In this document: piece after piece, positions 1-64,000 of the stretch
How positions within the stretch are numbered: position 1 is the stretch's first letter
How the letters are laid out: each line of letters opens with the position of its first letter
Origin: Candidatus Kaiserbacteria bacterium
GTDB lineage: Bacteria; Patescibacteriota; Minisyncoccia; Phycocordibacterales; Phycocordibacteraceae
Assembly: GCA_963813065.1 (NCBI GenBank)
Contig: CAWEXP010000006.1
Location: forward strand, 55,779-119,778
Length of the DNA stretch: 64,000 bases
Direction: 5' to 3'
The notes under the pieces: model-generated
Database searches by the model: none
What the model saw: only the letters and a program-made list of their open reading frames with translations
What the model was told of the DNA's origin: nothing
Made by a program: the position numbers and the translations under genes

Positions 1-24
1 CATCGCTCTCGAACGGCGGCTAAC

Positions 25-282
25 ATGACTTTTGCAAATTGGGTCAATAGCATCATCGGCGCGCTCAACACGATCGTCGTGCCGATCATCTTCGCGCTCG
101 CCTTTATCTCCTTCCTCTGGGGCGTCGTGAATTATTTCTTCCTCCATCCGGGCGACGAGTCCAAGCGCGCCGAGGGTCGCCAGTTCGTCTTGTGGGGCAT
201 TCTCGGGATGGTCGTCCTCTTCTCGGTCTGGGGAGTCGTCAATATATTGTTATCCACGCTCGGCATCGCGCCCTCGGCGTAG
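25..282 (+). CDS. TrbC/VirB2-like T4SS pilin family small membrane protein (paralog 1)
   Basis: 85 aa with two hydrophobic helices; conserved core VVPIIFALAFISFLWGV...LWGILGMVVLFSVWGVVNIL shared with the next four ORFs; resembles the CPR-type T4SS pilin family. Confidence 0.55.
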   Translation: MTFANWVNSIIGALNTIVVPIIFALAFISFLWGVVNYFFLHPGDESKRAEGRQFVLWGILGMVVLFSVWGVVNILLSTLGIAPSA

Positions 283-300
283 TATGCGATACTTACCTCT

Positions 301-639
301 ATGAACTTCTCGCTTATCATTTCTTCGGGTAGTACGTGCACGGGAGCTATCTGTAATCTCGCGAACACCATCCTCTATCTTATTAACTATGTCGCGGTGC
401 CGGTGCTCTTCGCGCTCGCCTTTATCGTCTTCCTTTGGGGCATTGCGAGCGCCTACATTTTCTCGCACGGTGATCCAGACAAGGTGGCAGAGGGCCATAA
501 GCTGGTGCTCTGGGGCATCATCGGCTTCGTCGTGATGATCTCGCTCTGGGGCCTGGTCAATGTCGTCTCCTCGACCTTCGGCCTCTCGGGCTATGGCGCG
601 CCGCCGCTCCCGACCAGTAATCACTCGGTGGTCCTATGA
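301..639 (+). CDS. TrbC/VirB2-like pilin family protein (paralog 2)
   Basis: Same two-helix core (VPVLFALAFIVFLWGI ... LVLWGIIGFVVMISLWGLVNV) as paralog 1, in tandem. Confidence 0.55.
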   Translation: MNFSLIISSGSTCTGAICNLANTILYLINYVAVPVLFALAFIVFLWGIASAYIFSHGDPDKVAEGHKLVLWGIIGFVVMISLWGLVNVVSSTFGLSGYGAPPLPTSNHSVVL

Positions 640-1754
640 GCGGCATCAACACCTCGTATCTCCAGGGTTACGAATCGAGCATCGTCGGCATCATCAACGG
701 TATCCTCGTCCCGCTCCTGATCGCGGTTGCCTTTATCGTCTTCCTCTGGGGCGTCTACAACTACTTCATCGCGGGCGCTGCTAATCCCGATAAGCGACAA
801 GAGGGAACGCAGTTTGTCTTGTATGGCGTTATCGGTCTCGTGATTATCTTCTCGGTCTGGGGCCTGGTGCAAATATTCCAAGGTACGCTCGGACTCTCGG
901 CCGGTACCATGCCCGCATATCCGACTCTAGGCACGCCGAGTTCAAACGCGGTCAATGCCGCGACGGGCGCCGTCACAGGCGCGGCGGCTACGGTCCCGGC
1001 CGGTGCGACAGTCACCGGCTACACGGCGACCGGTCAGCCAATTTATTCTGCTCCCGCGGGCACGACGATTCCGGGTTACGTCATTACCGGTACTACCGCG
1101 ACCGGTCAGCCGATCTATTCGCCCGCATCAGCGACCGGCTCCGGCTCGGGTGGCAATGATGGAACTGTCGGACAAGGAGGCAACTGCGAAAACAACGCAC
1201 AGGCTTGTTCTTCAGGATACATATGTCAAGTTAACAACAATGGTAATGACACTTGTGTTTCAGCAACGAGTGCAACAGGGCAAATCGCCTGCGACACGGG
1301 CTCCGTTCCCGCTGGAACCCAGTGCGCAAAGTGTTCAAATGGAGAAACTGCCGATACAGGAACTGATTGTCCAACCGGCAGCTCTGTAGTGGTGCCACAG
1401 GACAATTCCCTTGCAGCAGGAGGAGATTGCGAGGAGAATATAAATGCCTGCCAGTCCGGGCTTATCTGTCAGCAGATCGCAAACGGCGATGACACGTGTG
1501 TATCACCAAATAGCAGTCCAGGAGATGGAACGCTTGGAGCAGGAGGGGATTGTGAACAAAATGCTAATGCTTGTTCTTCAGGTTATTCGTGCCAGCAAAA
1601 CGCAAATGGCGACGACACGTGTGTAGCGTCTGGCGGCGCAACAGGACAGATTGCGTGTGACGCAGGCTCGGTTCCAGCTGGTCAGAGTTGTGTCTCATGT
1701 TGGGATGGCAGTACAGCCGATACTGCAGGTGATTGTCCCGCAAATCCTAATTAA
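636..1754 (+). CDS. TrbC/VirB2-like pilin family protein with long Gly/Thr/Cys-rich repeated C-terminal extension (paralog 3)
   Basis: N-terminal 110 aa carry the same pilin core. C-terminal ~260 aa contain three ~30-aa repeats GG(N/D)CExNxxAC(S/Q)SGxxCQ..NG(N/D)DTCV and two repeats ATGQIACDxGSVPAG..C..C..G.TADT..DCP. DNA from ~1140-1750 is visibly AT-richer than the flanks. Start codon overlaps the paralog-2 stop. Confidence 0.55.
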   Translation: MSGINTSYLQGYESSIVGIINGILVPLLIAVAFIVFLWGVYNYFIAGAANPDKRQEGTQFVLYGVIGLVIIFSVWGLVQIFQGTLGLSAGTMPAYPTLGTPSSNAVNAATGAVTGAAATVPAGATVTGYTATGQPIYSAPAGTTIPGYVITGTTATGQPIYSPASATGSGSGGNDGTVGQGGNCENNAQACSSGYICQVNNNGNDTCVSATSATGQIACDTGSVPAGTQCAKCSNGETADTGTDCPTGSSVVVPQDNSLAAGGDCEENINACQSGLICQQIANGDDTCVSPNSSPGDGTLGAGGDCEQNANACSSGYSCQQNANGDDTCVASGGATGQIACDAGSVPAGQSCVSCWDGSTADTAGDCPANPN

Positions 1755-1853
1755 AAACTGTGCGGTTTATTGATTATCCCCACATGCGCGAGAAATGCAT
1801 TGACCAGGCGCACGGGAGCGTTACACTACTAGAGTTATTCACTTACCCATACT

Positions 1854-2231
1854 ATGAAAAAAGCCCTCGTACCCGTTCTCGGAACTCTCGCGGCATTCGC
1901 TCTGCCGCTCGTTTCTTTCGCCGCTATCAACAACATCGCGGATGCCGGTTCCTTCTTTATCAACACGGTCAACAATATCGTCGTTCCGGTGCTCTTCGCG
2001 CTCGCCTTCATCGTCTTCCTCTTCGGCGTGTTCGAGACTTTCATTTGGGGTGCCAATAGCGAAGAGGTCAGAGAGAAGGGCAAGAACCTCATGCTCTGGG
2101 GCCTCATCGGATTCTTCGTCATGGTCTCGGTCTGGGGCTTGGTGAACATCCTCACGGGCACGATCTCCTTCGGTAACAACTCCGGTCCGACCGGCGGCAC
2201 GCCGACGGCAGGTGTCCAGGTCGGCGGCTAA
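1854..2231 (+). CDS. TrbC/VirB2-like pilin family protein (paralog 4) with cleavable signal peptide
   Basis: MKKALVPVLGTLAAFALPLVSFA signal-like N-terminus followed by the same core (VVPVLFALAFIVFLFGV...LMLWGLIGFFVMVSVWGLVNIL). Confidence 0.55.
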   Translation: MKKALVPVLGTLAAFALPLVSFAAINNIADAGSFFINTVNNIVVPVLFALAFIVFLFGVFETFIWGANSEEVREKGKNLMLWGLIGFFVMVSVWGLVNILTGTISFGNNSGPTGGTPTAGVQVGG

Positions 2232-2529
2232 CTCTATGTTGAACGCGGCCGCCGCCGCTTCTGCGGGGAATCCAGTGCTCACTGGATTCCTTCAGCGCGT
2301 CGTAGTGCAAATCATCAATCCGATTATTCTCCTCCTCGCGGCGGGCGCGTTCGTGGTTTTCCTCTGGGGCGTGTTCGAGTTCATCCGCAACGCGGGCGAC
2401 GAGAAGGCGCGCCTCGAGGGCCGGAGCGCCATCCTTTGGGGCTTCGTTGGACTCGTGATTATCTTCGGCGCGTATGGACTCATCAACGTCGTGCTCACGA
2501 CCTTCAATATTCCAAACATCACCCATTAG
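2212..2529 (+). CDS. TrbC/VirB2-like pilin family protein (paralog 5)
   Basis: Core IILLLAAGAFVVFLWGV...AILWGFVGLVIIFGAYGLINVV. The true start may be the internal Met at ~2236. Confidence 0.5.
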   Translation: MSRSAANSMLNAAAAASAGNPVLTGFLQRVVVQIINPIILLLAAGAFVVFLWGVFEFIRNAGDEKARLEGRSAILWGFVGLVIIFGAYGLINVVLTTFNIPNITH

Positions 2530-2611
2530 TGCTGGGGGAGAGACTTGAACTCTCAACCCTTACGGGACATGGTCCTAAGCCATGCGCGTATACCAATTCC
2601 GCCACCCCAGC
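2530..2611 (-). tRNA. tRNA-Leu (anticodon TAG)
   Basis: Reverse complement folds as a type II tRNA: acceptor GCTGGGG/CCCCAGC, anticodon loop CTTAGGA, long variable arm, T-loop GAGAGTTCAAGTCTCTC. Confidence 0.8.
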
Positions 2612-2700
2612 GTTCCAATCAGATTAACATAGCATAAGTCTTGAAACCTAGGAGAATGCTATGGTTTTATGGGTTGTCATATGGTAACCTATAGAATACT

Positions 2701-2976
2701 ATGCCAACCAATAAAAATGTCGGCTACCAGACGTTTATTTCAACCTCTGAACTGGCGAGGCTTATGGGTGTTAGTCGGCAAGCAATTCTGAAAAAAATAA
2801 AAACCGGCAATATACATGCCCAAAAAGTCGGAAGGAATTACATCATACCGGCTGAAGAATTTGCTTCCGCGGTCGGAGAGTTTGTTTCTCAGAAGAAAAA
2901 AGAAGAAATTGAACGTGTGGTGAAAAAAGCGGTTAAAGAATACCGAGAGACGCTTCGTCTACTCGGGCGTGAATAA
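2701..2976 (+). CDS. HTH DNA-binding protein (excisionase/HTH_17-like); candidate antitoxin partner of the downstream Doc
   Basis: 91 aa with helix-turn-helix signature SELARLMGVSRQAILKKIK. Ends 4 nt before the Doc gene. Local AT-rich patch. Confidence 0.45.
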   Translation: MPTNKNVGYQTFISTSELARLMGVSRQAILKKIKTGNIHAQKVGRNYIIPAEEFASAVGEFVSQKKKEEIERVVKKAVKEYRETLRLLGRE

Positions 2977-2979
2977 GGT

Positions 2980-3444
2980 ATGGCGAGAAGGCCGATCAAG
3001 TCGCTATCGGTTGTTGAGGTTGAATATGTTGCGCACCGTCTTGCGCAAGAGTTGATGGATTATGGCGAGCCCATACCGCCGTTCAATACTCGTTTTCCAG
3101 ATCGTCTTGAAAGTTGCTTGAAAACTCCTTTCCAGAAGTTCGACAATAAAAGTCTTTATGCGGGCCTTGTGCTTAAGGCGGCAATGTTGTTCTACTTGAT
3201 GGTAAAAAATCATCCTTTTCAAAACGGCAACAAGAGAGTTGCGGTATTAACGTTGCTTGTTTTCCTCAGCGAGAATGGGCGTTGGTTGAAAGTAGCCAAT
3301 ATTACGCTCTACACATTTGCCAGAGAGATAGCAGAGAGTGACTCTGCGAAAAGCAGAGAAACAATAAGACACATCGTGGATTTCATAGAAAATTATGCCA
3401 TCCACTCTTCTGAAGATGAAATTGTGGAGGATGAAACGTTCTAA
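2980..3444 (+). CDS. Fic/Doc family toxin (death-on-curing-like)
   Basis: 154 aa with the Doc-type Fic motif HPFQNGNKRVAV (HxFx(N/D)GNKR). Confidence 0.6.
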   Translation: MARRPIKSLSVVEVEYVAHRLAQELMDYGEPIPPFNTRFPDRLESCLKTPFQKFDNKSLYAGLVLKAAMLFYLMVKNHPFQNGNKRVAVLTLLVFLSENGRWLKVANITLYTFAREIAESDSAKSRETIRHIVDFIENYAIHSSEDEIVEDETF

Positions 3445-3451
3445 TTTTATT

Positions 3452-5014
3452 TTACGCCTTCGGCAAGGTGAACCAGAAGGTACTGCCGAGGTCGGTGCCG
3501 GGGGAGTCGAAGCCAACCGTGCCACCCTGGCGCTCGGCGAGATTCTTCAAGAGCGAGAGGCCGAGGCCGGTGCCTTCGGTGTCGGCAATGCGCGCCGAGT
3601 CGGCGCGGAAGAAGCCGGAGAAAATGCTTTTACGATTCTCGGGCGCGATACCGATGCCGGTATCGGTAACTGAAAAACGGACGTTGCCGCGATCATCGGG
3701 CGCGATATATACCGCAATCGAGCCTATCGTTGTGTAGTGAACGGCATTCTCGACGAGCACATCAATCATCGAGGCAACGGCGCGCTCTGCGGCAAGCGCA
3801 CGCACGGCCTTGGAGAAGTCGGTCGTGACCACGATCTTTTTTCGTTCGGTCTCGGTTTTGAAACGCTCCAGCGCGGCTTGGGTAAGCGGCACGAGATCGA
3901 CCGGTGCCTTCTGGAGCGCCGTCGCTTCGCCCGAGTGCGAGACTTCAATCAGCGCGTTCGTCAGCTCGACGAGACGGTTCGCCGCTTCGTCGATGTGCGC
4001 GAGGCCGGTACGTGTCGCGTCATCGACATTCGGGTGCTCAAGCATCTCGGCGATACTCCAGCGGATTTCGGTCAGCGGCGTGCGGAGCTTGTGCGTCGCG
4101 ACCGTGATGAACTCGTACTTGAGCCGCTCGCTTTCATTCAACTGCCAGAGCACTAAGCGACCGACGGCGAGTGCGATCAATGCCACAATGAGTGGAAGCA
4201 TCCAGAATTGGAGTTCGGGAATCACTCGCGCCAAGACCGAGTTCAAAAGAAGTAGGACCACGAGGAAGGCCGTGACCGCGGCAATCGCCAGCGCGTAGTA
4301 GAAGGTGCGTCGCACCGCAATGCGGATGTCGAGGAGATCGTTCGCGAAGATACCGTACGCAATCGGGAGCATGCAGAAGCCGGTCAACAGGCCCAGAATT
4401 GGATCAATGGGCACATCGAAGACGGGCAGGAAATTGATCGAGCCGAAGAGATAGGCAATCACGAACATGAGGATGAAATATTCGAACCGTTTGCGCTCGA
4501 CCCCGGTCGAGGATCGGTAGACCAGGGTGAGATTCACTATCGGCACCAGCGGGAAGCCCAGGAAATAGGCAAGCATGACGCCATAGAGCCAGCCACCCTC
4601 GAGATAATAGAAGAAGTATGCCTTGGGGAGCACGGTGGGCAAGAACCATGAGGGCTCAAGGCGCGCGGCAAGCAGGATGGCGATGCCGACGCCATAGCTC
4701 AAGATAATATACCAGCGCAATACCTTGTCTTTACCCGCGACGCGGAGGACGAAGTGCACCACGAACATCACAATAAAAACGTCGACGATATTGAGCGACC
4801 ACCAGAAGTAGGCGGGTGCGTAGGAGGTCTGCAGAGCGGCAATGATAAAGAAGACCTCGTACAAGAACACGCCGATGATCATGAAAAAGAAGAGCTGGTT
4901 CTCCAGCTTGCGCCATTTCTGTGTCGCGACGAAGGCGGAGACGCCGAGCAGAAGCGCTCCCGAGAGGGCGTGCCCCGCGATGGCAACCAAGAGCTCTGGC
5001 GGAAAGGTGTTCAT
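3452..5014 (-). CDS. Membrane sensor histidine kinase
   Basis: Multi-TM N-terminal domain; HisKA H-box ATHKLRTPLTEIRWSIAEM; HATPase_c G-boxes (DTGIGI, GTGLGLSL). Confidence 0.8.
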   Translation of the reverse strand: MNTFPPELLVAIAGHALSGALLLGVSAFVATQKWRKLENQLFFFMIIGVFLYEVFFIIAALQTSYAPAYFWWSLNIVDVFIVMFVVHFVLRVAGKDKVLRWYIILSYGVGIAILLAARLEPSWFLPTVLPKAYFFYYLEGGWLYGVMLAYFLGFPLVPIVNLTLVYRSSTGVERKRFEYFILMFVIAYLFGSINFLPVFDVPIDPILGLLTGFCMLPIAYGIFANDLLDIRIAVRRTFYYALAIAAVTAFLVVLLLLNSVLARVIPELQFWMLPLIVALIALAVGRLVLWQLNESERLKYEFITVATHKLRTPLTEIRWSIAEMLEHPNVDDATRTGLAHIDEAANRLVELTNALIEVSHSGEATALQKAPVDLVPLTQAALERFKTETERKKIVVTTDFSKAVRALAAERAVASMIDVLVENAVHYTTIGSIAVYIAPDDRGNVRFSVTDTGIGIAPENRKSIFSGFFRADSARIADTEGTGLGLSLLKNLAERQGGTVGFDSPGTDLGSTFWFTLPKA

Positions 5015-5022
5015 CGCCGGAT

Positions 5023-5415
5023 CTACGGCGTCTTGAGGCGCGCTTTCACCCTATCGACTATTTCGTTGGGGAGCGTCATCGCCTTAACCATGAAGTCTTC
5101 GGCACCGAGCGCACGCAGTTCTTTCTGTTCTGTTTCCGCGCTGAGGTTGGAGAGAACGATGATGGGAATATTTTTGGTCGCGGGGTCAGCCTTCAATTGT
5201 TTCAAGACCTCTTTGCCGTCAATCTTCGGCAAGACCAGATCGAGCAAGACGAGATCCGGTTTCTCTCGGCGAATGAGCTCGAGGCCCGATTCACCATCCC
5301 CTGCGGTAGCGGTCGAATATCCCGCTTCGGTCAACATCCTGCTCACGGTACCAGAAAAGAACGGCTCGTCTTCGACGTACACCACAACGATTCGGGCATG
5401 ATGATCATCAGACAT
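5023..5415 (-). CDS. Response regulator, receiver domain only (CheY-like)
   Basis: Receiver-domain pattern (VVYVEDE...LLDLVLPKIDG...K). Start taken at internal MSDDHH. Adjacent to the histidine kinase. Confidence 0.75.
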   Translation of the reverse strand: MSDDHHARIVVVYVEDEPFFSGTVSRMLTEAGYSTATAGDGESGLELIRREKPDLVLLDLVLPKIDGKEVLKQLKADPATKNIPIIVLSNLSAETEQKELRALGAEDFMVKAMTLPNEIVDRVKARLKTP

Positions 5416-5478
5416 AGATAGTCCAAGTATACCCCGGGCCACGCGTGGCAAAAGGGGGACTGTGAGTAACGTAACGGG

Positions 5479-5551
5479 TGCGCCCACCAGGGCTCGAACC
5501 TGGGACCCACTGCTTAAGAGGCAGTTGCTCTACCAACTGAGCTATGGGCGC
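5479..5551 (-). tRNA. tRNA-Lys (anticodon CTT)
   Basis: Cloverleaf on minus strand: GCGCCCA acceptor, anticodon loop CTCTTAA, T-arm CCAGGTTCGAGCCCTGG. Confidence 0.8.
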
Positions 5552-5575
5552 AATATTTCCCTTATACCATATTTG

Positions 5576-5664
5576 TACCGAGGGTGAGACTCGAACTCAC
5601 ATGAAGGTTTTTAGGCCCTCTCAGGATTTTAAGTCCTGTGCGTCTACCATTCCGCCACCTCGGC
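5576..5664 (-). tRNA. tRNA-Leu (anticodon TAA)
   Basis: Type II tRNA on minus strand: acceptor GCCGAGG, anticodon loop CTTAAAA, long variable arm, T-arm GAGTTCGAGTCTC. Confidence 0.8.
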
Positions 5665-5668
5665 GAGC

Positions 5669-5938
5669 CTATACTGGCAACTTTATTTTCGTGTGCTGTG
5701 CAAGCGTTGCAATCTGCCGGTCGTGCCGTGCTAAGTGCACCGCGCCGGCACCGTTTTCTATATCGAGCCGGTGTATGGCACCGGCGATTCCATCGAGAGT
5801 ATTTTCTATACGTGCCGCCGTACCCGCAACAGTATCCAGCTTGTCATGGATTTCTCCCAATTCAACTTTGACGTCAGCGAGCTCCTCTTTGGTCGCGAAG
5901 ACCCCTTTCAATTTCGTGATGTCCGCGTTGGTAATCAT
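5669..5938 (-). CDS. Hypothetical small protein (coiled-coil-like)
   Basis: 89-aa ORF lying between tRNA genes; no recognisable domain. Confidence 0.3.
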   Translation of the reverse strand: MITNADITKLKGVFATKEELADVKVELGEIHDKLDTVAGTAARIENTLDGIAGAIHRLDIENGAGAVHLARHDRQIATLAQHTKIKLPV

Positions 5939-5965
5939 GTGAACAATATACTACCATGCAGAGAC

Positions 5966-6040
5966 GGCCCGGTGGCGAAGTGGTAACGCGACGGTCTGCA
6001 AAACCGTTATGCGCGGGTTCAATTCCCGCCCGGGCCTCCA
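5966..6040 (+). tRNA. tRNA-Cys (anticodon GCA), CCA encoded
   Basis: GGCCCGG acceptor, anticodon loop CTGCAAA, T-arm GCGGGTTCAATTCCCGC, 3' CCA. Confidence 0.8.
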
Positions 6041-6387
6041 GTGGTAGAGCGGTCGTCGAGCATGAAGTCGACGCGCGGGAGCGGGCGTAAGCGGGTGTGC
6101 TTTTTTAAATGTTCGGAAAAACTCGTGCGTTGGCGCTCGAGAAAAGAAATCGCGGCGCGACCGCGGTCCTCGGGGAAGACGGAGACGAAGACTGTCATGC
6201 GCCCGCCCGACCGGACGAGTCCGCTCGTTCGGGCAGGCTCGCCGTGCGAGAGCGGAAGTGCGCGGACGACCGTGATCAGGGAGCCAGGGCCCGCCTCCTG
6301 CGCGATGAAGTTCGCGGCTTCGTGCGCGATCAACTCGGCGGCGCGATCGTTGTGATGGCTCTTCGACCGGGGGCGTTCGGGATTCAT
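6019..6387 (-). CDS. rbfA: Ribosome-binding factor A
   Basis: ~120 aa with RbfA-like pattern (LITVVRA...SGLVRSGGRMTVFVSV...LRPLPRVDFMLD). Lies immediately downstream of infB, the classical gene order. 3' end overlaps tRNA-Cys on the opposite strand. Confidence 0.6.
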   Translation of the reverse strand: MNPERPRSKSHHNDRAAELIAHEAANFIAQEAGPGSLITVVRALPLSHGEPARTSGLVRSGGRMTVFVSVFPEDRGRAAISFLERQRTSFSEHLKKHTRLRPLPRVDFMLDDRSTTGGPGGN

Positions 6388-7853
6388 GATTCAGAAATAG
6401 TGAACGCGACGAGCTCGTCGCCGGGCGCGGCGTCCTCCTTGGCCTCAATCTCGGTGCCGAATTCGCCTTCGGTGTGGATCTCTTTCACATCAGCGCGCGC
6501 GACTTGGAGATTCAAAATCTTGCCACGGGCGATCTCCTCGCCGCGGCGTTCGAGCTTGACCAGTGCGCCGAGTGCGAAGGCGCCGGAGAGATGGCGCACG
6601 CCGAGCACCTGCCGCTTCGCGCCCGAGGAAAATGTTTTCAACACTTTCCCGCGGCCGAGCTCGACCTCGCGCGCGATGTGCGGTGCGCGCTCGGCGAGGA
6701 GCTCGGTAACTTTCTCTGACAATTCATAAATAATCGTGAACGATGCGATGGGGACGCCATCGCGCTCGGCGAGTTCGCGCGCGGCCGAGTCGACGCTGGT
6801 GTTGAAGGTGATAATCGTGGCACTCGCCGCCGAGGCAGACTTCACATCGCCCTCGGCCACCGAGCCGACGCCTGCAGAAATGATGGAAATCACCACACCT
6901 TCGTGCGAGAGCTTCAAGAGCTCGTGTTGGATCGCGTCGATGGAGCCCTGCACGTCAGCTTTGATGACGAGCGGGAGCTCAACGACGCCTTCGGCGAGGG
7001 TGTCGCGGGCGACCGCGGCTTTCGCGGCGTTCATCGTGGCATGAGTGAGCACCTCGGCTTCTTTTTTGGTCTTCGCGAGCGTGAAAGGCGTGCCGGCATC
7101 GGGCAATTTCGAGAATCCAGAAATGCGCACGGGCTCCGCGGGCCCAGCCGATTCGATCCGCTTACCGAGATAGTTCTCGATGAAGCGCACGGGCGCGAAA
7201 GCGTCACCCGCGACAACGAACGTCCCCGTATTGAGGGTGCCGTCGCGGATGATGAGTGTGGCAGAGGCGCCGCGCTTGGCGTCTTGAGTCGATTCGAGGA
7301 CGAAGCCCTCGGCCGGAGCCGCGACATCGGCAGTCAGCTCGAGGAGGTCGGCCGCGAGGAGCACGAGGTCGAGGAGCTCGGGGATGCCCGCGCCACTTTT
7401 ATTAGAAACGAGCGCGTACGGGATGTCGCCGCCGAGGCCCTCGATATAGACGCCGTGTTCGAGCAGGGAATTCTTTGCGTGTTCGACGTCGGCATTATTT
7501 TTATCAATTTTTGTAATCGCGACGACGAAAGGAATTTTCGCTTCTTGGATTGCGGCGAGTGCATCGAGCGTTTGCGGCATCACGCCCTCGTCCGCCGCGA
7601 CGACGAGGATGGCGATGTCGGCCGACTGTGCGCCGCGTGCCCGCAGAGTTTTAAAAGCTTCGTGCCCGGGCGTATCGAGAAAGGTAACCTTGCGCCCCTG
7701 ATGTTCGGCAACATACGCCGAGACGTGTTGGGTAATCCCGCCCGCTTCGCCGGCCACCGTATTGGCGGTCCGGATATAATCGAGGAGGGAAGACTTGCCG
7801 TGGTCTATGTGACCCATCACCGCGATGATGGGCGCTCGCGCGGTTCTCGCCAT
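6384..7853 (-). CDS. infB: Translation initiation factor IF-2 (short form)
   Basis: G-domain motifs [27 protein letters not shown]; IF2 domain order; 489 aa. Confidence 0.85.
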
Positions 7854-7910
7854 ATAGAGCCTATTTCATCATAAAAATGGCTTTACTGCAATGTGCGGTA
7901 GAATGAAGAA

Positions 7911-9116
7911 ATGTTTTTCAAGAAGCGAACATATCTCGATTATGCCGCGGGGGCTAAAGGGAATCCGAGCTCAGCGCATGAGGAAGGCCGCAGGTCCCGA
8001 GAGCAACTCGAGGGAGCCCGCAAAGACATTGCAACTCTGACGGAGGTGAAACCAGACGACATCATTTTCACCAGCGGCGCGACGGAGGCGAATGCCATCG
8101 CCATCCTTGGGATAGGTAACTGTGAAGGTCAGACCTTCACAAAAAAACATGCGCTGTATTTGCCGAGTGCCCACGCGTCGATAGTCGAAAATATGAAATT
8201 GCTCGAGGAACGGGGAGTCGTGGTCGAGCCGTTGCCGATTAAAAATGGACAAGTTGATTGCCCAGCACTCGAAAAAATGATTCGACCGGAAACGGTGCTT
8301 GTTGCGATGGACGCGGTCTGTGGTGAGACGGGGACAATCTGGAATACGCGTGAGGTTGCAAATGTTCTGCGCGTGGCGGAGAAACGTTTTCTAGCTCCCT
8401 CGGGCCTCATCGGAATGAGTCAGCCAGTCGCGTCGAAAAGCTTTTTCCCCTCACGGGCTCTTCTGCACGTGGACGCGAGTCAGGCGCCGATGACCGAAAA
8501 GATTTCGCGCGCACATTTCTCGGCCGACACTTTGGTTTTTGATTCGGTGAAAGTCGGTGGGCCGCGTGGCGTCGGGTGCCTCATCGCGCACCGTACCATT
8601 CCCATCGCTCCCTTATATAGAGGCGGCGGCCAGGAGCGCGGCCTGCGACCAGGCACCGAGAATCCCGAGGCGGCGAGAGATTTTGCGCGGGCATTACGGA
8701 CTGCGAATGAAAACCATGATGCATTTCGTGCACACTCAACTTCGCTTAGGGCGCTTCTGCTCAAGGATTTAGCAAGGTTAAACCTTAAGAATAATGCATC
8801 AAGGTTTAACCTTGCTATAAATGCCGGCAAGGAAGTCGCTCCACACATTTTGAATATCTCTCTGCCCGGCAAGGATACCGATTATCTCGTCGCGCTCCTC
8901 GATGAGGCCGGGTTCGCCGTCTCGACGCGGAGCGCGTGCGAGACCGATTCAGAAGAGGGTTCGCGCGCGGTCTTTGCATTGACCAATGATCTCGAACGCG
9001 CGAAATCAACCCTCCGCATCTCGTGGGGACCTGCCACCTCCGACCGCGATCTTGCGCGTTTTGCCGCCGAACTCGTGCGTCAGGTCGCCTTCATTGACAG
9101 CACGGCTTCGCGGTAG
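7911..9116 (+). CDS. Class V aminotransferase / cysteine desulfurase family protein
   Basis: NifS/IscS-like layout (TSGATEANAIAI..., HVDASQA..., SACETD near the C-terminus). Confidence 0.7.
   Translation: MFFKKRTYLDYAAGAKGNPSSAHEEGRRSREQLEGARKDIATLTEVKPDDIIFTSGATEANAIAILGIGNCEGQTFTKKHALYLPSAHASIVENMKLLEERGVVVEPLPIKNGQVDCPALEKMIRPETVLVAMDAVCGETGTIWNTREVANVLRVAEKRFLAPSGLIGMSQPVASKSFFPSRALLHVDASQAPMTEKISRAHFSADTLVFDSVKVGGPRGVGCLIAHRTIPIAPLYRGGGQERGLRPGTENPEAARDFARALRTANENHDAFRAHSTSLRALLLKDLARLNLKNNASRFNLAINAGKEVAPHILNISLPGKDTDYLVALLDEAGFAVSTRSACETDSEEGSRAVFALTNDLERAKSTLRISWGPATSDRDLARFAAELVRQVAFIDSTASR
8770..8817. repeat. REP-like palindromic element inside the cysteine desulfurase CDS (17-bp inverted arms TAGCAAGGTTAAACCTT, 14-nt spacer)
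   Basis: Perfect 17-bp inverted repeat. Core AGGTT(T)AAACCT is shared with the REPs flanking the RAYT at 56974 and 57668. Reads through in frame (LARLNLKNNASRFNLAI). Confidence 0.6.
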
Positions 9117-9128
9117 CATCATAGGCCT

Positions 9129-9911
9129 ATGAATATCGAGGAACTCTCAAAGTCTCAACTGATATTGCTCACGATTCTTGTGAATTTCGTTACCTCGGTC
9201 GCGACCGGTATTTTGACGGTGTCCTTGCTCGACCACGTTCCGGCGGTGGTGACCCAGACGGTCAATCGTGTGGTCGACCACACGATCGAGACCGTCACGA
9301 CGGCTCCGGCGGCAGTGATAGCCGCGACACCCATCGCTACTCCTGCGCCCTCGAATCAGGATCTCGTGACGAGCGCACTCTCGGCGTCTGACGCACGTTT
9401 CGTTGCTATTTATCCTGCCGACATCGGTACCTCGACGCCTGCCATCGCTATCGGTACCTACCTGCCCAAGACGCGTGCGATTGTGACCGCCGCACAGAGC
9501 GCCCTGCCGAAGGAGGTGCTCGTCGGGTTCACCGATGGCTCGTATGTCGGCGCCTCGCTCTCGCACGAAGGTCGCGGCATCGCAATCTACGGCTTCGCGG
9601 ACAAGGCACCACTCTTCCAGACCTCAGCGCCGGAGCTCGTCTCTGCGAACAATTTGAAGCTTGGTGAGACGGCACTCGCCATCGCCGCCGACGGAAGCGC
9701 GACCACGGGCATCGTCGCGCGCGTCGGCACGGATGGCATCCACACGACCTTACCGGACATCGGTGCGGGTAGTGCGACCGTCGATCTCTCGGGCAACCTC
9801 ATCGGCATTGCCGCGGGCGGCACCGCCGGGCTCTTGATCCCGACCGACGCCATTCTCGCACTCCTCACCGCCACCTCCACGACGGCGACCTCCACGCCGG
9901 TAACGCACTAG
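9129..9911 (+). CDS. Membrane-anchored Ala/Thr-rich hypothetical protein
   Basis: N-terminal TM helix. C-terminal segment [17 protein letters not shown] faintly recalls a trypsin-like fold, but no catalytic Ser motif. Confidence 0.4.
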
Positions 9912-9915
9912 TCTC

Positions 9916-12601
9916 ATGCCTCCATTCAACCACTTCACTACCAAAGCCAAAGAAGCCGTTCGTCGCGCGCACGAGCTCGCTATTGAGCGTGGGCAGAATC
10001 ACGTGTCCTCGCTCCACCTCCTCGCCGCCTTAGTGCTCCAAGAGGAGTCACTCGTCTTCTCGATGCTCGACCGGATGGAAGTTGACCCCATCATGCTTGC
10101 CGATTCGGTACTCGAAAATCTCGAAGCGCCGGAGTCCGCCTCAGTGCTCTCGCCCTCCTATCAGATTTATCTCACGCCCGATCTCGCCAAGGCGCTCGAG
10201 GCGGCAGGGAAGGTCGCGGCGCGGATGAACGAAAATTTCGTTGGTACCGAACATCTTTTTATCGCGCTCATCGAAGAGCCGGGTCCGGCGATGGAGATTC
10301 TCGCGCGTTTCCGCATCGACAAGGATTCTGCACTCGCGGTTTTGAAAGAATTGAAGAATAGTAAGGACGGCCAGATTACGGAGCCGAAGCGTTTCCGCGC
10401 GCTCTCCAAATATGCGCGTAATCTCACCAAGATGGCCGCCGACAATAAGCTCGACCCGGTCATCGGTCGCGACCAGGAGATTAATCGCGTCATCCAGATT
10501 CTCGCGCGCCGTACTAAGAATAATCCGGTCCTCATCGGCGAGCCGGGCACGGGCAAGACTTCTATTGCAGAAGGATTGGCGCTGCGCATGGCGACCAACG
10601 ACGTGCCGGAATCGATTCGCGGCAAGGAACTCCTCTCGCTCGATCTCGGTCTGCTTATCGCGGGCACCAAGTATCGCGGCGAATTTGAAGAGCGATTGAA
10701 AAATGTGATGAAGGAAGTCGAGCGCGCAGAAGGGAAGGTTATCCTTTTCGTCGACGAGCTCCACACCATTGTCGGCGCGGGTGGGGCAGAGGGCTCGCTC
10801 GATGCCTCGAACATGCTTAAGCCGGCGCTCAGCCGCGGCGAGCTCCGCATGATTGGTGCAACAACGTTGAAGGAGTATCAGAAATATGTCGAGAAGGATG
10901 CGGCGCTCACGCGGCGATTCCAGCCGGTCTTTGTCGCGGAGCCGACCGTCGAAGATGGTATCGCGATTCTGCGTGGCCTGCGCGACAAGTACGAGCTTTT
11001 CCACGGCGTGCGGATTACCGATGGCGCCATTGTCGCCGCGGTGGATCTCTCCGCGCGCTATATCAGCGATCGCTATTTGCCCGACAAGGCGATCGACCTG
11101 ATTGATGAAGCCGCCTCTGGCCTGCGTATCGCGCTCGAGAACAAGCCGCCGCTCCTCGAAGAAACCGACCGCAAAATTCGCCGCCTCGAGATTGAACGCC
11201 AAGCACTCTCGAAGGATGCCGAGACCGAGCAGAGCAAAGAGATTACCGAGCGCCTGAAGGCAATTGAGAAAGAAATTGCTGACCTGAAAGAGAAGACGAG
11301 CGAGCTCGAGCTGAAGTGGAAAAATGAAAAAGAAGTGCTTGAGGGTATCCGCGCCGAATAAGACTGAGCTGGAAAAATTGAAGACAGCAGGCCGACCTCG
11401 CCGATGTCGCCGCAGACCTCGGCACCGTCGCCGAGATTCGCTACGGCAAGATCCCGCAATTGCAAAAAGACTTGGAAGTGAAACTGAAGCGCTTGAAAAC
11501 GCTCCAGAAGTCGCGCCGCGTGTTGAATGAAGAAGTGACCGAGCACGAGATTGCGGCGGTTGTCGGTCGCTGGACCGGCATTCCCGTTTCCAGGATGCTC
11601 GAAGAAGAGGCGACGAAGCTCTCGCGCATGGAGGAGACGTTGAAGAAGACCATCATCGGCCAGGACGCGGCGATCCAGAAGGTCGCGGATGCGGTGAAGC
11701 GCTCGCGCGTCGGCATCAGCGACCCGAATCGGCCCATCGGCTCGTTCCTCTTCCTCGGGCCCACCGGCGTCGGCAAGACCGAGCTCTCGCGCCAGCTGGC
11801 GGAATTTATGTTCAACGATCCCGAGGCTCTGGTGCGCGTCGACATGAGCGAATTTATGGAGAAACACTCAGTGGCGAAACTCATTGGCGCACCGCCGGGC
11901 TATGTCGGCCACGAAGAAGCGGGCTCGCTGACCGAGCGCATGCGTCACCGCCCGTATGCCGTCATTCTCTTCGACGAAATCGAGAAGGCGCATCCGGAAG
12001 TCTTTAATATCCTCCTCCAAGTGCTCGACTCGGGGCACCTCACCGACTCAAGGGTCGCAAGGTCAATTTCAAGAACACGATTATCATTCTCACGAGCAAC
12101 ATCGGCGGGGAATACGTCGATCGCCTCGCGCATATCGGATTCGGCGCTACGGATGCCACCGACGCGACGCGCTACGAGGAGACGAAAGAAAAGGTGATGA
12201 ACGCTCTGAAGGATCACTTCCGTCCCGAGTTCCTCAATCGCCTCGACGACATCATCATCTTCGATGTGCTCTCGCGGGAGGCGCTCGCCGGTATCGTCGA
12301 GAAACAGGTCGCCGAAGTGGTCGGCCGACTCGCCGAGAAAAAGATTTCGCTCGCTATCACGCCCGAGGTGCGTGCCTGGCTCGCGGAGAAGGGGTACAGC
12401 CTGCAGTACGGCGCGCGCCCTCTGCGCCGCACCATCCAGGACAAGATCCTCACGCCGCTCGCGTCGCTGATGATCTCGCATGGCGTCAGCGAGGGTGGCA
12501 CGGTCACGGTCTCGTTGAAAAATGGCGAACCGAATTTTGAAGTCCAGAAACGCGCCCCGCGTGCGGTCAAAGCCTCGCGCGCGACTGCCGCGGTTGCCTA
12601 A
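9916..12601 (+). CDS. clpB: ClpB/ClpC-like AAA+ chaperone ATPase, interrupted by three apparent 1-nt frameshifts
   Basis: Clp_N repeats; AAA-1 Walker [10 protein letters not shown]; middle-domain coiled coil; AAA-2 Walker [10 protein letters not shown]; ClpB_D2-small in the third ORF. Frame breaks at ~11362, ~11400 and ~12050 (the last in the A run of tcaaggg). Confidence 0.8.
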
Positions 12602-12630
12602 GAGGCGTTCGTCTGCTAGATTCTCCCTAT

Positions 12631-12786
12631 ATGTCCCAAGACCGCATTTTGAAGCTGAAGTCCACCAAGTCGAAGCACGTCATCTGGACGCGCAAGAACA
12701 AGAAGCAGGTGGAGCGCAAGATTGAGCTCATGAAGTTCGATCCGACTTTGCGCAAGCGTGTCCTCTTCAAAGAGGCAAAGAAATAA
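12631..12786 (+). CDS. rpmG: 50S ribosomal protein L33
   Basis: 51-aa ORF MSQDRILKLKSTKSKHVIWTRKNKKQVERKIELMKFDPTLRKRVLFKEAKK matching the L33 pattern (..KLELKKFDP..R.HV.YKEAK). Not in the supplied ORF track because <60 aa. Confidence 0.8.
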   Translation: MSQDRILKLKSTKSKHVIWTRKNKKQVERKIELMKFDPTLRKRVLFKEAKK

Positions 12787-12845
12787 TTGCTTTTTCCTGC
12801 CACTGGCGGTAGGCTCTCGCCAGAGTTGTAACACAGGAGTTCGTC

Positions 12846-13424
12846 GTGAAGACAGCGAAACTGCAACCAGGCGAGTGGGGTGTGCGTGGGCCAATCGAGT
12901 TCGAGGTGCCCTACGGCATCCCGGCCGATGTCGAATATGCTTTCAAAGAGGACGAGCGCGCCTGTTTCAAAGATGCGAAGAACTCAGTCGGGCGTTTCAA
13001 TCAATGCCGAACCAATTCACGCGAACGGAAAATTGTTCGTCCAATGCTCGGCGCTATTGCGATTCTCCCATACGCTGGCGTACTCTCAGATCAGCTGGAG
13101 AAGATTGTCGAAAATTTGACGGCGCTTGCCGGCTACACCGCGGCCGATGCCTACGAGCTCGCCGCGTGGGTCAAAAGGGTAGAGCGACGCAAGCTCTCGC
13201 CCGACATTCTCTTCGCGCCCTGTACCTTCACTCGCACGGCGCGGGACAACATCGATCTGCTCTGCTACGTTAAAACATTGCGCCGTTGTGAATTTCTCAA
13301 CGTCTCGCAAGGCTCGCTTACGAGCGAGTACGGTCCGGCGATGGTGCGCGGGGATAACTCGCACTGGCTCTTCAAGTCGCACATGACCGCCGGCGTGCTG
13401 TGCACCAAACCATTCAATCAATAA
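12846..13424 (+). CDS. Hypothetical protein
   Basis: 192-aa ORF with coding-like composition; no recognisable domain. Confidence 0.45.
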   Translation: MKTAKLQPGEWGVRGPIEFEVPYGIPADVEYAFKEDERACFKDAKNSVGRFNQCRTNSRERKIVRPMLGAIAILPYAGVLSDQLEKIVENLTALAGYTAADAYELAAWVKRVERRKLSPDILFAPCTFTRTARDNIDLLCYVKTLRRCEFLNVSQGSLTSEYGPAMVRGDNSHWLFKSHMTAGVLCTKPFNQ

Positions 13425-13429
13425 TAAAA

Positions 13430-13459
13430 ACGGCCCCAAATCGGGGCCGTCATTTTTTC
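13430..13459 (+). terminator. Rho-independent terminator (bidirectional position)
   Basis: ACGGCCCCaaatCGGGGCCGT hairpin followed by TTTTTT, immediately after the 12846-13424 stop. Confidence 0.7.
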
Positions 13460-13760
13460 AGATTGTCATCGGATCGACGGTAAGGGATGTGTCCTCGCGC
13501 CAGATCTCGTTGCCGTCATCGTCTTTGAGCACGACATTCCGCACGCGAACCGGTTCGCCGCGCGGGCCGATATTCGGTATGGGTAAGCGGCTGATGAAAT
13601 TTTGCGCAATAAAGATGGCCGCTCTATTACTCTCATCGCTTGACGTACCGCTCGGCACATCGACGGGCGCTGATTTGGGTTCCCAGACAATGGGGCCGCT
13701 ATGCGGCGAATCGCCAGGCCCGCGAGTGGGCTGTTCGAAGGTCAATTCGTACGTTTTCAT
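13458..13760 (-). CDS. Hypothetical protein
   Basis: Start placed at internal MKTYELTFEQ because the longer ORF would overlap tRNA-Trp. Confidence 0.4.
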   Translation of the reverse strand: MKTYELTFEQPTRGPGDSPHSGPIVWEPKSAPVDVPSGTSSDESNRAAIFIAQNFISRLPIPNIGPRGEPVRVRNVVLKDDDGNEIWREDTSLTVDPMTI

Positions 13761-13838
13761 CGCACGCTCCTTTTCGGGTGCTGATCTTCCTCCATCATCG
13801 CCCCCTGCGACCCGAGCGTCAAGTATTAAAAATAAAGG

Positions 13839-13909
13839 CGGGTCCACCAGGATTCGAACCTGGATTAACGGTTTTGGAGACCGTCGTTCTACCATTGAAC
13901 TATGAACCC
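13839..13909 (-). tRNA. tRNA-Trp (anticodon CCA)
   Basis: Minus-strand cloverleaf: GGGTTCA acceptor, anticodon loop CTCCAAA, T-arm CCAGGTTCGAATCCTGG. Confidence 0.8.
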
Positions 13910-14061
13910 GGAGTGAGGTCACGAGCGATACGTCTGCGTATTGCTCGTGCGCCGAACGCAGGGTTCACACGCTTACGTATGAACCCGTAGTGGAAGGGTA
14001 GCAGACTCGAGGCGGTGGGGAAAGCTGCTCTGGCGCCTTACAGAGGGAGTATGATGGCGGT

Positions 14062-15072
14062 ATGCGTTCTCGCTTGCCGCTTTTGGCACTGCTCGCCACC
14101 CTCGGGTCTTTTGCGCTCCCACTCTTTGCGCATGCCACGGGCATCCCGTACTTCGGCCCTGTGGTGCCGAGCAATGCCGCCACCTGCGCCGCTGGCTGGC
14201 AGAGCCTCATCCAACTCATCAACAACGCCGTCGCGGTGGGCATCACCATCGTCCTGCTCTTCATCGCGCCCATCATGATCGCCTACGCCGGTTTTCTCTA
14301 TGTGGTGAATCCGGTTAATCCGAGCGGAAGGAGCCAGGCGAATAAGATGATGCTCAATGTGGTCACGGGCATCGTTATCTCGCTCGCGGCCTGGCTCATT
14401 GTGGATGCGGTTCTCACGACGCTTACCAATCAGGGCGGCCTAAATGTTTGGACCGCCGGCATGTTTGGCGACGGCACCACGCCCTGCCTCATTACCGATG
14501 CCAGTTTGAATACTTTTAATCAGAGCACGGGACAGACGGTCACGAGCGCGAGCGCGAACAGCGCGGCGCTCTCGGGTACCGGTGTCGGCTCCTGCGATCC
14601 CATCGAGGTCGGTGTCGGCGCGTCGAATGGCGGGTATGCCACAACTGCGGCAGAGGACCAGGCGCTTGCCTGCATCGCGCGCTACGAGAGTTCCTGTGGC
14701 ACCAAGAATCCGCCCTACAATCTCAACTCGAGCTGGAACACTCCAATAGCTAGCGCGGGTGGCAAAGCATCAACTGCGGCCGGTGCATTCCAGGTGCTTC
14801 TTGCTTCGAATCATACCTGCTACGACAATAACGCCTGTGATGCGGCGGTAAACTTGCCTCCCGGCACGCCGCTCAATTGCAACAAGGCGTTTACCTCGCT
14901 CGGCCTTCCGATTGATGGTCCCGCTCTGCAACAATGCGAACAAGCGGCGGGAAATGTCGCGTGCAGTTCGGCGGCCGCAGCCTGTCTGCTCACCCAGCAA
15001 ACTTTTCTCAAAGCCTATGCGGCCGATTCCTATGCGCAGAGTTGCGCGAGCCAGGCCGGCTACAGTGGCTAA
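14062..15072 (+). CDS. Fusion protein: signal peptide + pilin-like two-helix membrane domain + C-terminal lytic transglycosylase (SLT/VirB1-like) domain
   Basis: N-terminus MRSRLPLLALLATLGSFALPLFAHA. Hydrophobic core AVGITIVLLFIAPIMIAYAGFLYVV, pilin-paralog-like. C-terminal SLT-type signature ARYESSCGTKNPPYNLNSS...AGAFQVL (ES...NP...S..GA.G.xQ). Confidence 0.5.
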   Translation: MRSRLPLLALLATLGSFALPLFAHATGIPYFGPVVPSNAATCAAGWQSLIQLINNAVAVGITIVLLFIAPIMIAYAGFLYVVNPVNPSGRSQANKMMLNVVTGIVISLAAWLIVDAVLTTLTNQGGLNVWTAGMFGDGTTPCLITDASLNTFNQSTGQTVTSASANSAALSGTGVGSCDPIEVGVGASNGGYATTAAEDQALACIARYESSCGTKNPPYNLNSSWNTPIASAGGKASTAAGAFQVLLASNHTCYDNNACDAAVNLPPGTPLNCNKAFTSLGLPIDGPALQQCEQAAGNVACSSAAAACLLTQQTFLKAYAADSYAQSCASQAGYSG

Positions 15073-15089
15073 TGCGCTATGATGCAACT

Positions 15090-15629
15090 ATGAAAAAAGT
15101 ACTTATCATCCTCGCAATTCTCCTCATTATTCTCGGCGCAGTGTATTTCTTTTTCTTCACTGCGAAGATGCCAAACACACTCATCACCGGTACGCCCGGC
15201 TTACCAGTTGCCGGTTCGCAGTTGACGCCCGTTGGCTCGGAGGCGTCGACCACGACGAGCGCAGCGGAAGTCACGGTCGCTGCGCGTGGCACGGACCAGC
15301 CGATCGTCGTCAATGATTTTGTGCACAACGGCACCACGGCGCCTGACCCTTCGAATACGGGTAATTATTATCTCGCGGGTATGAACGGGAGCGATTTCGC
15401 TATCAGCTACAACGCGACGAGCCAATTTTTCACCATCGCGCTCAACAAAGAGCCCATCGGCACTGCGCGGCTTGAGGCAGAGCAATTCCTCCTGAAGGCA
15501 CTTGGGATACCTGAGGCACAACTCTGTAATATTAATTATTATCTCGGCACCGACGTATACACCAACTCGCTCTATGCCGGCAAGAACCTCGGCTTCAGCT
15601 TCTGCCCGGGCGCAACCGCATTACCCTAG
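15090..15629 (+). CDS. Membrane-anchored hypothetical protein
   Basis: MKKVLIILAILLIILGAVYFFFF N-terminal TM helix followed by a soluble domain. Confidence 0.45.
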   Translation: MKKVLIILAILLIILGAVYFFFFTAKMPNTLITGTPGLPVAGSQLTPVGSEASTTTSAAEVTVAARGTDQPIVVNDFVHNGTTAPDPSNTGNYYLAGMNGSDFAISYNATSQFFTIALNKEPIGTARLEAEQFLLKALGIPEAQLCNINYYLGTDVYTNSLYAGKNLGFSFCPGATALP

Positions 15630-15682
15630 TCACGAGTGCTCACCAAGCAAACAAAACAGAGCGCTCGGGCCGCTAGGCCAAT

Positions 15683-16654
15683 TCAACTCTGTTTTGTTCG
15701 CTTGCCTCGCACTCGTTTGCCAGCTTGCGGAGCCACGGCTTTTTGGCGACGGGCGTACTGCCACAGTTTAGCCGAAAGGGTAGGGAGAAGTGATTCTTTT
15801 GTGCGTTCATCACGCAAAAATTCGCCGACGATTTTGTACTCGAGACCGAGTTCGTTGAGGCGTAGTGCCTGCCCGGCTCGCTCGCGAGACGGGTCGCCAA
15901 CTTCTGCGCGCACGCGGGCGACCTCTTCGATAAGTCCGCGCTCCAGAGCGCTCGCGAGTCGCGCATCAATGTGTGCGCGCAATTCTTCGCGTGGTGGATC
16001 GATCATGATCCACTCGATTTGGTATTTGGGAAGGTCCTGTTTGTTCAGGTCAGACCTAAACAGTTGCTGTTTAGGTCTGACCTGAACAGGTCGCAGAGGG
16101 ACAGAGCCGCGAGCGGCAATAATCTCGAGCGCGCGGACGAGTCGGCGACGATTCTGCGGATCGAGCTCGGCCGCGCGGCGCGGGTCGGCTGTTTGTACTC
16201 TCGCAAACAGTTCTTCGGTCGAGAGCGTTCGAGCTCGGCGCGCAGTTCTGGATTCATGGCCACACTGCCGGGCAAACCTTTCAGCAATGCATCAAAATAA
16301 AAATGCGTCCCGCCGGCGAGGATCGGCAATTTCCCACGCGCGTTATCTCTGCGATCAGTCGCTCCGGCGTCGTGGACAAAATCTCCTGCCGAATAACTTT
16401 CGATTGCGTTGCGAATATCGATAAGGTGGTGAGATATGCCACGCATTTCCTCGCTCGTGTATTTTCTCCGTGCCAATGTCGAGGCCGCGGTAGACTTGGC
16501 GTGAGTCGACCGAAATCGACCTCGCCCCCCGCGCGAGCGCTTCTTGCACGGCCCGCGCGGATTTCCCCGAGGCGGTCGGCCCGGCGATGATAAGGATTTG
16601 CTCTGCCATCAGCCGCGATGGTATCCATAAATGTATGAAAGAAATGAAAAGCAA
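15683..16654 (-). CDS. miaA: tRNA dimethylallyltransferase MiaA, split into three ORFs by two apparent 1-nt frameshifts and carrying an in-frame palindromic insert
   Basis: P-loop GPTASGKS; motifs GISHHLIDI and ILAGGTHFY; C-terminal RALEIIAARG and WQYARRQ. Frame breaks at ~16448 (AAAA run) and ~16205. Confidence 0.65.
16037..16093. repeat. Palindromic element inserted in frame in miaA (CAGGTCAGACCTAAACAG-ttg-CTGTTTAGGTCTGACCTG plus imperfect flanks)
   Basis: 18-bp perfect inverted arms with 3-nt loop, extended by imperfect pairing. Translates without a stop in the miaA frame as RPVQVRPKQQLFRSDLNKQ. Confidence 0.7.
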
Positions 16655-17296
16655 TTATTGCGAGCATTGCGGCGAGTTCCACGATCATCCGGCCACGACT
16701 ATGTGAGCCAGGTGCGTGTTGGCGAGAGCGTGCCGGACTTCGAGTTCGAGGTCTACCAGAAGGAGAATATTAAAAAGATGTCGCTGTCCTCTCTGCGCGG
16801 CAAGTGGGCCGTGCTGGTCTTCTATCCGGCTGACTTCACGTTCGTCTGTCCGACCGAGCTCGAAGAATATGCGCATCTCTATTCGAAGTTCCAAGAATTG
16901 AATGCCGAAGTGATTTCGGTTTCCTCAGACACGGTCTTCACGCACAAGGCCTGGCACGACACGAGCGAGGCAATCAGCAGAATCAACTATCCGATGGCGG
17001 CTGACCCTTCGGGCAAATTGGCGTACGCCTTTGGCGTGCTCATTGAGGGTGGCGAGGCGGAGCTGACGCCGGACGAGGGTCTCGCTCTGCGCGGTACCTT
17101 CCTCATCGACCCGGCGGGCATCCTCCGCGCGATGGAGATCAACGACAATTCGATGGGCCGCAAGGCCGCCGAGACGCTCCGCAAGCTCCAGATGGCGCAG
17201 TACGTCGAGACGCACAAGGGTCAGGTCTGTCCGGCTTCGTGGGAGCCGGGTGACGACACGCTCGAGCCGGGGCTTGATCTGGTAGGGAAGATATAA
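16631..17296 (+). CDS. Peroxiredoxin (AhpC/Prx1 family, 2-Cys)
   Basis: FYPADFTFVCPTEL peroxidatic-Cys motif and resolving Cys near the C-terminus (VCPASW). True start probably downstream, e.g. GTG ~16703. Confidence 0.75.
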   Translation: MYERNEKQLLRALRRVPRSSGHDYVSQVRVGESVPDFEFEVYQKENIKKMSLSSLRGKWAVLVFYPADFTFVCPTELEEYAHLYSKFQELNAEVISVSSDTVFTHKAWHDTSEAISRINYPMAADPSGKLAYAFGVLIEGGEAELTPDEGLALRGTFLIDPAGILRAMEINDNSMGRKAAETLRKLQMAQYVETHKGQVCPASWEPGDDTLEPGLDLVGKI

Positions 17297-17297
17297 C

Positions 17298-17906
17298 GTG
17301 CCATCTTCGCGCGAACTCTTCGACTCGTCGGGCGCGCTCACGCACGGGCATTTCATTTTCACCAACGGTCGCCACAGCGATCGCTATGTTGACAAGGACC
17401 GCGCGCTTGCGCCGAGCGTTGCGGCGCGCGTGCACGCCTGGAATATCGCGCACGCATTTGCAGGGCGGGGCATCGAGGTGGTGATTTCGCCCGCTGAAGG
17501 TGCCATCGCGCTCGGCGCGCGGGTCGCCGATGCCCTCACCGATCTCGATGGTCACGAAGTCTTTTTCGCCATATTGAAAAAAGACGCCGAGTCTCCGCAC
17601 GGATTCAGCTTTCGCTCAACGGGTGCTGATTGGGTGGCGGGCAAACGTGCACTCATTGTCGAGGATGTGCTCACAACGGGCGGGAGCGCGCGTAAAGCGG
17701 TCGGTGCCACGCGCGCAGTAGGTGCCGAGGTTGTTGCGCTCGCGGCCTTTGCCAATCGCGAGAGCGTCACGGCGGGCGACCTCGGCGTGCCCGAGCTCTT
17801 CACCCTCCTCCACATCCCCACACTCTCGTGGCCGCCCGAACGGTGCCCGCTCTGCCAGGCTGGCGTCCCCATCACCGAAACCCTCGGGCACGGAAAGCAG
17901 AAATAA
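17298..17906 (+). CDS. Type I phosphoribosyltransferase (orotate PRTase-like)
   Basis: PRPP-binding motif ALIVEDVLTTGGS. Confidence 0.6.
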   Translation: MPSSRELFDSSGALTHGHFIFTNGRHSDRYVDKDRALAPSVAARVHAWNIAHAFAGRGIEVVISPAEGAIALGARVADALTDLDGHEVFFAILKKDAESPHGFSFRSTGADWVAGKRALIVEDVLTTGGSARKAVGATRAVGAEVVALAAFANRESVTAGDLGVPELFTLLHIPTLSWPPERCPLCQAGVPITETLGHGKQK

Positions 17907-17917
17907 AATTACGTTGT

Positions 17918-17998
17918 GCCGGGAGAGAGACTCGAACTCTCATGACTCGCGTCGAGGGGTTTTGAATCCCTTGCGTCTACCAATTCCGCCATCCCGGC
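17918..17998 (-). tRNA. tRNA-Leu (anticodon CAA)
   Basis: Type II tRNA on minus strand: acceptor GCCGGGA, anticodon loop TTCAAAA, T-arm GAGAGTTCGAGTCTCTC. A31-C39 mismatch in the anticodon stem. Confidence 0.7.
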
Positions 17999-18055
17999 TG
18001 TGCATTCAACACTAGCATTTTCTCTCTTTATTTTCATCGTGGTAGAATTGCACCA

Positions 18056-19030
18056 ATGCCCGACGATGCGAAGTACGTCCCGACCAAATACGACTCGATT
18101 TTCTTGATTGATGTCGAGAAGATACACCCAAACCCTTTCCAACCGCGGCGGGAGTTCGACATGGAGAAACTGAAGTCGCTCGCCGAGTCGATCCGCCAGT
18201 ACGGCCTCCTCCAGCCCCTGACCGTGACACGCAACGATGTGGAGCGGCCGGAGGGCGGCCTCGTGAGCGAGTACGAGCTCATCGCGGGCGAGCGGCGCCT
18301 CCGTGCAAGCAAGCTTATCGGGCTCAAGCAGGTGCCGGTGGTTATCCGCACCGGCGAGACCAACCTCACCAAGCTCGAGCTCGCCATCATCGAGAATCTC
18401 CAGCGCGAAGACCTTAACGCCATCGATCGCGCGAAAGCGCTCGCCCAGCTCATCGAACAATTTAAAATTTCACACGCGGAGACGGCCGCCAAGATCGGCA
18501 AGAGCCGCGAATACGTTACTAACTCCCTGCGCCTCCTCACGCTCCCCGAGGAGATGCAGAATGCGATTGTGAATAAAGAAATTAGCGAGGGTCACGCGCG
18601 CACTCTGCTCGCGCTCAACGAGCGCCCTGAAGAGCGCGAGACGCTGTTCAAAGAAATTACGCTCAAGAAGCTCTCGGTGCGCGCGGCCGAGCGCATTGCG
18701 CGCTCCATCGCGCAGGAGCGCGTGCGTGCGCATCACAAGAAGACGCCCGAGATGATGGAAATCGAGAAGTCGCTGACTGAGAGTCTCGGCACGCGCGTCA
18801 TCATCGAGGCGAGCGCCGAGGGCGGTCGGCTGACCATCGACTTCTTCTCGCCCGAGGATCTTGCGGCAATTGTTTCGTCCTTCGCGTTCGAGCAGAAGAG
18901 TGCGTCTGCGCCTTCGGTTTCGCCCATCCTCTATCCCAACACGACACAACTCTCCTCCGACCCCGTCGCTCCGCCGGCGCCCGAGGAGAGCGAGGAGGAT
19001 TCTTATTCCGTCAGCACTTTTAGTCTTTGA
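18056..19030 (+). CDS. parB: ParB/Spo0J family chromosome partitioning protein
   Basis: ParB N-terminal box GERRLRASKLIG; HTH; C-terminal dimerisation region. No parA in the window. Confidence 0.75.
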   Translation: MPDDAKYVPTKYDSIFLIDVEKIHPNPFQPRREFDMEKLKSLAESIRQYGLLQPLTVTRNDVERPEGGLVSEYELIAGERRLRASKLIGLKQVPVVIRTGETNLTKLELAIIENLQREDLNAIDRAKALAQLIEQFKISHAETAAKIGKSREYVTNSLRLLTLPEEMQNAIVNKEISEGHARTLLALNERPEERETLFKEITLKKLSVRAAERIARSIAQERVRAHHKKTPEMMEIEKSLTESLGTRVIIEASAEGGRLTIDFFSPEDLAAIVSSFAFEQKSASAPSVSPILYPNTTQLSSDPVAPPAPEESEEDSYSVSTFSL

Positions 19031-20400
19031 CTATGGCAGGGAAATGGCTCGAGCGATTTTTCGAGGCACCGGCCCGCGCGCTCGAGAGCGGCATCGAGTC
19101 GACCGAGCGAGCAGGAAAGGCCGTCATCAATAAAAAGCCTTTTAAGTTGGCAGAAGAATATTGGCACACGCTCGGCCCTGGCCTCACCACCGGCGCTGCC
19201 GACGACGACCCCTCGGGCATCGCGACGTACTCGCAGACCGGCGCCGGCTACGGCTTTTCGCTCCTCTGGCTCGCCGCATGGACCTTCCCGCTCATGGCGA
19301 TCGTGCAGGAAATGTGTGCGCGGATCGGTTTCGTCACCGGCCACGGTCTCGCGGCAAATATTAAAGAGCATTATTCGCGACCAGTGCTCTATGGCATCAC
19401 CGCGCTCCTCTTCGCGGCCAACACCTTCAACATTGGTGCCGACCTCGGCGCGATGGCGCAGGGCGTCCAACTCCTTGTACCGCGAGTCAATGTGCCATTC
19501 CTCATCATCTCGCTCGCCGGTTTCAGCCTTCTCTTACAGATTTTCACCACCTACGCGCGCTATGCGAAATATTTGAAATATCTCGCGCTCGTCCTCTTCG
19601 CGTACGTTTTTTCGGCATTCCTCTCGCATCTCGACTGGTCGACCGTGCTCCTGCACGCATTCATCCCTTCGTTCCACTTCACGCGCGATCAAATCTATCT
19701 CATCTGCGGTATCTTGGGTACGACCATTTCGCCCTATCTCTTCTTCTGGCAGACGTCGCAAGAAGTTGAGGAGCAGAACCTGCATGCGCCTGAAGAGACC
19801 GGTTGGCACCAGCATCCGACGCACAAGGAAATGCGGCACTTGAAGACCGACATCTGGAGCGGCATGTTCTTCTCGAACGCGGCAATGTTCTTCATCATCG
19901 CGGCCTGTGCCGGCACGCTCTATGCGCACGGCATCACCAATATCGCGACTGCCGCCGACGCCGCCGCGGCCCTGCGACCTTTGGCTGGCAACGCCGCCTT
20001 CTTCCTCTTCGCGGTCGGCATCATCGGCGTCGGCCTCCTCGCTATCCCCGTGCTCGCCGGCTCGACCTCCTATGCGCTCTCCGAGAGTTTCGGCTGGCCG
20101 CACGGTCTCTATCGCAAATTGAAGGAGGCATACGCGTTCTACGGCATCATCATCATCTCGATGGCGCTCGGTATCGCAATGAACTTCATCGGGCTAAATC
20201 CAATCAAGGCTCTTATTTATTCTGCCGTCGCAAACGGTATTGTCGCACCCTTCGTGCTTGTGCTCATTGTGCAGATGAGTAGCAATACACACATCATGCA
20301 GGAACACGTGAACGGTCGTTCGGCGAAAATCTTTGGTTGGCTCACGGTACTTATCATGGCGGTCGCGGGCATCGCCACGATTGGCTCATTCTTTATATAA
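19027..20400 (+). CDS. mntH: NRAMP family divalent metal (Mn2+/Fe2+) transporter
   Basis: NRAMP signature (GPGLTTGAADDDPSGIATYSQTGAGYGFSLLW); ~11 TM segments. Confidence 0.8.
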   Translation: MTMAGKWLERFFEAPARALESGIESTERAGKAVINKKPFKLAEEYWHTLGPGLTTGAADDDPSGIATYSQTGAGYGFSLLWLAAWTFPLMAIVQEMCARIGFVTGHGLAANIKEHYSRPVLYGITALLFAANTFNIGADLGAMAQGVQLLVPRVNVPFLIISLAGFSLLLQIFTTYARYAKYLKYLALVLFAYVFSAFLSHLDWSTVLLHAFIPSFHFTRDQIYLICGILGTTISPYLFFWQTSQEVEEQNLHAPEETGWHQHPTHKEMRHLKTDIWSGMFFSNAAMFFIIAACAGTLYAHGITNIATAADAAAALRPLAGNAAFFLFAVGIIGVGLLAIPVLAGSTSYALSESFGWPHGLYRKLKEAYAFYGIIIISMALGIAMNFIGLNPIKALIYSAVANGIVAPFVLVLIVQMSSNTHIMQEHVNGRSAKIFGWLTVLIMAVAGIATIGSFFI

Positions 20401-20401
20401 A

Positions 20402-20425
20402 AAAGCCGCCTCATGCGAGGCGGTC
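20402..20425 (-). terminator. Intrinsic terminator hairpin for the 20440-20808 gene
   Basis: GCCGCCTCatgcGAGGCGG hairpin with U-run on the minus strand (AAAAA on plus). Confidence 0.5.
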
Positions 20426-20439
20426 ATGCTGGCGAATGT

Positions 20440-20808
20440 TTAGTCGGATCCGGTGGTCCTTTCGATGGCGGCCTGAAACTCGTCGGTCGTACAGATTTTG
20501 TACTGTTCGAAAGCCACCCGATAGTTCCACCACCCATCAAAACGATCTCCCCAGATAAACTTGAGCGCTTTCTTGTAATCGGCCTCGTTATCGAAGCCTG
20601 GTTTCCCCTCGCTGACACCAATGCGGAGTCCGCGAGAAATTAAGAAAGCCTTCTGCTCGGCCATCTGGAGGACATCGCCATCCAGAAAGTGCCTGAGCGT
20701 TTTATCGACCTTACGCGTTTGGTCGAGGAGATCCAAGGCGATCAGTGTTGCATGAGAACTTTTATTCATCTCGAATACTCCCAGTAGCGGATGCTCCCAA
20801 TGCGGCAT
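20440..20808 (-). CDS. Hypothetical protein
   Basis: 122-aa ORF; no domain recognised. Confidence 0.4.
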   Translation of the reverse strand: MPHWEHPLLGVFEMNKSSHATLIALDLLDQTRKVDKTLRHFLDGDVLQMAEQKAFLISRGLRIGVSEGKPGFDNEADYKKALKFIWGDRFDGWWNYRVAFEQYKICTTDEFQAAIERTTGSD

Positions 20809-20814
20809 CTGTCA

Positions 20815-21069
20815 TTAGAATACGCCGATAATATTCGGTGTCAAGCCGCGCGGCTCCGGAGCCAATCCATCACTTTCTTGCGGTGAATATCGAGACGACC
20901 AGGCTTTCGGCGACTTGAAGAGGGCGCTGTGTGCATGGCGGAACTCCTCGAGGAGTTCTGCCGAGGCACGAGGGAAGGCGGCCGGAAGATGCTCGTTGTA
21001 TTCCTGGAGGAATTCAGCAAGTGAGCGGGTTTTCTCGCTCCGCGCACGATCGAGGTCCGGCGTTCTCAT
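20815..21069 (-). CDS. Hypothetical protein
   Basis: 84-aa ORF. Confidence 0.3.
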   Translation of the reverse strand: MRTPDLDRARSEKTRSLAEFLQEYNEHLPAAFPRASAELLEEFRHAHSALFKSPKAWSSRYSPQESDGLAPEPRGLTPNIIGVF

Positions 21070-21112
21070 CTCTTGAATATACCATAAACTCGAAAAAATG
21101 TCATCTGTTGCG

Positions 21113-22342
21113 TTATTGATTCAACACTGCGCGGGTTGCGGGCCCGACGCTACCAACCTGGGCAATGCCATGCGCCGCTTGGAACTTCTTCACGCCCACA
21201 GCGGTCAGGGCGCCGAAGTAGCCGGTCAGGGGGCCATTGTAGAAACCGAGCGCAGTGAGGCGTTTTTGCAATTCGAGCACGGCCGCAGTGCGCGAGCCGA
21301 TCCCGAGCGCTGTAGTGAAGTGGTAGGCGAGCGCGGTGGTTGTTGGAGGAGTTGCGGTTGTCGTGGCGGTCGTCACTGCGGTTGGTGCGATTGCTGGAGC
21401 AACGACGGTTGTGGTGGGAGTCGCGGGTGCGGCCACAACCCAGATGCTCGCGGTGCTCGACGCAGAATTCCCATACGTGTCGGCGGCTGTAATGGTGATG
21501 AGGTGTGATCCGAGGTCGGCGACTGAGGGTGTCCAGTTGAACATGCCCGAGGAATTGAGTGTGCGTGCCGAGATGGTTGTAGTGCCGGCGAAGGAATCCG
21601 CAATGCTATACGTTGAACTCGCCAATCCGGAGACGCGAGTGATGAAGGAGATTGGGGAGCCAGTGGGCGCGCTCGGCGCGAGAGGCGGGATAGAAACCTG
21701 CGGATGAATAACGGTCACCTGTACGAAGGTTTGTGCGCTGTGCCCGTACGCGTCCGTAGCGCGGACGGTGAGCGAGTGCGCGCCGAGGTCGTCGATGCTT
21801 GGTTTCCATGAGAAGGCGCCAGAGGAATTTATGTTGCCCGGTGTGAGCGTTGTTGCGGCCGAAGAATCATAGACACTGAAGTAGGGAGTGGTGAATCCGG
21901 GTGCCGTGACCGTGAAGGTGAATGGATGCATGGTAGAGACAAACGGTCCGGGCGCGATATTGGTCACGAGTACATTGTTGCTCGCGACGAGAATGTTGAC
22001 GGTCGTCGAGGCCATATCCTTCGCCACGTCGTTGACCGATACCATAATGGTATGCAGGCCAGCATCGTAGATGCCCGGTGTCCAGCTATAATTGCCTGCC
22101 TTATCGATGTTCCCCGTCGTCGCGCCAGAGGCACTGAAGGCATCGCTGAGGGTATAGACCGGATCGCTAAAGCCGCTCGCCGATGCGATGAAGCTAACGG
22201 TTGCGCCTGGAGTAATGGCTCCGGTGGGCCAGAGTCCTTCTATTTGGACTGATGCCGCCAGCGCCGTTGAGGCACCAACCATCAACAGAGCGCCAGTAAT
22301 GCACGAACCACATATGATACGAAAAGAAAGTTTTGGATTCAT
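21113..22342 (-). CDS. Secreted repeat-domain (Ig-like) protein with C-terminal peptidoglycan-binding domain
   Basis: Signal peptide MNPKLSFRIICGSCITGALLMVGASTALA. Four ~70-aa beta-rich repeats. C-terminal PG_binding_1 motif LQKRLTALGFYNGPLTGYFGALTAVGVKKFQ. Confidence 0.65.
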   Translation of the reverse strand: MNPKLSFRIICGSCITGALLMVGASTALAASVQIEGLWPTGAITPGATVSFIASASGFSDPVYTLSDAFSASGATTGNIDKAGNYSWTPGIYDAGLHTIMVSVNDVAKDMASTTVNILVASNNVLVTNIAPGPFVSTMHPFTFTVTAPGFTTPYFSVYDSSAATTLTPGNINSSGAFSWKPSIDDLGAHSLTVRATDAYGHSAQTFVQVTVIHPQVSIPPLAPSAPTGSPISFITRVSGLASSTYSIADSFAGTTTISARTLNSSGMFNWTPSVADLGSHLITITAADTYGNSASSTASIWVVAAPATPTTTVVAPAIAPTAVTTATTTATPPTTTALAYHFTTALGIGSRTAAVLELQKRLTALGFYNGPLTGYFGALTAVGVKKFQAAHGIAQVGSVGPATRAVLNQ

Positions 22343-22410
22343 AGTTTTACTATATCATTTGCTGAAGTTGTGCTATAAGGACGCCGGAATAGATTCGGGA
22401 GGAATCAGCC

Positions 22411-23082
22411 ATGCGCCTCACCAGCGTCGTTCTGTGTCTTCTACTAGCCGTGCCCGCATCGGCAGGTTCTGCGCCGATTAATGCCGTACATACCAGCACG
22501 CCCTGCGTCGCACTCACGTTCGACGATGGACCCGACAGAGTACAGACGCCGCGATTACTCGCCATTCTCGAGCAGAGGCATATCTCGGCGACGTTCTTCG
22601 TCATCGGGACACGCGTGACTGCGCACCCAGAAATTGTGCGACGAGCGCATGACGACGGTGATGAAGTCGGGAACCATTCGTGGAACCATCCGTTCTTCAC
22701 GCTTATCGCGAGTCGAGATGTGCGTTGGCAAATTCATCGCACCGATACGGCAATCAACTCTGCGACGGGCAGTATGCCGGTGCTTCTCCGTGCGCCGTAC
22801 GGCTCGTTGAGTCACCGTGTGCTCGGTCTCGAGAAGCGTTCGTTTATCGGATGGAACGTTGATACGCTCGACTGGCATCACCACGATACGGCGTGGATTG
22901 TGCAGTCGCTAGATGCGGTGCACGATGGTTCGATTATCATCATGCACGACACGCATGCCACAACCATCGATGCAGTGCCCGAGGTCATCGATCGTTTGAT
23001 TGCCCGTGGATTTTTCTTCGGGACGGTGTCAGAGCTCAGAGCGGGTACGTGCCCCATGCCCGATATCATTCCGGGAACATAG
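22411..23082 (+). CDS. Polysaccharide deacetylase (NodB homology domain), secreted
   Basis: Signal peptide; NodB motifs CVALTFDDGP, HSWNHP, metal-binding His. Confidence 0.75.
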   Translation: MRLTSVVLCLLLAVPASAGSAPINAVHTSTPCVALTFDDGPDRVQTPRLLAILEQRHISATFFVIGTRVTAHPEIVRRAHDDGDEVGNHSWNHPFFTLIASRDVRWQIHRTDTAINSATGSMPVLLRAPYGSLSHRVLGLEKRSFIGWNVDTLDWHHHDTAWIVQSLDAVHDGSIIIMHDTHATTIDAVPEVIDRLIARGFFFGTVSELRAGTCPMPDIIPGT

Positions 23083-23112
23083 TTCCGCCGCGGCTCCTGC
23101 CGCGGCGGTTTT

Positions 23113-24135
23113 TCATTTTTGCAATACGCTATAGACACTCGGGAGCTCGAGGCCGAGCGCCCATGCGGAGAAGCCGTAGAGCCCCTCTTTTTTAATTAAT
23201 GCCATTTTATCTGCCAAGCTTCGCGCGTTTTCGTACCATATCGAAAATTCTTGGGCATGGCTCCAATAGACGAGGTACGGTTCGTGTTCGGTCGCACTGT
23301 AGTAGTAGCTCACTTTGTGTTTCTTGATGACATTCTCGATGCCTTGATTACCGCCAATGCCAACGCGTTTGCCCGCCGCATTGTTCCATTGCCAGTAGTA
23401 GAGCCCGATGCCGAGTGATATTTTCTGCGCAGGGATATGGGCGAGGCTGTAGGCGAGGACTTTCTGATACCAATCATATTCTGCAACGGGACCCTTCGAC
23501 TCGGGGTCGTCATAGGCCATGACGCTGACAAAATCGGTGCTCGAAGCGAGCGCGCCGTAGTCGTACACACCCGCAAGGTCTTGCCAGAGCGTGCCCTGAT
23601 ACTCAATCGGCATGTCCGAGATCTTGGCGACGACCGCCACACTGAGAACGAGACCATTCGCTCGCAGTACCGTGTCCAGATTCTGGACGAATGTGGAAAA
23701 TTTGTCTCGATAGGACGCATCCATCTGCTCGAAGTCGATCTGCCAGCCCCAGTAGCCTTGTTTCTTTGCTTCCTGCACGAGCGAGCTGATGGCCGCCGCT
23801 TGCGTGGTCGATGAATCGAGCAGGTTCTGGTACGCGGTCTGCCCAAAGTCGTCGTTGGTCACCAGGGGCATGACCTTGATGTGGTGTTTCGCCGCGAAGG
23901 TGAGGAGGGCAGGATCAACACTCCCAACCAGCGCACCGGTCCCCTGGAGTGCATACGATTGTGGCGCGAAAATATCAATGGAACTCGGATGCGCGAAGAA
24001 AGACTTCCGCGCCAGCGTTCCTTCGCGATAATAAAAGAGACGCACCGGAGCCGCCGCATGTGCTGAGTATGCTCCCATACCGAGCGAGATGCCGATACCG
24101 AGAGAAAGGAGTAGTGTGCGAGCGGCAGGAGACAT
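23113..24135 (-). CDS. Glycoside hydrolase family 18 protein, secreted
   Basis: Signal peptide. GH18 catalytic motif GWQIDFE (DxxDxDxE-like). Resembles YaaH/YdhD-type peptidoglycan/chitin hydrolases. Confidence 0.65.
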   Translation of the reverse strand: MSPAARTLLLSLGIGISLGMGAYSAHAAAPVRLFYYREGTLARKSFFAHPSSIDIFAPQSYALQGTGALVGSVDPALLTFAAKHHIKVMPLVTNDDFGQTAYQNLLDSSTTQAAAISSLVQEAKKQGYWGWQIDFEQMDASYRDKFSTFVQNLDTVLRANGLVLSVAVVAKISDMPIEYQGTLWQDLAGVYDYGALASSTDFVSVMAYDDPESKGPVAEYDWYQKVLAYSLAHIPAQKISLGIGLYYWQWNNAAGKRVGIGGNQGIENVIKKHKVSYYYSATEHEPYLVYWSHAQEFSIWYENARSLADKMALIKKEGLYGFSAWALGLELPSVYSVLQK

Positions 24136-24137
24136 GG

Positions 24138-24884
24138 TCAGCGTTTAATTTTTTCTAAGAGCATTTCGTAATCTCTCGTGGTGACATGCCAGTCGCCCGG
24201 CTCGAGCGGATTGTCGAGATCGGTCAGGACGAGGAAGATGGAGAACGCGAGGCCCGCGATGCTGGCGGTGAAGAGGAAGGCGAGTCCGGGATCGCGAATC
24301 CCAATGAACATCGAGAGTCCGATGAGCAGGAATGCCGAAAACTGGAGTGTGTTCTTCAAGAGGTGCGGCATGCGTTGGCGACTGTACTCGAGCCGTGAGG
24401 AGCGGTGGTCGAGAATATCAGAGAGGAGGGCGAAGGAGGTCGGCATGAGTTGTGGTGCCTCGTCGAAGATGTCGTAAATGCTCGTATTCAAGTCGGCGAT
24501 GACCTCCTCGAGCTTGGTACTGCGCTCGCCTTTCTTGCTGTGGGTCCAGCCCTCGTGAATGATGAGTTCGAGATAGCGTGTGATCTGCGCATGAATCCGG
24601 TCGCGAATCTTCTCGGGGAAGTGGCTCGACCAGAGATAGAGCTTGTCGAGACCGTCGACTTCGCCGCGCACCGCTTCGGTCAAAGAGTCCCACTTGCCCC
24701 ATTCCTTCTGAATCGCGAATGCCGCGAGGATGGAGAAGATGGTGCCCACCGTTGCGTAGAGCCAGGGCACGCCGTCGATGTTCGCCAGCAAGACGCGCAG
24801 GTCATACTCCGAGCTTGAGCGGACGAGATAGAACACGCCGGAGAAGACGACGAGGAAGGGGATGAGTTTCTTGATGAGTCCCAT
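24138..24884 (-). CDS. Integral membrane hypothetical protein
   Basis: 2 N-terminal + 2 C-terminal TM helices around a soluble core. Confidence 0.4.
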   Translation of the reverse strand: MGLIKKLIPFLVVFSGVFYLVRSSSEYDLRVLLANIDGVPWLYATVGTIFSILAAFAIQKEWGKWDSLTEAVRGEVDGLDKLYLWSSHFPEKIRDRIHAQITRYLELIIHEGWTHSKKGERSTKLEEVIADLNTSIYDIFDEAPQLMPTSFALLSDILDHRSSRLEYSRQRMPHLLKNTLQFSAFLLIGLSMFIGIRDPGLAFLFTASIAGLAFSIFLVLTDLDNPLEPGDWHVTTRDYEMLLEKIKR

Positions 24885-24940
24885 ACTTTGATTATACGCT
24901 GAACGTAACCATATATTCTCGAGCCTCGTTATCACTGGGT

Positions 24941-25753
24941 ATGAAAACTATTGCCATCATCGGTCGGGGATATGTCGGGCGCGCACTCGAAGAATTTTTC
25001 AAAGATAAGTTTAACGTCGTCATTTACGACCCACCGCAGGGTTTTAAAGATAAAAAAGCGGTGAACAAGGCTGACCTCGCCGTCGTCTCGGTCCCGACCG
25101 TGATGCGGAAAGAGGGGACGGCTGATCTCTCGGTCGTCGAAGAGACCTTCTCCTGGCTCACCACGCCGCTCGTCGTGCTCAAGAGCACGGTGCTCCCGGG
25201 AACGACCGCTCTCTTGGTGAAGAAATATAAGATGGCGGATCGACTCGTCTTCTCGCCCGAGTTCATCGGCGAGGGCGGATATCCGGTCCCGCACTGGGAG
25301 GGTGTCCCGCATGCGACCGACATGAAGCTCCACAAAGCGTTCATCTTCGGCGGCACGCGGAGCGCGGTGGAGCGTGTCATCCCATTCTTCGCGCGCGTGC
25401 GTGGGCCATTTGGCGAGTATCACATCACCGACAGCACCACTGCGGAGTTGATGAAATATATGGAGAATGCATGGATCGCCGCGAAGGTCACCTTCTGCAA
25501 TGAGTTCTACAATATTGCCGAGGCGTATGGCGTGTCCTACGACGAACTCCGCGAACTCTGGCTCACCGACGGCCGCGTCGGTCGTTCACACACGCTCGTG
25601 TATCCGGATAAGCGCGGCTTTGATGGCAAGTGCATTCCCAAAGATACAACCGCCATTTACCTCGCCACGAAGAAACAGGGCTACAACGCGACCTTCCTTG
25701 ACGCCATCTTGCGGAAGAACGCCACATTGCGCAAAGAAAAAATCCCGTATTAA
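24941..25753 (+). CDS. UDP-glucose/GDP-mannose dehydrogenase family protein (short form)
   Basis: Rossmann IAIIGRGYVG; catalytic-Cys motif GFDGKCIPKD. Only 270 aa, shorter than canonical UGDH. Confidence 0.55.
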   Translation: MKTIAIIGRGYVGRALEEFFKDKFNVVIYDPPQGFKDKKAVNKADLAVVSVPTVMRKEGTADLSVVEETFSWLTTPLVVLKSTVLPGTTALLVKKYKMADRLVFSPEFIGEGGYPVPHWEGVPHATDMKLHKAFIFGGTRSAVERVIPFFARVRGPFGEYHITDSTTAELMKYMENAWIAAKVTFCNEFYNIAEAYGVSYDELRELWLTDGRVGRSHTLVYPDKRGFDGKCIPKDTTAIYLATKKQGYNATFLDAILRKNATLRKEKIPY

Positions 25754-25820
25754 CGGCACACCAGCCCGTGCTATCATAGGCTCGTACGTGCGGTGCGTTT
25801 AAAAAATAATATATCGAGTT

Positions 25821-26048
25821 ATGAAGACGATGACCTGCGCACAGATGGGCGGCCCCTGCGACACTGCGATCACCGCCGAGACCGAAGACGAAATGATGGC
25901 GAAGGGCATGGCACACCTCGAGAGCGCGCATCCCGAGATGGCCGCCAAAGTGAAGGCGACGCCAAAGGATGATCCGATGATGGTCGCGTGGGGCGAAAAG
26001 TTCCATGCGGACTGGGCCGCGGCTCCGGAAGTGCCGGCTGCGGTTTAG
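25821..26048 (+). CDS. DUF1059-like small metal-binding protein
   Basis: [40 protein letters not shown] matches the DUF1059 pattern. Confidence 0.6.
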
Positions 26049-26130
26049 ACATCTCACGAGAGGAGGAAAACGCCCGTTCGGGCGTTTTCGCGTTTACAGA
26101 AACGGTTGGCACCGTGATACCATAAGCCCC

Positions 26131-26469
26131 ATGAATGAATCCATTTTGGTGGTCACCACCAACGACGTGCCGGGCTACGAGGTGGTGAAGGTCTACGGCG
26201 AGGTTTTCGGCTTGCTGGTGCGGAGTCGCAATCTCGTGAGCAATATCGGCGCGGGCTTGAAGGCGATTATTGGTGGCGAGATAGGCGGCTATACCAAGCT
26301 CCTGAGCGACAGTCGCATCGAGGCAATCGAGCGGATGAAGCAGGCGGCGGCCGAGAAGGGCGCGAACGCAGTCCTGATGATGCGCTTCGACACGGGCGAC
26401 ATCGGCGCGTCGATGAACGAAGTTGCCGCGTACGGCACCGCGGTCACCATCCGCCCCCTCGCACACTAA
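26131..26469 (+). CDS. YbjQ/UPF0145 family protein
   Basis: 112 aa with [20 protein letters not shown]...AVLMMRFD... pattern. Confidence 0.65.
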
Positions 26470-26591
26470 TGGCTGACCACGACGATTTCAAAACGCATAT
26501 CAAAGAGCCGCGTTGGCAACAGGTGGTGAGCATCCTCATTGTCCTCGTCGTTTTCGCCGTGTGGCTCTGGCTCGCTGTGCATCGGGGATAA
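26469..26591 (+). CDS. Small single-TM protein (40 aa)
   Basis: [40 protein letters not shown]. Start overlaps the previous stop. Confidence 0.3.
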   Translation: MADHDDFKTHIKEPRWQQVVSILIVLVVFAVWLWLAVHRG

Positions 26592-26907
26592 TTTTTCAAA
26601 GAAGCAAGAGCTTCTGGAGTAGGAAAAAGAAAAAAGCCGCTCACGTTCGCCAGCCGGCGGACTACAACCAACTCCTTACATTTATTCCTAGTTTTCCAAA
26701 CTCTGCTCCCGGAACATCACCTCCATATACCGTCTCTTTTCAATAGGGAATACATGGAAAATATGGCTCACCAATTGAGGGTTATTCGATTGATGGAAAG
26801 AACGGATGGTGAAGTTAAATGCGTTTAAATACCTTGAGTTCGGCGACTCCTTCATTCCGTGAGACTAATATAACTTGCTGGCGAATGGGTGTTAGAATAG
26901 GCCAATC

Positions 26908-29418
26908 ATGGGCCAAATATCGAAAAAACGGGACAATAAAGACATTTCTCTCGAGCAGTACCAACATACAACTGTGAAGCGGGCCAATAATCCGCAAGTC
27001 GGACTCGTTAGCGGTACCTTGGATTCAAAGCCGAAAAAGAAAACATACCAACATGACCCGTATATTGATCCAACATTGTCTTGGGCGGGTAAGGCCGAAG
27101 GTGCTTCGTTTGGTGTTGATACTGTCTCGCTTCATATCCACGAACGGATAGATCCAAAAAGAATAATAAAACAAGTCCTAAAAAAGACTGAAGAAACAGT
27201 TAAATTGCAGCCATCACTTTTTGAACAACCGAGCGAAAATTTGAATACAGAAAAAGAGTTTGATTTTTATGGCCACACCAAAAACTGGTCAAATCGTCTT
27301 ATCGCCGGAGACAGCTTGCTCGTCATGAACTCTCTTCTGGAAAAAGAGAAAATGGCTGGGAAAGTACAGATGATTTATATAGATCCCCCGTATGGGATTA
27401 AATACAACTCAAACTTTCAACCTTTCACAAATAAGAGAGACGTGAAAGACAGGGACGACGACAGCATTCCTGCTGAACCAGAGATGATTAAAGCGTTTCG
27501 AGACACGTGGGAGCTTGGCATCCACAGCTACCTCACATATTTGCGAGATCGTTTACAGCTTTCGCACGACTTGCTGCATGAAAGCGGTAGTATTTTCTTG
27601 CAGATCTCCGACGAGAACGTACACCACATTAGAGAGTTGCTAGATGAGATTTTCGGGATGGAAAACTTTGTGGCGCAGATCAACTTCCGTAGCATGTCCC
27701 CGCTCGGTCAGTCTGGGATGGCGAGGGTCTACGATTACATACTCTGGTACGCCCGCGACAAGAAGAAAATGAAATACCGATCTATTTTTATAAACAGAGA
27801 AATCGAGGAGGAGCCCGAATTTTGCTATCTCGATACTGGCGATGGTTTGTATAAGAAGTTGAACCGCGAGGAAATAGCGGCTTTGCCTGCCGATCAAAGA
27901 AAAAAGATCTTCAAGAGGTCAACCCTCACGTCTTCTGGCTACACGCCCTCTTGCACCTATCCTTTCGAGTTGGGTGGGAAGGAATATCGTCCGCTTAGTG
28001 GGAAAAGTTGGCGAACTCATCCGGAGGGAATGAAGAAACTGATTGCCAAGCACCGCATCTTTGTACTCGGCCAGAATCCGTACTTCAAGCAGTACCACTC
28101 TGATTTTCCGTTCGTGCAACTCGAAAACGGATGGAAGGATACGGCCGCAGGATTTAGTGATCAGAAAATATATGTTGTGCAGACAAACAATAAAGTGATC
28201 GAGCGATGTGTTCTGATGGTCACGGATCCAGGAGATTTGGTCCTGGACCCGACTTGTGGCTCTGGCACGACAGCGTATGTAGCAGAACAGTGGGGTCGTC
28301 GTTGGATCATGTGCGATACTTCCCGTGTGGCAATCCAACTTGCAAAACAACGGTTGATGACCAGTCAATTTGATTATTACGAAATGGCACAACAAGAAGA
28401 AGGTGTCTCGTCTGGATTTAAATATAAAACCGTTCCACACACCACACTTGGAAGTGTTGCGAACAACGAACTAACCAAAGAAGAGACTCTCTATAATCAG
28501 CCATTTGTCATAAGAGATAAAGTTCGGGTGACTGGACCATTCACAGTAGAGGCCGTTCCGGGCATCCGCACCAAGCCAATTGAAGGAAATCTCCCGGATG
28601 TATCTGACAAAACAAATCCAACGAATCCGATTTCCGAGAAATTGAACGACTACCTCGATAGCATTCGTGCTTCAGGCATTCGCTCATACCACAATGAAGG
28701 AATTACATTCAACAGCGTAGAAGTTTCCGAAGGATTTAATGAAATTCATGCATTTGGAAATATTGATAGCAATGGGGAATATAAAAAGTGTGCAATAGTC
28801 TTTGGCCCTGATTATGCTCCCATGGAACAGACCCAAATTGAGCGAACAATGGACGAAATTAGAAATATGGCTGAGAAACCAAACATGGTCATCTTTTGTT
28901 CGTATGCTTTTGACCCCGAAGCATCAAAGGATGTTGATAACATAAAAATATCCGGTCTCCAGATTTTGAAAGCTCAAATGAATACGGACTTGCTCACTAA
29001 AGATTTAAAGAAAAAAGCAAACGCAGACAGACCATTTTGGCTCATTGGGGAACCAGATATTGAAATCAATAAAACCAAAGAAGGGAAATTCCAAGTGGAG
29101 GTGAAGGGATTCGATTACTATGATCCTCGTACCCAGGAGCTCAAGGGTGGCAGTACAGACAAAATTGCTGTCTGGATGATTGATACAGATTACGACAATA
29201 GATCCCTATTCCCCTCACAGATATTTTTCCCAATGCAAGATCAGAAAAGAGATTGGACTAAACTTGCAAAAGCGTTAAATGGGAGTGTAGACGAAGAGTT
29301 ATTGGAGCAATATACTGGCACAACATCAATACCTTTCGCATCAGGCGATAAACGAACCATAGCGGTAAAAATAGTCGATGACCGCGGTGTTGAGATGTTA
29401 GTGGTCAAGAAAATATAG
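26908..29418 (+). CDS. mod: Type III restriction-modification Mod subunit (N6-adenine/N4-cytosine beta-class DNA methyltransferase) with long C-terminal extension
   Basis: Motif IV IYIDPPY precedes motif I DPTCGSGTT (beta-class order). 836 aa, with ~350 aa after the MTase core. 4-nt gap to res. Confidence 0.75.
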   Translation: MGQISKKRDNKDISLEQYQHTTVKRANNPQVGLVSGTLDSKPKKKTYQHDPYIDPTLSWAGKAEGASFGVDTVSLHIHERIDPKRIIKQVLKKTEETVKLQPSLFEQPSENLNTEKEFDFYGHTKNWSNRLIAGDSLLVMNSLLEKEKMAGKVQMIYIDPPYGIKYNSNFQPFTNKRDVKDRDDDSIPAEPEMIKAFRDTWELGIHSYLTYLRDRLQLSHDLLHESGSIFLQISDENVHHIRELLDEIFGMENFVAQINFRSMSPLGQSGMARVYDYILWYARDKKKMKYRSIFINREIEEEPEFCYLDTGDGLYKKLNREEIAALPADQRKKIFKRSTLTSSGYTPSCTYPFELGGKEYRPLSGKSWRTHPEGMKKLIAKHRIFVLGQNPYFKQYHSDFPFVQLENGWKDTAAGFSDQKIYVVQTNNKVIERCVLMVTDPGDLVLDPTCGSGTTAYVAEQWGRRWIMCDTSRVAIQLAKQRLMTSQFDYYEMAQQEEGVSSGFKYKTVPHTTLGSVANNELTKEETLYNQPFVIRDKVRVTGPFTVEAVPGIRTKPIEGNLPDVSDKTNPTNPISEKLNDYLDSIRASGIRSYHNEGITFNSVEVSEGFNEIHAFGNIDSNGEYKKCAIVFGPDYAPMEQTQIERTMDEIRNMAEKPNMVIFCSYAFDPEASKDVDNIKISGLQILKAQMNTDLLTKDLKKKANADRPFWLIGEPDIEINKTKEGKFQVEVKGFDYYDPRTQELKGGSTDKIAVWMIDTDYDNRSLFPSQIFFPMQDQKRDWTKLAKALNGSVDEELLEQYTGTTSIPFASGDKRTIAVKIVDDRGVEMLVVKKI

Positions 29419-29422
29419 GTGT

Positions 29423-32152
29423 ATGGAATCTGTAGACAAAAAACAAGGATTCGTAATCAACTCACCATACTTCGAACCGAAGTATCATTTTGAATACGAC
29501 GAAAATAGCGAGAGTTATCACAGAGAGGATGGCCGCAGAAAGGCCGGGTACTATGCAACTGTAGGTAAACAAGAAGTGGGGAAAGGGGCGACGCAATTCC
29601 TAGAGTTAGAGCTGGCTAGCATGATACGGCCACGAGTTAAAGAGTGGAAAGAAAAAGGATATCCAAATGTGACTTCAACTACAAAAAAGCTCCTGGAGCA
29701 CTGGAACAGATTTGATCAAGAGGGATTTGAGCAGGATGGTCAGAGGTACTTCTGGTGTCAGATAGAGGCGATTGAAACTATCATCTGGCTTGTTGAGGCT
29801 CCGGATGCCGTAAAAGTAGGAATAAATCTAAAAGACAGGAGCGATAGTGATTGGATGCGGGCCTGTACAAAGCTGGCGACGGGTACGGGAAAAACGGTTG
29901 TGATGGCGATGATTATTGCATGGCAGGTGCTCAATAAAGTTGCTAACCCAAAAGATACGAGATTTACGAAAAATATACTCGTGATGGCACCTGGCATTAC
30001 CGTGCGACATCGTCTCGAAGTGCTAATTCCAAGTAACGAGTCAAATTACTATGACGTCTTCAATATCGTACCCGCTTCACTTAAAGAATATCTATATCAA
30101 TCAAAAATAGCGATACTCAACTGGCAGTCAGTTGCTCCTAAGAAGAAGGAGTCCTTACCGAAAGTAATGCGAGATATGATGGGAGAGGAGAGCGATGGGG
30201 CATTTACGAGAAGAGTTCTATCTGAACTTCCGGGAGACGCACCGATATTGGTAATAAACGACGAGGCGCATCACTGCCATAGGCATACTGCTGAGATAGG
30301 AAAATCAAAAGAGGATAAAGAACAAGAAAAGAAAGAAAATGAAGAAGCGACAGTTTGGGTACAAGGTTTAGATAAAATACATAAAGCACGGGGAATTATT
30401 ACCGCTTATGACATGTCCGCAACTCCTTTTGTTCCGAAAGGTCGTAGCTCCAATACGGGATTCGAACTGTTTAACTGGATTATATCTGATTTTGGTCTGC
30501 ATGATGCCATCGAATCCGGTTTGGTAAAAACACCAACAATTGCAGTAAGGGACAGTTCGTATTCGTCAGAAAAAGTGGCCGGAGACAAGTCAAAGTTGTT
30601 CCACATCTATTATGAAGAAGGTATTCGGGAAGATCTCAATAAAAAATGTGAACCGAATGTAGATTTACCTGACCTTGTGCGAAGTGCGTTCAAGATCCTC
30701 TCAACAGATTGGTTGGCAACTAAAAACGAATGGAGTAAAGGAGTACCACCATCGATGATAGTGATTTGTAATAATACCTTTACATCTCAGCGAATTGAAT
30801 ACTCCATTTTAAATAGTCATTTAGGCGTATCAGAGATGGCAGATAAGAGTAAGGTATTGAGAGTCGATAGCACGGCTGAAGACATAGAAGATGAATCTCT
30901 TCGAGAAAAGTTCAATACCGTTGGTAAACAGGGGAAGCCAGGTGCAGATGTCGAATGTGTGATTGGTGTGAATATGCTCTCAGAAGGATGGGATGCAAAT
31001 AACGTTAAACAGATACTCGGCTTGCGCGCCTTTACATCACAATTGCTTTGTGAGCAGGTTGTAGGCAGAGGGCTCCGTAGAATGAGCTACGATATTGATG
31101 AAAGTACAGGGTTATTGAAACCAGAGTATGTAACAGTTTTCGGTATTCCCTTCAGCTTCTTACCAATAGAGGGTAAGGAGGGACCAGATCCTGGCCCAGA
31201 AAAGCCAAAAACTTTCGTACAGGTGCTACCACAGAAAAGACAATATCAAATTCTATTTCCCAACATCTTGAGGGTGCAAAAAGAGACAGAGCACTTTGTC
31301 GATATTGATTGGAAGAAAACAGAAAAATTGGCCTTGTCTCCAACAGAGAACCCTGTGTGGGTTCAGGTTGCTCCCACCATTGATCGCCCCGACTTGTCTC
31401 AGTCTCAAAAGATGAGTTCGATTCAAGAATATCTCGGTAAAGACTATCGCTTAAAACAAAGCGTTTTTGCGATTACTTCGAGTATCAAAAACGGTTTGGA
31501 CGACACTTGGAAGAATATAGATGATGGTAATAAATTCCAACAAATATTTAAAATTGTTTCTGATTTTATCGAGAAGAATGTAACTATAGATGCTGACAAA
31601 AGTAATCACGACGTGTATAAAAATATTCTTATTGGTTTAAACACCACCAAAATAACAGCAATGGTTAGACAGGCGATAAACTTGAGTCAAGACACGAAGT
31701 CTTATCCAATACCCGATCCAATCAACAAATTCAAAACAACATCAGTAATGACGCCGTGGTACACAACCCGGGATACCTACTCTTCGCCTGAAATGAAATG
31801 CCACATTAGTCATCTCGTACAAGATAGTAGATGGGAAAATATAGGGAAGATTCTCGATAATGAAATCGATGATGTTACGGCTTGGGTCAAGAATGACCAT
31901 TTGGCTTTCACCATTCCCTACATACACAAAGGGTTGATGCGATCTTTTTTCCCCGATTTCGTTATTCAATATAAAGGGAACCGACATCTACTTCTGGAAA
32001 TAAAAGGAAAGGAGAGAGAACAAGACCAAACTAAATGGGATTCGGCGAAGCTGTGGTGTGAAGCCTTAAATTCCGACAAAGATTCTTGGGGAGAGTGGCA
32101 GTTTAGAGTTGTGAAAAATAAGCCAAATATTTCCGACCTAAAATGGAAATAA
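29423..32152 (+). CDS. res: Type III restriction enzyme Res subunit (SF2 helicase + PD-(D/E)xK nuclease)
   Basis: Walker A LATGTGKT; DEAH box INDEAHHC; helicase motif VI QVVGRGLRR; C-terminal PDF...LEIKGKE nuclease motif. Confidence 0.75.
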   Translation: MESVDKKQGFVINSPYFEPKYHFEYDENSESYHREDGRRKAGYYATVGKQEVGKGATQFLELELASMIRPRVKEWKEKGYPNVTSTTKKLLEHWNRFDQEGFEQDGQRYFWCQIEAIETIIWLVEAPDAVKVGINLKDRSDSDWMRACTKLATGTGKTVVMAMIIAWQVLNKVANPKDTRFTKNILVMAPGITVRHRLEVLIPSNESNYYDVFNIVPASLKEYLYQSKIAILNWQSVAPKKKESLPKVMRDMMGEESDGAFTRRVLSELPGDAPILVINDEAHHCHRHTAEIGKSKEDKEQEKKENEEATVWVQGLDKIHKARGIITAYDMSATPFVPKGRSSNTGFELFNWIISDFGLHDAIESGLVKTPTIAVRDSSYSSEKVAGDKSKLFHIYYEEGIREDLNKKCEPNVDLPDLVRSAFKILSTDWLATKNEWSKGVPPSMIVICNNTFTSQRIEYSILNSHLGVSEMADKSKVLRVDSTAEDIEDESLREKFNTVGKQGKPGADVECVIGVNMLSEGWDANNVKQILGLRAFTSQLLCEQVVGRGLRRMSYDIDESTGLLKPEYVTVFGIPFSFLPIEGKEGPDPGPEKPKTFVQVLPQKRQYQILFPNILRVQKETEHFVDIDWKKTEKLALSPTENPVWVQVAPTIDRPDLSQSQKMSSIQEYLGKDYRLKQSVFAITSSIKNGLDDTWKNIDDGNKFQQIFKIVSDFIEKNVTIDADKSNHDVYKNILIGLNTTKITAMVRQAINLSQDTKSYPIPDPINKFKTTSVMTPWYTTRDTYSSPEMKCHISHLVQDSRWENIGKILDNEIDDVTAWVKNDHLAFTIPYIHKGLMRSFFPDFVIQYKGNRHLLLEIKGKEREQDQTKWDSAKLWCEALNSDKDSWGEWQFRVVKNKPNISDLKWK

Positions 32153-32156
32153 TCTT

Positions 32157-32288
32157 ATGGACGAGGAACTCTTCGAACTTGCAAAAGATAACGACCTAAC
32201 TCTAGACGAGGCGCAGGAGGTTCAAGATCTTGCCGACGAAACGGGACTAGACCTGGAAGAGGCGTTAGAGATTTGGCAGGCGCAATAA
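32157..32288 (+). CDS. Small acidic protein (43 aa) immediately after res
   Basis: MDEELFELAKDNDLTLDEAQEVQDLADETGLDLEEALEIWQAQ starts 5 nt after the res stop. ~35% Asp/Glu. Confidence 0.35.
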   Translation: MDEELFELAKDNDLTLDEAQEVQDLADETGLDLEEALEIWQAQ

Positions 32289-32290
32289 CC

Positions 32291-32743
32291 CTAATCGCCC
32301 CGTTCTAGTTGCGCAACGAGTTCAACAATCCCAATCCCTCCTTGGTGCTGGATCGTCTCCTTGGGCTTGCCGATTGTATGTTCGAGCAGTAGCCGTGCGG
32401 CGTTGGTGTCGGGTGCCAATTCAGATACAGATTGTCTCCCCTTAAAGTCGGTACGAGTGATGCGAAGATTCCCGATAGCGGCTTGGATTTGAGCATCGAG
32501 AATGGGGTCAAGTTTCTCAACTATCTTCTGTACCATGCGCTCTCGAATCATTTGAGTAATGAGTGTCTTGCTTGCTACTGGCCGCCCCCCTTTTATTTTT
32601 TCCGGAAACATCGAGTTAATTATATAATTCGTTTTCAACTCCTCTGTAGATATAGTCGGTACTTCGCGTCTACGCCGTTTGTTCGCCTCGCAGCGAGGAG
32701 TCATTACTTGGTTGGGTATAGGATGCCTTTGCCCGGTAAACAA
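32291..32743 (-). CDS. Hypothetical protein (island operon gene 4)
   Basis: 150-aa ORF; basic N-terminus; no domain recognised. Confidence 0.4.
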   Translation of the reverse strand: MFTGQRHPIPNQVMTPRCEANKRRRREVPTISTEELKTNYIINSMFPEKIKGGRPVASKTLITQMIRERMVQKIVEKLDPILDAQIQAAIGNLRITRTDFKGRQSVSELAPDTNAARLLLEHTIGKPKETIQHQGGIGIVELVAQLERGD

Positions 32744-33393
32744 CTGTCAGACGCGGAGATAAGTATGGGATTGTCGTGCTTATCGAAGGTGTAGGTATTC
32801 GTCGTCCCGCACTCCGATGACATATGCCAATAAACATCGACTTCTCCGGTTTTGGGGAAAGATAAGAAACCAAATACCGAGCCATCGGTGTCCCGCTCCA
32901 TTGAGATAGTGGTCGTTGAGCCAGCGTCAGAATAGAAGTCAAATCCAATTACGTGACGAACTAATCCTTTCTTTTCTTCAAGTAGGGCAAAGTATGGGCA
33001 TCCACCACTGCCGCAAAAACCGACAACGAGAGGATCAACGAAGTAGAGAACCTTTCCGTCGGAAAGAGTAGTCGAGGCTACATCAGACTGATTTCCGCAT
33101 AAAAAGTCAGAAAGGGGGTAAGGCTTCACAAAGTCGGATAGTTCGTTGTCGATAGGATCGTTGCCGCTGCCACTGTTCTCATAGTACGGAACACAGTTCG
33201 GATTAATTGCTCCAAGCTCTTCAATATAATTCGGGTCGAAAGTATTAGGCGAGAAATCATCTTTAGATAAAGTATCCAAGACGGCTTTCCCAGCAGCTTG
33301 CTGGTACACGATAGGATAGGCAATAAAGAGTCCAGCGAAGACAATTGCGACGAGGCCGCATAGAAGTAAGAGTCTGGTGCCCAGATTTTTCAT
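32704..33393 (-). CDS. Membrane-anchored extracytoplasmic Cys-containing hypothetical protein (island operon gene 3)
   Basis: N-terminal MKNLGTRLLLLCGLVAIVFAGLFIAYPIV TM helix. Start overlaps the upstream gene. Confidence 0.45.
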   Translation of the reverse strand: MKNLGTRLLLLCGLVAIVFAGLFIAYPIVYQQAAGKAVLDTLSKDDFSPNTFDPNYIEELGAINPNCVPYYENSGSGNDPIDNELSDFVKPYPLSDFLCGNQSDVASTTLSDGKVLYFVDPLVVGFCGSGGCPYFALLEEKKGLVRHVIGFDFYSDAGSTTTISMERDTDGSVFGFLSFPKTGEVDVYWHMSSECGTTNTYTFDKHDNPILISASDSCLPGKGILYPTK

Positions 33394-33632
33394 ACCATCC
33401 ATTCGTACCACTCTTTTTCTCTTGCCACCGGTCGATTGTTTTCCCCTCTTTCTCGCAACCCTCTAGTCTCTGATTCAAGGCTAAATATTTTTTGTTGTAG
33501 AGCATTTATTACGCTCGCTGCGTTATGGCTTTTGTCCTCGAAGTACCAAATAACAAGAAAGGCGAGAAAACCAGCGCCGCCGCTATTACTCGCTCCTCCT
33601 ATTATGAATCCCCATAAAATTGCCCATACCAT
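33390..33632 (-). CDS. Small membrane protein with C-terminal coiled coil (island operon gene 2)
   Basis: 80 aa; MVWAILWGFIIGG... TM helix; overlapping start/stop with neighbours. Confidence 0.4.
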   Translation of the reverse strand: MVWAILWGFIIGGASNSGGAGFLAFLVIWYFEDKSHNAASVINALQQKIFSLESETRGLRERGENNRPVAREKEWYEWMV

Positions 33633-33634
33633 AG

Positions 33635-34234
33635 TTATATTTGTTTTAAATACTTTTCCGAATTTCTCAAACCGGAGTTATTCACACTACCTATAAAATC
33701 TTGCATATCTTCGTACCAAGATTCTCCCCACAATGTTCTATCGCAATCACGCAAAGAGAGTGCGGGGTAGGTTCCTCGAACAAGTGATACATACTTCCAA
33801 TACAGTCTCTTTTTCTCTTTCCGGTTAACAACGGTACTAAGATTTCTGATTTTCTCGCTACCGTCTCCAATTCTTTTATTTACTTGTTCTCGTACCCGAT
33901 AGTCGTACACAGTGAAGGTCTCGGGGTAAAGTGTCGTGAGGACTGCTGACGCCATTGCGATATCGAACCCATCTTTATCCAGAAGGATGTCTAGTTTTGT
34001 ATCCAGATCTTTTTCATTAGCAATTGTTTCGGTTAAATTCTTTATCGCCTCATCAGACAAACTTGCTCGGATTCTTTTTGCTGGGCGCTTTGATTTCCAA
34101 AAAATGATTGCAAAAAACTCTTCTGCGGTAAGGAAATGATTTTTAACAAAAGCTGGCCGCACCTCTTTTTCAAGGTAATTATCCAACCAGTAATATTTGA
34201 GATAGTTTTTTGTAGACATGCAAAAACCCACCAC
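33635..34234 (-). CDS. Hypothetical protein (island operon gene 1)
   Basis: 199-aa AT-rich ORF; no recognisable domain, not integrase-like. Confidence 0.4.
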   Translation of the reverse strand: MVGFCMSTKNYLKYYWLDNYLEKEVRPAFVKNHFLTAEEFFAIIFWKSKRPAKRIRASLSDEAIKNLTETIANEKDLDTKLDILLDKDGFDIAMASAVLTTLYPETFTVYDYRVREQVNKRIGDGSEKIRNLSTVVNRKEKKRLYWKYVSLVRGTYPALSLRDCDRTLWGESWYEDMQDFIGSVNNSGLRNSEKYLKQI

Positions 34235-34494
34235 GTGGGTAGAGGCTTGCGCCTCTCATACGAGTTTCCCCGTATGGCCGGTAAAGACGACCCCACATGA
34301 TGGGTTTCCGCGTCTTTACCGGACTTCTCCAGCCATGCCCAGCCCGGAGGCTGAGTTTAGGCCATATCGCACCCTTGTATCGTACTCGGTCTGGAGCTTA
34401 TGTGAAGGCGGAACGTGCTTTCTACAAAAAACCAGAAACAGAAAAAACCATAGATTCTATGGCTTCTTCTGAGGTTATATTAACTGGCCTTCGG

Positions 34495-34566
34495 CTCCGC
34501 GGGTAGGACTCGAACCTACAACCAACTCCTTAACAGGGAGCTGCTCTACCATTGAGCTACCGCGGA
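34495..34566 (-). tRNA. tRNA-Asn (anticodon GTT)
   Basis: Minus-strand cloverleaf: acceptor TCCGCGG/CCGCGGA, anticodon loop CTGTTAA, T-arm GTAGGTTCGAGTCCTAC. Confidence 0.8.
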
Positions 34567-34705
34567 ATGTTGTCGTACCCCTGACTTTTTTGAACATACC
34601 GGAGGTACCGCGGAATGTCTATGATGTCTGCACCGCTATCGGTGCCACGGCATTCTAGCTGAAACTGCACAGAATTGCCACCCGCTCGTTTGGTATACTT
34701 GTGTA

Positions 34706-34933
34706 ATGATGACGCTCTACATTCGCCCAACGTGCCCCTATTGCCACAAGGTGCTCAAGCGCGCCGAGGAGCTCGGCATCGAGTTCGACTTGAAAGATAT
34801 TACCGATCCCGCCATTGCCACCGAGCTCGTGGCGAAAGGCGGGAAACAGCAAGTGCCATACCTCGTCGACGCCGAGCACAGCGTCGCGATGTACGAGTCG
34901 GGAGATATTATTTCCTATATTGAGCGACCGTGA
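34706..34933 (+). CDS. Glutaredoxin/NrdH-like small redoxin
   Basis: 75 aa with CPYC active site and thioredoxin fold (PYLVD...G). Confidence 0.7.
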   Translation: MMTLYIRPTCPYCHKVLKRAEELGIEFDLKDITDPAIATELVAKGGKQQVPYLVDAEHSVAMYESGDIISYIERP

Positions 34934-35148
34934 GCTATCTTAAAGTATTCGTCACGCCCTCGGCGCGCCGCGAGCGCGTCGAGGAGAAAGGTGACACGCT
35001 CCTGATAGCGGTCAAAGAGCCTGCGCAGGGGAATCAGGCGAACCTACGCGTGCGTACTATAGTTGCGGAGCGGCTTGGCCTGCCCGTGAGTGCGGTACGA
35101 TTACTAACAGGGCATCGTTCGCGTTCAAAAATGTTAACCATCGGCTAA
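34930..35148 (+). CDS. DUF167/YggU family protein
   Basis: 72 aa; overlapping stop/start with the glutaredoxin gene. Confidence 0.5.
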   Translation: MSYLKVFVTPSARRERVEEKGDTLLIAVKEPAQGNQANLRVRTIVAERLGLPVSAVRLLTGHRSRSKMLTIG

Positions 35149-35158
35149 TTCTTTCACC

Positions 35159-35515
35159 ATGCGCACCACCATCAAGGCGAACAAGTATCCGCTCAGTCCT
35201 GAGAGCGAAGCGATTCTGGAAGAAAAGTTGGCGGCGCCCCTGCGACTCCTCGGCGAGGAGGGCGACGGCGCACTGCTCGAGATAGAAATAGAAGAGGCGC
35301 CGGCCGAGGGGCGCTCGGCCGAACCGGTGCGGGTCGTGGCGAACGTCATCATCGGCGGGAAAGTCTTCCATTCTGAAGCAGTGAAGCCCTCTCCCTTAAG
35401 CGCGGCTGATCGGGTGCGGAGCCAGCTCGAAGCGGAGATACGGAAGTTCCGCGGGCGCGAGCGGAGCTACCTGCGCCGCGGGCGCGCGAGGATCAAGAAG
35501 TTTTTTGGACGCTAA
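35159..35515 (+). CDS. hpf: Ribosome hibernation promoting factor / RaiA-like
   Basis: ~118 aa with beta-alpha-beta-beta-beta-alpha-like pattern typical of the sigma-54 modulation protein family. Confidence 0.5.
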   Translation: MRTTIKANKYPLSPESEAILEEKLAAPLRLLGEEGDGALLEIEIEEAPAEGRSAEPVRVVANVIIGGKVFHSEAVKPSPLSAADRVRSQLEAEIRKFRGRERSYLRRGRARIKKFFGR

Positions 35516-36326
35516 TCTCGCGCCCGCCCTCGGGGATGACGCGCTCGATGGTGAACTGATTGTGTGCAAATGAGGCACGCGTAATCTTCACGCGTTTGCC
35601 GTCTCGGAAAAAATACACGCCGGGCCAACCTTCGTAGGCGAGATATTTCAGATACGCGGAGCGCGAGCGATCATCGCTCTGGATTTCGCCATCTTCTTTT
35701 TTTATTTTCTTCGTCACCGTCGCGAGCGATTCGTCTTGTACCGCGCCTTTCAGGTCGCCCGTGAGCCAGCTCGGGAGGATGGTGGCGAGCAGTGCACCAC
35801 CGCGACTCCAGAGGAGCGTGTTGAGATCGTTCCGGCGCGGGAGCTCGGGCAGAGCGACTTCTTCTTGGGCGACGAGTGGCCCGTGGTCCATCTTTTCATC
35901 CATCTCGATAATCGAAACGCCGATGTGTTGCTCGTCGGCAAGAATCTGGCTCTCGACCGGCGACGTGCCGCGATAGCGGGGCAGGAGCGAGGGGTGGACA
36001 TTGAGCGCGCCGTGCGAGGGGATAGCGAGGAGTGCGGCAGGAAGAATTTTCCCATACGCCGCGACGATAAAAAGGTCGGCATGCGTCGCGCGCAGAGCCA
36101 CGAGTGTCGGCTCATCAAATTTCTCGGGCTGGAGCACGGGTATCTCGCGCGCGAGGGCCCACTGCTTGACCGGCGACATGGTCAGCTCAAGTCCGCGACC
36201 AGCGGGGCGGTCGGGCGTGGTCACCACAAGCGCAGGCAAGTATCCGGCATTAGCCAAAGGATCGAGCACGAGAGTCGAGAATGAGGGCGTACCGAAATAG
36301 ACGAAATTAGGAGGCTGGTTCTTCAT
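35493..36326 (-). CDS. fmt: Methionyl-tRNA formyltransferase
   Basis: Formyl transferase motifs (VVTTPDRPAGRG, NVHPSLLPRYRG). Start placed at MKNQPPNFVYFGTP. Confidence 0.8.
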   Translation of the reverse strand: MKNQPPNFVYFGTPSFSTLVLDPLANAGYLPALVVTTPDRPAGRGLELTMSPVKQWALAREIPVLQPEKFDEPTLVALRATHADLFIVAAYGKILPAALLAIPSHGALNVHPSLLPRYRGTSPVESQILADEQHIGVSIIEMDEKMDHGPLVAQEEVALPELPRRNDLNTLLWSRGGALLATILPSWLTGDLKGAVQDESLATVTKKIKKEDGEIQSDDRSRSAYLKYLAYEGWPGVYFFRDGKRVKITRASFAHNQFTIERVIPEGGREISVQKTS

Positions 36327-36839
36327 GGGCGGGATGCTTGAGCTCGATGAGGTGTTCAGCATGGTCGGTGAAGAGGATGCCATTTAAATGGTCCACTTCA
36401 TGTTCAAAAATTTGCGCGAGGAGCCCGGAGGCGCCACGCTCGAACCGCTTGCCGTCGACCGTGCGTGCGCGGAGCGTGACGCGTTCGTGCCGACTCGTGG
36501 TGCCGTAGACGCCGCGCACCGAGAGACAACCCTCATCCTCTTTCTGCCGCTTGCGTGAGGTCTTCACGATTTCGGGATTTATGAAAACGTCGACTTGCGG
36601 CTTCGCCTTCGGTTCGCCCTCGGGAGGGAGGGGAAGGGTTCGGTCAATGCGTACGACGAAGAGGCGATACGGGACCGCAATCTGGGCGCGGCGAGTGCTA
36701 CGCCGTCGAGCTCAGCATCGAGCGCGGTGCTCATGTCGGCGACGATGCGCGCAAGCTTGGCACTACCGAAGAGCTCCTCGGGTACTGGAGGAGCCACGTT
36801 CCGCAAGATTGGTGCGCCTTCTTGGACGATGGTCTTCAT
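36307..36839 (-). CDS. def: Peptide deformylase, split by one apparent 1-nt frameshift
   Basis: Motif 1 GVALAAP(Q) region, EGCLS, HEVDHLNG. Frameshift at ~36680 within a CCC run (GVALAAP | QIAVPYRLFVV). Confidence 0.75.
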
Positions 36840-37031
36840 GCTGTAGAGCCTACTATATAACAAAAAGCGCCCGAAGGCGCTTGGAAAGATCGGCGGCACG
36901 GGCTACCAGGGGGGCTGAGCGCCCGTGCCGCACGGACGTGCAAGATCACTCGGGATCGTTCGGAGGGGGTCGACCCCGCGCGACGCGTTCGCACGCCACT
37001 GTCCTTAAGTTACACCAATCGGCTCTGGAAG

Positions 37032-37331
37032 TCAATACTCCGGCTCCTGATGCTTCTTGGGGTCAACTTCCCACCAGAATTTCTTCGAGAAGTGTTTGGC
37101 GCGACTGCAGACGCTCTTCAAATAATATAAGTCGTTGGTGGGGATGCCTTCGAGGATGAGGCCAAGACGCGACATGGTGAGCGGCACGAGCCCGTCCTTC
37201 TTGCGCGAATAATTAAGATGTTTCTGGAAGAATTGCAGGAGCTCGCCGCGCTCCGTCTTCCGCTGACGCCCGCCCGGCGCTGACGCCATCTTCTTCTCGA
37301 TGTCGGGCAAAATCTCCTTGATGGACTTCAT
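37032..37331 (-). CDS. Hypothetical protein
   Basis: 99-aa basic ORF overlapping the murA start. Confidence 0.35.
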   Translation of the reverse strand: MKSIKEILPDIEKKMASAPGGRQRKTERGELLQFFQKHLNYSRKKDGLVPLTMSRLGLILEGIPTNDLYYLKSVCSRAKHFSKKFWWEVDPKKHQEPEY

Positions 37332-38632
37332 GACGTTTCAATTTCAGCACCGAGAGACTTGAGGCGCGTGACGATATCCTCATAGCCGCGGGAGATCGAG
37401 TAGACGTTGCGGAGGGTTGAGCGACCGGCGCTGCCGAGCATGGCGACGAGGATGATGGTCGCGGGGCGCAGTGCGGGCGGGCAGACGACCTCGGCCGCCT
37501 TGAGCCGCACGGGGCCGGGGATCGAGATGCGATGCGGATCGTGGAGCACGGTCTGCGCGCCGAGTCGATCGAGCTCGGTGTAATAGATCGCGCGCTTCTC
37601 GTAGACCCAGTCGTGGATAAGGGTTGTGCCCTTGGCCACGAGCGCAATGGCGGCGAAGAAGGGGAGATTGTCGATGTTGAGACCCGGATAGGGGCGGGCA
37701 TGAATTTTTTCGGGGAAGGCAGTCAGGCTCGACGGCTTCAGGTGCAGGTCGATGATCTTGGTAATGCCATTCTCTGAGACGCGTGGATTCTTGAGCGAGT
37801 ATTTCAATCCCATTTTCTCGAGAATAAAAAGTTCGGTCTCGAGGAACTCGATGGGCGCACTGCGAATGACGAGCGCTGACTTCGTCACGATGGCCGCAGA
37901 GATGAAGAACATCGCGTCGGTCGGATCTTCGGCGACGGTGTATGAAATATCTTTTTTAATCTCTCGAATGCCGCGCACCGTGAGTGTCGTCGAGCCGGTG
38001 CCCTCAATCTCGACGCCGAGCGCTTGCAAGAATCCGCAGACTTCCTGCACCTGATAATTCGCCGAGGCGTACTTGATGATGCTCGTGCCGGGAATCTTCG
38101 CGGCGGCGAAGAGGGCATTAATGGTCGCGGTGTCGCTCGATTCGTAGAGAGTCACTTCGGCCGGGTGCAGAGTCGTATGCGTAATACGGTAGCGGTCACG
38201 GAGTGCGCTGATGGCAATGCCGAACTTCTCGAGCGCGTAGAGATGCGGCCGCGCCGAACGGAGGCCCAAGGTACAACCGCCCGATTGCGGCAACTCGAAT
38301 TTTTTGAAACGGTGCACCAAGGGGCCGATGAACATCAAAATACTGCGCGTCTTGGTCGCGGCGACCTTATCAATTTTATCGAGGTTTAACCTCGATGAGG
38401 GGGCAACGATGAGGCTCGAACCGTTCCATTCCACCGAGACACCAATCGACCGCAGGACTTCGACGAGTCGGTGCACCTCCTCGATCTTCGGCACGCGCTC
38501 GAGGGTCGTGACACCATCGTTCAGTAGCGAAGCGGCGAGGAGTGCGACCGCGCCGTTCTTCGAGCGCGAGGTGATGACTTCGCCTCTCAGTTTCTTGCCG
38601 CCCTCAATCACGAAATTCATGCCGTCGGCCAT
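37328..38632 (-). CDS. murA: UDP-N-acetylglucosamine 1-carboxyvinyltransferase
   Basis: EPSP-synthase fold pattern: KLRGEVITSRSKNGAVALLAASLL..., active-site region RSARPHLYALEKFG (catalytic Cys replaced). Confidence 0.8.
   Translation of the reverse strand: MADGMNFVIEGGKKLRGEVITSRSKNGAVALLAASLLNDGVTTLERVPKIEEVHRLVEVLRSIGVSVEWNGSSLIVAPSSRLNLDKIDKVAATKTRSILMFIGPLVHRFKKFELPQSGGCTLGLRSARPHLYALEKFGIAISALRDRYRITHTTLHPAEVTLYESSDTATINALFAAAKIPGTSIIKYASANYQVQEVCGFLQALGVEIEGTGSTTLTVRGIREIKKDISYTVAEDPTDAMFFISAAIVTKSALVIRSAPIEFLETELFILEKMGLKYSLKNPRVSENGITKIIDLHLKPSSLTAFPEKIHARPYPGLNIDNLPFFAAIALVAKGTTLIHDWVYEKRAIYYTELDRLGAQTVLHDPHRISIPGPVRLKAAEVVCPPALRPATIILVAMLGSAGRSTLRNVYSISRGYEDIVTRLKSLGAEIETS
38378..38396. 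repeat. REP palindrome ATCGAGGTTTAACCTCGAT within the murA coding sequence
   Basis: 19-bp perfect palindrome identical to the core of the RAYT-flanking REPs; encodes SSRLNLDKI in frame. Confidence 0.6.
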
Positions 38633-38634
38633 AG

Positions 38635-39255
38635 TCAGGGGAGGAGATCGAAGAGGCGCTCGAGGAAGGTGCGACGCAGAGCCATCACCGTCGGCTGATC
38701 ATGCGCGTAGGTGGCGATCATGTCCTGGTGCTGTTGGGCGCGGAATGCGCGCAGAGATTCGACCGTGAACGTGCCATGCTCGGTCTCGGCCTGGCCATTG
38801 AGGAGGCGGGTGATGTGCGGCATCGACTTGTCGAGCGTTTTGATAAATCGTGCTTCTGGTGTCGTTAACGATTCGTAGGCCGCAATGGTCTCGGGTATCC
38901 AGGGCAGAGTCGCACCGAACTCGTCGCGGATGCGCACGAAGGCCGCGTGCTCGCGCCGCATTTTCTCCTCTTTGTCTTCGACCGACATCGGCTTGAGCGT
39001 ATTCGTGTCGCCCGCGTAGACCTCGACCAAGTCGTGCACGAGGGCAAATTGCGCGACTTTCCCCAGATCCAGCTCGGGCGCCTCGCGCGCGGCGAAGGCG
39101 CAGGCGATGAGTGCGAGCATGACGGTGTGATCGGTGTCGGATTCGAAGGTCTCGCCGTCTTCGTGGTAGGTGGCGCGATTCGTCCGCCCGAATTGGAGCG
39201 CCAATCGCCCGAGTCGTACGACCGCATCCGCAACTTCCTCCATTCGTTCCTGCAT
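38635..39255 (-). CDS. HD-domain phosphohydrolase (YfbR-like)
   Basis: HD motif ...SDTDHT...VHDLVEVYAGD... Confidence 0.65.
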   Translation of the reverse strand: MQERMEEVADAVVRLGRLALQFGRTNRATYHEDGETFESDTDHTVMLALIACAFAAREAPELDLGKVAQFALVHDLVEVYAGDTNTLKPMSVEDKEEKMRREHAAFVRIRDEFGATLPWIPETIAAYESLTTPEARFIKTLDKSMPHITRLLNGQAETEHGTFTVESLRAFRAQQHQDMIATYAHDQPTVMALRRTFLERLFDLLP

Positions 39256-39330
39256 AGGCGTATTGTATGCCGGTCCGCGAACTTCTCCAACGGGTATAAA
39301 AAAGCCGGCCTCGTGAAGAGGCCGGTTCTG

Positions 39331-39630
39331 TTAGAAGGTGTTGCACTGGGGAATGAGATGGCAAGTCTGGTGTGCCCAGCCCGCCAGCTGACACAGCCAG
39401 TAGTAGAGCAATTCATAGCTCATGATCGCGAGGACAGAGCCCAGCAAGGCGAAACCGAGCCATCGCGGAGTTTTCTTGTCCGAGGTGTCGTTGGGTGCGA
39501 TGTTGCAGACGAACGTGATGATCAACACCACGCAGGGTGCGAGCGCGACAAAGAAATTGTACACAACACCCAGAGTCGCGGTGGCCGCGTAGGCGATGAG
39601 TGCGAGTAGCACATAGGAAAAAGTGCGCAT
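39331..39630 (-). CDS. Small integral membrane protein
   Basis: Three predicted TM helices; no domain recognised. Confidence 0.35.
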   Translation of the reverse strand: MRTFSYVLLALIAYAATATLGVVYNFFVALAPCVVLIITFVCNIAPNDTSDKKTPRWLGFALLGSVLAIMSYELLYYWLCQLAGWAHQTCHLIPQCNTF

Positions 39631-39725
39631 GCGAGTCTCCTTCAGATCGCAGATTGTTCCGGAAATATCATACCGCATATTTAATTATTTTGCAAGTGCC
39701 ACGGGAAGCGGTATGATACGGGCAA

Positions 39726-40757
39726 ATGTCATTCTTTTCTCCCAAACTCGGTATCGATCTCGGGACGACCAACGTGCTGGTCTTCGTGCCGGGCAAGGGC
39801 GTCATCATCAATGAGCCCTCGGTCGTCGCGGTGGGGAAGAACGAGGGCCCGCGCGGCGGGAAGAATAAGATTCTGGCGATTGGCATCGAGGCCAAGAAGA
39901 TGATTGGTCGCACGCCCGACGACATCATCGCCTATCAGCCGATGAAGGACGGCGTCATCGCTGACTACCGAATCACGGAGGTGATGTTGCGCTATTTCAT
40001 CCGCAAGGCGCTCGGCCGCTGGAACCCGTTCAAGCCGACGGTGCTGGTGTCGGTGCCCGCAGGCGTCACCTCGACCGAGAAGCGCGCGGTCATCGAGGCG
40101 GCGATGAAGGCGGGCGCGAAAAACGCGTTCGTGGTCAAGGAGCCGATTCTCGCCGCGATTGGTGCGGGCATCCCCATTCACGAGCCGATGGGCCGAATGG
40201 TCGCCGATATTGGTGGCGGTACCATCGACGTCGCCGTGATCTCGCTCGGCGGCATCGTCGCCTCGACCTCGGTCAAGTGCGCAGGTAATCGCCTCGACCG
40301 CGCGATTGTCGATTATATTAAGAAACAGCACAACCTCTCGATTGGCGACAAGACCGCCGAAGAAGTGAAAATAAAAATTGGCGCCGCAGTGCCGATTAAC
40401 GAAGAGCTCGCTCTGCCGATCAAAGGCCGCGACCTGGTCTCTGGCCTGCCGCGCACCATCGAACTCTCGACCAATGAAGTCGCGGGCGCGATGGCGCGTG
40501 AGCTCCGCGAGATGACGCAAGCAATCCGTAAGGTCTTGCAGGAGACGCCGCCCGAGCTCGCTTCGGACATTATCGACAATGGCATCATCCTCACCGGCGG
40601 CTCGAGCCAGCTCCGCCAGATGACCGAGCTCGTGTATCGCCGCACGGGCGTCGTCGCCAAGCTCGCGACCGATCCCTACTACTGCGTCGCGCGCGGCACT
40701 GGCATCGCGCTGAAACATTTGCATACGTATCAGAAAAGTATTTTAGCGAAGCAATAA
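39726..40757 (+). CDS. mreB: Rod shape-determining protein MreB (actin-like), copy 1
   Basis: LGIDLGTTNVLVFV phosphate-1 motif and MreB-wide similarity. Confidence 0.85.
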   Translation: MSFFSPKLGIDLGTTNVLVFVPGKGVIINEPSVVAVGKNEGPRGGKNKILAIGIEAKKMIGRTPDDIIAYQPMKDGVIADYRITEVMLRYFIRKALGRWNPFKPTVLVSVPAGVTSTEKRAVIEAAMKAGAKNAFVVKEPILAAIGAGIPIHEPMGRMVADIGGGTIDVAVISLGGIVASTSVKCAGNRLDRAIVDYIKKQHNLSIGDKTAEEVKIKIGAAVPINEELALPIKGRDLVSGLPRTIELSTNEVAGAMARELREMTQAIRKVLQETPPELASDIIDNGIILTGGSSQLRQMTELVYRRTGVVAKLATDPYYCVARGTGIALKHLHTYQKSILAKQ

Positions 40758-40801
40758 CGCATCGTTACAAAAGAAAACCCGCGGCGAGTACGCCGCGGGG
40801 A

Positions 40802-41227
40802 CTAGAAAGGAATCTTGATACCAATCACGAGTGCGCTCGTGTGGCCCAGCTTGTTCTCGCCGATGAGTGGCTCGAATTGCACACCACTCACGACCCAGCG
40901 ATACGTCAGCGCATCGTAGAAGGCGTGGAACCGGCCGCTCTCAAAAGAAAGTAGAAGGTCGCGTTCGATCGGCATGCCACTCAAGTACGCATACTTTTTC
41001 TCGAGCGTACCGATGCGCCACGGCTTCTTCGCATCATAGGCCGGTGTTGACGGTTCTTGCCACGGACGATCGCGGAATTCCTTCCACGAGGGCGGCGGAA
41101 TCACGAGGTTTATCTTGTTTAAGTCAGACTTGAACAGAGTAGCGCTATGCGCACACTCGGTCGACATCGCCAGTGCGGCAATCAAGATTACAAAAAACAA
41201 AAGAGCGAGACTCAACCAGCGCTTCAT
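40802..41227 (-). CDS. Secreted hypothetical protein
   Basis: Signal-like MKRWLSLALLFFVILIAALA. Confidence 0.4.
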   Translation of the reverse strand: MKRWLSLALLFFVILIAALAMSTECAHSATLFKSDLNKINLVIPPPSWKEFRDRPWQEPSTPAYDAKKPWRIGTLEKKYAYLSGMPIERDLLLSFESGRFHAFYDALTYRWVVSGVQFEPLIGENKLGHTSALVIGIKIPF

Positions 41228-41319
41228 CGGCGCCTCCTGGAACGTTTCTGCGCGAAAGTGTAGCACGGTATAAAAAGGGCGCCCGGTGAGGGGCGCCCAA
41301 GATTTTCGCACCAACTGTT

Positions 41320-42162
41320 TTAGCCGAAGATGTGCCCAAGAGCATACGAGAACTTGAGCATCCACACATCATCGAGATGATGTTTGAAGTACAGAGCCTG
41401 TCCGGTAACGTTTATCGTGAACCAATCCGTCGGATGATAGGTGAGTCCGCCCATGCCGATGGTCGAGTTCGAGCTGTTGCCCGTGAGGCTCACCGCCTGT
41501 GCCACTAAGAGATTGGCATCGACGCTGTCGGACCTGCCGAAAAGGCGATTGAGTGCCTTGAAGTCTGCCGACACGCCGAGACTGCTGGTGACGTAGGTAT
41601 CGTATTCGTTGATGCCTTCGAAGGCCTCAACTTTACCGGTGATACCGAAGGTCACCTTCCCATCCTTGAACGGACGTGTCGCGGCGAAGGACTGATAGAG
41701 TCCATCGTCTTTCAACGTCGCAAGGAAGTCTCGATCGTGGAAAGAAAGAAACCAATACGAGGCGGTTGCTTCGTAGTCGATCGGCCCGACGAAGGTCGAT
41801 GTTGAGCCGTCGCCGCCGATCGTCACGTCTGCTTCCTTGGCAGTTTCGAGATCGTTGCGGTGGTTACGGAACGAGTTCCACCAATCGCCCCAGACGTTAT
41901 CGAACAAGGGAGCGAACCAGGACGGATGGTCCCAATTCAGTGTGAACCCAGCGTTCGTTGTCGGTCCACGGGACGCCTGCATGCCGAAGTACGCGGCGAT
42001 GTATTTCGTCCGCTCACCGCCGTAGACGCTTACATCGGGCCCAGAGTCGACGGTAGTTACCATTGGATCTGTGCCGAGGCCCGCAATCGCAAACGACGGG
42101 GTCGTCGCCAATGCCAGCGCGAAGCCAGCAAGCATAATGGAAGTGAAAAGACCGTTGCGCAT
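41320..42162 (-). CDS. Secreted hypothetical protein (beta-rich; ends ...GHIFG)
   Basis: Signal peptide MRNGLFTSIMLAGFALALATTPSFA; alternating hydrophobic pattern. Confidence 0.4.
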   Translation of the reverse strand: MRNGLFTSIMLAGFALALATTPSFAIAGLGTDPMVTTVDSGPDVSVYGGERTKYIAAYFGMQASRGPTTNAGFTLNWDHPSWFAPLFDNVWGDWWNSFRNHRNDLETAKEADVTIGGDGSTSTFVGPIDYEATASYWFLSFHDRDFLATLKDDGLYQSFAATRPFKDGKVTFGITGKVEAFEGINEYDTYVTSSLGVSADFKALNRLFGRSDSVDANLLVAQAVSLTGNSSNSTIGMGGLTYHPTDWFTINVTGQALYFKHHLDDVWMLKFSYALGHIFG

Positions 42163-42289
42163 GTGAATCCTCCAGATTCTGCCGGCAGAGTGCCAGCGTG
42201 AGCGCAATTCAACTGCACATATTATATACACAATTGACAACGTTTGTCAATCTCCGTAAAACAGCGTAGCTAGGCGCTATACTCACTCA

Positions 42290-43030
42290 ATGCACCACGC
42301 TTTTTTCATCGAGGCGGAAGCGGAAGCGGGAACGGCACTCGCGCTCGAGAGTATCGAGCGCGAGTTGGGGATGAAGGCGGCGGGGAATCCAGACGTCGTC
42401 GTTTTGAAATATGGATTGCTCTCGGTTGAGGATACGCGACGAATTATTGAAATAGCTTCAACGAAAGCATTTGGGAAGGCTAAAACTTCCTCTGAAGGAC
42501 GTTCGCCCGACGCTTCGGGAGAAGCGTCTAGGGCGATTGTTATCGCGGCGAGTCGCGCGTATCACGAGGCGCAGAACGCACTCCTGAAAATATTCGAGGA
42601 GCCCGCGCCCGGCACACACCTATTTCTCATTCTCCCCTCAGCGGGGATGCTCTTGCCGACGCTGAAATCTCGAATGCAAATTGTGGACACGCCGTGTCCT
42701 AAATCAGATTTAGGACACGCCGTGTCCAACTTGCCGGAAGCGGCGCAAAAGTTCCTCGCGGCGACGAGCGAGAAGCGCACGGCAATTGCGAAGAAGCTCG
42801 CAACGGGCGATGACGAAGACGATCGACGTGCCAATCGTGACGAGGCGCTCGCGATTGTGAATGGCATTGAGCTCGCGGCATACCGCGCATCGAAGAAACA
42901 GCCGGACCCAGCACTCTTCGCGCTCCTCTCCGACCTCGCAATCCTGCGCACGTATCTCCACGAACGCTCGGCGCCGGTCCGTATGATTCTCGAGCACGTC
43001 GCGCTCGTGATTCCAAAAAGCTTGAAATGA
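42290..43030 (+). CDS. holB: DNA polymerase III delta' subunit
   Basis: AAA+ clamp-loader pattern ALLKIFEEPAPGTHLFLI...LPTLKSRMQ. Confidence 0.65.
   Translation: MHHAFFIEAEAEAGTALALESIERELGMKAAGNPDVVVLKYGLLSVEDTRRIIEIASTKAFGKAKTSSEGRSPDASGEASRAIVIAASRAYHEAQNALLKIFEEPAPGTHLFLILPSAGMLLPTLKSRMQIVDTPCPKSDLGHAVSNLPEAAQKFLAATSEKRTAIAKKLATGDDEDDRRANRDEALAIVNGIELAAYRASKKQPDPALFALLSDLAILRTYLHERSAPVRMILEHVALVIPKSLK
42685..42727. repeat. 43-bp perfect palindrome inside holB (GGACACGCCGTGTCC-TAAATCAGATTTA-GGACACGCCGTGTCC)
   Basis: Two copies of a 15-bp self-palindrome flank a 13-bp palindromic spacer; read in frame as DTPCPKSDLGHAVSN. Shares the CCTAAA(T)CAG core with the miaA element. Confidence 0.65.
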
Positions 43031-43042
43031 TATACTGGGCGC

Positions 43043-43594
43043 ATGGCATACGATTTTTCACCACTGAAGACACAGATTAAAGAGACCGAAGAGTGGCTCG
43101 GGCGCGAGCTCTCGGGCATCCGTACGGGCCGCGCAACGCCCCTGCTTCTCGACGGCGTGAAGCCCGAGGCCTATGGCGCCCGTACACCGTTGAACCAGCT
43201 CGCGGCCGTCTCGGTCGAGGATGCGCGCACGCTTCGCATCGTCCCGTGGGATTCCTCGCTGACGAAAGCAATCGAGAAGGCGATTATCGAGGCCGATCTC
43301 GGCATCTCGCCCTCGGTCGACGACCAGGGCCTGCGCATCTCCTTCCCCGAGCTCACCAGCGATCGTCGCACACAATTGAAAAAACTCGCGGGAGAAAAAG
43401 CCGAGCACGCGAAAGTGACGCTCCGTTCACATCGCACCGACGCCATCCACGCGCTCGAAGAAGTCGAGAGCGAGGGCGGCATGGGCGAGGATGAGGCGAA
43501 GCGGCTCAAAGTCGAAATCCAAAAACTCATCGACGCATCCACCGCCAACCTCGCGAAGCTCGTCGAGAAAAAAGAAGTAGAGATTTCGCAATAA
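43043..43594 (+). CDS. frr: Ribosome recycling factor
   Basis: RRF-wide similarity (LDGV...RIVPWDSS...KAIIEADLGISP...). Confidence 0.85.
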   Translation: MAYDFSPLKTQIKETEEWLGRELSGIRTGRATPLLLDGVKPEAYGARTPLNQLAAVSVEDARTLRIVPWDSSLTKAIEKAIIEADLGISPSVDDQGLRISFPELTSDRRTQLKKLAGEKAEHAKVTLRSHRTDAIHALEEVESEGGMGEDEAKRLKVEIQKLIDASTANLAKLVEKKEVEISQ

Positions 43595-43643
43595 CAATGA
43601 CGGATAACTTGCATTTAAAACCTAACTGGTATACTCCCTATAT

Positions 43644-43907
43644 ATGGCCACAGAAGAATCTACCAAAGTAGTTAGAGCCGCATACGAGTATCTCCTGCAA
43701 GTTCTTGTAGCGGGCGGCACATCTCTTGACAAAGTTTCTGACTTTCGTGTGGAAGAATTGACGCAAAATAAAAGTACGAAGGCCTATCAAGTCACTTTGA
43801 GTTACGAAGTGACCGGTCAATTCCAATTTGACAAAAAAAGAGAGCTTAAAGATTTTGATGTTACCCCAGCTGGCAAGGTGCTAGCTATGCGCATACGTAA
43901 GCAGTAA
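43644..43907 (+). CDS. Hypothetical small protein (possible partner of the PIN-like protein)
   Basis: 87-aa ORF in an AT-rich patch; stop 3 nt before the next start. Confidence 0.35.
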   Translation: MATEESTKVVRAAYEYLLQVLVAGGTSLDKVSDFRVEELTQNKSTKAYQVTLSYEVTGQFQFDKKRELKDFDVTPAGKVLAMRIRKQ

Positions 43908-43909
43908 AT

Positions 43910-44452
43910 GTGGCAAGTGGCTTAAACAGTTTGGAAGCGATAGAAACATATCGTCTCGCCAGAAGACCCGATGGGATAATTGTAGACACGGACGTTTTGC
44001 ATCTTCTGCTGGTCGGTCTTTTCGATCCAAAGGAAATAGAATCATGTAGCCTGCTGCAGGACGGCGGGAAAAACTTCAAGGAAGAAGATTTCAAACTAGC
44101 GTTAGATATAGTATCTCGATTTAAGAAGGTTGTTATAACCCCTCACATTTTGGCTGAGTTATCGAACCAATCTAAGCAAGCATTTCATGGAGCAAAATTT
44201 GAATTATATTTTCAATCACTGATTGGCTATCTCAAAAATACTGAGGAAGATCACGTGACCTTAGATTCTTTGCTGCAAATTGATTTGAAAATAATCGAGA
44301 GATATGGGTTTACCGATTCGGCCATATTTGAACTAGCAAGAACAACAGGAATGCCCATATTTACTGATGATACGAAGCTACATATTTTCCTTGAAAATCA
44401 TGTGCCGATAATTAAATTCGGACATCTACGATATTTGGGTCTTTTAAAATAA
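43910..44452 (+). CDS. PIN-domain-like protein (VapC-like candidate)
   Basis: Acidic residues arranged as in PIN (IVDTDVL..., ...HILAELS..., ...FTDSAIFE..., ...IFTDD). AT-rich. Confidence 0.4.
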   Translation: MASGLNSLEAIETYRLARRPDGIIVDTDVLHLLLVGLFDPKEIESCSLLQDGGKNFKEEDFKLALDIVSRFKKVVITPHILAELSNQSKQAFHGAKFELYFQSLIGYLKNTEEDHVTLDSLLQIDLKIIERYGFTDSAIFELARTTGMPIFTDDTKLHIFLENHVPIIKFGHLRYLGLLK

Positions 44453-44454
44453 AA

Positions 44455-44497
44455 GGGCTTTGAATTTTTAAGAAAAGCCCCTCGCGAGAGGGGGCTT
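44455..44497. terminator. Bidirectional intrinsic terminator between convergent genes
   Basis: Overlapping hairpins GGGCTTT...AAAGCCC and AAGCCCCTCgcgaGAGGGGGCTT with flanking A/T runs. Confidence 0.6.
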
Positions 44498-44501
44498 GGT
44501 G

Positions 44502-44900
44502 TTAGAGGGCATTCACTTTCTTGAGTTCGGCAGCGATGCGGTGGAATTTCTTGGAAAATTCTCGAGCGACGAGTTTGTCGCCGTGCCCGATGTCGCTCTT
44601 GCGACTGGCAAGTTTGTCGAATGCCTCTGCCTGCTTTTCGAGTGTGGCGATGAAATCCGATAGCTTCACGACCGGTGGTTTGGGCGGGGCGATTTGGTCC
44701 TTCGGGATTTTTTCCCAATCCTGATAAGAATCGGATATACCGAAACCCTTTTCCTTCCTTGCGCACGTGCCGCAGAAAGGGTGGTCGCCGGAGAATTGTG
44801 TGTGGCGAATCCATCGTGCAGGCTTGTCGCAGTGATATCCTCCGCCGCAACAATACAAAGGTTCAGTTGGCTTCGCACGCATTACTTTCTTCTTCGACAT
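44502..44900 (-). CDS. Zn-ribbon-containing hypothetical protein
   Basis: CCGGGYHC...CGTC cysteine pairs; start placed at MSKKKVMRAK. Confidence 0.4.
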   Translation of the reverse strand: MSKKKVMRAKPTEPLYCCGGGYHCDKPARWIRHTQFSGDHPFCGTCARKEKGFGISDSYQDWEKIPKDQIAPPKPPVVKLSDFIATLEKQAEAFDKLASRKSDIGHGDKLVAREFSKKFHRIAAELKKVNAL

Positions 44901-44968
44901 GAGTGGCTCCTTTCGCCAGTTCCGCGGTGAATCTAGCATATCGAGCGATTTTGTAAAAGCATAGTAGA

Positions 44969-46072
44969 ATGGCGACAATGGAAGTCGTCATTTTTATTCT
45001 CGTTATCGTCGCGCTGATTGTGGTCCACGAGTTTGGACATTTCGTCGTGGCGAAGATTTGCGGCATGCGCGTCGACGAGTTCGGTCTCGGGTATCCACCG
45101 CGCGCACTCACCATTGCGAAAGTGGGCGAGACCGAGTACACGCTCAATTGGTTGCCCTTCGGCGGTTTCGTGAAGATTTATGGAGAAGAAATAGATGCGA
45201 AAGAAATGGATGCGCGCGCGTTCAATAAGAAAAACAGATTCTTGCAAGCGCTGGTGCTCGTCGCGGGCATCGCGATGAATCTTATTTTTGCGTACGTTCT
45301 TATTACTAGTGCGCTTATCACCGGCACGCCGCGCGCCCTCACCGCGCCCGAGATCGCGCACGCGACCGGTCTCCAGCTCGCCATCGCGGATGTCGTGCCG
45401 AGCTCGCCTGCCGCGCGTGCGGGTATCTTGCCCGGCGATTCCATCCTCTCGGCCAAGGATACGGTTGGGGAGTGGCGCGCAAGTGACCCCGAGAGCTTCA
45501 CCGCGTTTATTGCGGCAAGTGGTGGGAGCGCCGTCAGTCTCACGCTCCTTCATAATGGCGCCGACGAAACAGTCACCGCAGAGCCGCAAGCGGGTGTCGT
45601 CCCGGGTGATCCCGCGCGCTACGCGCTCGGCGTCGAGGTCGCGACGATTGGCGTCGTGCCTGTCTCCTTTGTCAGCGCGCTCGGGCAGGGCGCCGAGCTG
45701 ACGTGGGAAATTACCAAGATGACCGCGCTCGGGCTCCTACACTTCTTCGCGAGCCTCTTCACCTTCTCGGCCGATCTCTCGCAGGTCGCGGGGCCCATCG
45801 GCATCGCGGGCGCGGTTGGCGGCGCGGCGGCGAGCGGGCTCGGCAATCTCCTCTCGCTTATCGCGGTCATTTCTATCAATCTCGCGCTCATCAATTTGAT
45901 TCCCATTCCTGCGCTCGACGGCGGCCGCCTCTTCTTTGTGATTATCGAATCAATTATCCGTCGGCCTATCCCCGCGCGTGCGGCGCAGGCGGTGAACACC
46001 GTCGGCTTCGCGCTCCTGGTCCTCCTCATGGTCGTGGTTTCGCTTCACGATATTTATAAAATCGTCGGTTGA
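44969..46072 (+). CDS. rseP: RIP metalloprotease RseP (site-2 protease)
   Basis: HEFGHFVVA zinc motif, PDZ domain, LDGG motif near the C-terminus. Confidence 0.8.
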   Translation: MATMEVVIFILVIVALIVVHEFGHFVVAKICGMRVDEFGLGYPPRALTIAKVGETEYTLNWLPFGGFVKIYGEEIDAKEMDARAFNKKNRFLQALVLVAGIAMNLIFAYVLITSALITGTPRALTAPEIAHATGLQLAIADVVPSSPAARAGILPGDSILSAKDTVGEWRASDPESFTAFIAASGGSAVSLTLLHNGADETVTAEPQAGVVPGDPARYALGVEVATIGVVPVSFVSALGQGAELTWEITKMTALGLLHFFASLFTFSADLSQVAGPIGIAGAVGGAAASGLGNLLSLIAVISINLALINLIPIPALDGGRLFFVIIESIIRRPIPARAAQAVNTVGFALLVLLMVVVSLHDIYKIVG

Positions 46073-46144
46073 GTCATCAATGTCAAGATGTTATCTTGAC
46101 ATGGCCCATTGCATTTTTCCAAAACAAGCGTATTGTAATCGTAG

Positions 46145-46600
46145 TTGCAGATCTTGCAGGAGAGCAAGCAGATGAATAAGCGTGAGACCACCAATCACTA
46201 CTTCAAGGACGACCACGACCGCATCATCAGCGTAATCGTCGACGACTTCAATGATGGTAGGCCGCCGCGCGTCGACGCCATGTTGCTCGGTATGCCAGAC
46301 GCAGGCGGGAAGTGGCGATTCTTCAAACTGCCACCCGTCGAACGACCGCAACAGGTTGCGTGGAATGAAGGGCGACTCGAAGATCTTGAGCAGAAAGCGA
46401 AGTATTGCCCGCTCAATGCTGAGTGGGGCGACGCGACAACGTCTTCGACGGTCGAAGTTGAAGCTGAAGTCGGCAATCTGTATAAGATTTTCGGCCAACG
46501 AAACGAAAGCGCGGGTGGTCATATGTACTGGGAATTCTTGATGGACCGCATTCGCAAATTACACCGCATGCTCACCAACGTTCTCGTTTCCGGCTCATAG
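46145..46600 (+). CDS. Hypothetical protein
   Basis: 151-aa ORF. Confidence 0.35.
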   Translation: MQILQESKQMNKRETTNHYFKDDHDRIISVIVDDFNDGRPPRVDAMLLGMPDAGGKWRFFKLPPVERPQQVAWNEGRLEDLEQKAKYCPLNAEWGDATTSSTVEVEAEVGNLYKIFGQRNESAGGHMYWEFLMDRIRKLHRMLTNVLVSGS

Positions 46601-46670
46601 CCGACACGGCCCCTCGGGGCCGTTTTCTTTACACTTTGCCCTTTGTTCGCTCCAGCTCTATACTAGCGAC

Positions 46671-47909
46671 ATGAGGCAATCACAACTCTTCACCAAAGCG
46701 CGACGCGAAGCGCCGGCCGACGAGGTCGCGAAGAACGCCCAGCTCCTCGTCCGCGCGGGGTATCTGCATAAGGAGATGGCCGGCGTCTACGATTATCTGC
46801 CGCTCGGCCTGCGTGTGTTCAAGAAGATTGAGCAAATTATTCGCGAAGAGATGGACGCCATCGGCGGACAAGAACTCTTCATGACCACGCTCCAGGATCC
46901 CGAGCTCTGGAAGAAAACGAATCGTTGGGACGACGCGGTCGTCGACAACTGGTTCAAGAGCGAACTCGCGGCGGGCGGCGAGATTGGCATTGCGAATACG
47001 CACGAGGAAGTCATCACGCGCATTCTCACCAACTACGTCAGCTCGTACAAAGACTTGCCGCTCTACGCCTATCAGTTCCAAAATAAATTTAGAAACGAAT
47101 TGCGCGCCAAGAGCGGCATCATGCGCGTGCGCGAGTTCGTGATGAAAGATTTGTATTCCTTCAGCCGCTCTGAAGAAGAGTTTAGACTGTTTTATGAAAA
47201 GGCTGCGGAGGCCTATACCAAGATATTCGAGCGTGTGGGCCTCGGCGCGATGACGTATCGCACCATCGCCGCGGGTGGCTCATTCACCACGGGGCTCACC
47301 GACGAGTTCCAGACCATCTCTTCGGCGGGCGAAGACACTATTTATGTTGACGAGAAGAAAAAAATTGCAGTGAATAAAGAAGTGCTGAATGATGAAGTCC
47401 TGCAGAAATATAATCTTGATCGGGCCGATCTCGTTGAACACAAATCCATCGAAGTCGGCAACATTTTCCCGCTCGGGACGAAATATTCTTCTGCACTCGG
47501 CCTTCTCTATACCGACGCAGAAGGGAAGAAGCACCCGGCGATTATGGGCTCCTATGGCATTGGGCTCGGCCGCTTGCTGGGCACGATTGTTGAAGTCTTT
47601 GCCGACGAAAAGGGTATTGTCTGGCCGGAGGCAGTTGCACCATTCTCGTATCATTTGGTCTCGCTCGGCAAGCCAGGCGACGAACTCTCGAAGATTGCCG
47701 ACACTCTATATGAGCAGGCGCAGAAGAAGGGTGCGAGCGTGCTCTACGACGACCGCGACGCCAGTGCCGGGGCCAAATTCGCCGAGAGCGACTTGCTCGG
47801 CATTCCGACGCGGATTGTCGTCGGGCGCGATGCCGCGAGTGGCGTGGTCGAAGTGGTCGACCGTGCGAGTGGGAAGGTAGAGAAGAAAAAGTATGCCGAA
47901 ATTTTCTAA
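46671..47909 (+). CDS. proS: Prolyl-tRNA synthetase (short form without INS domain)
   Basis: N-terminus MRQSQLFTKARREAPADEVAKNAQLLVRAGYL...YDYLPLGLRV matches ProRS; class II motifs; C-terminal anticodon-binding domain. Confidence 0.75.
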   Translation: MRQSQLFTKARREAPADEVAKNAQLLVRAGYLHKEMAGVYDYLPLGLRVFKKIEQIIREEMDAIGGQELFMTTLQDPELWKKTNRWDDAVVDNWFKSELAAGGEIGIANTHEEVITRILTNYVSSYKDLPLYAYQFQNKFRNELRAKSGIMRVREFVMKDLYSFSRSEEEFRLFYEKAAEAYTKIFERVGLGAMTYRTIAAGGSFTTGLTDEFQTISSAGEDTIYVDEKKKIAVNKEVLNDEVLQKYNLDRADLVEHKSIEVGNIFPLGTKYSSALGLLYTDAEGKKHPAIMGSYGIGLGRLLGTIVEVFADEKGIVWPEAVAPFSYHLVSLGKPGDELSKIADTLYEQAQKKGASVLYDDRDASAGAKFAESDLLGIPTRIVVGRDAASGVVEVVDRASGKVEKKKYAEIF

Positions 47910-48945
47910 AAATTCTTTTTTCTCAAGCGACATTGGCATTGATCTCGGAACGGCGAATTCGCTGGTCTATGTGCGCGGGCGCGGAATTATTCTGAACGAA
48001 CCCTCGGTTGTTGCGGTCAATGACAAGACCGGCCAGGTGGTCGCCATCGGTGCCGACGCGCGTCGCATGCTCGGTAAGACGCCGCCCCACATCCGCACGG
48101 TTCGGCCGCTCTCGCACGGCGTCCTCTCTGATTTCGAAGTGACGGAAGAATTGCTCACGCACCTCATCAACAAAGCGCAGAACGGTCGTGCGCGCCTCTT
48201 CGGTCCGCGCGTGGTGGTGGGCGTGCCGACGGGCGTGACGAACGTGCAGAGCCGCGCGGTGCGTGACGTCACCGAGAACGCCGGTGCACGGCAAGTATTC
48301 ATTCTCGAAGAACCGGTCGCGGGTGCTATCGGCGCCAAGCTCCCGACCGGCGAAGCCATCGGTACGATGGTGCTCGACATCGGTGCGGGCACGACCGACA
48401 TCGCCGTCATCTCGCTCTCGGGCACCGTCGCATCGAGGAGTTCGCAGATCGCGGGAGATCGTTTCAATGAAAATATTATCGATTTTGTTCGGAGTGAATT
48501 TAAGCTGGGCATCGGTGAGCGAACCGCCGAGGAAGTGAAGGTCGCCATCGGCGCCGTTCTTCCACTTTCTGAAACGCTTTCGCGGAGCGTGCGCGGTCGC
48601 GACCTCGCGACGGGTCTGCCGCGCGAGATTGTCCTCACCGATGCACACATTCGCGAAGCGCTCGCGCCCTCGCTCGATGGGTTGATGGACGCGATGAAGG
48701 ACGTCATCGAGCGCACGCCGTCAGAACTTTTGTCAGACGTACTCGAACGCGGCGTGACCGTCTTCGGCGGCGGCGCACTGCTCCGTGGCCTGCCGCCGGT
48801 GCTCGCCAAGATGCTCGGTGTGCCGGTCAAGGTCGCGCCGGAGCCTCTGACCGCCGTCGTGCGCGGTACCGGTATGGCGACCGAGGACCCCGAGCTCTAC
48901 GCCGATTTTTTCATCGATGAAGAAGACATTCTTAGCGAAGCGTAA
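47893..48945 (+). CDS. mreB: MreB-like actin homolog, copy 2
   Basis: IGIDLGTANSLVYV...; full-length similarity to copy 1. Confidence 0.8.
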   Translation: MPKFSKNSFFSSDIGIDLGTANSLVYVRGRGIILNEPSVVAVNDKTGQVVAIGADARRMLGKTPPHIRTVRPLSHGVLSDFEVTEELLTHLINKAQNGRARLFGPRVVVGVPTGVTNVQSRAVRDVTENAGARQVFILEEPVAGAIGAKLPTGEAIGTMVLDIGAGTTDIAVISLSGTVASRSSQIAGDRFNENIIDFVRSEFKLGIGERTAEEVKVAIGAVLPLSETLSRSVRGRDLATGLPREIVLTDAHIREALAPSLDGLMDAMKDVIERTPSELLSDVLERGVTVFGGGALLRGLPPVLAKMLGVPVKVAPEPLTAVVRGTGMATEDPELYADFFIDEEDILSEA

Positions 48946-49705
48946 CGCCTGGCTCTCGCCCTCGGGTGTCTCGTGGGGCGCGGGAGCGCTCCTCTTTGTG
49001 CTCGCACTACTCCTCGTGCGTATCCTATTTCCGGGATTCGTTCTGGAAATCACTGCGCCCGTATTCGGCGTGGGTGATTGGATAGCGGGCGAAGTACAAA
49101 ATCTCTCCTCCGGGTTCGATTCGAATGCAGGGCTCGCACGCGCGAATGCAGAATTGCTCGCGCAAAATGAGGCGCTCTCGCTCGAGAATCGTACTCTTGT
49201 CGAGCAGGGTGCCGACACTGCCAAACTCATGGCACCCATGAATTCGGCACACGATGTTATCGCAGGCGTCATCCTGCGCCCGCCCGAATCGCCCTATGAC
49301 ACACTCGTGATTGGCGCCGGGAGTGCAGAGGGCATTGCGCAGGGGAGGGAAGTCTTCGGCCCCGGTGGCGTACCGCTCGGCACTATCTCGAGTGTCTCCA
49401 CTGATGATTCGCGTGTCACGCTTTTCTCTGCGACAGGCGTTCAGACTCCGGCATGGGTCGGCAGTACACGGATTCCACTCAATCTCATTGGTAGTGGCGG
49501 CGGCACCTTTGTCGCGACCGTGCCACGCACTGCGCCCATCGCGGTCGGCGATCTCGTACTCGTGGGAGCTCCAGGCGCAATTCCTATCGGTAGCGTCACG
49601 CGCATCGATACCGACTCGAGTTCGCCGACACTGTCGCTCCGTATCGTTCCGGCAATTAATCTCTTCTCGCTCACGTGGATGCGGGTTGGTTCGATAGTTC
49701 CATGA
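48917..49705 (+). CDS. mreC: Rod shape-determining protein MreC
   Basis: N-terminal TM, coiled coil (ANAELLAQNEALSLENRTL), beta-domain; position between mreB and the mreD-like gene. Confidence 0.7.
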   Translation: MKKTFLAKRNAWLSPSGVSWGAGALLFVLALLLVRILFPGFVLEITAPVFGVGDWIAGEVQNLSSGFDSNAGLARANAELLAQNEALSLENRTLVEQGADTAKLMAPMNSAHDVIAGVILRPPESPYDTLVIGAGSAEGIAQGREVFGPGGVPLGTISSVSTDDSRVTLFSATGVQTPAWVGSTRIPLNLIGSGGGTFVATVPRTAPIAVGDLVLVGAPGAIPIGSVTRIDTDSSSPTLSLRIVPAINLFSLTWMRVGSIVP

Positions 49706-49947
49706 TTCGCCCGGCGCTCATCGTCCTCGCGCTCGTCGCCGTCATCTGTACGCCCTGGCCTTTCGCATTCGTGCTAGCCATTGTTGCGGCATTCGCGTCA
49801 CCTCTGGCACCGCTCGCGGTCGGCATCTTTGCTGATACGCTCTATTATGCACACGGCGTGCCTTGGGCAACCGTGCTCGGCCTCTTCGTGACACTCGCGG
49901 CTTTCGGCGTGCACGCGCTCCTCGAGACGCGTATCATGCGTGCATGA
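49702..49947 (+). CDS. mreD: MreD-like small membrane protein
   Basis: Hydrophobic 80-90 aa ORF between mreC and pbp2; overlapping stops/starts. Confidence 0.45.
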   Translation: MIRPALIVLALVAVICTPWPFAFVLAIVAAFASPLAPLAVGIFADTLYYAHGVPWATVLGLFVTLAAFGVHALLETRIMRA

Positions 49948-51614
49948 AGTTTCGTCGCCGTCATACTCCCGATCCCGAGATTGCGCCTGATGAGATTTTT
50001 CTCGACGCAGTCAATTCGCCCGACTTCGATCGCTCCCGTTTCGAAGGACGCATCGAGCGACCACTCGGCTCCTCAACCTTCGCCTTTATCGGCGGTGTAC
50101 TGATATTGTTTTTTCTTATTCTCCTTGCGGGCGCCTACCGACTCCAAGTGACCGATGGCGTGGTCTATGCACTCCAGAGCGCTCACAATTCGCTCGACTC
50201 GACAACCATTTTCGCCGAGCGCGGCGTCATCAGTGATTCGCGCGGCGTGCCGCTGGTGACCAATGCTTCGACGCCCGAAGGTTTCGTCAAGCGCGTCTAC
50301 ACGACCTTGCCCGGCTTCGGCGCCTTGCTCGGCTACGTTTCGTATCCAAAAAAAGATTCAAGTGGAAATTATTACGATACCGATCTAAAAGGACTTGCGG
50401 GCCTCGAGTCTTCTGAAAATGACACGCTCTCCGGTACCGACGGCACCATGCTCGTCGAGAAGAATGTGCTCGGCACGGTCGTCTCTTCGGGCACGGTTAT
50501 TCCGGCGAAGGATGGCACCTCGCTCACCCTCTCGATCGATTCGCGCGCGCAGGTGGCACTCTATGATGCGATTTCCCAGCTCTCCGATCGCGTGCCTTTT
50601 TCCGGTGGCGCGGGTGTCTTGATGGATGTGCACACCGGCGAACTCCGCGCGCTCGTTTCCTATCCCTCGTACGATTCAACGGTGATGTCCTCGGGCGGTC
50701 CAAGCGATGTCATTCTTGGCTACGCGAACGATCCGCGTCGCGTCTATCTCGATCGCGCGGTACAGGGACTCTATACGCCCGGCTCGGTGGTGAAACCGAT
50801 CGAAGCGTCGGGAGCGCTCACCGATGGCACCATCGATCCCAACTACACGATTAACGATACCGGTTCGATTTCAGTCCCGAATCCGTACGACGCATCGCAC
50901 CCCAATATTTTCGTTGACTGGAAGGCGATTGGTACCGAGGATTTGCGGCGCGCCATCGCGTTTTCCTCGGACGTCTATTTCTACATCGTCGGCGGCGGGT
51001 ATGGTTCGCAGAAAGGTCTCGGCATTGATCGTTTGAAATATTGGTATGACACGTTCGGCTTCGAGAGTCCGACCAATATCCAATTGCCTGGCGAACGTAC
51101 CGGCTTCGTGCCGACACCCGCGTGGAAGCTCGCGACCTATGGCCAAGCCTGGAACATTGGCGATACCTACCACACCGCCATCGGTCAGTATGCCGTGCAG
51201 ATTACGCCGCTTGAAGAAGCGCGCGCCATCTCGGCAATCGCAAACGGCGGCACGCTCGTTCAACCAACGCTCCTCGAAGGTAGTGGAATCAAGTCATCGC
51301 CACTCCCTGTTAATCCTGCCGATCTCGAGATTGTGCGCGAGGGCATGCGCGAGGGCGTGCTCGAGGGCACATCGATTGGTCTCTCTGACATGTCGTTCGC
51401 CCAGTTGGCGGGGAAGACGGGCACCGCGCAGACCGGTTCGCACAATCAGTTCTACAATGGTTGGGCCGTCGGCTTCTGGCCCTACACCAATCCGAAATAC
51501 GTGTACGTCGTGGTGATGGAACATGGGCCGTCGGGCAATTCGCTCGGCGGCATCTACGCCGTGCATCAATTTCTTGAAGAGCTCCATTCAGCGGCACCCG
51601 ATTACTTCCAATAA
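49944..51614 (+). CDS. mrdA: Penicillin-binding protein 2 (elongasome transpeptidase)
   Basis: N-terminal TM, SxxK (GSVVKP), SSD, KTGTAQ; operon mreBCD-pbp2. Confidence 0.8.
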   Translation: MKFRRRHTPDPEIAPDEIFLDAVNSPDFDRSRFEGRIERPLGSSTFAFIGGVLILFFLILLAGAYRLQVTDGVVYALQSAHNSLDSTTIFAERGVISDSRGVPLVTNASTPEGFVKRVYTTLPGFGALLGYVSYPKKDSSGNYYDTDLKGLAGLESSENDTLSGTDGTMLVEKNVLGTVVSSGTVIPAKDGTSLTLSIDSRAQVALYDAISQLSDRVPFSGGAGVLMDVHTGELRALVSYPSYDSTVMSSGGPSDVILGYANDPRRVYLDRAVQGLYTPGSVVKPIEASGALTDGTIDPNYTINDTGSISVPNPYDASHPNIFVDWKAIGTEDLRRAIAFSSDVYFYIVGGGYGSQKGLGIDRLKYWYDTFGFESPTNIQLPGERTGFVPTPAWKLATYGQAWNIGDTYHTAIGQYAVQITPLEEARAISAIANGGTLVQPTLLEGSGIKSSPLPVNPADLEIVREGMREGVLEGTSIGLSDMSFAQLAGKTGTAQTGSHNQFYNGWAVGFWPYTNPKYVYVVVMEHGPSGNSLGGIYAVHQFLEELHSAAPDYFQ

Positions 51615-51671
51615 AAGCGAGTAGTGTATAACCCGCACGCACATCCCATAGGCTTTGCTATAGTAGTACGT

Positions 51672-53342
51672 ATGCGTATCCGTGCGTTGTCCGCGACCTC
51701 GTTCGCCCTTGGCGTTCTCCTTTTCCTTCCACTCGCGGCTCACGCGTATGTAACGCCGGGTACAACACTCGACCCGGGTTGTGCGCCAAGCGACCCTGCC
51801 TGCGCCGTCGCGACGAGCACCATCGCCGCTGGTACCGCGGGACAGGTCGCCTACTACTCGGTCAACGGACAGGCACTCTCGGGCATCGCTCTCTCATCAT
51901 TAAATGTTTCTAGTTTCAATAATGATGCCGGCTATGTGAATGCCGCTGGCGCCCGCTCAGCGCTGAGTGGGCAAAACATTTCGATGTTCAACAACGACGC
52001 CAACTACATCACCGCCAGTGTTAGCTCGCTCACGAGTCTTGGTACTATCTCGAGTTCACTCTCGGGCGTCTTGAGTGCAACGGCCGGCGCGCTCTCGGCG
52101 GGGCTCGTCAACCTCGCGTCGCAAGTGAGCGGCATCCTGCCAGTCGGCAATGGTGGCACCGGCGTTTCCGCCATCGCCGCTGGCGCGATTCCTTTTGGCA
52201 ACGGTTCGGGCGCGATTGCGACCAGCACCGCACTTTTCTTCGACAGTACCAACGGGCGTCTCGGTATCGGCACGACTTCACCGACGGCACCCCTCGAGAT
52301 TTATGGTTCCAACTCATCGACCAATTTGGCCACAGGCGGCGGCGTCTTCGCAGCTCTCACCAACGCCGACCAGACCGATGGAAATTTTGATTCGATTTCC
52401 TATCGCGAGATAAATAGTGCGGGTGCCGAGGTGACCGGCACCCGCATTTCTGGCGTGTTCAATTCTCACACCGCCGGAACCGAGTCCGCAGATCTCGCCC
52501 TGCTCACGCGCAACAACGGCTCTCTGAGCGAGAAGGTGCGCATCACGGGCGCGGGCACGGTCGGCGTCGGCAGTTCGACCCCTTTCGCCAAGCTCTCGGT
52601 GCAGGCGAATAGCACCGACACCAATGCCTATCTTTTTGCCATCGGCTCTTCGACCGCCAGTGCGACCACCACACTTTTCGCTGTTTCCAATAGCGGTGTC
52701 GCCACCTTCAGCGGTCCGGGTGGCACGTGTGTTATCGATGGTTCGGGCAATTGCACCTCTGACCAGAGGTTGAAGACCAATATCGCGCCGATCAGCGGCA
52801 CCGACGCACTCGCGAAACTCTCTTTGATACAGGGCGTCACCTACAACTGGCTCGACCCCTCACTGACCCAGAGTCAGCAAGTCGGTGTCATCGCACAGAA
52901 TGTATTGAAAGCGTTTCCACAGCTCGTGGGCACGGTGCAGACCTCGCTCGATGGGGTCGCCGGTACCTACTACACGGTCAATTACGCGGGCCTCGTCGCG
53001 CCGCTTATCTCGGCGGTAAATAGTTTTGCACAATCGATTACAACCGCGGTATTGAACGCCACCACCATCCACACCGATACGCTCTGCGTCGGCACCACGT
53101 GTGTCAATCAATCCCAGCTCCAGCAACTTTTGCAAGCCAACGGTGTGTCGGCGATACAGCAGGATGTGATTGCACCATCCGTGGATAGTGGGGCGGGGGA
53201 TTCGGTCGCGACCAGCACCGACAACTCAGACTCGTCGCAATCCGCCGCAACCACAACGCCGACCGACGACTCTACTGTCTCTGCCACAGATTCGAGTACT
53301 GCATCGCAAACTGACGACAGCGCGACCACCACCCCCGAATAG
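51672..53342 (+). CDS. Secreted tail-fibre-like protein with C-terminal S74-type intramolecular chaperone motif and Ser/Thr/Asp-rich tail
   Basis: Signal peptide MRIRALSATSFALGVLLFLPLAAHA. Gly-rich repeat region. GNCTSDQRLKTNIAPISGTDALAKLSLIQGVTYNW matches the SD.R.K.NI...V.Y.W motif of phage tail-spike chaperone domains. Confidence 0.5.
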   Translation: MRIRALSATSFALGVLLFLPLAAHAYVTPGTTLDPGCAPSDPACAVATSTIAAGTAGQVAYYSVNGQALSGIALSSLNVSSFNNDAGYVNAAGARSALSGQNISMFNNDANYITASVSSLTSLGTISSSLSGVLSATAGALSAGLVNLASQVSGILPVGNGGTGVSAIAAGAIPFGNGSGAIATSTALFFDSTNGRLGIGTTSPTAPLEIYGSNSSTNLATGGGVFAALTNADQTDGNFDSISYREINSAGAEVTGTRISGVFNSHTAGTESADLALLTRNNGSLSEKVRITGAGTVGVGSSTPFAKLSVQANSTDTNAYLFAIGSSTASATTTLFAVSNSGVATFSGPGGTCVIDGSGNCTSDQRLKTNIAPISGTDALAKLSLIQGVTYNWLDPSLTQSQQVGVIAQNVLKAFPQLVGTVQTSLDGVAGTYYTVNYAGLVAPLISAVNSFAQSITTAVLNATTIHTDTLCVGTTCVNQSQLQQLLQANGVSAIQQDVIAPSVDSGAGDSVATSTDNSDSSQSAATTTPTDDSTVSATDSSTASQTDDSATTTPE

Positions 53343-53343
53343 T

Positions 53344-53736
53344 ATGAGCGTTGTATTTTCATTCACCCGCCGATTCTTCTGGCCGATTCTGATTTTCGTC
53401 GTGCTGATTTTGTTATGCATCGCCTACGGGGCTGGGCGTGCGAGCGTGTATCAGGCGAACCCAGGTCTCGCGCAGGCTGAACAGGCGAACTCAATCCTCG
53501 CGCACGTCGGCAAGTTTATGCAATTGCCCTCTGAGACGCCAACAATGGCGACCATTAAGGACGCCGCGAGTGCGAAGGCGGCGCAACCATTCCTCGTGAA
53601 TGCCGAAAATGGCGACGTGCTCATTGTGTTCCAGCAGGCGGCCGAAGCCATTCTTTATCGCCCCTCAACTGATAAAATAATCTCGGTCGGCCCCGTGAGC
53701 CCCATCAATGTCCAAAATGCAGGAACAAATAAATAG
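53344..53736 (+). CDS. Membrane-anchored hypothetical protein
   Basis: N-terminal TM FWPILIFVVLILLCIAYGAG; start directly after the previous stop. Confidence 0.4.
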   Translation: MSVVFSFTRRFFWPILIFVVLILLCIAYGAGRASVYQANPGLAQAEQANSILAHVGKFMQLPSETPTMATIKDAASAKAAQPFLVNAENGDVLIVFQQAAEAILYRPSTDKIISVGPVSPINVQNAGTNK

Positions 53737-54655
53737 CAGTCGCCCACCTAGGCCAAGTCTTACTAACTTTTTCTGGCCCGTCGCTCTGGGACTTTTCGTT
53801 CTCGCACCACTTGTGGCGTATGCAGGCACTATCTCGAGCTCGCACCAGTACGCATGGAGCAACGACGCGGGCTGGGTCAACTTCGCGCCGTCACAGTCGA
53901 CGGTGACCGTTTCCGACTCTGGATTGAGCGGCTACGCATGGAGCCAGAATGATGGCTGGATCAACCTCTCGCCCTCGCAGAGTGGCGTGACGAATAGTAA
54001 TGGCACACTTGGTGGCTTCGCGTGGGATCCGCTCGCAGGCTGGGTCAATTTCTCGGGCGTGACGATAGACTCAAGCGGCAAGTTCCATGGCGAGGCAAAC
54101 GGTAGTAACAGTTACGCAATCAACTTCGACTGTGCGAATTGCGATGTCGAGACTGATTGGCGCTTGACCACCACAAACACCAATACCAACACGACCTCCT
54201 CGTCTCCCGGTTCGATTTCGCCCATCTTCATCTCTGCACCGCTCGCGGCGGTCACGCAGGCCGTGAGTTGGGTGAGTTCACTTTTCAATACTCTGCCCAT
54301 TGGCGATTTGCCGCCAGGTGACCAGCCGCCCGTGACCCATACCAAAACTCCTGCGGCTGTTGTGCTCGCGCAACCCACTCCTCCAACACCAACGCCCGTT
54401 GTAACGCCGGCTCCGCCAGTCACTCCGCCGAGCGCCAATGTCGCCACGACTTCGGTGCCAACTATTTTCCAGCCCATCGCCACCTCAACCTCTGCGACGA
54501 CCACGCCGGAAGTCACGGTCGCAACCGCAACACCGGTCGCCCTCGTTCCGTCGGCGCCAACAACCTCTTTCTTTTCAATACTTGCGCCCTACGCAATCCC
54601 GATCGGCGCTGGCGCTGGTGCGCTGATTCTGCTCGGCATCGCGCTCCTTCTCTAG
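53708..54655 (+). CDS. Secreted repeat protein with Pro/Thr-rich linker and C-terminal TM anchor
   Basis: Three GYAWSxNDGW(I/V)NF-type repeats; PT-rich region; C-terminal LAPYAIPIGAGAGALILLGIALLL. Confidence 0.45.
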   Translation: MSKMQEQINSSRPPRPSLTNFFWPVALGLFVLAPLVAYAGTISSSHQYAWSNDAGWVNFAPSQSTVTVSDSGLSGYAWSQNDGWINLSPSQSGVTNSNGTLGGFAWDPLAGWVNFSGVTIDSSGKFHGEANGSNSYAINFDCANCDVETDWRLTTTNTNTNTTSSSPGSISPIFISAPLAAVTQAVSWVSSLFNTLPIGDLPPGDQPPVTHTKTPAAVVLAQPTPPTPTPVVTPAPPVTPPSANVATTSVPTIFQPIATSTSATTTPEVTVATATPVALVPSAPTTSFFSILAPYAIPIGAGAGALILLGIALLL

Positions 54656-54712
54656 ACTCTCCCCAGTTGCGCTCCTGGCGTACTCGCGTACAATTGCGAG
54701 ACTCACATCTAT

Positions 54713-55189
54713 ATGGCTGATAACGAAAAAGAGACATTATTGTCCCAAGAAAAATTCGATGAGGTCGTGAAAGAACTTCACGAGCTGAAGACCGTGCGTC
54801 GCACCGAGATCGCCAAGAATCTCGAGTACGCGCGTTCGCTCGGCGACCTCTCAGAGAATGCCGAATATCAGGAAGCGCGCGACCTCCAGGCGGCCACCGA
54901 GGAGCGCATCCGCAAACTCGAAGACCTCGTCCGCCACGCCAAGATTCTCACCGACGGCAAGAAGAAAGATATCGTCGGATTCAATTCGAAAGTGTCAATC
55001 AAACGCGCTGGGGCAGAGGAGGCGCACGAATACACCATCGTCGGGAGCGAGGAAGCCGACATGCGCGTGAAGAAGCTCTCGCACGTTTCTCCGCTCGGCG
55101 CGGCCCTCATGGGCAAGAAGAAGGGCGATACCTTCACCTTCGAGACGCCCTCGGGCAAGCAGACCTACACCATCGAGAAAGTTGCCTAA
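54713..55189 (+). CDS. greA: Transcription elongation factor GreA
   Basis: GreA N-terminal coiled coil and C-terminal FKBP-like domain (GDLSENAEYQEARD...). Confidence 0.85.
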   Translation: MADNEKETLLSQEKFDEVVKELHELKTVRRTEIAKNLEYARSLGDLSENAEYQEARDLQAATEERIRKLEDLVRHAKILTDGKKKDIVGFNSKVSIKRAGAEEAHEYTIVGSEEADMRVKKLSHVSPLGAALMGKKKGDTFTFETPSGKQTYTIEKVA

Positions 55190-55235
55190 GAGCGTGCCCC
55201 AGCACTAACCTGGTTAGTGCTGGGCGTGATAGGAT

Positions 55236-56699
55236 GTGCGCATGGCTCTCGAAACGTTACGGGCAGAGCGGCTCGCCAAGATTGAGAAACTGCAATTGGC
55301 TGGCATGGAGGCGTATCCCGCCTCGACGCGTCGTACCCACACGGTCGAAGAATTTCTGACCAATCACGACCGCCTCATGCAGGCGGGTGAGGTCGCGGTG
55401 CTCGCGGGCCGCGTGATGAGTATCCGCGAACACGGCGGCTCGCTCTTCGTCGACCTCTTCGATGGCTCCGGCAAGGCGCAGTGCTATTTGAAAAAGGATG
55501 CGCTCGGTGATGCCGTCTATGAACTCTTCGCGAGCACCGTCGACGTAAGCGATATTATCGAGGTCGCGGGGCAGGCCTTCGTCACCAAGCGGGGCATGCC
55601 CTCGCTTGAAGCCGAGTCCTGGCGCATGCTCGCCAAGAGTTTGCGTCAGGTACCGGACGAATGGTTCGGGATTAAAGATGAGGACGAGCGTTATCGCAAG
55701 CGCTATTTGGATATTTTATTGTCGAAGGAACTGGCCGGTCGCTTCGTGCGGCGTTCGCAATTCTGGAATACGATGCGCGATTTCCTCCGCGCGCGCGGAT
55801 TCATCGAGGTCGAGACGCCCGTGCTCGAGACCACCACCGGCGGCGCCGACGCGCGCCCCTTCGCGACGCACCACAACGCGCTCGATATCGACGTCTATCT
55901 CCGCATCTCGGCGGGCGAGCTCTGGCAGAAGCGCCTCATGGTCGCCGGATTGCCGAAAGTTTTTGAAATTGGTCGCATCTTCCGTAATGAGGGCATTAGC
56001 GCCGAGCACGCGCAGGACTATACGCAGATGGAGTTCTACGAGGCCTTCGCCGACTACGAGCACGGAATGGAGATGATCACCGAGCTGTATCGCGCAATCG
56101 CCGACACCGTGTACGACACACGCGTTTTCAAAATAAAAGAATTCGATGTCGACCTGGGCAAAGAGTGGGAGCGCATCGATTATTGCGAGGCGCTGAAAAA
56201 AGAATTTGGCATCGATCCACTCGAGACCTCCATTGCCGACGTCTGTCTGACGCTCGACCAGCACAAGATCAAGTATGATCGCGACGGCTTCAACATCGAG
56301 CGCGGCGTCGACCTGCTCTGGAAGCATATCCGCAAAAATATTGGCGGCCCGGCCTTCCTCACTGGCGTACCGGTCTATCTCGAGCCCTTGGCCAAGCGGA
56401 GTCGGAAGGATCCGCGCGTCGTCGAACGCTTCCAGATCATCCTGGGCGGCTCGGAGAATGGCAAGGGCTTCAGCGAGCTCAACGACCCCGTGGATCAGGC
56501 CGAGCGTTTCCGTGAGCAACAGGCACTGCGCGAGGCGGGCGACGAGGAGGCGCAGATGACAGATGAGAGCTATGTCGAGGCGCTCGAATACGGCATGCCG
56601 CCGACCTTCGGCTTCGGCGTCTCCGAACGCCTTTTCGCCTTTTTCGAAAACGTTTCCCTGCGCGAAGCGCAAATCTTCCCCCTGATGCGTCCGAAGTAG
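55236..56699 (+). CDS. lysS: Lysyl-tRNA synthetase (class II)
   Basis: OB-fold anticodon-binding domain, class II motifs 1-3 (FRNEG, GGSENGKGFSELNDP). Confidence 0.85.
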   Translation: MRMALETLRAERLAKIEKLQLAGMEAYPASTRRTHTVEEFLTNHDRLMQAGEVAVLAGRVMSIREHGGSLFVDLFDGSGKAQCYLKKDALGDAVYELFASTVDVSDIIEVAGQAFVTKRGMPSLEAESWRMLAKSLRQVPDEWFGIKDEDERYRKRYLDILLSKELAGRFVRRSQFWNTMRDFLRARGFIEVETPVLETTTGGADARPFATHHNALDIDVYLRISAGELWQKRLMVAGLPKVFEIGRIFRNEGISAEHAQDYTQMEFYEAFADYEHGMEMITELYRAIADTVYDTRVFKIKEFDVDLGKEWERIDYCEALKKEFGIDPLETSIADVCLTLDQHKIKYDRDGFNIERGVDLLWKHIRKNIGGPAFLTGVPVYLEPLAKRSRKDPRVVERFQIILGGSENGKGFSELNDPVDQAERFREQQALREAGDEEAQMTDESYVEALEYGMPPTFGFGVSERLFAFFENVSLREAQIFPLMRPK

Positions 56700-56755
56700 T
56701 TGACAGAGTTATTACAAACGTTATACTTTACTTAGCGCCACAGAGGAGAGTTGCT

Positions 56756-56929
56756 ATGTTATTGAACAACGAATTGGGTGATCGACGGTTGCAATTGCCA
56801 GACGAAAATATGTTTCGGTATCTGGCGCCAACTATCGCGGAAATGCCAACCGACGACTCGGTCACTCCAGTTATCTTCCGGACCGCTTTCGAAATCGAGA
56901 CGGAACGGAGAGCCAGCAAACAATCCTAA
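56756..56929 (+). CDS. Small hypothetical protein (57 aa)
   Basis: GAGGAG SD 10 nt upstream of the ATG; followed by an intrinsic terminator; not in the ORF track (<60 aa). Confidence 0.35.
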   Translation: MLLNNELGDRRLQLPDENMFRYLAPTIAEMPTDDSVTPVIFRTAFEIETERRASKQS

Positions 56930-56936
56930 ATTTCAA

Positions 56937-56961
56937 GGCCGGGAGCAATCCCGGCCTTTTT
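56937..56961 (+). terminator. Rho-independent terminator
   Basis: GGCCGGGAgcaaTCCCGGCC hairpin + TTTTT. Confidence 0.7.
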
Positions 56962-56973
56962 ATATAAAACAGT

Positions 56974-56994
56974 TATCGAGGTTTAACCTCGATA
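56974..56994. repeat. REP palindrome TATCGAGGTTTAACCTCGATA (RAYT 3' flank)
   Basis: 21-bp perfect palindrome overlapping the RAYT stop. Confidence 0.7.
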
Positions 56995-57657
56995 TTCTTG
57001 ATAGTATTCATGCGCGTCAGTAATCATTTCCTCAAGAGAGGGGAGTTCCTCGTAGAGTTCAAAAACCGTCATGCCAAGGAGATGTTTTTCTAGTCGTTGC
57101 AACTTCAGAAAGTCTGGAAGACTCGAGTATCGGTACCGGATGAGTTCGTTTTTAATCTGCGATACGTTTCCGTCGCCATTTTTCCATGCAGAATCAAAGA
57201 GTTTTGCAGGATTCAGATGGACATAGGCAACCAACCGCTTAAGATACAGATCATCGTCGACAATCTTCGATTTAAACGTTCCCGCAAACAATGCGCCCGT
57301 TCGTTCATATTTAGTATTAAAGTACATCGTGTAGCCCGTACAAAGTTTTTGCATGAAGCGCGCAATGCCTCCCTTGTCTATCTCTTTAAGTACCAGATGA
57401 AAGTGGTTTGGCATCAAACAATATGCACCGATTTCTACAATGGCGTTTCCACGGTCAAAACTCGAATCAAGAATTACATCCGCCAATCTTTTGTTTTTAA
57501 GATTAGAGGTCTGTACTGGTTTTTCGCCACCGCTCGTAAAGAGGGCGAGCAGAAAACGTTCATAATCTGCAGAATCTTGATACACCAGCCGTTTATCTAC
57601 CCCACGGTTGTAGCAGTGATACCACTCATCAATTCCAAATGCCGGTCGCGTAGGCAT
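56983..57657 (-). CDS. REP-associated tyrosine transposase (IS200/IS605-like HUH Y1 transposase)
   Basis: HUH motif HFHLVL, conserved Tyr region (AYVHLNPAK), ~220 aa; flanked on both sides by the same REP palindrome. Confidence 0.7.
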   Translation of the reverse strand: MPTRPAFGIDEWYHCYNRGVDKRLVYQDSADYERFLLALFTSGGEKPVQTSNLKNKRLADVILDSSFDRGNAIVEIGAYCLMPNHFHLVLKEIDKGGIARFMQKLCTGYTMYFNTKYERTGALFAGTFKSKIVDDDLYLKRLVAYVHLNPAKLFDSAWKNGDGNVSQIKNELIRYRYSSLPDFLKLQRLEKHLLGMTVFELYEELPSLEEMITDAHEYYQEYRG

Positions 57658-57667
57658 GACCGCATCT

Positions 57668-57688
57668 TATCGAGGTTAAACCTCGATA
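57668..57688. repeat. REP palindrome TATCGAGGTTAAACCTCGATA (RAYT 5' flank)
   Basis: 21-bp palindrome, variant of the 56974 copy. Confidence 0.7.
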
Positions 57689-57786
57689 TTTAGGAGAATT
57701 ATACGAGGTGTGGATAACAGTGTTTGGGCTGGTGGGGCAAAGTGGGATATACTGCGTAGCAGTGGGAAATCGTCCCGCTCCCGTCT

Positions 57787-58215
57787 ATGTTCCTCGGCGA
57801 ATACCTTCACACTTTTGATTCAAAAAATAGAGTTTCTCTCCCCTCGAAGTTCCGAAAGGAACTCGGTCGTGTGGTGGTGGTGACGCGCGGGCTTGATCAC
57901 TGCCTCAATGTGTACTCCAAAAAGGCGTGGGAGAAGGAGGCGAAGAAATATGCCGCACAGACGAGCGGGAGCTCTGCCGAGCGCGGGCTCGCACGCCTCT
58001 TCCTCGCCGGGAGCGCCGAGGGCGAGGTCGATAGTGCTGGTCGCGTGCTGATTCCAGAAAATTTGAAGTCGTTTGCGGCCATCCGCGAGAAGGCGATTGT
58101 GGCGGGTGTCGCAGATCGGGTCGAGATCTGGGAGGAGACAGCATGGAAGAAGTACACCGCCGCTATCGAGCGCGACGCCGAGAGCTACGCCGAGAAAGTC
58201 GGCGAGCGTCACTAA
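57787..58215 (+). CDS. mraZ: Transcriptional regulator MraZ
   Basis: Duplicated DxxxR-like MraZ half-domains (LDSKNRVSLP..., DSAGRVLIPE). Confidence 0.8.
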   Translation: MFLGEYLHTFDSKNRVSLPSKFRKELGRVVVVTRGLDHCLNVYSKKAWEKEAKKYAAQTSGSSAERGLARLFLAGSAEGEVDSAGRVLIPENLKSFAAIREKAIVAGVADRVEIWEETAWKKYTAAIERDAESYAEKVGERH

Positions 58216-58216
58216 T

Positions 58217-59176
58217 ATGCCCGGTATGGAAGAAAATCTCCACACACCAGTCCTGATGCAAGAAGTCCTCGATGCACTCGCGGTTGCGCCGAGCGATGTG
58301 GTCGTAGATGCAACCTTGGGTGGGGCAGGGCACTTCGCTGAGCTACTCGCGCGACTCGGTGCTGATGGCGTTATCGTCGGCTTTGACGCCGATGCCGAGG
58401 CGGTCGAGCGTGCTCGCACCGCGTATGCCGCCGATCGCCGGATTGATCGCCCGACGACGCACGTGGTCAATGACAATTTCCGCAATCTCGCGCGCACGCT
58501 CGATCGACTCGAGATTGCACACGTTAATAAATTTCTCTTCGACCTCGGTTGGAGCGGCTATCAGATTGCCTCGTCGCGCGGATTTTCTTTCCAGAGTGAT
58601 GCGCCACTCCTGATGAATTATGGTGAGGGGAGCGAGACGGCGGCCGACATTGTGAACAGCGCTTCCGAGACCGAGCTCGCCGACATTATTTTCACCTACG
58701 GCGAGGAACGCTTCGCACGCAAGATTGCGCGTGCCATTGTCGATGCACGGAAGAAGAAGCACATTCTTACCACTCAGCAACTTGTTTCGATAATCGAATC
58801 CGCGGTGCCTCGCGCGTACCGCGAGGGGAAATTGCATCCGGCAACCAAGACATTCCAAGCGCTCCGTATCGCCGCCAACGACGAGCTCGGTGCGCTGAAG
58901 GAGGGTCTCGCCGCGGCCCTCGCGCGTCTCGCGCCTGAGGGCAGGATTGCGGTCATCACGTTCCATAGTCTCGAGGATCGCATGGTGAAGAATGTGTTCC
59001 GCACAGCCGCACTCGCGGGGCAGGGTAGTGTGACAACCAAGAAACCGATTGGGCCGAGTCGTGCCGAGGTGGTCGCGAATCGTCGCGCGCGAAGCGCGAA
59101 GCTCCGCGTCTTCGAGCGCTCGGCCGCAGGCACCTTTATTGATGAAGAAGCTCTTGCCATTCCTGCGTATGCATAA
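58217..59176 (+). CDS. rsmH: 16S rRNA (cytosine1402-N4)-methyltransferase RsmH
   Basis: HTPVLMQEVL..., SAM motif DATLGGAGH, FHSLEDR. Confidence 0.85.
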   Translation: MPGMEENLHTPVLMQEVLDALAVAPSDVVVDATLGGAGHFAELLARLGADGVIVGFDADAEAVERARTAYAADRRIDRPTTHVVNDNFRNLARTLDRLEIAHVNKFLFDLGWSGYQIASSRGFSFQSDAPLLMNYGEGSETAADIVNSASETELADIIFTYGEERFARKIARAIVDARKKKHILTTQQLVSIIESAVPRAYREGKLHPATKTFQALRIAANDELGALKEGLAAALARLAPEGRIAVITFHSLEDRMVKNVFRTAALAGQGSVTTKKPIGPSRAEVVANRRARSAKLRVFERSAAGTFIDEEALAIPAYA

Positions 59177-59456
59177 TTTCCATTGTTCGTTCTCCCCAAC
59201 CTCCTATCTCGCGACATTGGCGGGAGCATTGCTCGTCACGTATTTCGCGCTCGTGGCGGTGGTGATGAGTTACGCGGCGCTGACAGTCGAGTTTTCGCAA
59301 CAGGAGCGCAACGATGAGGCGGCAGTCGCGACGCTCGAATCGCAGTATCTCGCGCAGATTGCATCGGTAACCACCGCAGACTACACCGCGCTCGGCTATG
59401 CCAAGCCCACGGCACAACTGTTCGTATCGGGTACGCCTGCCACGGCATTGCGGTAG
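59168..59456 (+). CDS. FtsL-like single-TM division protein
   Basis: Short ORF with one TM helix, between rsmH and ftsI (dcw order); start uncertain (59142 or 59168). Confidence 0.4.
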
Positions 59457-59465
59457 AGTGAGACA

Positions 59466-61200
59466 ATGAGAGGGCAATTCCGTTTCCGCATCCGCATCGT
59501 ACTCTTTGCGGTTGTATTCATCGCACTGCTGATTGTCGTGCGACTCTACTTCGTCCAAGTGGTCGATGGCGCGAACTACTCTTTGAAGGCCGATCACCAA
59601 TTCGCCTCGGGCGGGAGCGGACTCTTCGATCGCGGTTCGATTTATTTCACCACTAAGAACGGTACACTGGTCTCCGCCGCGACTCTGGAGACCGGTTTCC
59701 TCGTCGCGCTCAATCCACAGACCATACAAGACCCTGAGGCGGCCTATGCGGCAGTTTCGGCGTCTGCGTCGACGTCGATCTCGCATGATGCCTTTATCGC
59801 GGCCGCCGCGAAGAAGAACCAAGTGTATATCGAGGTCGCGCATCACCTCTCGGACGCCGCAGGCAAGGCGCTCGTCGCGCGGAACATCCCGGGCCTCGAT
59901 GTCTTGCGGGAGCGCTGGCGCGTCTATCCGGGTGGTGACTTGGCCGCGAACGCCGTCGGCATCGTCTCGTACGGCTCGGGCGATGACCTCACCGGTCAGA
60001 CCGGTCTCGAGTCGGAGTACGACACCGCGCTCGCACGTTCGGGTGATGCGCTCTACAAGAATTTCTTTGCTCAGCTCTTCTCGAATGTGGGCGACGTACT
60101 CATTGATGCACGGAGTGCGCGCGAGGGCGATGTGGTGACTACCGTCGAGCCCGAGGTTGAGACACGACTCGCGCAGGATCTCGCGCAAGTGAATCAAAAA
60201 TATTCGAGCAAGGAGTCCGGCGGTATCATCATGGATCCAGCCACGGGCGCCCTCATCGCGCTCGCGACCTATCCGACCTATGATCCAAATGATTTGACGA
60301 GCGTACCGCCCGCACTCCTCGGCGATCCGCTCGTCGAGCATGTGTACGAGTTTGGTTCGATTATGAAATCGCTCACGATGGCCTCCGGGCTCGATGCAGG
60401 CGTCATCACGCCCGCGACGACCTATAACGATACGGGCTGTATCCACGTCGACTCGGCGACGATTTGTAACTACGACTTGAAGGCGCGCGGCGTGATCCCC
60501 ATGCAACAAATTCTCTCGCAGTCCTTAAATGTCGGTGCATCGTGGATCGCGACGCAACTCGGGCAGAGCGCATTCCGTTCGTACTTCACGGCACTCTTCG
60601 GGCAGAAGACGGGCATCGATCTGCCTTCAGAAACCAGCGCCCTGCTCGGCAACCTTTCCAAGCCGCAACAAGTCGCCTTCGACACGGCCTCCTTCGGCCA
60701 GGGGATTGCGGTCTCGCCCGTGCAGATGATCCGTGCGCTCGGCGCCTTGGCGAATAATGGCTCGATGGTCCGGCCACATGTAGTGAGCGCCATCCAGCTC
60801 GACAATGGCGTGACGCGCACGCTCGACTGGAGCGGCGAGACACCCGTCTTCTCGCCCACCGCCGTGCGCGAGGACACCACCATGCTCACCAGCGTGGCTG
60901 ACGTATTCTCTCGCCAATGGCAAAGACCGCATTCCGACCACCAGCTTCGCGGCCAAGACCGGCACCGCCCAATTGACCAATGGCCAGGGTGGCTATTACA
61001 AGGATCGCTACTTCCACTCCTTCTTTGGGTACTTCCCCTCGTACGCGCCGAGGTTTATTATCCTGCTCTACACCAACGATCCGCAGGGTGTCGAATATGC
61101 TTCTGAAACGCTTACCTCGACCTTCATGGACTTGACCCACTTCCTCATCGACTATTATCAGATACCGCCTGACCGCTCGGCCACAACGACAACCCCATGA
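59466..61200 (+). CDS. ftsI: Penicillin-binding protein FtsI/PBP3-like transpeptidase, with one apparent frameshift near the C-terminus
   Basis: N-terminal TM, SxxK (GSIMKS), SxN, KTGTAQ found in the +1 frame (ORF 60973-61200). Frame break ~60895-60915. Confidence 0.75.
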
Positions 61201-62483
61201 AAAAACTCTTGAAAGTCCCCTTCACGCTTTTCCTCTCGTTTCTCGCGCGGGGCGTCGTGCGCCGGTATCACCCGCAGATCGTGATGGTGACGGGGAGCGT
61301 GGGGAAGACCTCGACCAAAGATGCGGTCGCGGCGGTACTCTCCGCTCGTTTTTTCCTTCGCCAGAGCGAGAAGAGTTTCAATAGTGAGTTCGGCGTACCA
61401 CTCACCATCTTCGGCGCGAAGAATCCATGGTTGAACCCCATCGGTTGGCTCGGTGTTTTCAAGACCGCGCTCGCACTTCTCATTCTGCCGAATCATTATC
61501 CCAACCTGCTCGTGCTCGAAGTCGGCGCCGACCGCCCGGGAGACCTCAAGCGCATTATGCGCATTGCCACTCCGAAGGCTGTGGTCGTGACGAAATTGCC
61601 CGAGATACCGGTACATGTCGAAGCGTATGCCTCACCCGAGGCTCTGCGCGAAGAAGAATTCTTGCCGGCACAATATTTGCCCGCTGGCGCGCCCTTGGTG
61701 TTCCTCGGCGACGACGAGCACGCGCTCAAGATGTCGGCCTGCGTGCCGGCGCAGGCGCTCACCTACGGTACCGGGAGCGACGCGAATCTCCGCATCAGCG
61801 CTATCGATTTTTATATTGAAGACGGCGTCGTGGCGGGTATGCAAGCGCACGTGGAATTAAATGGAGAGAAAGGTGTCGTCGTGGTGAAGGGTTCGGTAGG
61901 GAAGACACAAGTGCTCCCAGCCGCCGCGGCCATCACCCTCGCGAGCGCCTTCGGCATGACGCTCCAGGAATCCATCGTTGCGCTCGAGAGTTATGAGCCG
62001 CCGCCGGGGAGAGGGCGGCTTTTTGTGGGCAAAAATGAGTCGGTCATCATCGACGAGTCCTACAACTCATCGCCTGCGGCGCTCGAAGAGGCGCTCGAAA
62101 CACTCAAGAAGTTTCCTGCAAAAAGAAAAATCGCGGTGATGGGCGACATGCTTGAACTCGGTCGGTATTCAGTCATGGAGCACGAACGCATTGGTGCCCT
62201 CGCGGCCTCCTGTGCCGATATCGTCGTCAGTGTCGGTATCCGTGCGCGTCGCATACTCGATTCAGCGACCGCCGCCGGATTACCGGCGGCGCACTCCTAT
62301 GCCTATGACAACGCCCAGGACGCCGCCACCGCGCTCTCGTCACTCATCGAGCCCGGCGACGTGGTGATGATAAAAGGTTCGCAATCTATCCGCACCGAGC
62401 GTATCGTCGCCGCGCTCCTGGCTAACTCCGCCGACCTCTCCCGTCTCGTCCGGCAGGATACGGAGTGGACCCGTCGGGTGTAG
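61197..62483 (+). CDS. Mur ligase family protein (MurF/MurE-like)
   Basis: P-loop VTGSVGKTSTKD, Mur ligase central and C-terminal domains; dcw position after ftsI. N-terminal domain short. Confidence 0.55.
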   Translation: MKKLLKVPFTLFLSFLARGVVRRYHPQIVMVTGSVGKTSTKDAVAAVLSARFFLRQSEKSFNSEFGVPLTIFGAKNPWLNPIGWLGVFKTALALLILPNHYPNLLVLEVGADRPGDLKRIMRIATPKAVVVTKLPEIPVHVEAYASPEALREEEFLPAQYLPAGAPLVFLGDDEHALKMSACVPAQALTYGTGSDANLRISAIDFYIEDGVVAGMQAHVELNGEKGVVVVKGSVGKTQVLPAAAAITLASAFGMTLQESIVALESYEPPPGRGRLFVGKNESVIIDESYNSSPAALEEALETLKKFPAKRKIAVMGDMLELGRYSVMEHERIGALAASCADIVVSVGIRARRILDSATAAGLPAAHSYAYDNAQDAATALSSLIEPGDVVMIKGSQSIRTERIVAALLANSADLSRLVRQDTEWTRRV

Positions 62484-62486
62484 AAA

Positions 62487-63254
62487 TTAGTGCTTTTGAG
62501 CAAAACGGGCGGTAAGTCGAACCAGTTCCGGAAGCAGCATTTCATAACAACGAACTCGTTTTAAAAGTGGTGCATGCGAGGTTGTTTCGGTGCAGCATGT
62601 AAAAATGCAGCCGCGGTGCGCCATGTAATCTTCTGCGGTATGGTCGTGATTGTCGTAACACACTCCACTGAGGATAGTCTCGCTGCCGCTATCTCCATAG
62701 GAGTCGTCGGGCAGAATAGGGAAGAATTTCTTGCCGACAGCAAGTATCGGCTTTTCAAAACGACGGTCGCCGAATGAAAACAGATAGAAAGCATTCCACA
62801 CGTCATCATCCTCATGTAAACTCGCGAAGACGGTCGGGCGGTACTGCCGCATATCGTTCATAAGAGTTTTAACTTCCCCGGACTTCCGTCCGTGGTCGTG
62901 CACCCAATTTCTATTGCAATTCAATCCGTGGCGGTTGTAGCGGTAGTTTCGATCAAAACCCCACGGATTTACCAGCGGATACACGACGAGACTCACGCCG
63001 TACCTCCGAGCTGATTCCGCAAGCACTTTGTATCGTTTGAAGAGCGCTAAGACCGAGGCAGGTTCTTCTCCATGGCAGCCAGCCATAAGCATAAGGAGTG
63101 GGGCGTCGGCGTGCACGATGCTTTCCATTTTCAACAACTTGAAGCGCTCCCCTTTGACGGGAAGCAATGAAGTCAAAAAATATTTTTCTATTTGCGGTCG
63201 CGCACGTAGCAGTTCCCGATATTGAGGATGTAGTTTCGTGATACGGGGCGCCAT
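62487..63254 (-). CDS. M14 / succinylglutamate desuccinylase-aspartoacylase family zinc carboxypeptidase
   Basis: Zn-binding GCHGEEP (GxHGxE) and catalytic LHED motifs. Confidence 0.55.
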   Translation of the reverse strand: MAPRITKLHPQYRELLRARPQIEKYFLTSLLPVKGERFKLLKMESIVHADAPLLMLMAGCHGEEPASVLALFKRYKVLAESARRYGVSLVVYPLVNPWGFDRNYRYNRHGLNCNRNWVHDHGRKSGEVKTLMNDMRQYRPTVFASLHEDDDVWNAFYLFSFGDRRFEKPILAVGKKFFPILPDDSYGDSGSETILSGVCYDNHDHTAEDYMAHRGCIFTCCTETTSHAPLLKRVRCYEMLLPELVRLTARFAQKH

Positions 63255-63259
63255 GATTG

Positions 63260-63331
63260 TGACCTCACGGGGAATCGAACCCCGGTTCCGGGCTTGAGAA
63301 GCCCGTGTCCTAGCCGCTAGACGATGAGGCC
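63260..63331 (-). tRNA. tRNA-Glu (anticodon CTC)
   Basis: Acceptor GGCCTCA/TGAGGTC, anticodon loop TTCTCAA, T-arm CCGGGGTTCGATTCCCCG. Confidence 0.8.
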
Positions 63332-63392
63332 GTTTACAGACTCTACTATAGTTGCCTTAGTTTTTGAACCCCGGTAACTTTTCAAGTATTTT

Positions 63393-63578
63393 TCACGTTG
63401 GTGGGCGGCAACTCGTGTTGCGAATGATTCGGTATACAAAAGTTCGAACGGACGACGATTTTTTTGTTGAGCTGACGCGCCCGGCATTATGTATCGCGAG
63501 GCGTTGCTCGATATTTTGAGTCATGCCAACGTACAATCGGCCATCTTTGAGACTGCGAAGAATGTAGACGAAATGCAT
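63393..63578 (-). CDS. GIY-YIG nuclease family small protein (frameshifted at an A7 run)
   Basis: FVYILRSLKDGRLYVGMTQNIEQRLAIHNAG matches the GIY-YIG core. After the A7 run the -1 frame continues TKNRRPFELLYTESFATRVAAHQREKYLK, the expected C-terminal half. Confidence 0.6.
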   Translation of the reverse strand: MHFVYILRSLKDGRLYVGMTQNIEQRLAIHNAGRVSSTKKSSSVRTFVYRIIRNTSCRPPT

Positions 63579-63579
63579 A

Positions 63580-63645
63580 GAGAAGCCCGTGTCCTAGCCG
63601 CTAGCCTGCCCGCGGACGGGCCTCCCGGCCAGGGACGATGAGGCC
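63580..63645 (-). repeat. Degenerate partial copy of tRNA-Glu (nt 1-36) with a 30-nt hairpin insert in the D-arm
   Basis: 63580-63604 and 63635-63645 are identical to tRNA-Glu nt 13-36 and 1-11; 63605-63634 (CCTGCCCGCGGACGGGCCTCCCGGCCAGGG) is an imperfect palindrome. The copy ends exactly at the anticodon. Confidence 0.6.
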
Positions 63646-63729
63646 GCTATCCGGCCGCACCGGGCCGTTGGTTGTTTTATAACAAAAAACTGGGGATAGT
63701 GAAGTGCCCGCGACTGCTAGGATAGGGTC

Positions 63730-64000
63730 ATGACCTTACTTTTCATTTCGCTTATTGCGGGGATTCTCACCGTGCTCTCGCCGTGTGTACTGCCGCTCTT
63801 GCCGGTCATCGTCGGCGGATCGCTCGCGGGTCAGCGGAGTCTGCGTCGCACATTGACGGTCACGATTGCCCTCGGCCTCTCGGTATTCCTCTTCACGTTC
63901 CTCTTGAAGGTCTCGACGGCATTCATCATGGTGCCCGCAAGTGTCTGGAATTGGCTCTCGGGCGGGATTCTCTTCCTCGTCGGCATCTTCTTCCTCTTCC
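63730..64000 (+). CDS. ccdA: CcdA/DsbD-family thiol-disulfide transporter (partial, runs off the window)
   Basis: LSPCVLPLLPVI motif and TM helices. Confidence 0.65.
   Translation, partial: MTLLFISLIAGILTVLSPCVLPLLPVIVGGSLAGQRSLRRTLTVTIALGLSVFLFTFLLKVSTAFIMVPASVWNWLSGGILFLVGIFFLF

Follow-up and report, generated by a model that had tools for sequence, protein, structure and literature searches.

Genomic islands and cryptic prophages that settle beside tRNA genes are marked by an integrase gene next to the tRNA, a compositional shift, a distal direct repeat of the 3′ part of the tRNA and a cargo such as R-M or other defence genes. Sequence supplied by the element completes the 3′ half of the tRNA, and the classic tyrosine-integrase signature needs identity at the distal junction from the crossover through the tRNA 3′ end. 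Phages and ICEs also use large serine recombinases (LSRs), of the phiC31, Bxb1, A118, SPbeta and CcrAB type; characterised serine integrases have common cores of 5–8 bp and integrate into, and disrupt, open reading frames (ORFs) (PMC8092301). EcoP15I-like Type III R-M systems and the BPTD_3080 Res family show a mod-then-res operon, in which Mod is an N6/N4 methyltransferase and Res combines an SF2 helicase with a C-terminal nuclease. The LOOT RNA motif (Rfam RF03000) is described in Rfam as an sRNA from metagenomes, and we found nothing on its function or context in the open-access literature.

We analysed a 64-kb stretch of DNA (the window) from a Paceibacteria bacterium of the candidate phyla radiation (CPR), which carries a horizontally acquired island beside tRNA-Asn. 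The island shares with known tRNA-associated islands the place beside a tRNA gene, the compositional shift, the tRNA-derived repeat at the distal end, the defence cargo and a tRNA 3′ half apparently completed by element DNA, and decay has removed its integrase. It differs from them in that its family carries an LSR instead of a tyrosine recombinase, and in that the distal repeat, at 17 bp, ends inside the T-stem. In our judgement the region from about 26662 to 34532 is probably a decayed integrative element in the Paceibacteria chromosome, with the history proposed below. Such an island is unremarkable in itself and is what genome flux routinely produces.

An island adjoins tRNA-Asn

The window contains exactly two copies of the 17-mer CTACAACCAACTCCTTA (26662–26678 and 34516–34532), which lie in direct orientation; no further copy was found when up to two mismatches were allowed, and the chance expectation was 0 in 100 shuffles. 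The repeat is not due to chance. The original prediction had named recurrence of the 17-mer at unrelated loci as evidence against an island, and none is seen in the window. The right copy lies within tRNA-Asn(GTT), a gene that both ARAGORN and Rfam locate at 34493–34566 on the minus strand (Rfam tRNA, 73.3 bits); the copy covers nt 35–51 of the tRNA, from the last anticodon base into the 5′ half of the T-stem, and marks the proximal junction (attL). Since the tRNA 3′ end is at 34493, the island adjoins the gene on its 3′ side and extends toward lower coordinates.

The left copy, exact and unique except for the copy in the tRNA, sits exactly at a break in GC content that forms the outer compositional boundary. 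GC is about 0.57 outside and about 0.43 between the repeat copies; the flanks range from 0.55 to 0.63 and most of 26600–34200 from 0.32 to 0.50, with a drop at 26500–26700 and a recovery at 34200–34700, while the LOOT RNA and ORF150 regions are locally richer (0.53–0.55). This profile bears out the AT-rich stretch, and the sharp fall at the left copy, that had been described from the sequence. The gene content was also as predicted: an intact Type III mod–res pair and five further small ORFs.

A Type III cassette and the remnant of a LOOT-bearing element

The mod gene (26908–29418, plus strand) is intact and encodes a Type III DNA methyltransferase of 836 aa (Pfam N6_N4_Mtase, 2.9e-34; PADLOC MTase_III, 5.5e-147). 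It is followed directly, after a 4-nt gap, by an intact res gene (29423–32152, plus strand), whose 909-aa restriction subunit carries a helicase and a C-terminal TnsA-like nuclease (Pfam ResIII, 1.1e-10, and Tn7_TnsA-like_N, 4.8e-05; PADLOC REase_III, 2.5e-18) and falls into the NCBIfam BPTD_3080 restriction endonuclease family with 906 bits against a cutoff of 800. By their domains and family matches, the two genes are confirmed as a Type III R-M pair in the canonical order, differing from known systems in the length of Mod. No phase-variable repeats were found in mod or res. Homologs of mod at 70–77% identity occur in many Paceibacteria. Compared with the closest DNA homolog, L265, mod shows 78% nucleotide identity except in its central region (27680–28165), which is unrelated, so that the specificity probably differs. 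The homology to L265 does not reach beyond the coding sequences of the two genes, and there the pair has no tRNA or LOOT context; mod–res forms a cassette of its own, made of two genes, that occurs among Paceibacteria. ORF43 (32157–32288, plus strand), a small acidic entry of the ORF list that starts 5 nt after res and was also called as a gene in L001, is absent after res in L265 and has no family match in Pfam, PHROG or PADLOC.

Between the cassette and the tRNA lies a different set of genes. A full-length LOOT RNA (34241–34363, minus strand) matches model positions 1–121 of 121 with 84 bits, against a gathering score of 46.4. It precedes ORF199 (33635–34219, minus strand; 194 aa from the ATG at 34219), from which it is separated by a small hairpin and U-run detected by the terminator scan (34226–34240, minus strand) that contains an SD-like GGUGG; this hairpin and its spacing are kept in L251, L253 and L261. 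In L251/L252, L253/L254 and L261, LOOT likewise takes this place ahead of the ORF199 homolog. Whereas Rfam lists LOOT as an sRNA, here and at three other loci it precedes one protein family by a fixed distance of about 21 nt, within mobile elements of Paceibacteria that are associated with tRNA genes, and judged by this placement it looks like a cis-acting leader more than a free-standing sRNA. A LOOT pattern scan of viral contigs, with a pattern of 14 specified bases that was too loose, returned 0 loci that passed the hairpin check.

ORF199 is a conserved element gene whose predicted fold is similar to that of solved HhH-GPD DNA glycosylases. No sequence match was found for it in Pfam, NCBIfam or PDB, and its invariant G84, P99 and D106 fit the hairpin-P-D pattern as compared by eye only. 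ORF80 (33390–33632, minus strand), a small membrane and coiled-coil protein, is conserved beside ORF199 homologs, with 34% identity to the ORF that follows the homolog in L253/L254. ORF235 (32704–33411, minus strand) encodes a predicted membrane-anchored or secreted protein with an N-terminal hydrophobic segment; it has no family match in Pfam, PHROG, PADLOC or NCBIfam, and L253 has a signal/TM protein at the same position. The last gene of the element remnant, ORF150 (32291–32743, minus strand), is possibly DNA-binding or small-terminase-like, a weak suggestion from one PHROG terminase small subunit match (E 0.0079); it shows no similarity to the Terminase_2 protein of L261.

The island looks composite, consisting of a LOOT/ORF199 element remnant (32291–34506) and the mod–res cassette. 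Such a structure could also have arisen by tandem or sequential accretion, that is, by at least two independent insertions at a tRNA-Asn hotspot, with the left 17-mer left behind by an earlier or another element instead of being the attR of the one whose recombinase remnant adjoins the tRNA. The limits of the L265 homology would fit this course of events, as would the difference in GC between the mod–res block and 32200–32800, and several loci where tRNA-Asn or tRNA-Gln has tRNA fragments to either side point to repeated events. We nevertheless regard accretion as unlikely, since the window has only one downstream tRNA fragment, the left 17-mer, placed exactly at the outer boundary, and the interval from res to ORF150 contains neither a tRNA fragment nor a repeat that would mark a second junction.

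A serine recombinase remnant and related elements at the same tRNA

The original prediction reported no recombinase inside the island and proposed that the island was either decayed or mobilised in trans. Family and profile searches of the island ORFs indeed found no intact recombinase encoded between the repeats, and no tyrosine recombinase in Pfam. However, the tRNA-proximal end retains the 3′-terminal remnant of an LSR gene, 34 codons and a stop (34402–34506, plus strand), as all that is left of an integrase gene there. The remnant peptide, VKAERAFYKKPETEKTIDSMASSEVILTGLRLRG followed by the stop, aligns with the C-terminus of the L261 recombinase with a score of 78 versus 21±3.7 in shuffles (z about 15), and the DNA downstream of the tRNA scores 29 versus 8.1±1.4, a value reached by 0 of 2000 shuffles. 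These 34 C-terminal codons and about 90 nt downstream of the tRNA are common to the window, L261 and L253. In its last codons the remnant runs through the complementary strand of the tRNA-Asn 3′ end, and the deletion junction lies near 34402. A terminator-like hairpin just downstream of tRNA-Asn (34439–34471, minus strand; 15 pairs followed by a T-run in the terminator scan) falls inside the remnant.

In relatives, tRNA-Asn downstream of def–fmt repeatedly has an LSR gene immediately downstream of it and convergent with it. L261 shares the chromosomal context, in the order priA, def, fmt, S30AE, DUF167, grx, tRNA-Asn, LSR, six ORFs, LOOT, ORF199 homolog and terS. In L253, the LSR stop codon overlaps the tRNA-Asn 3′ end, and LOOT and homologs of ORF199 and ORF80 follow. 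LSR homologs also lie immediately downstream of tRNA-Asn at the fmt-anchored loci L003, L010, L042, L050 and L075; L006 and L041 have LSR remnants, and L064 has an LSR gene, ARAGORN having found no tRNA-Asn there. Like phage and ICE large serine integrases, the related elements encode a Resolvase and Recombinase (and Zn-ribbon) protein of 498–530 aa, at the element edge beside the attachment site; it is present in L251, L253, L261 and L003, among others, and reduced to its C-terminus in the window. Unlike characterised serine integrases, these have genes that abut the tRNA and overlap its 3′ end, and long tRNA-derived repeats (47 nt in L251; 39 nt with mismatches in L006), and in L253 and L261 the recombinase is split into two overlapping ORFs. 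We infer that integration at this tRNA-Asn site was carried out by the LSR. The short cores and ORF targets of the serine integrases characterised so far count against the history that we prefer, in which tRNA targeting by the LSR rests on association only.

The displaced tRNA-Asn 3′ fragment in L006 (nt 35–73) begins at the same nucleotide as the 17-mer of the window and shows compensatory T-stem differences; the crossover would have lain at about nt 35. Both L251 and L006 have the arrangement tRNA, 25 nt, fragment, a layout that simple single integration does not explain. No tRNA-fragment repeat was present within 7–9 kb at the intact-LSR loci L003, L010 and L050, and none of the recovered loci held a complete element with both junctions, or attP; the distal att structure of a complete element was thus never observed among them, which also weighs against our reading. 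Viral contigs scanned with ORF199, the ORF199 alignment, ORF150 and the recombinase of L261 yielded no close match (0–3 weak ones).

The proposal of mobilisation in trans, in which this would be a classic tyrosine-integrase island with an anticodon-loop att site and an integrase encoded elsewhere, now appears very improbable. The identity does begin in the anticodon loop, as at many tyrosine-integrase tRNA sites (general pattern, PMC8092301), but the remnant beside the tRNA is a serine recombinase, and the homologous elements at the same site have LSR genes, no tyrosine integrase (Pfam Phage_integrase) being called in L251, L253 or L261. Moreover, the truncated distal repeat could not rebuild the tRNA upon excision, and the rest of the 64-kb window has no LSR homolog. 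The classic att signature that had been claimed must be given up, given the serine family of the recombinase and a repeat identity that stops at nt 51, while decay, the other option offered, is upheld by the recombinase remnant and by the recombinase-bearing homologous elements at the same tRNA-Asn elsewhere in Paceibacteria.

The left junction and the search for an empty site

Under the decayed-element reading, a truncated attachment site at the distal end is the best interpretation of the left 17-mer, which is at best an attR remnant and would belong to the same element as the LSR remnant. Its identity to the tRNA covers nt 35–51 only; the lack of nt 52–74 requires an extra, unobserved deletion and counts against this reading. 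Beyond the 17-mer in tRNA orientation, no T-arm or acceptor stem follows, and directly outside the repeat there is a terminator-like hairpin (26636–26658) with a U-run (26630–26635), recognised from the sequence (26630–26658, minus strand). It folds as RNA with −27.4 kcal/mol (z −1.84, weak) and was missed by the simple terminator scan because its stem has bulges. The hairpin is probably host DNA and may be the original terminator behind tRNA-Asn. No tRNA 3′ remnant was found to the left of the 17-mer; TCC..GCCGG matches there were rejected as such, as they needed two gaps and were insignificant.

Neither an empty tRNA-Asn site nor an intact close relative was found, and no relative shares both flanks. 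Synteny of the right flank is conserved up to the tRNA and stops there. The left flank is syntenic with no relative, so the polarity and extent of the insertion rest on composition and on the homology of the right part, a further weakness of the preferred history. An fmt-anchored scan of GTDB genomes gave identities of at most 62%, and a metagenome scan on the left-flank UDPG-DH-like gene at most 76%, with neighbours that were not syntenic. Exact-protein look-ups returned the same strain only (Logan ERR11630400 contigs L001, L249 and L250), whose contigs break inside the tRNA, as a k-mer repeat effect would produce; these breaks are uninformative on the 17-mer. At 87% nucleotide identity, L247 is the closest contig; it diverges at window position 34689 and ends 474 bp past the point where homology stops. 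While the missing empty site and a left flank that is terminator and not tRNA remnant would suit a reading of the 17-mer as coincidence or local tRNA-gene decay, and of the low GC as an R-M locus of atypical composition, with no site-specific integration, the shuffles, the direct orientation, the exact GC break, the LSR remnant and the homologous mobile elements at the same tRNA in other genomes make this explanation very improbable.

Proposed history and wider meaning

In the history that we favour, an LSR-using element would have integrated into the anticodon loop of tRNA-Asn downstream of def–fmt and supplied a replacement 3′ half of the tRNA, fused to the 3′ end of its own recombinase gene, which would place the LSR stop codon on the strand complementary to the T-stem and acceptor stem. 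An internal deletion would then have removed nearly all of the recombinase arm, a loss of about 4–5 kb as estimated by comparison with L253 and L261. What would have survived are the 34 codons at 34402–34506 and, about 40 nt on, the LOOT RNA–ORF199–ORF80–ORF235–ORF150 module. The distal part of the element would have been lost or replaced, the mod–res cassette now standing there, and the distal junction left only as tRNA nt 35–51, abutting the host terminator. We infer this order of deletion and R-M acquisition. With its recombinase arm deleted and its distal junction truncated, the island is predicted to be immobile on its own and to be fixed now as a defence island, a dead mobile element that left a Type III R-M system, predicted to work, in a tiny CPR genome.

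More tentatively, and with somewhat less than even confidence, we suggest that Paceibacteria harbour a family of small integrative elements, phage- or satellite-like in kind, of which the window contains a decayed member. Their LSR would target the anticodon loop of tRNA-Asn, and also other tRNAs or tmRNA, the tRNA 3′ half would be rebuilt from a piece of element DNA in which the recombinase C-terminus is encoded as well, and LOOT would act as a leader in cis for an HhH-GPD glycosylase-like gene that the elements carry. If these points are borne out, serine integrases able to use and rebuild tRNA genes would widen ideas of target choice in this family and add candidates for genome-engineering tools. 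The tRNA-Asn beside def–fmt would be a recurrent integration hotspot of Paceibacteria, and since it probably breaks many MAG assemblies, it could serve as a practical marker for CPR mobile elements and prophages. For LOOT, until now an orphan motif from metagenomes, a host lineage would be known, together with its genomic context and a candidate for the partner gene, which would make its function testable.

Two further repeats were noted. A 20-nt inverted repeat (26676–26695 and 29812–29831) is probably due to chance, by a rough estimate. A second short direct repeat at 34602–34618 copies 16 of the 17 nt of 34554–34570, which comprise the tRNA 5′ end and four upstream bases, and lies 48 nt upstream of the tRNA; L057, L040 and L009 have similar 5′ fragments upstream of tRNA-Asn, and L251 has one upstream of tRNA-Gln.

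An AT-rich island bounded by repeats at tRNA-Asn

Exactly two copies of the 17-mer CTACAACCAACTCCTTA are present in the 64-kb window (26662-26678 and 34516-34532); no third copy was found there when up to two mismatches were allowed, and none appeared in 100 shuffles. By both ARAGORN and Rfam, the minus strand carries tRNA-Asn(GTT) at 34493-34566. The right copy therefore corresponds to tRNA nucleotides 35-51, a segment that opens with the last base of the anticodon and reaches into the 5' strand of the T-stem. GC content is 0.55-0.63 in both flanks versus mostly 0.37-0.49 across approximately 26600-34200, and the drop is located within 26500-26700. The original prediction of an exact repeat pair at tRNA-Asn, with GC content falling at the left copy and an AT-rich interior, was thus right about the repeat and the boundaries.

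Other repeats were also seen. A 20-nt inverted repeat (26676-26695 and 29812-29831, 18/20 complementary), with one arm beginning in the left 17-mer and the other within res, is probably due to chance by a rough estimate. A second direct repeat (16/17 nt) links 34554-34570, which comprises the tRNA-Asn 5' end and four upstream bases, to a copy 48 nt upstream at 34602-34618. 5' fragments of this kind precede tRNA-Asn in the comparison loci L057, L040 and L009, and tRNA-Gln in L251. These duplicated fragments suggest that the 5' side of the tRNA has also undergone events.

The locus is flanked by YbjQ on the left and by glutaredoxin, DUF167, fmt and def on the right, as identified with Pfam. The best fmt matches were from Patescibacteria/Paceibacteria MAGs, at no more than 62% identity among GTDB representatives, and the order def, fmt, (DUF167, grx), tRNA-Asn was kept in many Paceibacteria genomes of this search. 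Since the genes to the right of tRNA-Asn are syntenic with relatives, and no gene to the left of the island is syntenic with the relatives compared, tRNA-Asn marks a synteny breakpoint. No empty tRNA-Asn site was found among the relatives searched. The closest contig, L247, which is 87% identical in nucleotide sequence and whose fmt is 91% identical in amino acids, departs from the window at 34689 and ends shortly after; searches for exact protein matches recovered only the same strain, from Logan run ERR11630400. The MAG contigs L002, L009, L015, L026, L062 and L078 terminate no more than a few bases from the tRNA-Asn that follows fmt, which is consistent with strain-variable DNA breaking assemblies at this position.

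A large serine recombinase remnant adjoins the tRNA

The stretch of about 90 nt that lies downstream of the window tRNA-Asn aligns to the matching DNA of two comparison loci, L261 and L253, with a local score of 29 versus 8.1±1.4 for shuffled sequences (0/2000 shuffles attained it). On the plus strand, 34402-34506 encodes VKAERAFYKKPETEKTIDSMASSEVILTGLRLRG followed by a stop codon, a C-terminal remnant of a large serine recombinase (LSR). The peptide aligns to the recombinase C-terminus of L261, LKAEEAFYKIPKSKNRENSIDSGGVILANFRLRG, at a BLOSUM score of 78 versus 21±3.7 (0/2000 shuffles). Homology to the LSR ends at approximately 34402, about 40 nt short of the RNA motif LOOT, whereas in L253 and L261 a recombinase arm fills this interval; the arm was therefore lost by internal deletion. 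No other LSR homolog was found in the 64-kb window. Thus the island, which had been described as encoding no recombinase, carries none that is intact but retains an LSR 3' terminus; of the two alternatives put forward, decay or mobilisation in trans, decay is supported by both the remnant and the lost arm. We conclude that the island is real, foreign and decayed.

L261 shares its chromosomal position with the window; its genes run priA, def, fmt, S30AE, DUF167, grx, PBP and tRNA-Asn, followed by the LSR, six ORFs, LOOT, a homolog of the 199-codon island ORF (ORF199), a 72-aa ORF, Terminase_2 and further ORFs. L253 opens with the 3' part of tRNA-Asn, the last bases of which encode, on the other strand, the recombinase C-terminus and stop codon; L251 has the same design with a tRNA-Gln fragment. 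In all three loci, a divergent arm lies across LOOT from the ORF199 homolog and ends in an LSR with Resolvase, Recombinase and Zn_ribbon domains. Among the fmt-anchored loci, tblastn detected LSR genes directly downstream of and convergent with tRNA-Asn in L003, L010, L042, L050 and L075, and LSR fragments in L006 and L041. L064 also has an LSR gene, and ARAGORN did not find tRNA-Asn there. Because LSR genes adjoin it in these loci, the tRNA-Asn behind def-fmt is a recurrent site of LSR elements in this lineage.

In L253 (39-1614) and L261 (5058-6621), whose elements are about 70% identical, the LSR is split at the identical point into two overlapping ORFs of approximately 307 aa (catalytic and recombinase domains) and 223 aa (Zn-ribbon and coiled coil), the latter beginning MSQ.GIKKGIAYYHCS. 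A conserved split or a programmed frameshift could explain this shared break point, as opposed to random decay.

LOOT RNA precedes a conserved ORF

The island ORFs of 43, 150, 235, 80 and 199 codons that follow mod-res had no match in Pfam, PADLOC or NCBIfam. The 32 homologs of ORF199 all lack Pfam domains; identity is 69% in L251/L252, 49% in L253/L254 and 44% in L261, and in each of these loci LOOT precedes the homolog at equal spacing. In the window, Rfam detected a full-length LOOT RNA (RF03000; 84 bits versus a threshold of 46.4) at 34241-34363 on the minus strand, that of the tRNA, between tRNA-Asn and ORF199; the others lie at 8398-8516 in L251, 4600-4719 in L253 and 9863-9978 in L261. 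In each of four independent mobile-element loci of Paceibacteria, the LOOT 3' end falls about 21 nt ahead of the start codon of the ORF199-family gene, and a conserved small hairpin and U-run after LOOT includes an SD-like GGUGG. LOOT is missing from three further loci with ORF199 homologs (L255, L257 and L259). The arrangement suggests that LOOT may act as a cis-acting leader, not as the free-standing metagenomic sRNA listed in Rfam.

The left repeat as a putative attachment site

A textbook distal junction carries the displaced 3' part of the tRNA to its end. In tRNA orientation, the left 17-mer continues into UCCGCCGGCUGGCGAACGUGAGCGGCUUUUUUC, a terminator-like hairpin with no T-arm or acceptor stem, and the textbook structure is therefore absent. 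The left repeat does start at tRNA nucleotide 35, as does the displaced fragment in L006, where a full tRNA-Asn is followed, after exactly 25 nt, by a second tRNA-Asn that is represented by nucleotides 35-73 and carries compensatory changes in the T-stem (11791-11926). The common start points to a putative crossover at the anticodon loop. We infer that the left 17-mer may represent attR, from which nucleotide 52 onward was later lost.

Two observations weaken this attR model. The 7-9 kb of sequence that could be searched at the intact-LSR loci contained no tRNA repeat, so that no complete element was observed at its distal end. In addition, L251 (4166-4309) has a full tRNA, exactly 25 nt, and then identical nucleotides 27-73 of the same tRNA, with the LSR stop codon inside the displaced fragment; the layout shared with L006 goes beyond a single integration.

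Comparison with known integration systems

The locus behaves as a tRNA-associated island or a cryptic prophage does, yet differs from the classic tRNA island because the associated recombinase is an LSR. We know of no described serine integrase that targets tRNA genes. Among characterised enzymes, tyrosine integrases act at tRNA sites whose cores span 25-76 bp and rebuild the tRNA 3' end, whereas serine integrases recognise cores of 5-8 bp and disrupt ORFs (PMC8092301). Unlike the latter, the LSR genes described here adjoin tRNAs and run into their 3' ends, and long repeats derived from the tRNA occur with them. As to mechanism, a degraded serine-recombinase element with an R-M cassette fits better than a classic tyrosine-integrase att site, the reading implied by the anticodon-loop signature that had been proposed. 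By association only, the LSR is a candidate integrase for the tRNA-Asn site. As an island the locus is ordinary; the LSR element family behind it appears to be a moderately novel variant.

The Type III R-M genes form a self-contained cassette

Both genes of the Type III pair are intact: mod at 26908-29418 (Pfam N6_N4_Mtase; PADLOC MTase_III, 5.5e-147) and res at 29423-32152 (Pfam ResIII with a TnsA-like nuclease domain; PADLOC REase_III, 2.5e-18). Res belongs to the NCBIfam BPTD_3080 family (906 bits versus a cutoff of 800), and Mod homologs of 70-77% identity are present in many Paceibacteria. The closest of those examined is L265, whose host has a GC content of about 35%. Its 78% nucleotide identity to the window is limited to coding sequence of mod and res (26917-27680 and 28165-32124); its central mod segment and flanks are unrelated to the window, and no tRNA or LOOT lies near its mod-res. 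As homology stops at the coding sequences, mod-res is a self-contained cassette among CPR genomes, and it either came with the element as cargo or was inserted later.

The Logan contig L001 (ERR11630400) is identical to window 23078-32520 save for one extra T in res, at approximately 8866 (window position ~31943), which shortens Res to 850 aa; the extra base is either an error of assembly or the mark of a subpopulation in which res is inactivated.

Two other low-GC patches were observed in the window. A small AT-rich patch at 56983-57657 (minus strand) encodes a 224-aa protein with a weak match, under the cutoff, to REP-associated tyrosine transposases (NCBIfam, 1.3e-07). The other (43644-44978, GC about 0.44) contains three ORFs of 87, 180 and 158 aa with no match in NCBIfam, and possibly represents a small accessory insertion in a run of conserved genes.

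Follow-up and report, generated by a model that had tools for sequence, protein, structure and literature searches.

A REP/REPIN-RAYT system in a CPR genome, with repeat copies embedded in frame in murA and a cysteine desulfurase gene

The stretch of DNA analysed here (64,000 nucleotides in full, referred to as the window) comes from a Paceibacteria/Kaiserbacteria-like CPR bacterium, judging by the source names of matching sequences, and carries a REP/REPIN-RAYT system, as REPs were found to flank a transposase whose best structural match is to a RAYT. The palindromes embedded in the murA and cysteine desulfurase genes of this window are members of the same REP/REPIN family, which has an AGGTTWAACCT core hairpin. 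We consider it quite likely that genic copies of this REP-RAYT family persist where they offer a stop-free frame on a tolerant surface, that the desulfurase copy arose by insertion and the murA copy by overwriting, and that both are passengers. The length-neutral copies are the most unusual feature of the REP family of the window. REP-RAYT systems, known mainly from Proteobacteria, are thereby extended to the gene-dense, ultra-small CPR/Patescibacteria, and a link of REP or RAYT to CPR was not found in the literature searched. What is new is the phylum, and a hairpin family that has no GTAG or CGTC tag; REPs within genes of this sort are already known from other phyla (Di Nocera et al. 2013, PMC3733652). 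The features concerned are as follows.

7911..9116, plus strand: class-V aminotransferase / NifS-IscS-like cysteine desulfurase, 401 aa, intact
8770..8817, plus strand: REPIN-like doublet, two inverted REP variants with cores AAGGTTAAACCTT and AAGGTTTAACCTT and a 14-nt spacer
37328..38632, minus strand: murA (UDP-N-acetylglucosamine 1-carboxyvinyltransferase), 434 aa, intact, catalytic Cys loop present
38378..38396, minus strand: single REP inside murA, 19-nt palindrome ATCGAGGTTTAACCTCGAT; the 21 nt at 38376-38396 are identical to the RAYT flanks
56974..56994, no strand assigned: REP copy TATCGAGGTTTAACCTCGATA, perfect 21-mer, overlapping the 3' end of the RAYT gene
56983..57657, minus strand: RAYT-type Y1 (HUH) tyrosine transposase, 224 aa, single copy in the window
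57668..57688, no strand assigned: REP copy TATCGAGGTTAAACCTCGATA, perfect 21-mer, 11 nt upstream of the RAYT start codon

The AGGTTWAACCT core occurs five times in the 64-kb window against 0.00 expected, and the 19-mer, with up to three mismatches allowed, gave seven strand-matches at four sites against 0.01 expected from shuffles. The embedded palindromes are beyond chance, and the family is multi-copy in related CPR genomes as well. A scan of the window allowing up to six mismatches to the 21-mer revealed no further REP copies beyond the five, and no isolated 9-mer half-sites were found in the window. One copy is located in murA, two make up the desulfurase doublet, and two flank the RAYT gene, so that three of the five are intragenic while the other two overlap or abut the RAYT gene. 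The copy number is therefore low, with no copy free in intergenic DNA, and the extragenic location of classical REPs is not seen in the window. Stable hairpins were predicted at all five sites, with an RNA hairpin of -10.3 kcal/mol (z = -3.6) for the murA copy and one of -25.3 kcal/mol (z = -5.7) for the doublet. The REP consensus TTATCGAGGTTWAACCTCGATA has neither a GTAG nor a CGTC tag at the hairpin foot, which places it outside the superfamilies of those names. No Rfam family was found at the murA or desulfurase site when the whole window was searched at gathering thresholds. Since identical MurA and desulfurase protein sequences have been recorded from more than one source, the embedded REPs are not an assembly artefact.

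An earlier sequence-only reading had placed an exact REP core, read as SSRLNLDKI, within murA and a paired variant with 17-bp arms at 8770-8817 within the cysteine desulfurase gene. Both were found, the former at 38378-38396 in the 434-aa ORF and the latter in frame, and the naming of the repeat as a REP is borne out by the two perfect copies that flank the transposase gene. The 21-mer in murA is identical to those on both sides of this gene, an identity for which the calculated expectation in 64 kb is ~5e-7. The notion that an R-L-N-L-type peptide happens to be written in palindromic codons, whether by coincidence or by protein-level conservation, accordingly has a negligible probability, and we regard it as already refuted. 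Some MurA orthologs do have ARLNLE or xxNLD at the same place, but the NLD orthologs use other codons without the palindrome, the shuffles gave 0.01 matches even with three mismatches, and the same DNA stands in non-coding positions flanking the transposase gene. In other genes, moreover, the REP is read in all three frames, as SRLNLD, YRGLTS and EVKPR. A leucine-rich-repeat-like RLNL protein motif was considered and set aside, since conservation of the DNA extends to synonymous sites and the repeat is also present in non-coding DNA and in other frames.

By a rough ORF map, the genome is ~92% coding. The doublet is free of stop codons in one of its three frames and the murA copy in two of three; because stop-free frames are limited in this way, the in-frame position of the copies is a survivorship filter and not a bias. 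Such a gene-dense genome would leave little intergenic room for REP copies, which would be why they sit in genes, and genic copies would persist only where the palindrome is stop-free (AGG TTW AAC CTN, read as R-L/F-N-L) and the surface segment is tolerant. The embedded copies are probably tolerated, neutral passengers rather than functional parts of the enzymes.

The transposase matches PF01797 (Y1_Tnp) with 30.4 bits against a cut-off of 23. Against NF047646, the NCBIfam REP_Tyr_transpos equivalog, it scores 31.6 bits, which is under the cut-off of 80; it belongs to a distant clade. Across 32 aligned homologs, residues H85, H87 and Y145 do not vary. The AlphaFold2 model has a pLDDT of 92, and its top Foldseek match in the PDB is 4er8_A, the E. 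coli REP-associated tyrosine transposase (E = 7e-5, TMt 0.68). The 4er8 structure is E. coli TnpA-REP bound to a REP hairpin, and the next-best folds are the TnpA proteins of IS608 and ISDra2. The HUH motif and catalytic tyrosine are thus combined with an IS200/IS605-type fold closest to TnpA-REP. A sequence search of the PDB with the transposase gave nothing meaningful; matches came from the fold search alone. The RAYT gene ends on the TAA that forms the loop of its downstream REP, so that this TAA is its stop codon, and the protein ends in EYRG; many homologs likewise have a C-terminus that is translated REP (..IEVKP or ..YRG).

The layout of a Y1 transposase gene flanked by the repeat is seen in the window and also in L059, L081, L236 and others, with the RAYT genes in L236 flanked by doublets. 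Homologs identified by tblastn (30-67% identity) adjoin or are flanked by either the single REP TCGAGGTTWAACCTCGA or the doublet AAGGTTWAACCTT at more than 20 independent loci. The desulfurase doublet belongs to a sub-family that differs from the murA and RAYT copies, with a CAAGG stem rather than CGAGG, and since RAYT homologs adjoin either variant at these loci, the two window variants are one hairpin superfamily with one transposase clade serving both. This clade gave 6650 matches, mostly unannotated or labelled 'transposase', and the homolog clusters are mostly on one or few contigs. The nearest GTDB representative genome, Paceibacterota SMAG_U6126 (77-79% DNA identity to the window), has an orthologous transposase with 67% aa identity, the same neighbours on both sides, and flanking REPs. 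With one copy in the window and synteny on two sides, the RAYT appears to be a single-copy (within the window), vertically inherited Y1/HUH tyrosine transposase. It presumably acts on the AGGTTWAACCT hairpin, and this activity is putative.

A palindrome family together with a single-copy Y1/HUH transposase flanked by the repeats is also the arrangement of the REP-RAYT systems of Proteobacteria (REPtrons; E. coli TnpA-REP 4er8, Pseudomonas, Stenotrophomonas), and vertical inheritance at a syntenic site and the best structural match, 4er8, are further points of likeness. Unlike REPtrons, the system of the window has no GTAG/CGTC tag and a very low copy number, and most of its non-flanking copies are intragenic. 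Its 224-aa transposase, which has an extra C-terminal region, is under the NCBIfam cut-off for RAYTs, and its host is a CPR bacterium.

The identity of MurA is supported by NF006873 (306 bits against a cut-off of 297), by a match to PF00275, and by 8000 homologs with up to 80% identity. The palindrome is read in murA as TCA TCG AGG TTA AAC CTC GAT, giving SSRLNLD(KI), of which SSRLNLD makes up MurA residues 79-85. At the REP segment no indel was found against 119 orthologs, apart from a few one-residue gaps, and SSRLNLD aligned column for column with PPEKISLD-type ortholog sequences; E. cloacae MurA differs from the window MurA in this region by only two one-residue gaps. The DNA of the orthologs at this site consists of ordinary codons, such as CCG GAG AAG TTC GCC CTC GAC, GAA AAA ATG AAT CTC GAC, or GAA AAA ATT AAT CTA GAT, and the palindrome is absent. 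As 119 orthologs show no change in length, and ortholog DNA has ordinary codons, the murA REP is not an insertion but a length-neutral replacement of seven codons by SSRLNLD. This agrees with the earlier view that murA does not seem lengthened. The orthologs have similar but not identical residues at the site and lack the palindrome, and the nucleotide match to the REP is far beyond chance, contrary to what the earlier reading had named as grounds for its refutation. The closest MurA available is ~80% identical and the MurA tree is star-like; neither an empty allele of murA nor the order of the changes was seen among these sequences.

The replaced and REP-encoded residues are similar (K to R, I to L, and S or N to N, with L and D retained), and the nearest murA ortholog matches the REP at 12 of 21 positions. 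Relatives that have N-L-D write it as AAT CTC GAC, compared with AAC CTC GAT in the REP, and in the N-L-D orthologs seven of nine codon positions match the REP half-site. We infer that the length-neutral overwriting in murA arose by a templated multi-base change. It would most likely have been a templated mutation rather than transposition followed by deletion, with either an ectopic REP donor or the other arm of the hairpin itself as the template, and it was probably seeded where resident N-L-D codons were already close to one arm of the REP. The nick or the single-stranded DNA would presumably come from the RAYT. Quasi-palindrome template switching and REP gene conversion are similar in that a multi-base, length-neutral change perfects or copies a palindrome; they match both murA and the locus-specific complementary flanks described below, and would offer the most economical account here. 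Evolution of REPs by gene conversion has been proposed (Higgins et al. 1988, as cited in PMC3733652).

The main rival for murA is an ordinary 21-nt REP insertion, adding seven codons, after which selection for length favoured a deletion of exactly 21 nt from the codons next to it; we regard this as unlikely. Single REPs do add residues elsewhere, with a net change of +6 aa in UvrD, +4 aa in TruB and +3/4 aa in MnmA as called from alignments to distant solved homologs, and the strict length constraint on the murA segment among the 119 orthologs would favour a compensating deletion. The same alignments to distant solved homologs gave a net change of 0 at the single REP in both LigA and YchF, however, so that the length-neutral outcome recurs. 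The insertion and deletion route also requires two precise events and passes through an intermediate that would probably harm an essential gene, and the resemblance of the REP-encoded residues to those replaced is predicted by templated replacement and not by an indel route. A broader form of the templated reading is that RAYT-linked REPs in CPR bacteria spread both by insertion and by length-neutral templated overwriting seeded at arm-like codons, that the same surface segments of the essential enzymes MurA, LigA and YchF were rewritten to S-R-L-N-L-D without an indel, and that hairpins extend into flanking codons by self-templated correction. We offer this generalisation tentatively, as a possibility with the odds somewhat against it. 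If templated overwriting is true, the length-neutral copies would be a natural repeated experiment on selfish DNA rewriting essential proteins, and would bear on the spread of REPs, which has been a puzzle since the 1980s.

A possible decayed REP was looked for in MurA orthologs with ARLNLE. Two of these (P0025 and P0083) share GCA AGG CTA AAC CTC GAG, but the 18-nt identical run is not significant because they belong to a single clade at 82-93% identity.

In the desulfurase gene, the 17-nt arms of the doublet are TAGCAAGGTTAAACCTT (8770-8786) and AAGGTTTAACCTTGCTA (8801-8817), and the element is translated in frame as LARLNLKNNASRFNLAI. Inverted REP doublets are the replicating unit known as REPINs (Bertels and Rainey, PMC3116915), and the element at 8770-8817 has this structure, with two inverted REPs and a short spacer that form one long hairpin, and with spacer families that recur across unrelated loci. 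It differs from REPINs in being much shorter (36-48 nt for elements of this kind), in that about half of the sampled doublets are in ORFs, and in that the outer flanks are often locus-specific inverted repeats.

Compared with its nearest orthologs the window desulfurase has 8 additional aa, and compared with most it has ~7, in keeping with the ~7 aa estimated earlier from the sequence. Among 119 homologs, the extra segment is present only in the window protein and in P0130 (63% identity). In a neighbour-joining tree of conserved columns the window protein (P0121) pairs with P0122, and P0130 with P0191; each pair has one filled and one empty member, which differ by a net gain of 8 aa. At the filled sites 54 of 57 nt are identical, spacer included (window 8766-8822), while the flanking codons have diverged. 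The spacers of this doublet family are also found at the unrelated loci L198 and L201. By the tree and the shared DNA, two lineages that are not sisters gained the doublet independently, at one and the same site and from one REPIN family. The empty site of the second pair, …ACA GAC CTA TAT ATA AAT, is already similar to the right arm in its outer half, …TTT AAC CTT GAT ATA AAT, and therefore only ~24 nt were truly added, with ~8 codons overlaid. In the protein model, doublet residues 291-300 follow a long helix and have a pLDDT of 56, which is consistent with a surface loop. By comparison with its orthologs, the doublet is a true in-frame, lineage-specific insertion with a net gain of 8 aa in a low-confidence loop. 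Alignment with orthologs, which had been proposed as the check on both genes, thus gives an insertion for the palindrome residues of the desulfurase and a length-neutral change for those of murA.

Rickettsia palindromic elements (RPEs) are the classic case of repeats carried in frame; RPE-1 is ~100-150 bp and adds tens of residues. The elements of the window are like RPEs in being palindromic repeats in frame within functional genes and tolerated in surface loops. They are unlike RPEs in being 19-48 nt long and linked to a RAYT, and one of them adds no residues. The suggestion that ORFs had been colonised in the manner of RPEs holds for the desulfurase, where a lineage-specific in-frame insertion absent from the nearest orthologs adds 8 aa, but not for murA, where seven codons were replaced and 0 aa added. 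The comparison with RPEs is best taken as an analogy and not as membership, since sequence, size and host are unrelated. According to PMC3733652, CGTC-type repeats, including the short intragenic RPE-4 and RPE-6, apparently have no dedicated transposase. That paper also reports REPs of the GTAG/CGTC type inside genes of Proteobacteria, Opitutus and Rickettsia, namely those for DNA ligase, UvrD, tRNA synthetases and the tRNA pseudouridine synthase TruB, among others. Like those, the REPs described here lie wholly within ORFs whose protein products are known, and the gene classes affected are in many cases shared; they differ in REP superfamily and in phylum, and the inserts there are said to 'interrupt' or 'decorate' genes. 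Overwriting of the length-neutral kind seen in MurA, LigA and YchF was not found in the passages of PMC3733652 consulted.

The occurrence of the repeat in other genomes was determined from collection and metagenome scans; as the DNA pattern itself was what led to every related locus, there is an ascertainment bias. The collection was scanned with the 17-mer core, for which ~70 chance matches are expected in 596 Gb by calculation, a number inflated by palindromic terminator stems, and only multi-copy genomes were used. Singletons in unrelated phyla, many of them followed by T-runs, were discounted as chance matches or terminator stems. The core is common to several CPR classes. Omnitrophota KR11 and Saccharibacteria SRP263991 are multi-copy with copies mostly in intergenic pairs; five of five copies lie in long ORFs in Sungbacteria 54_21, and three of four in Minisyncoccia MFD01223. 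The metagenome doublet scan gave more than 120 contigs with shared spacer families. By a stop-to-stop ORF criterion, long ORFs contain 27 of the 135 single copies and, of the doublets, 57 of 124 (48 of 106 after deduplication). Doublets within ORFs are always in the sole stop-free frame combinations, RLNL..RFNL, RLNL..GLT and KVKP..GLT. Hosts confirmed by Pfam are LigA, ArgRS, UvrD, YchF, CysRS, Mfd, TruB, RsmE and a SAM methyltransferase, and in all Pfam confirmed ten of the host genes as housekeeping genes. Reading of the translations gave IleRS, ValRS, LeuRS, PheT, TopA, RecG, UvrC, RecJ and LigA as doublet hosts, of which the Pfam check covered LigA (L122). The repeats in these CPR genomes are largely inside housekeeping genes, and short lineage-specific CPR loops (RLNL/RFNL, GLT, EVKP) can be repeat-derived and not adaptive.

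The hairpins could be selected cis-elements that serve in mRNA stability or processing, as a translational pause or internal attenuator, or as a protein-binding site, although we hold this to be improbable, and less likely than the insertion and deletion route for murA. The hairpins are stable (-10 to -25 kcal/mol, z -3.6 to -5.7), the doublet DNA is 95% conserved between lineages with diverged flanks, and REPs elsewhere in bacteria are known to affect mRNA stability and termination (PMC3733652). The high conservation of the doublet is equally compatible with recent acquisition, however, and the sister desulfurase orthologs lack the element, just as the 119 MurA orthologs lack the REP. The host genes are functionally unrelated, and the copies are identical to the transposase-gene flanks.

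Known DNA uptake sequences (USS/DUS) occur at ~1 per kb, and in Neisseria inverted DUS pairs are found at gene ends. If the motif were such a sequence, point mutations would be pulled toward it in naturally competent CPR cells through preferential uptake and recombination, and length-neutral copies where the resident peptide is already similar, inverted pairs at gene ends, and a core common to several CPR classes would all be in line with this. We nevertheless consider an uptake-like drive very unlikely. The density in the window is only ~1 per 13 kb (five copies in 64 kb), the physical link to a RAYT gene is tight and recurrent, doublets with family-specific spacers behave as mobile units, and true insertions exist too.

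In orthologous genes on different contigs, a doublet was found at the same site with the spacer sometimes inverted (L136/L174 and L125/L156). Locus-specific outer flanks that are complementary over at least 3 nt were present in 45 of 106 unique doublets, compared with ~1.7 expected. Such flanks would fit an insertion into hairpins that were there beforehand, or equally a hairpin that extends itself by self-templating.

The outer flanks of doublets, each made up of two inverted REPs and a short spacer, were often found to be inverted repeats specific to the individual locus. Among the 106 unique doublets left after removal of duplicates from metagenome loci L118-L237, such flanks were at least 3 nt long in 45 cases (approximately 1.7 expected) and at least 5 nt long in 25 (approximately 0.1 expected), and they were likewise seen for doublets lying within ORFs. 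In two pairs of these loci, L136 and L174, and L125 and L156, orthologous genes carry a doublet at an identical codon position with the spacer in opposite orientation, which suggests either that the loop enclosed by the inverted arms was flipped or that doublets inserted independently in each direction.

The stop codon of the RAYT transposase gene (bp 56,983 to 56,985) is the TAA of the flanking REP's loop. The C-termini of many RAYT homologs are also translated REP, in a frame that varies between them (IEVKP, YRG, YQG). At 3590-3640 of L059, a locus from a related species, a partial direct duplication (AAAATATCGAGGTTTAAAATATCGAGGTTTAACCTCGATA) was observed ahead of the REP adjoining the RAYT gene.

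The window also holds a second palindrome family, with the core AGGTCWGACCT, at two sites, one of which lies in the cysteine desulfurase gene together with a third variable insert.

Features of the second palindrome family and the third variable insert
8121-8141: second-family palindrome TGTGAAGGTCAGACCTTCACA, in frame inside the desulfurase gene, translated CEGQTFT
~8385-8465: third variable insert FLAPSGLIGMSQPVASKS, desulfurase residues ~160-177
16042-16088: perfect second-family hairpin, 47 nt, -42.6 kcal/mol

At TGTGAAGGTCAGACCTTCACA the desulfurase is approximately 5 aa longer than its nearest orthologs. The FLAPSGLIGMSQPVASKS insert is patchy among orthologs, some having it, some lacking it and some having unrelated peptides (KSSAQAARPIQH...) instead. 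Within this insert, a comparison of the window with the DNA of locus L002 showed identical runs of 25 and 21 nt that include synonymous sites, and pLDDT in the predicted desulfurase model is 50-64. The insert may be a further in-frame mobile element. The 47-nt hairpin is located at the ends of two convergent ORFs, 15636-16085 and 16045-16476.

Perfect hairpins (stem of at least 8 bp, loop of at most 6 nt) are in excess across the window, with 55 stem/loop combinations, or by our count roughly 35 distinct sites, compared with 6-11 combinations in shuffled sequences. Several are intragenic, for example those at 9265-9286, 42337-42365 and 42693-42719.

A block of low G+C content (42%, compared with 52-59% elsewhere) was observed at approximately 26900-32150; it contains two large ORFs, 836 and 909 aa long, and may have been horizontally acquired. 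The window has eight tRNAs in total, one of which adjoins a LOOT RNA.

34241-34363, minus strand: LOOT RNA (RF03000), 84 bits

Follow-up and report, generated by a model that had tools for sequence, protein, structure and literature searches.

REPs and the domesticated transposases termed RAYTs are known mainly from Proteobacteria, as extragenic elements. In E. coli, the action of TnpA-REP on the REP hairpin in single-stranded DNA, by cleavage and ligation, is established, and REPINs reportedly go back to Bertels and Rainey. REPs have been described as GTAG- or CGTC-tagged, with stems of 6-13 bp, loops mostly of 2-3 nt, HH and TT dimers, and REPtrons (Di Nocera et al. 2013, PMC3733652), and intragenic REP dimers are known as a minority class in replication, repair, and tRNA-synthetase genes (PMC3733652). 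Two other systems place palindromes in reading frames: (i) the Rickettsia palindromic elements (RPEs), which are portrayed as selfish and in frame in many housekeeping genes (Ogata et al. 2000, as summarized in PMC3733652); and (ii) the coding palindromes of Nematomorpha mitochondria, which are perfect inverted repeats of up to 284 bp in ORFs (PMC6649704). Here we examined a short palindrome in a holB-like gene of a bacterium assigned to Paceibacteria/Kaiserbacteria (CPR) by homologue names and locus titles. The window is the whole 64-kb stretch of DNA that was analyzed, and the features of this locus are as follows.

42290..43030, plus strand: host gene, DNA polymerase III delta' (holB-like), 246 aa
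42684..42728, no strand assigned: whole palindromic element, 45 bp or 15 codons, made up of the 43-bp core (42685-42727) and one T/A pair, translated as (V)DTPCPKSDLGHAVS(N)
42685..42699, no strand assigned: left REP-like hairpin P, GGACACG-C-CGTGTCC, with a 7-bp stem and 1-nt centre, read out of register, (G)GAC ACG CCG TGT CC, as DTPC(P)
42700..42712, no strand assigned: palindromic spacer S, TAAATC-A-GATTTA, homologous to NACATC-W-GATGTN in related elements
42713..42727, no strand assigned: right REP-like hairpin P', GGACACG-C-CGTGTCC, read in register, GGA CAC GCC GTG TCC, as GHAVS

The 43-bp core was found to consist of two 15-mers flanking the palindromic spacer (GGACACGCCGTGTCC TAAATCAGATTTA GGACACGCCGTGTCC), and the flanking T/A pair widens the palindrome to arms of 22 nt around a single A, with 21/22 positions paired. 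All three sub-palindromes are of odd length, with a single base at the centre. As direct copies the two 15-mers match exactly, and as inverted copies they match almost exactly; since both carry C at the centre, these two bases cannot pair with each other, and C opposite C is the sole mismatch of the long palindrome. An earlier sequence-only reading had described a perfect palindrome translated in frame within holB, of which the position and frame hold and the word "perfect" needs this small correction. The frame across the element, GTG GAC ACG CCG TGT CCT AAA TCA GAT TTA GGA CAC GCC GTG TCC AAC, encodes V DTPCPKSDLGHAVS N, with DTPCPKSDLGHAVSN as the in-frame peptide of the palindrome. Within the spacer, the central TCA GAT specifies Ser-Asp and inward-facing TTAG/CTAA tags adjoin each hairpin. 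The palindrome is real and lies far above chance: the longest arm with at most one mismatch was 10-15 nt in 80 shuffles of the window compared with 22 nt here, and the analytic expectation is approximately 1.5e-6 per window. As a single strand, the element is predicted to fold into one long hairpin, with -22 kcal/mol for DNA, -34.6 for RNA, and a z of about -7. The 15-mer GGACACGCCGTGTCC occurs at this one locus only, with no second copy at up to two mismatches in the 64-kb window.

The host gene was identified by matches of the ORF to PF13177 (DNA pol III delta', E = 5e-11) and to E. coli delta' (1A5T, E = 1.8e-8), and its homologues are named "DNA polymerase III delta prime subunit". The insert follows LLPTLKSRMQIV, the SRC motif with which AAA+ domain I ends. 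In the profile comparison, the match to E. coli delta' stops at LLATLRSRCRL161, where AAA+ domain I of the delta' structure finishes, and the insert is thus placed in the linker that leads to domain II. Among 29 aligned orthologues, the stretch between LLPTLRSRVQxL and IPExAEEFxKA ranges from about 8 to about 25 residues, and the 15 extra residues of the window protein fall wholly within it. An AlphaFold2 model of the delta' protein (mean pLDDT 82.6) has residues 135-145 at pLDDT < 50 and without secondary structure, between a strand at 129-130 and a helix at 150-157. The insert is hence predicted by the model to encode a disordered loop just past the SRC motif. Carried in a disordered loop at the surface, it is most likely neutral cargo to the host and not a functional motif.

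Orthologues were compared using 80 holB loci retrieved from GTDB species representatives. At exactly this site, orthologues of 50-60% identity were found to carry (i) no insert; (ii) single hairpins of 25-29 bp; or (iii) doublets of 43-53 bp with the same architecture as the window element and a different but compensated sequence. Doublets of the last type include those of L006 (GGACGTACGACGTCC TACATCTGATGTA GGACGTCGTACGTCC), L014 (GGACATCGGAAGTCC TACATCAGATGTA GGACTTCCGATGTCC), and L028 (GGGTTTCGGAAACCC ATCATCAGATGAT GGGTTTCCGAAACCC), with versions of 47-53 bp in L001, L002, and L008, while single hairpins such as ATGTA-GGACGTAGTACGTCC-TACAT were present in L026, L013, L022, L019, L045, and L033. 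Further orthologues have decayed hairpins (GFAKT, GLTKP, GHRKP, and others) or an empty site. The right-hand hairpin is always read as GGN NNN NNN NNN NCC, and P' of the window occupies the site of the orthologous hairpin that is common to most relatives. The suggestion that the segment is an insert and not native delta' sequence is thereby upheld, as the proposed alignment of delta' orthologues shows that the peptide is not common to them. Hosts that are 80-85% identical were found to carry unrelated inserts (L004/L008, L011/L055, and L027/L030), which points, on sequence comparison, to turnover rather than slow descent. Taken with the mixture of doublets, singlets, and decayed or empty sites, these unrelated inserts in close hosts indicate that the holB site is a landing pad with turnover and not a single slowly evolving relic. 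These host pairs, together with identical hairpins at different sites, led us to reject the idea that a single ancient insert had been inherited by vertical descent alone. The comparison also bears on whether the palindrome could be an assembly or amplification artefact. Chimeric reads of the fold-back type can yield perfect inverted repeats, and miaA of the same window has two apparent frameshifts; nevertheless, the insert is 45 bp and in frame, and homologous elements were found at this very position in dozens of MAGs and metagenome assemblies that are independent of one another and were produced by different assemblers, such that an artefact is extremely improbable.

Two side observations were made on holB in other genomes. 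A second hot spot at about residue 205-215 (window protein numbering) has the same hairpin types, and another type of insert, GRQEIAEAxEQFLAA, has a right arm that is native helix sequence.

We also investigated how widely such elements are dispersed. Across the retrieved loci and the window (1.3 Mb), 225 perfect palindromes whose arms measure 10 nt or more were detected versus 4-7 in shuffles, many of them within long ORFs, and GGAC-N7-GTCC with at least 2/3 free stem pairs was present in 30 copies versus about 4 expected. Outside holB the hairpin density was about 3 per Mb of the 1.3 Mb sampled, and GGAC-N7-GTCC is thus a low-copy family. Metagenomes were then scanned with the pattern GGACN7GTCC-N3ATCWGATN3-GGACN7GTCC, in which 20 positions are free, and 95 stretches were recovered that represent 84 elements at 80 loci; the same pattern had 0 matches in 2.9 million viral contigs. 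All 84 doublets were located within ORFs, a finding counter to the predominantly extragenic location by which REPs are recognized. A shared reading phase, xD-x-x-x-P-[TS]-S-D-[VDE]-G-x-x-x-S, was found for 83/84, with peptides rich in Gly/Ser/Thr/Pro/Asp, and the one doublet off this phase is in RpiB. The doublets fall at about 22 sites that recur, distributed over about 19 housekeeping genes, with holB hosting only 13 of the 84. The positions in the other genes are fixed as well: transketolase (tkt) has about 15 doublets, TGT and UvrB have two sites each, and the other recurrent hosts are GluRS, DnaE, TsaD, AlaRS, ArgRS, PheT, a Mur ligase, TatD, fmt, and RpiB, with a class-V aminotransferase, a SAM methyltransferase, and a VirD4-like protein as further hosts. 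One hairpin variant may be found at many sites, and several variants may co-occur on one contig: the window variant GGACACGNCGTGTCC is also in the transketolase of L156, L159, and L165, and the contigs L098, L125, L130, and Ga0172379_10000110 each carry 2-3 doublets. These data show that the doublets occupy permissive loops of about 19 housekeeping genes and that the family is dispersed, as the sequence-only reading had anticipated from the holB copy.

The window encodes one RAYT, whose gene and REPs are located as follows (strands not assigned).

56983-57657: RAYT-1 gene of the window, a RAYT-like Y1 transposase (PF01797)
38376-38399: RAYT-1 REP in a murA-like gene, in frame, ...SSRLNLD...
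8770-8817: inverted pair of RAYT-1 REPs in a class-V aminotransferase gene, in frame, ARLNL...SRFNL

This gene is flanked by TTATCGAGGTT[T/A]AACCTCGATATT, its REP is TATCGAGGTTWAACCTCGATA (core AGGTTWAACCT), and its stop codon lies at the centre of the 3' REP; the REP differs from the holB hairpin. Homologues of RAYT-1 are abundant in Paceibacteria (6,511 matches at E <= 1e-10), and those of four other genomes have the core N4-RAGGTTWAACCTY-N4 on their flanks, as in the window. Downstream of RAYT-1 in L186 is a 39-bp nested palindrome, TTGAGGTTTAACCTCAA-GAATC-TTGAGGTTAAACCTCAA, of the same design as the holB element. When the window RAYT was used as a tblastn query against the metagenome loci bearing doublets, a second clade, RAYT-2, was found that is 30-40% identical to it and matches PF01797. 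In five loci (L095, L108, L115, L135, and L151), RAYT-2 genes are directly flanked by ATGTN-GGAC-N7-GTCC-NACAT. The flanks are CCATGTAGGACGTCGTACGTCCTACATGG and ATGTAGGACGTCGTACGTCCTACAT in L108, ATGTGGGACATCGGAAGTCCTACATG on either side in L095, and GTTAGGACATCGGATGTCCTAAC in L115, the last with the TTAG foot of the window element; the L115 REPs read GTTAG-GAC...GTC-CTAAC, with GTTAG/CTAAC feet as in the window element. The variant that flanks RAYT-2 in L095 and L108 is the variant of the doublet in the nearby tkt. This flanking of RAYT-2 genes in five loci identifies the GGAC-N7-GTCC hairpin, as judged from sequence, as a RAYT-associated REP, and the holB element as a probable tail-to-tail REP doublet that is REPIN-like. 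The window has neither a RAYT-2 gene nor a second GGACACGCCGTGTCC, and a tblastn search of the 80 holB loci with the window RAYT gave no match; for this genome the link between hairpin and RAYT is consequently drawn by analogy. The holB element had been put forward as a member of a second in-frame family distinct in kind from the RAYT REPs. It is a second family in that its sequence is unlike the window RAYT REP AGGTTWAACCT, but it does not stand apart from RAYT REPs, as GGAC-N7-GTCC flanks RAYT-2 in five loci and RAYT-1 REPs form the same nested doublets.

A kinship with a palindrome in miaA had also been proposed on the basis of a common core.

16042-16088, strand not assigned: miaA palindrome, in frame with the C-terminal part of miaA, ...GSVPL RPVQVRPKQQLFRSDLNKQ DLPKYQIEW...

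In both palindromes a sub-hairpin ending in CC is followed by TAAA(T)CAG, and this short likeness stands. The miaA element is built of GGTCWGACC hairpins, which are another dispersed type that is also located at 8121-8141 and in def of other genomes (GQTL...QGLTL). Its commonalities with the holB element are restricted to a TCWGA-type centre, the short TAAA..CAG string, and general design, and a search of the window for CCTAAAYCAG returned the holB copy alone. The miaA palindrome is therefore kin to the holB element by design and not of the same family, and the link between the two is weak. By protein-level comparison, the segment that contains the palindrome has a length of 0 to about 30 residues in MiaA orthologues, and in several of these it includes RAYT-1 REP peptides (TRFNLV/TRLNLV); a tblastn search of the retrieved loci with MiaA found no match. 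The miaA gene of the window has two apparent frameshifts.

Analysis of base pairing was used to determine the level at which the symmetry is constrained. Among 25 orthologous 27-nt segments at the position of P', 84.7% of cells were paired versus 67.7 +/- 1.7% after shuffling (0/500 shuffles), and controls with slid partners in the same segments gave 34-45%; 8/11 pairs of this orthologous hairpin were found to have changed on both sides, i.e., in a compensatory manner. Such strong covariation at an orthologous position, a very stable fold, and a fixed phase at recurrent positions in about 19 housekeeping genes would be expected if the structure were functional and selected by the hosts in holB and in further housekeeping genes or their mRNAs, for example as a target of RNase III or of an RNA-binding protein, as a pause signal for translation where two domains meet, or as a cruciform in the DNA. 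The non-Watson-Crick pairs are informative here: they number 29/1239, and only 1 is G.T on the coding strand (G.U in mRNA), which shows the symmetry constraint to be DNA-like rather than RNA-like. An RNA-level reading as the primary explanation was rejected, as G.U pairs are not enriched. Host selection is further weakened by patchy presence, with many orthologue sites decayed or empty, by contents that differ between close relatives, by the absence of an Rfam match in holB at gathering thresholds, and by hairpins that flank RAYT genes. We regard it as improbable overall.

The doublets were found to be more symmetric than their constituent hairpins. In 47/51 distinct doublets, all seven free positions of P, its three loop bases among them, are complementary to those of P', while in 70/102 cases a single P contains one or more mismatches in its three free stem pairs. 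Related hairpins have 6-bp stems and 3-nt loops. The base at the P|S junction takes 18/59 mismatches, and the right-hand unit ATGTN-P'-NACAT is mostly a perfect singlet next to a variable left flank. Neither a target-site duplication nor a clear target motif was detected in 72 distinct flank sets, and the flanks prolong the palindrome (ATGTN...NACAT) rather than forming direct repeats; identity as a MITE, which would call for the terminal inverted repeats of a parent IS together with a target-site duplication, was rejected on these grounds. Complementarity that extends to the loop bases in 47/51 doublets, when the lone P is often imperfect, means that RAYT transposition alone does not explain the match of P to P' and that inverted duplication or arm-to-arm conversion is needed.

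This near-perfect long-range symmetry could instead be taken to indicate that template switching during replication, through quasipalindrome correction or fold-back synthesis, generates the palindromes where they lie and keeps them perfect with no transposase, with adjacency to RAYT genes incidental and spread due to ectopic strand switching or recombination. The nested, periodic architecture, in which doublets resemble a perfect right singlet plus an inverted add-on, is in keeping with this proposal; the right arm of the GRQEIAEAxEQFLAA insert, being native helix, suggests inverted duplication of host DNA, and the same idea has been put forward for the Nematomorpha coding palindromes (PMC6649704). 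What it fails to accommodate are the nearly identical hairpins of 25-27 nt at different sites in different genomes and the hairpins on both sides of RAYT-2 in five loci, which in two cases are the variant of a nearby doublet, such that adjacency by chance is unlikely. Template switching without a transposase is thus an unlikely explanation, although a slightly better one than host selection, and it probably complements RAYT activity as maintenance rather than replacing it.

Overall, we consider it likely that the holB element is a minimal translated REP doublet, composed of two 15-nt copies of a RAYT-2-type REP on either side of a 13-nt palindromic spacer, in the loop after the SRC motif. Under this RAYT-REP reading, a RAYT would make, replace, or homogenize copies by acting on the hairpin in single-stranded DNA: by analogy with E. 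coli TnpA-REP, RAYT-2 would recognize the hairpin on single-stranded DNA, cleave, and ligate, and so seed or replace copies, and/or hairpin-templated strand switching during replication would copy or homogenize the elements. Doublets would arise from a single hairpin already resident at the site, with inverted duplication or template switching turning singlets into doublets and keeping the arms identical. In essential genes, only in-frame, non-disruptive states would be viable and imprecise deletion would be lethal, while intergenic palindromes could simply be deleted, which may be why doublets are found only in genes. Selection against out-of-frame or disruptive states would account for the single phase, the permissive loops, and the lack of intergenic doublets. 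Against the RAYT-REP reading are (i) the tag next to the stem, which is TTAG and not GTAG and is base-paired within the palindrome; (ii) the intragenic position of all 84 doublets, when classical REPs are mostly extragenic; (iii) the absence of a RAYT-2 gene and of a second GGACACGCCGTGTCC from the window; (iv) the complementarity of P and P' down to the loop bases; and (v) flanks that show neither a target-site duplication nor a clear target motif. The strict phase and the use of the same sites across genomes are without a mechanistic account in this reading. A broader and more speculative idea, to which we attach limited credence, is that Paceibacteria (CPR) harbor an undescribed guild of "obligately coding" REPINs. 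These would be RAYT-linked doublets that persist only inside essential genes, in one phase and at about 22 fixed loops, with symmetry maintained by hairpin-templated conversion and an addiction-like hold on the host (deletion being lethal), and they might be recruited as a shared cis-element, either a cruciform in DNA or a hairpin in mRNA, by which genes of replication, repair, and translation are coupled.

The significance of the system lies in a CPR lineage with almost no intergenic space that has two RAYT clades, each with its own hairpin family, and in which the hairpins reside in essential genes as translated loops. With 43 bp, fixed sites, and many variants, it is a compact natural system in which to study how RAYTs disseminate and homogenize REPs, and it is also a test case for the tolerance of perfect palindromes in replication-critical genes and for why some protein loops are universal landing pads. 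Many of the lineage-specific indels of CPR core proteins are accounted for by these inserts, which should be recognized in annotation and phylogenomics; they can also break de Bruijn assemblies.

When compared with described systems, REP/REPINs with RAYTs, in particular the intragenic REPs of PMC3733652, are the closest known kind. The likenesses include a short hairpin, here with a 7-bp stem and 1-nt centre and within the published stem range of 6-13 bp (PMC3733652); a foot that resembles GTAG in part, being TTAG in the window element and GTAG, GTGG, or GTTG in related copies; an inverted doublet able to fold as one larger hairpin; and the same hairpins flanking a Y1/HUH RAYT (PF01797), observed here in related genomes. 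Stem variants are likewise specific to a genome or lineage and have compensatory changes, and the elements are in frame in replication, repair, and tRNA-synthetase genes, with different REPs at the same orthologous site. The differences are that the canonical tag is unpaired and at one end, whereas the feet here (TTAG/CTAA in the window) are paired, on both sides, and without polarity, and that TTAG is absent from the degenerate forms listed in PMC3733652. Furthermore, the elements here are very compact (13-nt spacer, 43-53 bp in total) and of low copy number, the doublets are confined to ORFs, where they keep to one phase and to about 22 recurrent sites, and the host is a CPR bacterium with a RAYT of a distinct clade, the cognate RAYT not being seen in the window. 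REPs of the CGTC type were rejected as an identity, as their 8-9-bp stems, A/T first pairs, 4-5-nt loops, and CCA tail do not fit.

The Rickettsia RPEs and the Nematomorpha coding palindromes are functional analogues. RPEs likewise consist of in-frame palindromes in a reduced genome that are translated as surface segments, with orthologous sites common to species. RPE-1 is, by contrast, about 100-150 bp, loses repeat identity over time, and has no transposase assigned, whereas the elements here measure 25-53 bp, are close to perfect, and have a link to RAYTs, with no sequence similarity to RPEs; the holB-type element, at 43-53 bp and unrelated in sequence, is not an RPE. With the Nematomorpha palindromes they have in common an all-or-nothing perfection that suggests active arm-to-arm conversion and a persistence due to in-gene deletion not being tolerated (PMC6649704). 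The Nematomorpha palindromes code for conserved protein in both arms and do not form a dispersed family; the holB insert is instead a member of a repeat family that adds a non-conserved loop, and identity with the Nematomorpha type was rejected since many orthologues lack the insert and the loop that holds it is modelled with low confidence. Literature searches on palindromes in CPR taxa, on the peptide PTSDVG, and on in-frame palindromic insertions returned no description of such elements. Intragenic REPs are already known; the RAYT-linked family to which the holB doublet belongs is new for CPR bacteria and is unusual in its confinement to coding loops.

Further features of the window include:

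8121-8141, separate GGTCAGACC hairpin in the class-V aminotransferase ORF (7911..9116), sequence TGTGAAGGTCAGACCTTCACA, read CEGQTFT
8770-8817, inverted pair of RAYT-1-type hairpins (those of the window's own RAYT type) in the same ORF, in frame
15683-16654, minus strand, miaA, broken into three ORFs by a pair of frameshifts that compensate each other
38376-38399, RAYT-1 REP copy read in frame within a murA-like ORF (37328..38632, minus strand)
42337-42365, palindrome ACTCGCGCTCGAGAGTATCGAGCGCGAGT in a conserved part of holB, coding ALALESIEREL
42466-42530, second window-specific insert in holB, KAKTSSEGRSPDASGEASR (about residues 62-80; pLDDT low here too)
56973-57690, REPtron composed of a RAYT-like Y1 transposase gene (56983-57657, minus strand; PF01797) and flanking REPs

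The transposase gene of the REPtron is flanked on both sides by 24-nt REPs, TTATCGAGGTT[T/A]AACCTCGATATT, with the centre of the 3′ REP forming the TAA stop codon of the gene; RAYT homologues with an identical arrangement and the AGGTTWAACCT core were detected in other Paceibacteria. Within the window, the REP copy in the murA-like ORF is translated as ...APSSRLNLDKID..., and the inverted pair of the aminotransferase (TAGCAAGGTTAAACCTT...AAGGTTTAACCTTGCTA) is translated as ARLNLKNNASRFNLA. At the position where the aminotransferase of L140, one of the comparison loci from other genomes and metagenomes, has a P-S-P doublet (two 15-nt hairpins joined by a palindromic spacer), the window protein has a different insert of 29 residues (about 8375-8460). 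In L108 (about 3650-4333) and L151, the protein of the second clade, RAYT-2, was found to bear one of its own REPs in frame, as ...SRTTNVGRTTSYIRERIVDIHGW..., with a decayed copy (GHRKS) at the matching position in L095. The flanking hairpins differ again, CAACTTGGCGGTCGAACCGCCAAGTTG and AATCGCTTGGCGGTTCGACCGCCAAGCGATT, in a third RAYT-like group that is 40% identical to the RAYT of the window (L159, 1511-2284; L176; L156).

In miaA, a 47-bp palindrome (16042-16088) keeps to the reading frame of the C-terminal part of the gene. The +1 shift lies near 16478 within an A-run and the -1 shift about 200-250 nt downstream of it, the two bracketing a well-conserved middle segment; either homopolymer sequencing error or real disruption may account for them. 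A further in-frame palindrome family, CCTGCCTGC(C)GGCAGGCAGG, encodes the peptides LPAGRQG or LPAQAG and is present in several genes and several genomes (L014, 1449; L021, 3620, 5080 and 5769; MiaA orthologue P0246).

Elsewhere in the window, a match to the LOOT RNA of Rfam (RF03000; 84 bits; 34241-34363, minus strand) adjoins a tRNA gene, and four diverged tandem paralogues (49-2153) have repeat blocks of 93 nt and 77 nt in common, with their L184 counterparts annotated as T4SS_pilin (PF18895).

The second insert of holB holds a hairpin, GACGCTTC-GGGA-GAAGCGTC (42509-42528), and its EGRSPDAS peptide was found again in inserts of MiaA orthologues from other genomes (KPAEGRSPDASHTED...), a recurrence which suggests that this insert is a further mobile in-frame element. 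At holB site 1, the insertion site of the doublet, L004, L012, L029, and L057 have a recurrent insert type, VPRLRSGRQEIAEAAEQFLAA, which is scattered over the holB tree and encoded by a 40-bp palindrome, CGGCAAGAAATTGC-N12-GCAATTTCTTGCCG. Since the right arm of this palindrome is the native conserved holB helix (EEFLKA -> EQFLAA), the VPRLRSGRQEIAEAAEQFLAA insert would appear to be an inverted duplication of host sequence. In four holB orthologues, a palindrome CGCGGCGAGTTTCTGAACTCGCCGCG encodes the conserved ARRVSELAA (L002, 2707; L019, 10143; L027, 5089; L034, 2261). Both this palindrome and ACTCGCGCTCGAGAGTATCGAGCGCGAGT are of the same kind as the coding palindromes of Nematomorpha, which are perfect inverted repeats that encode conserved protein segments.
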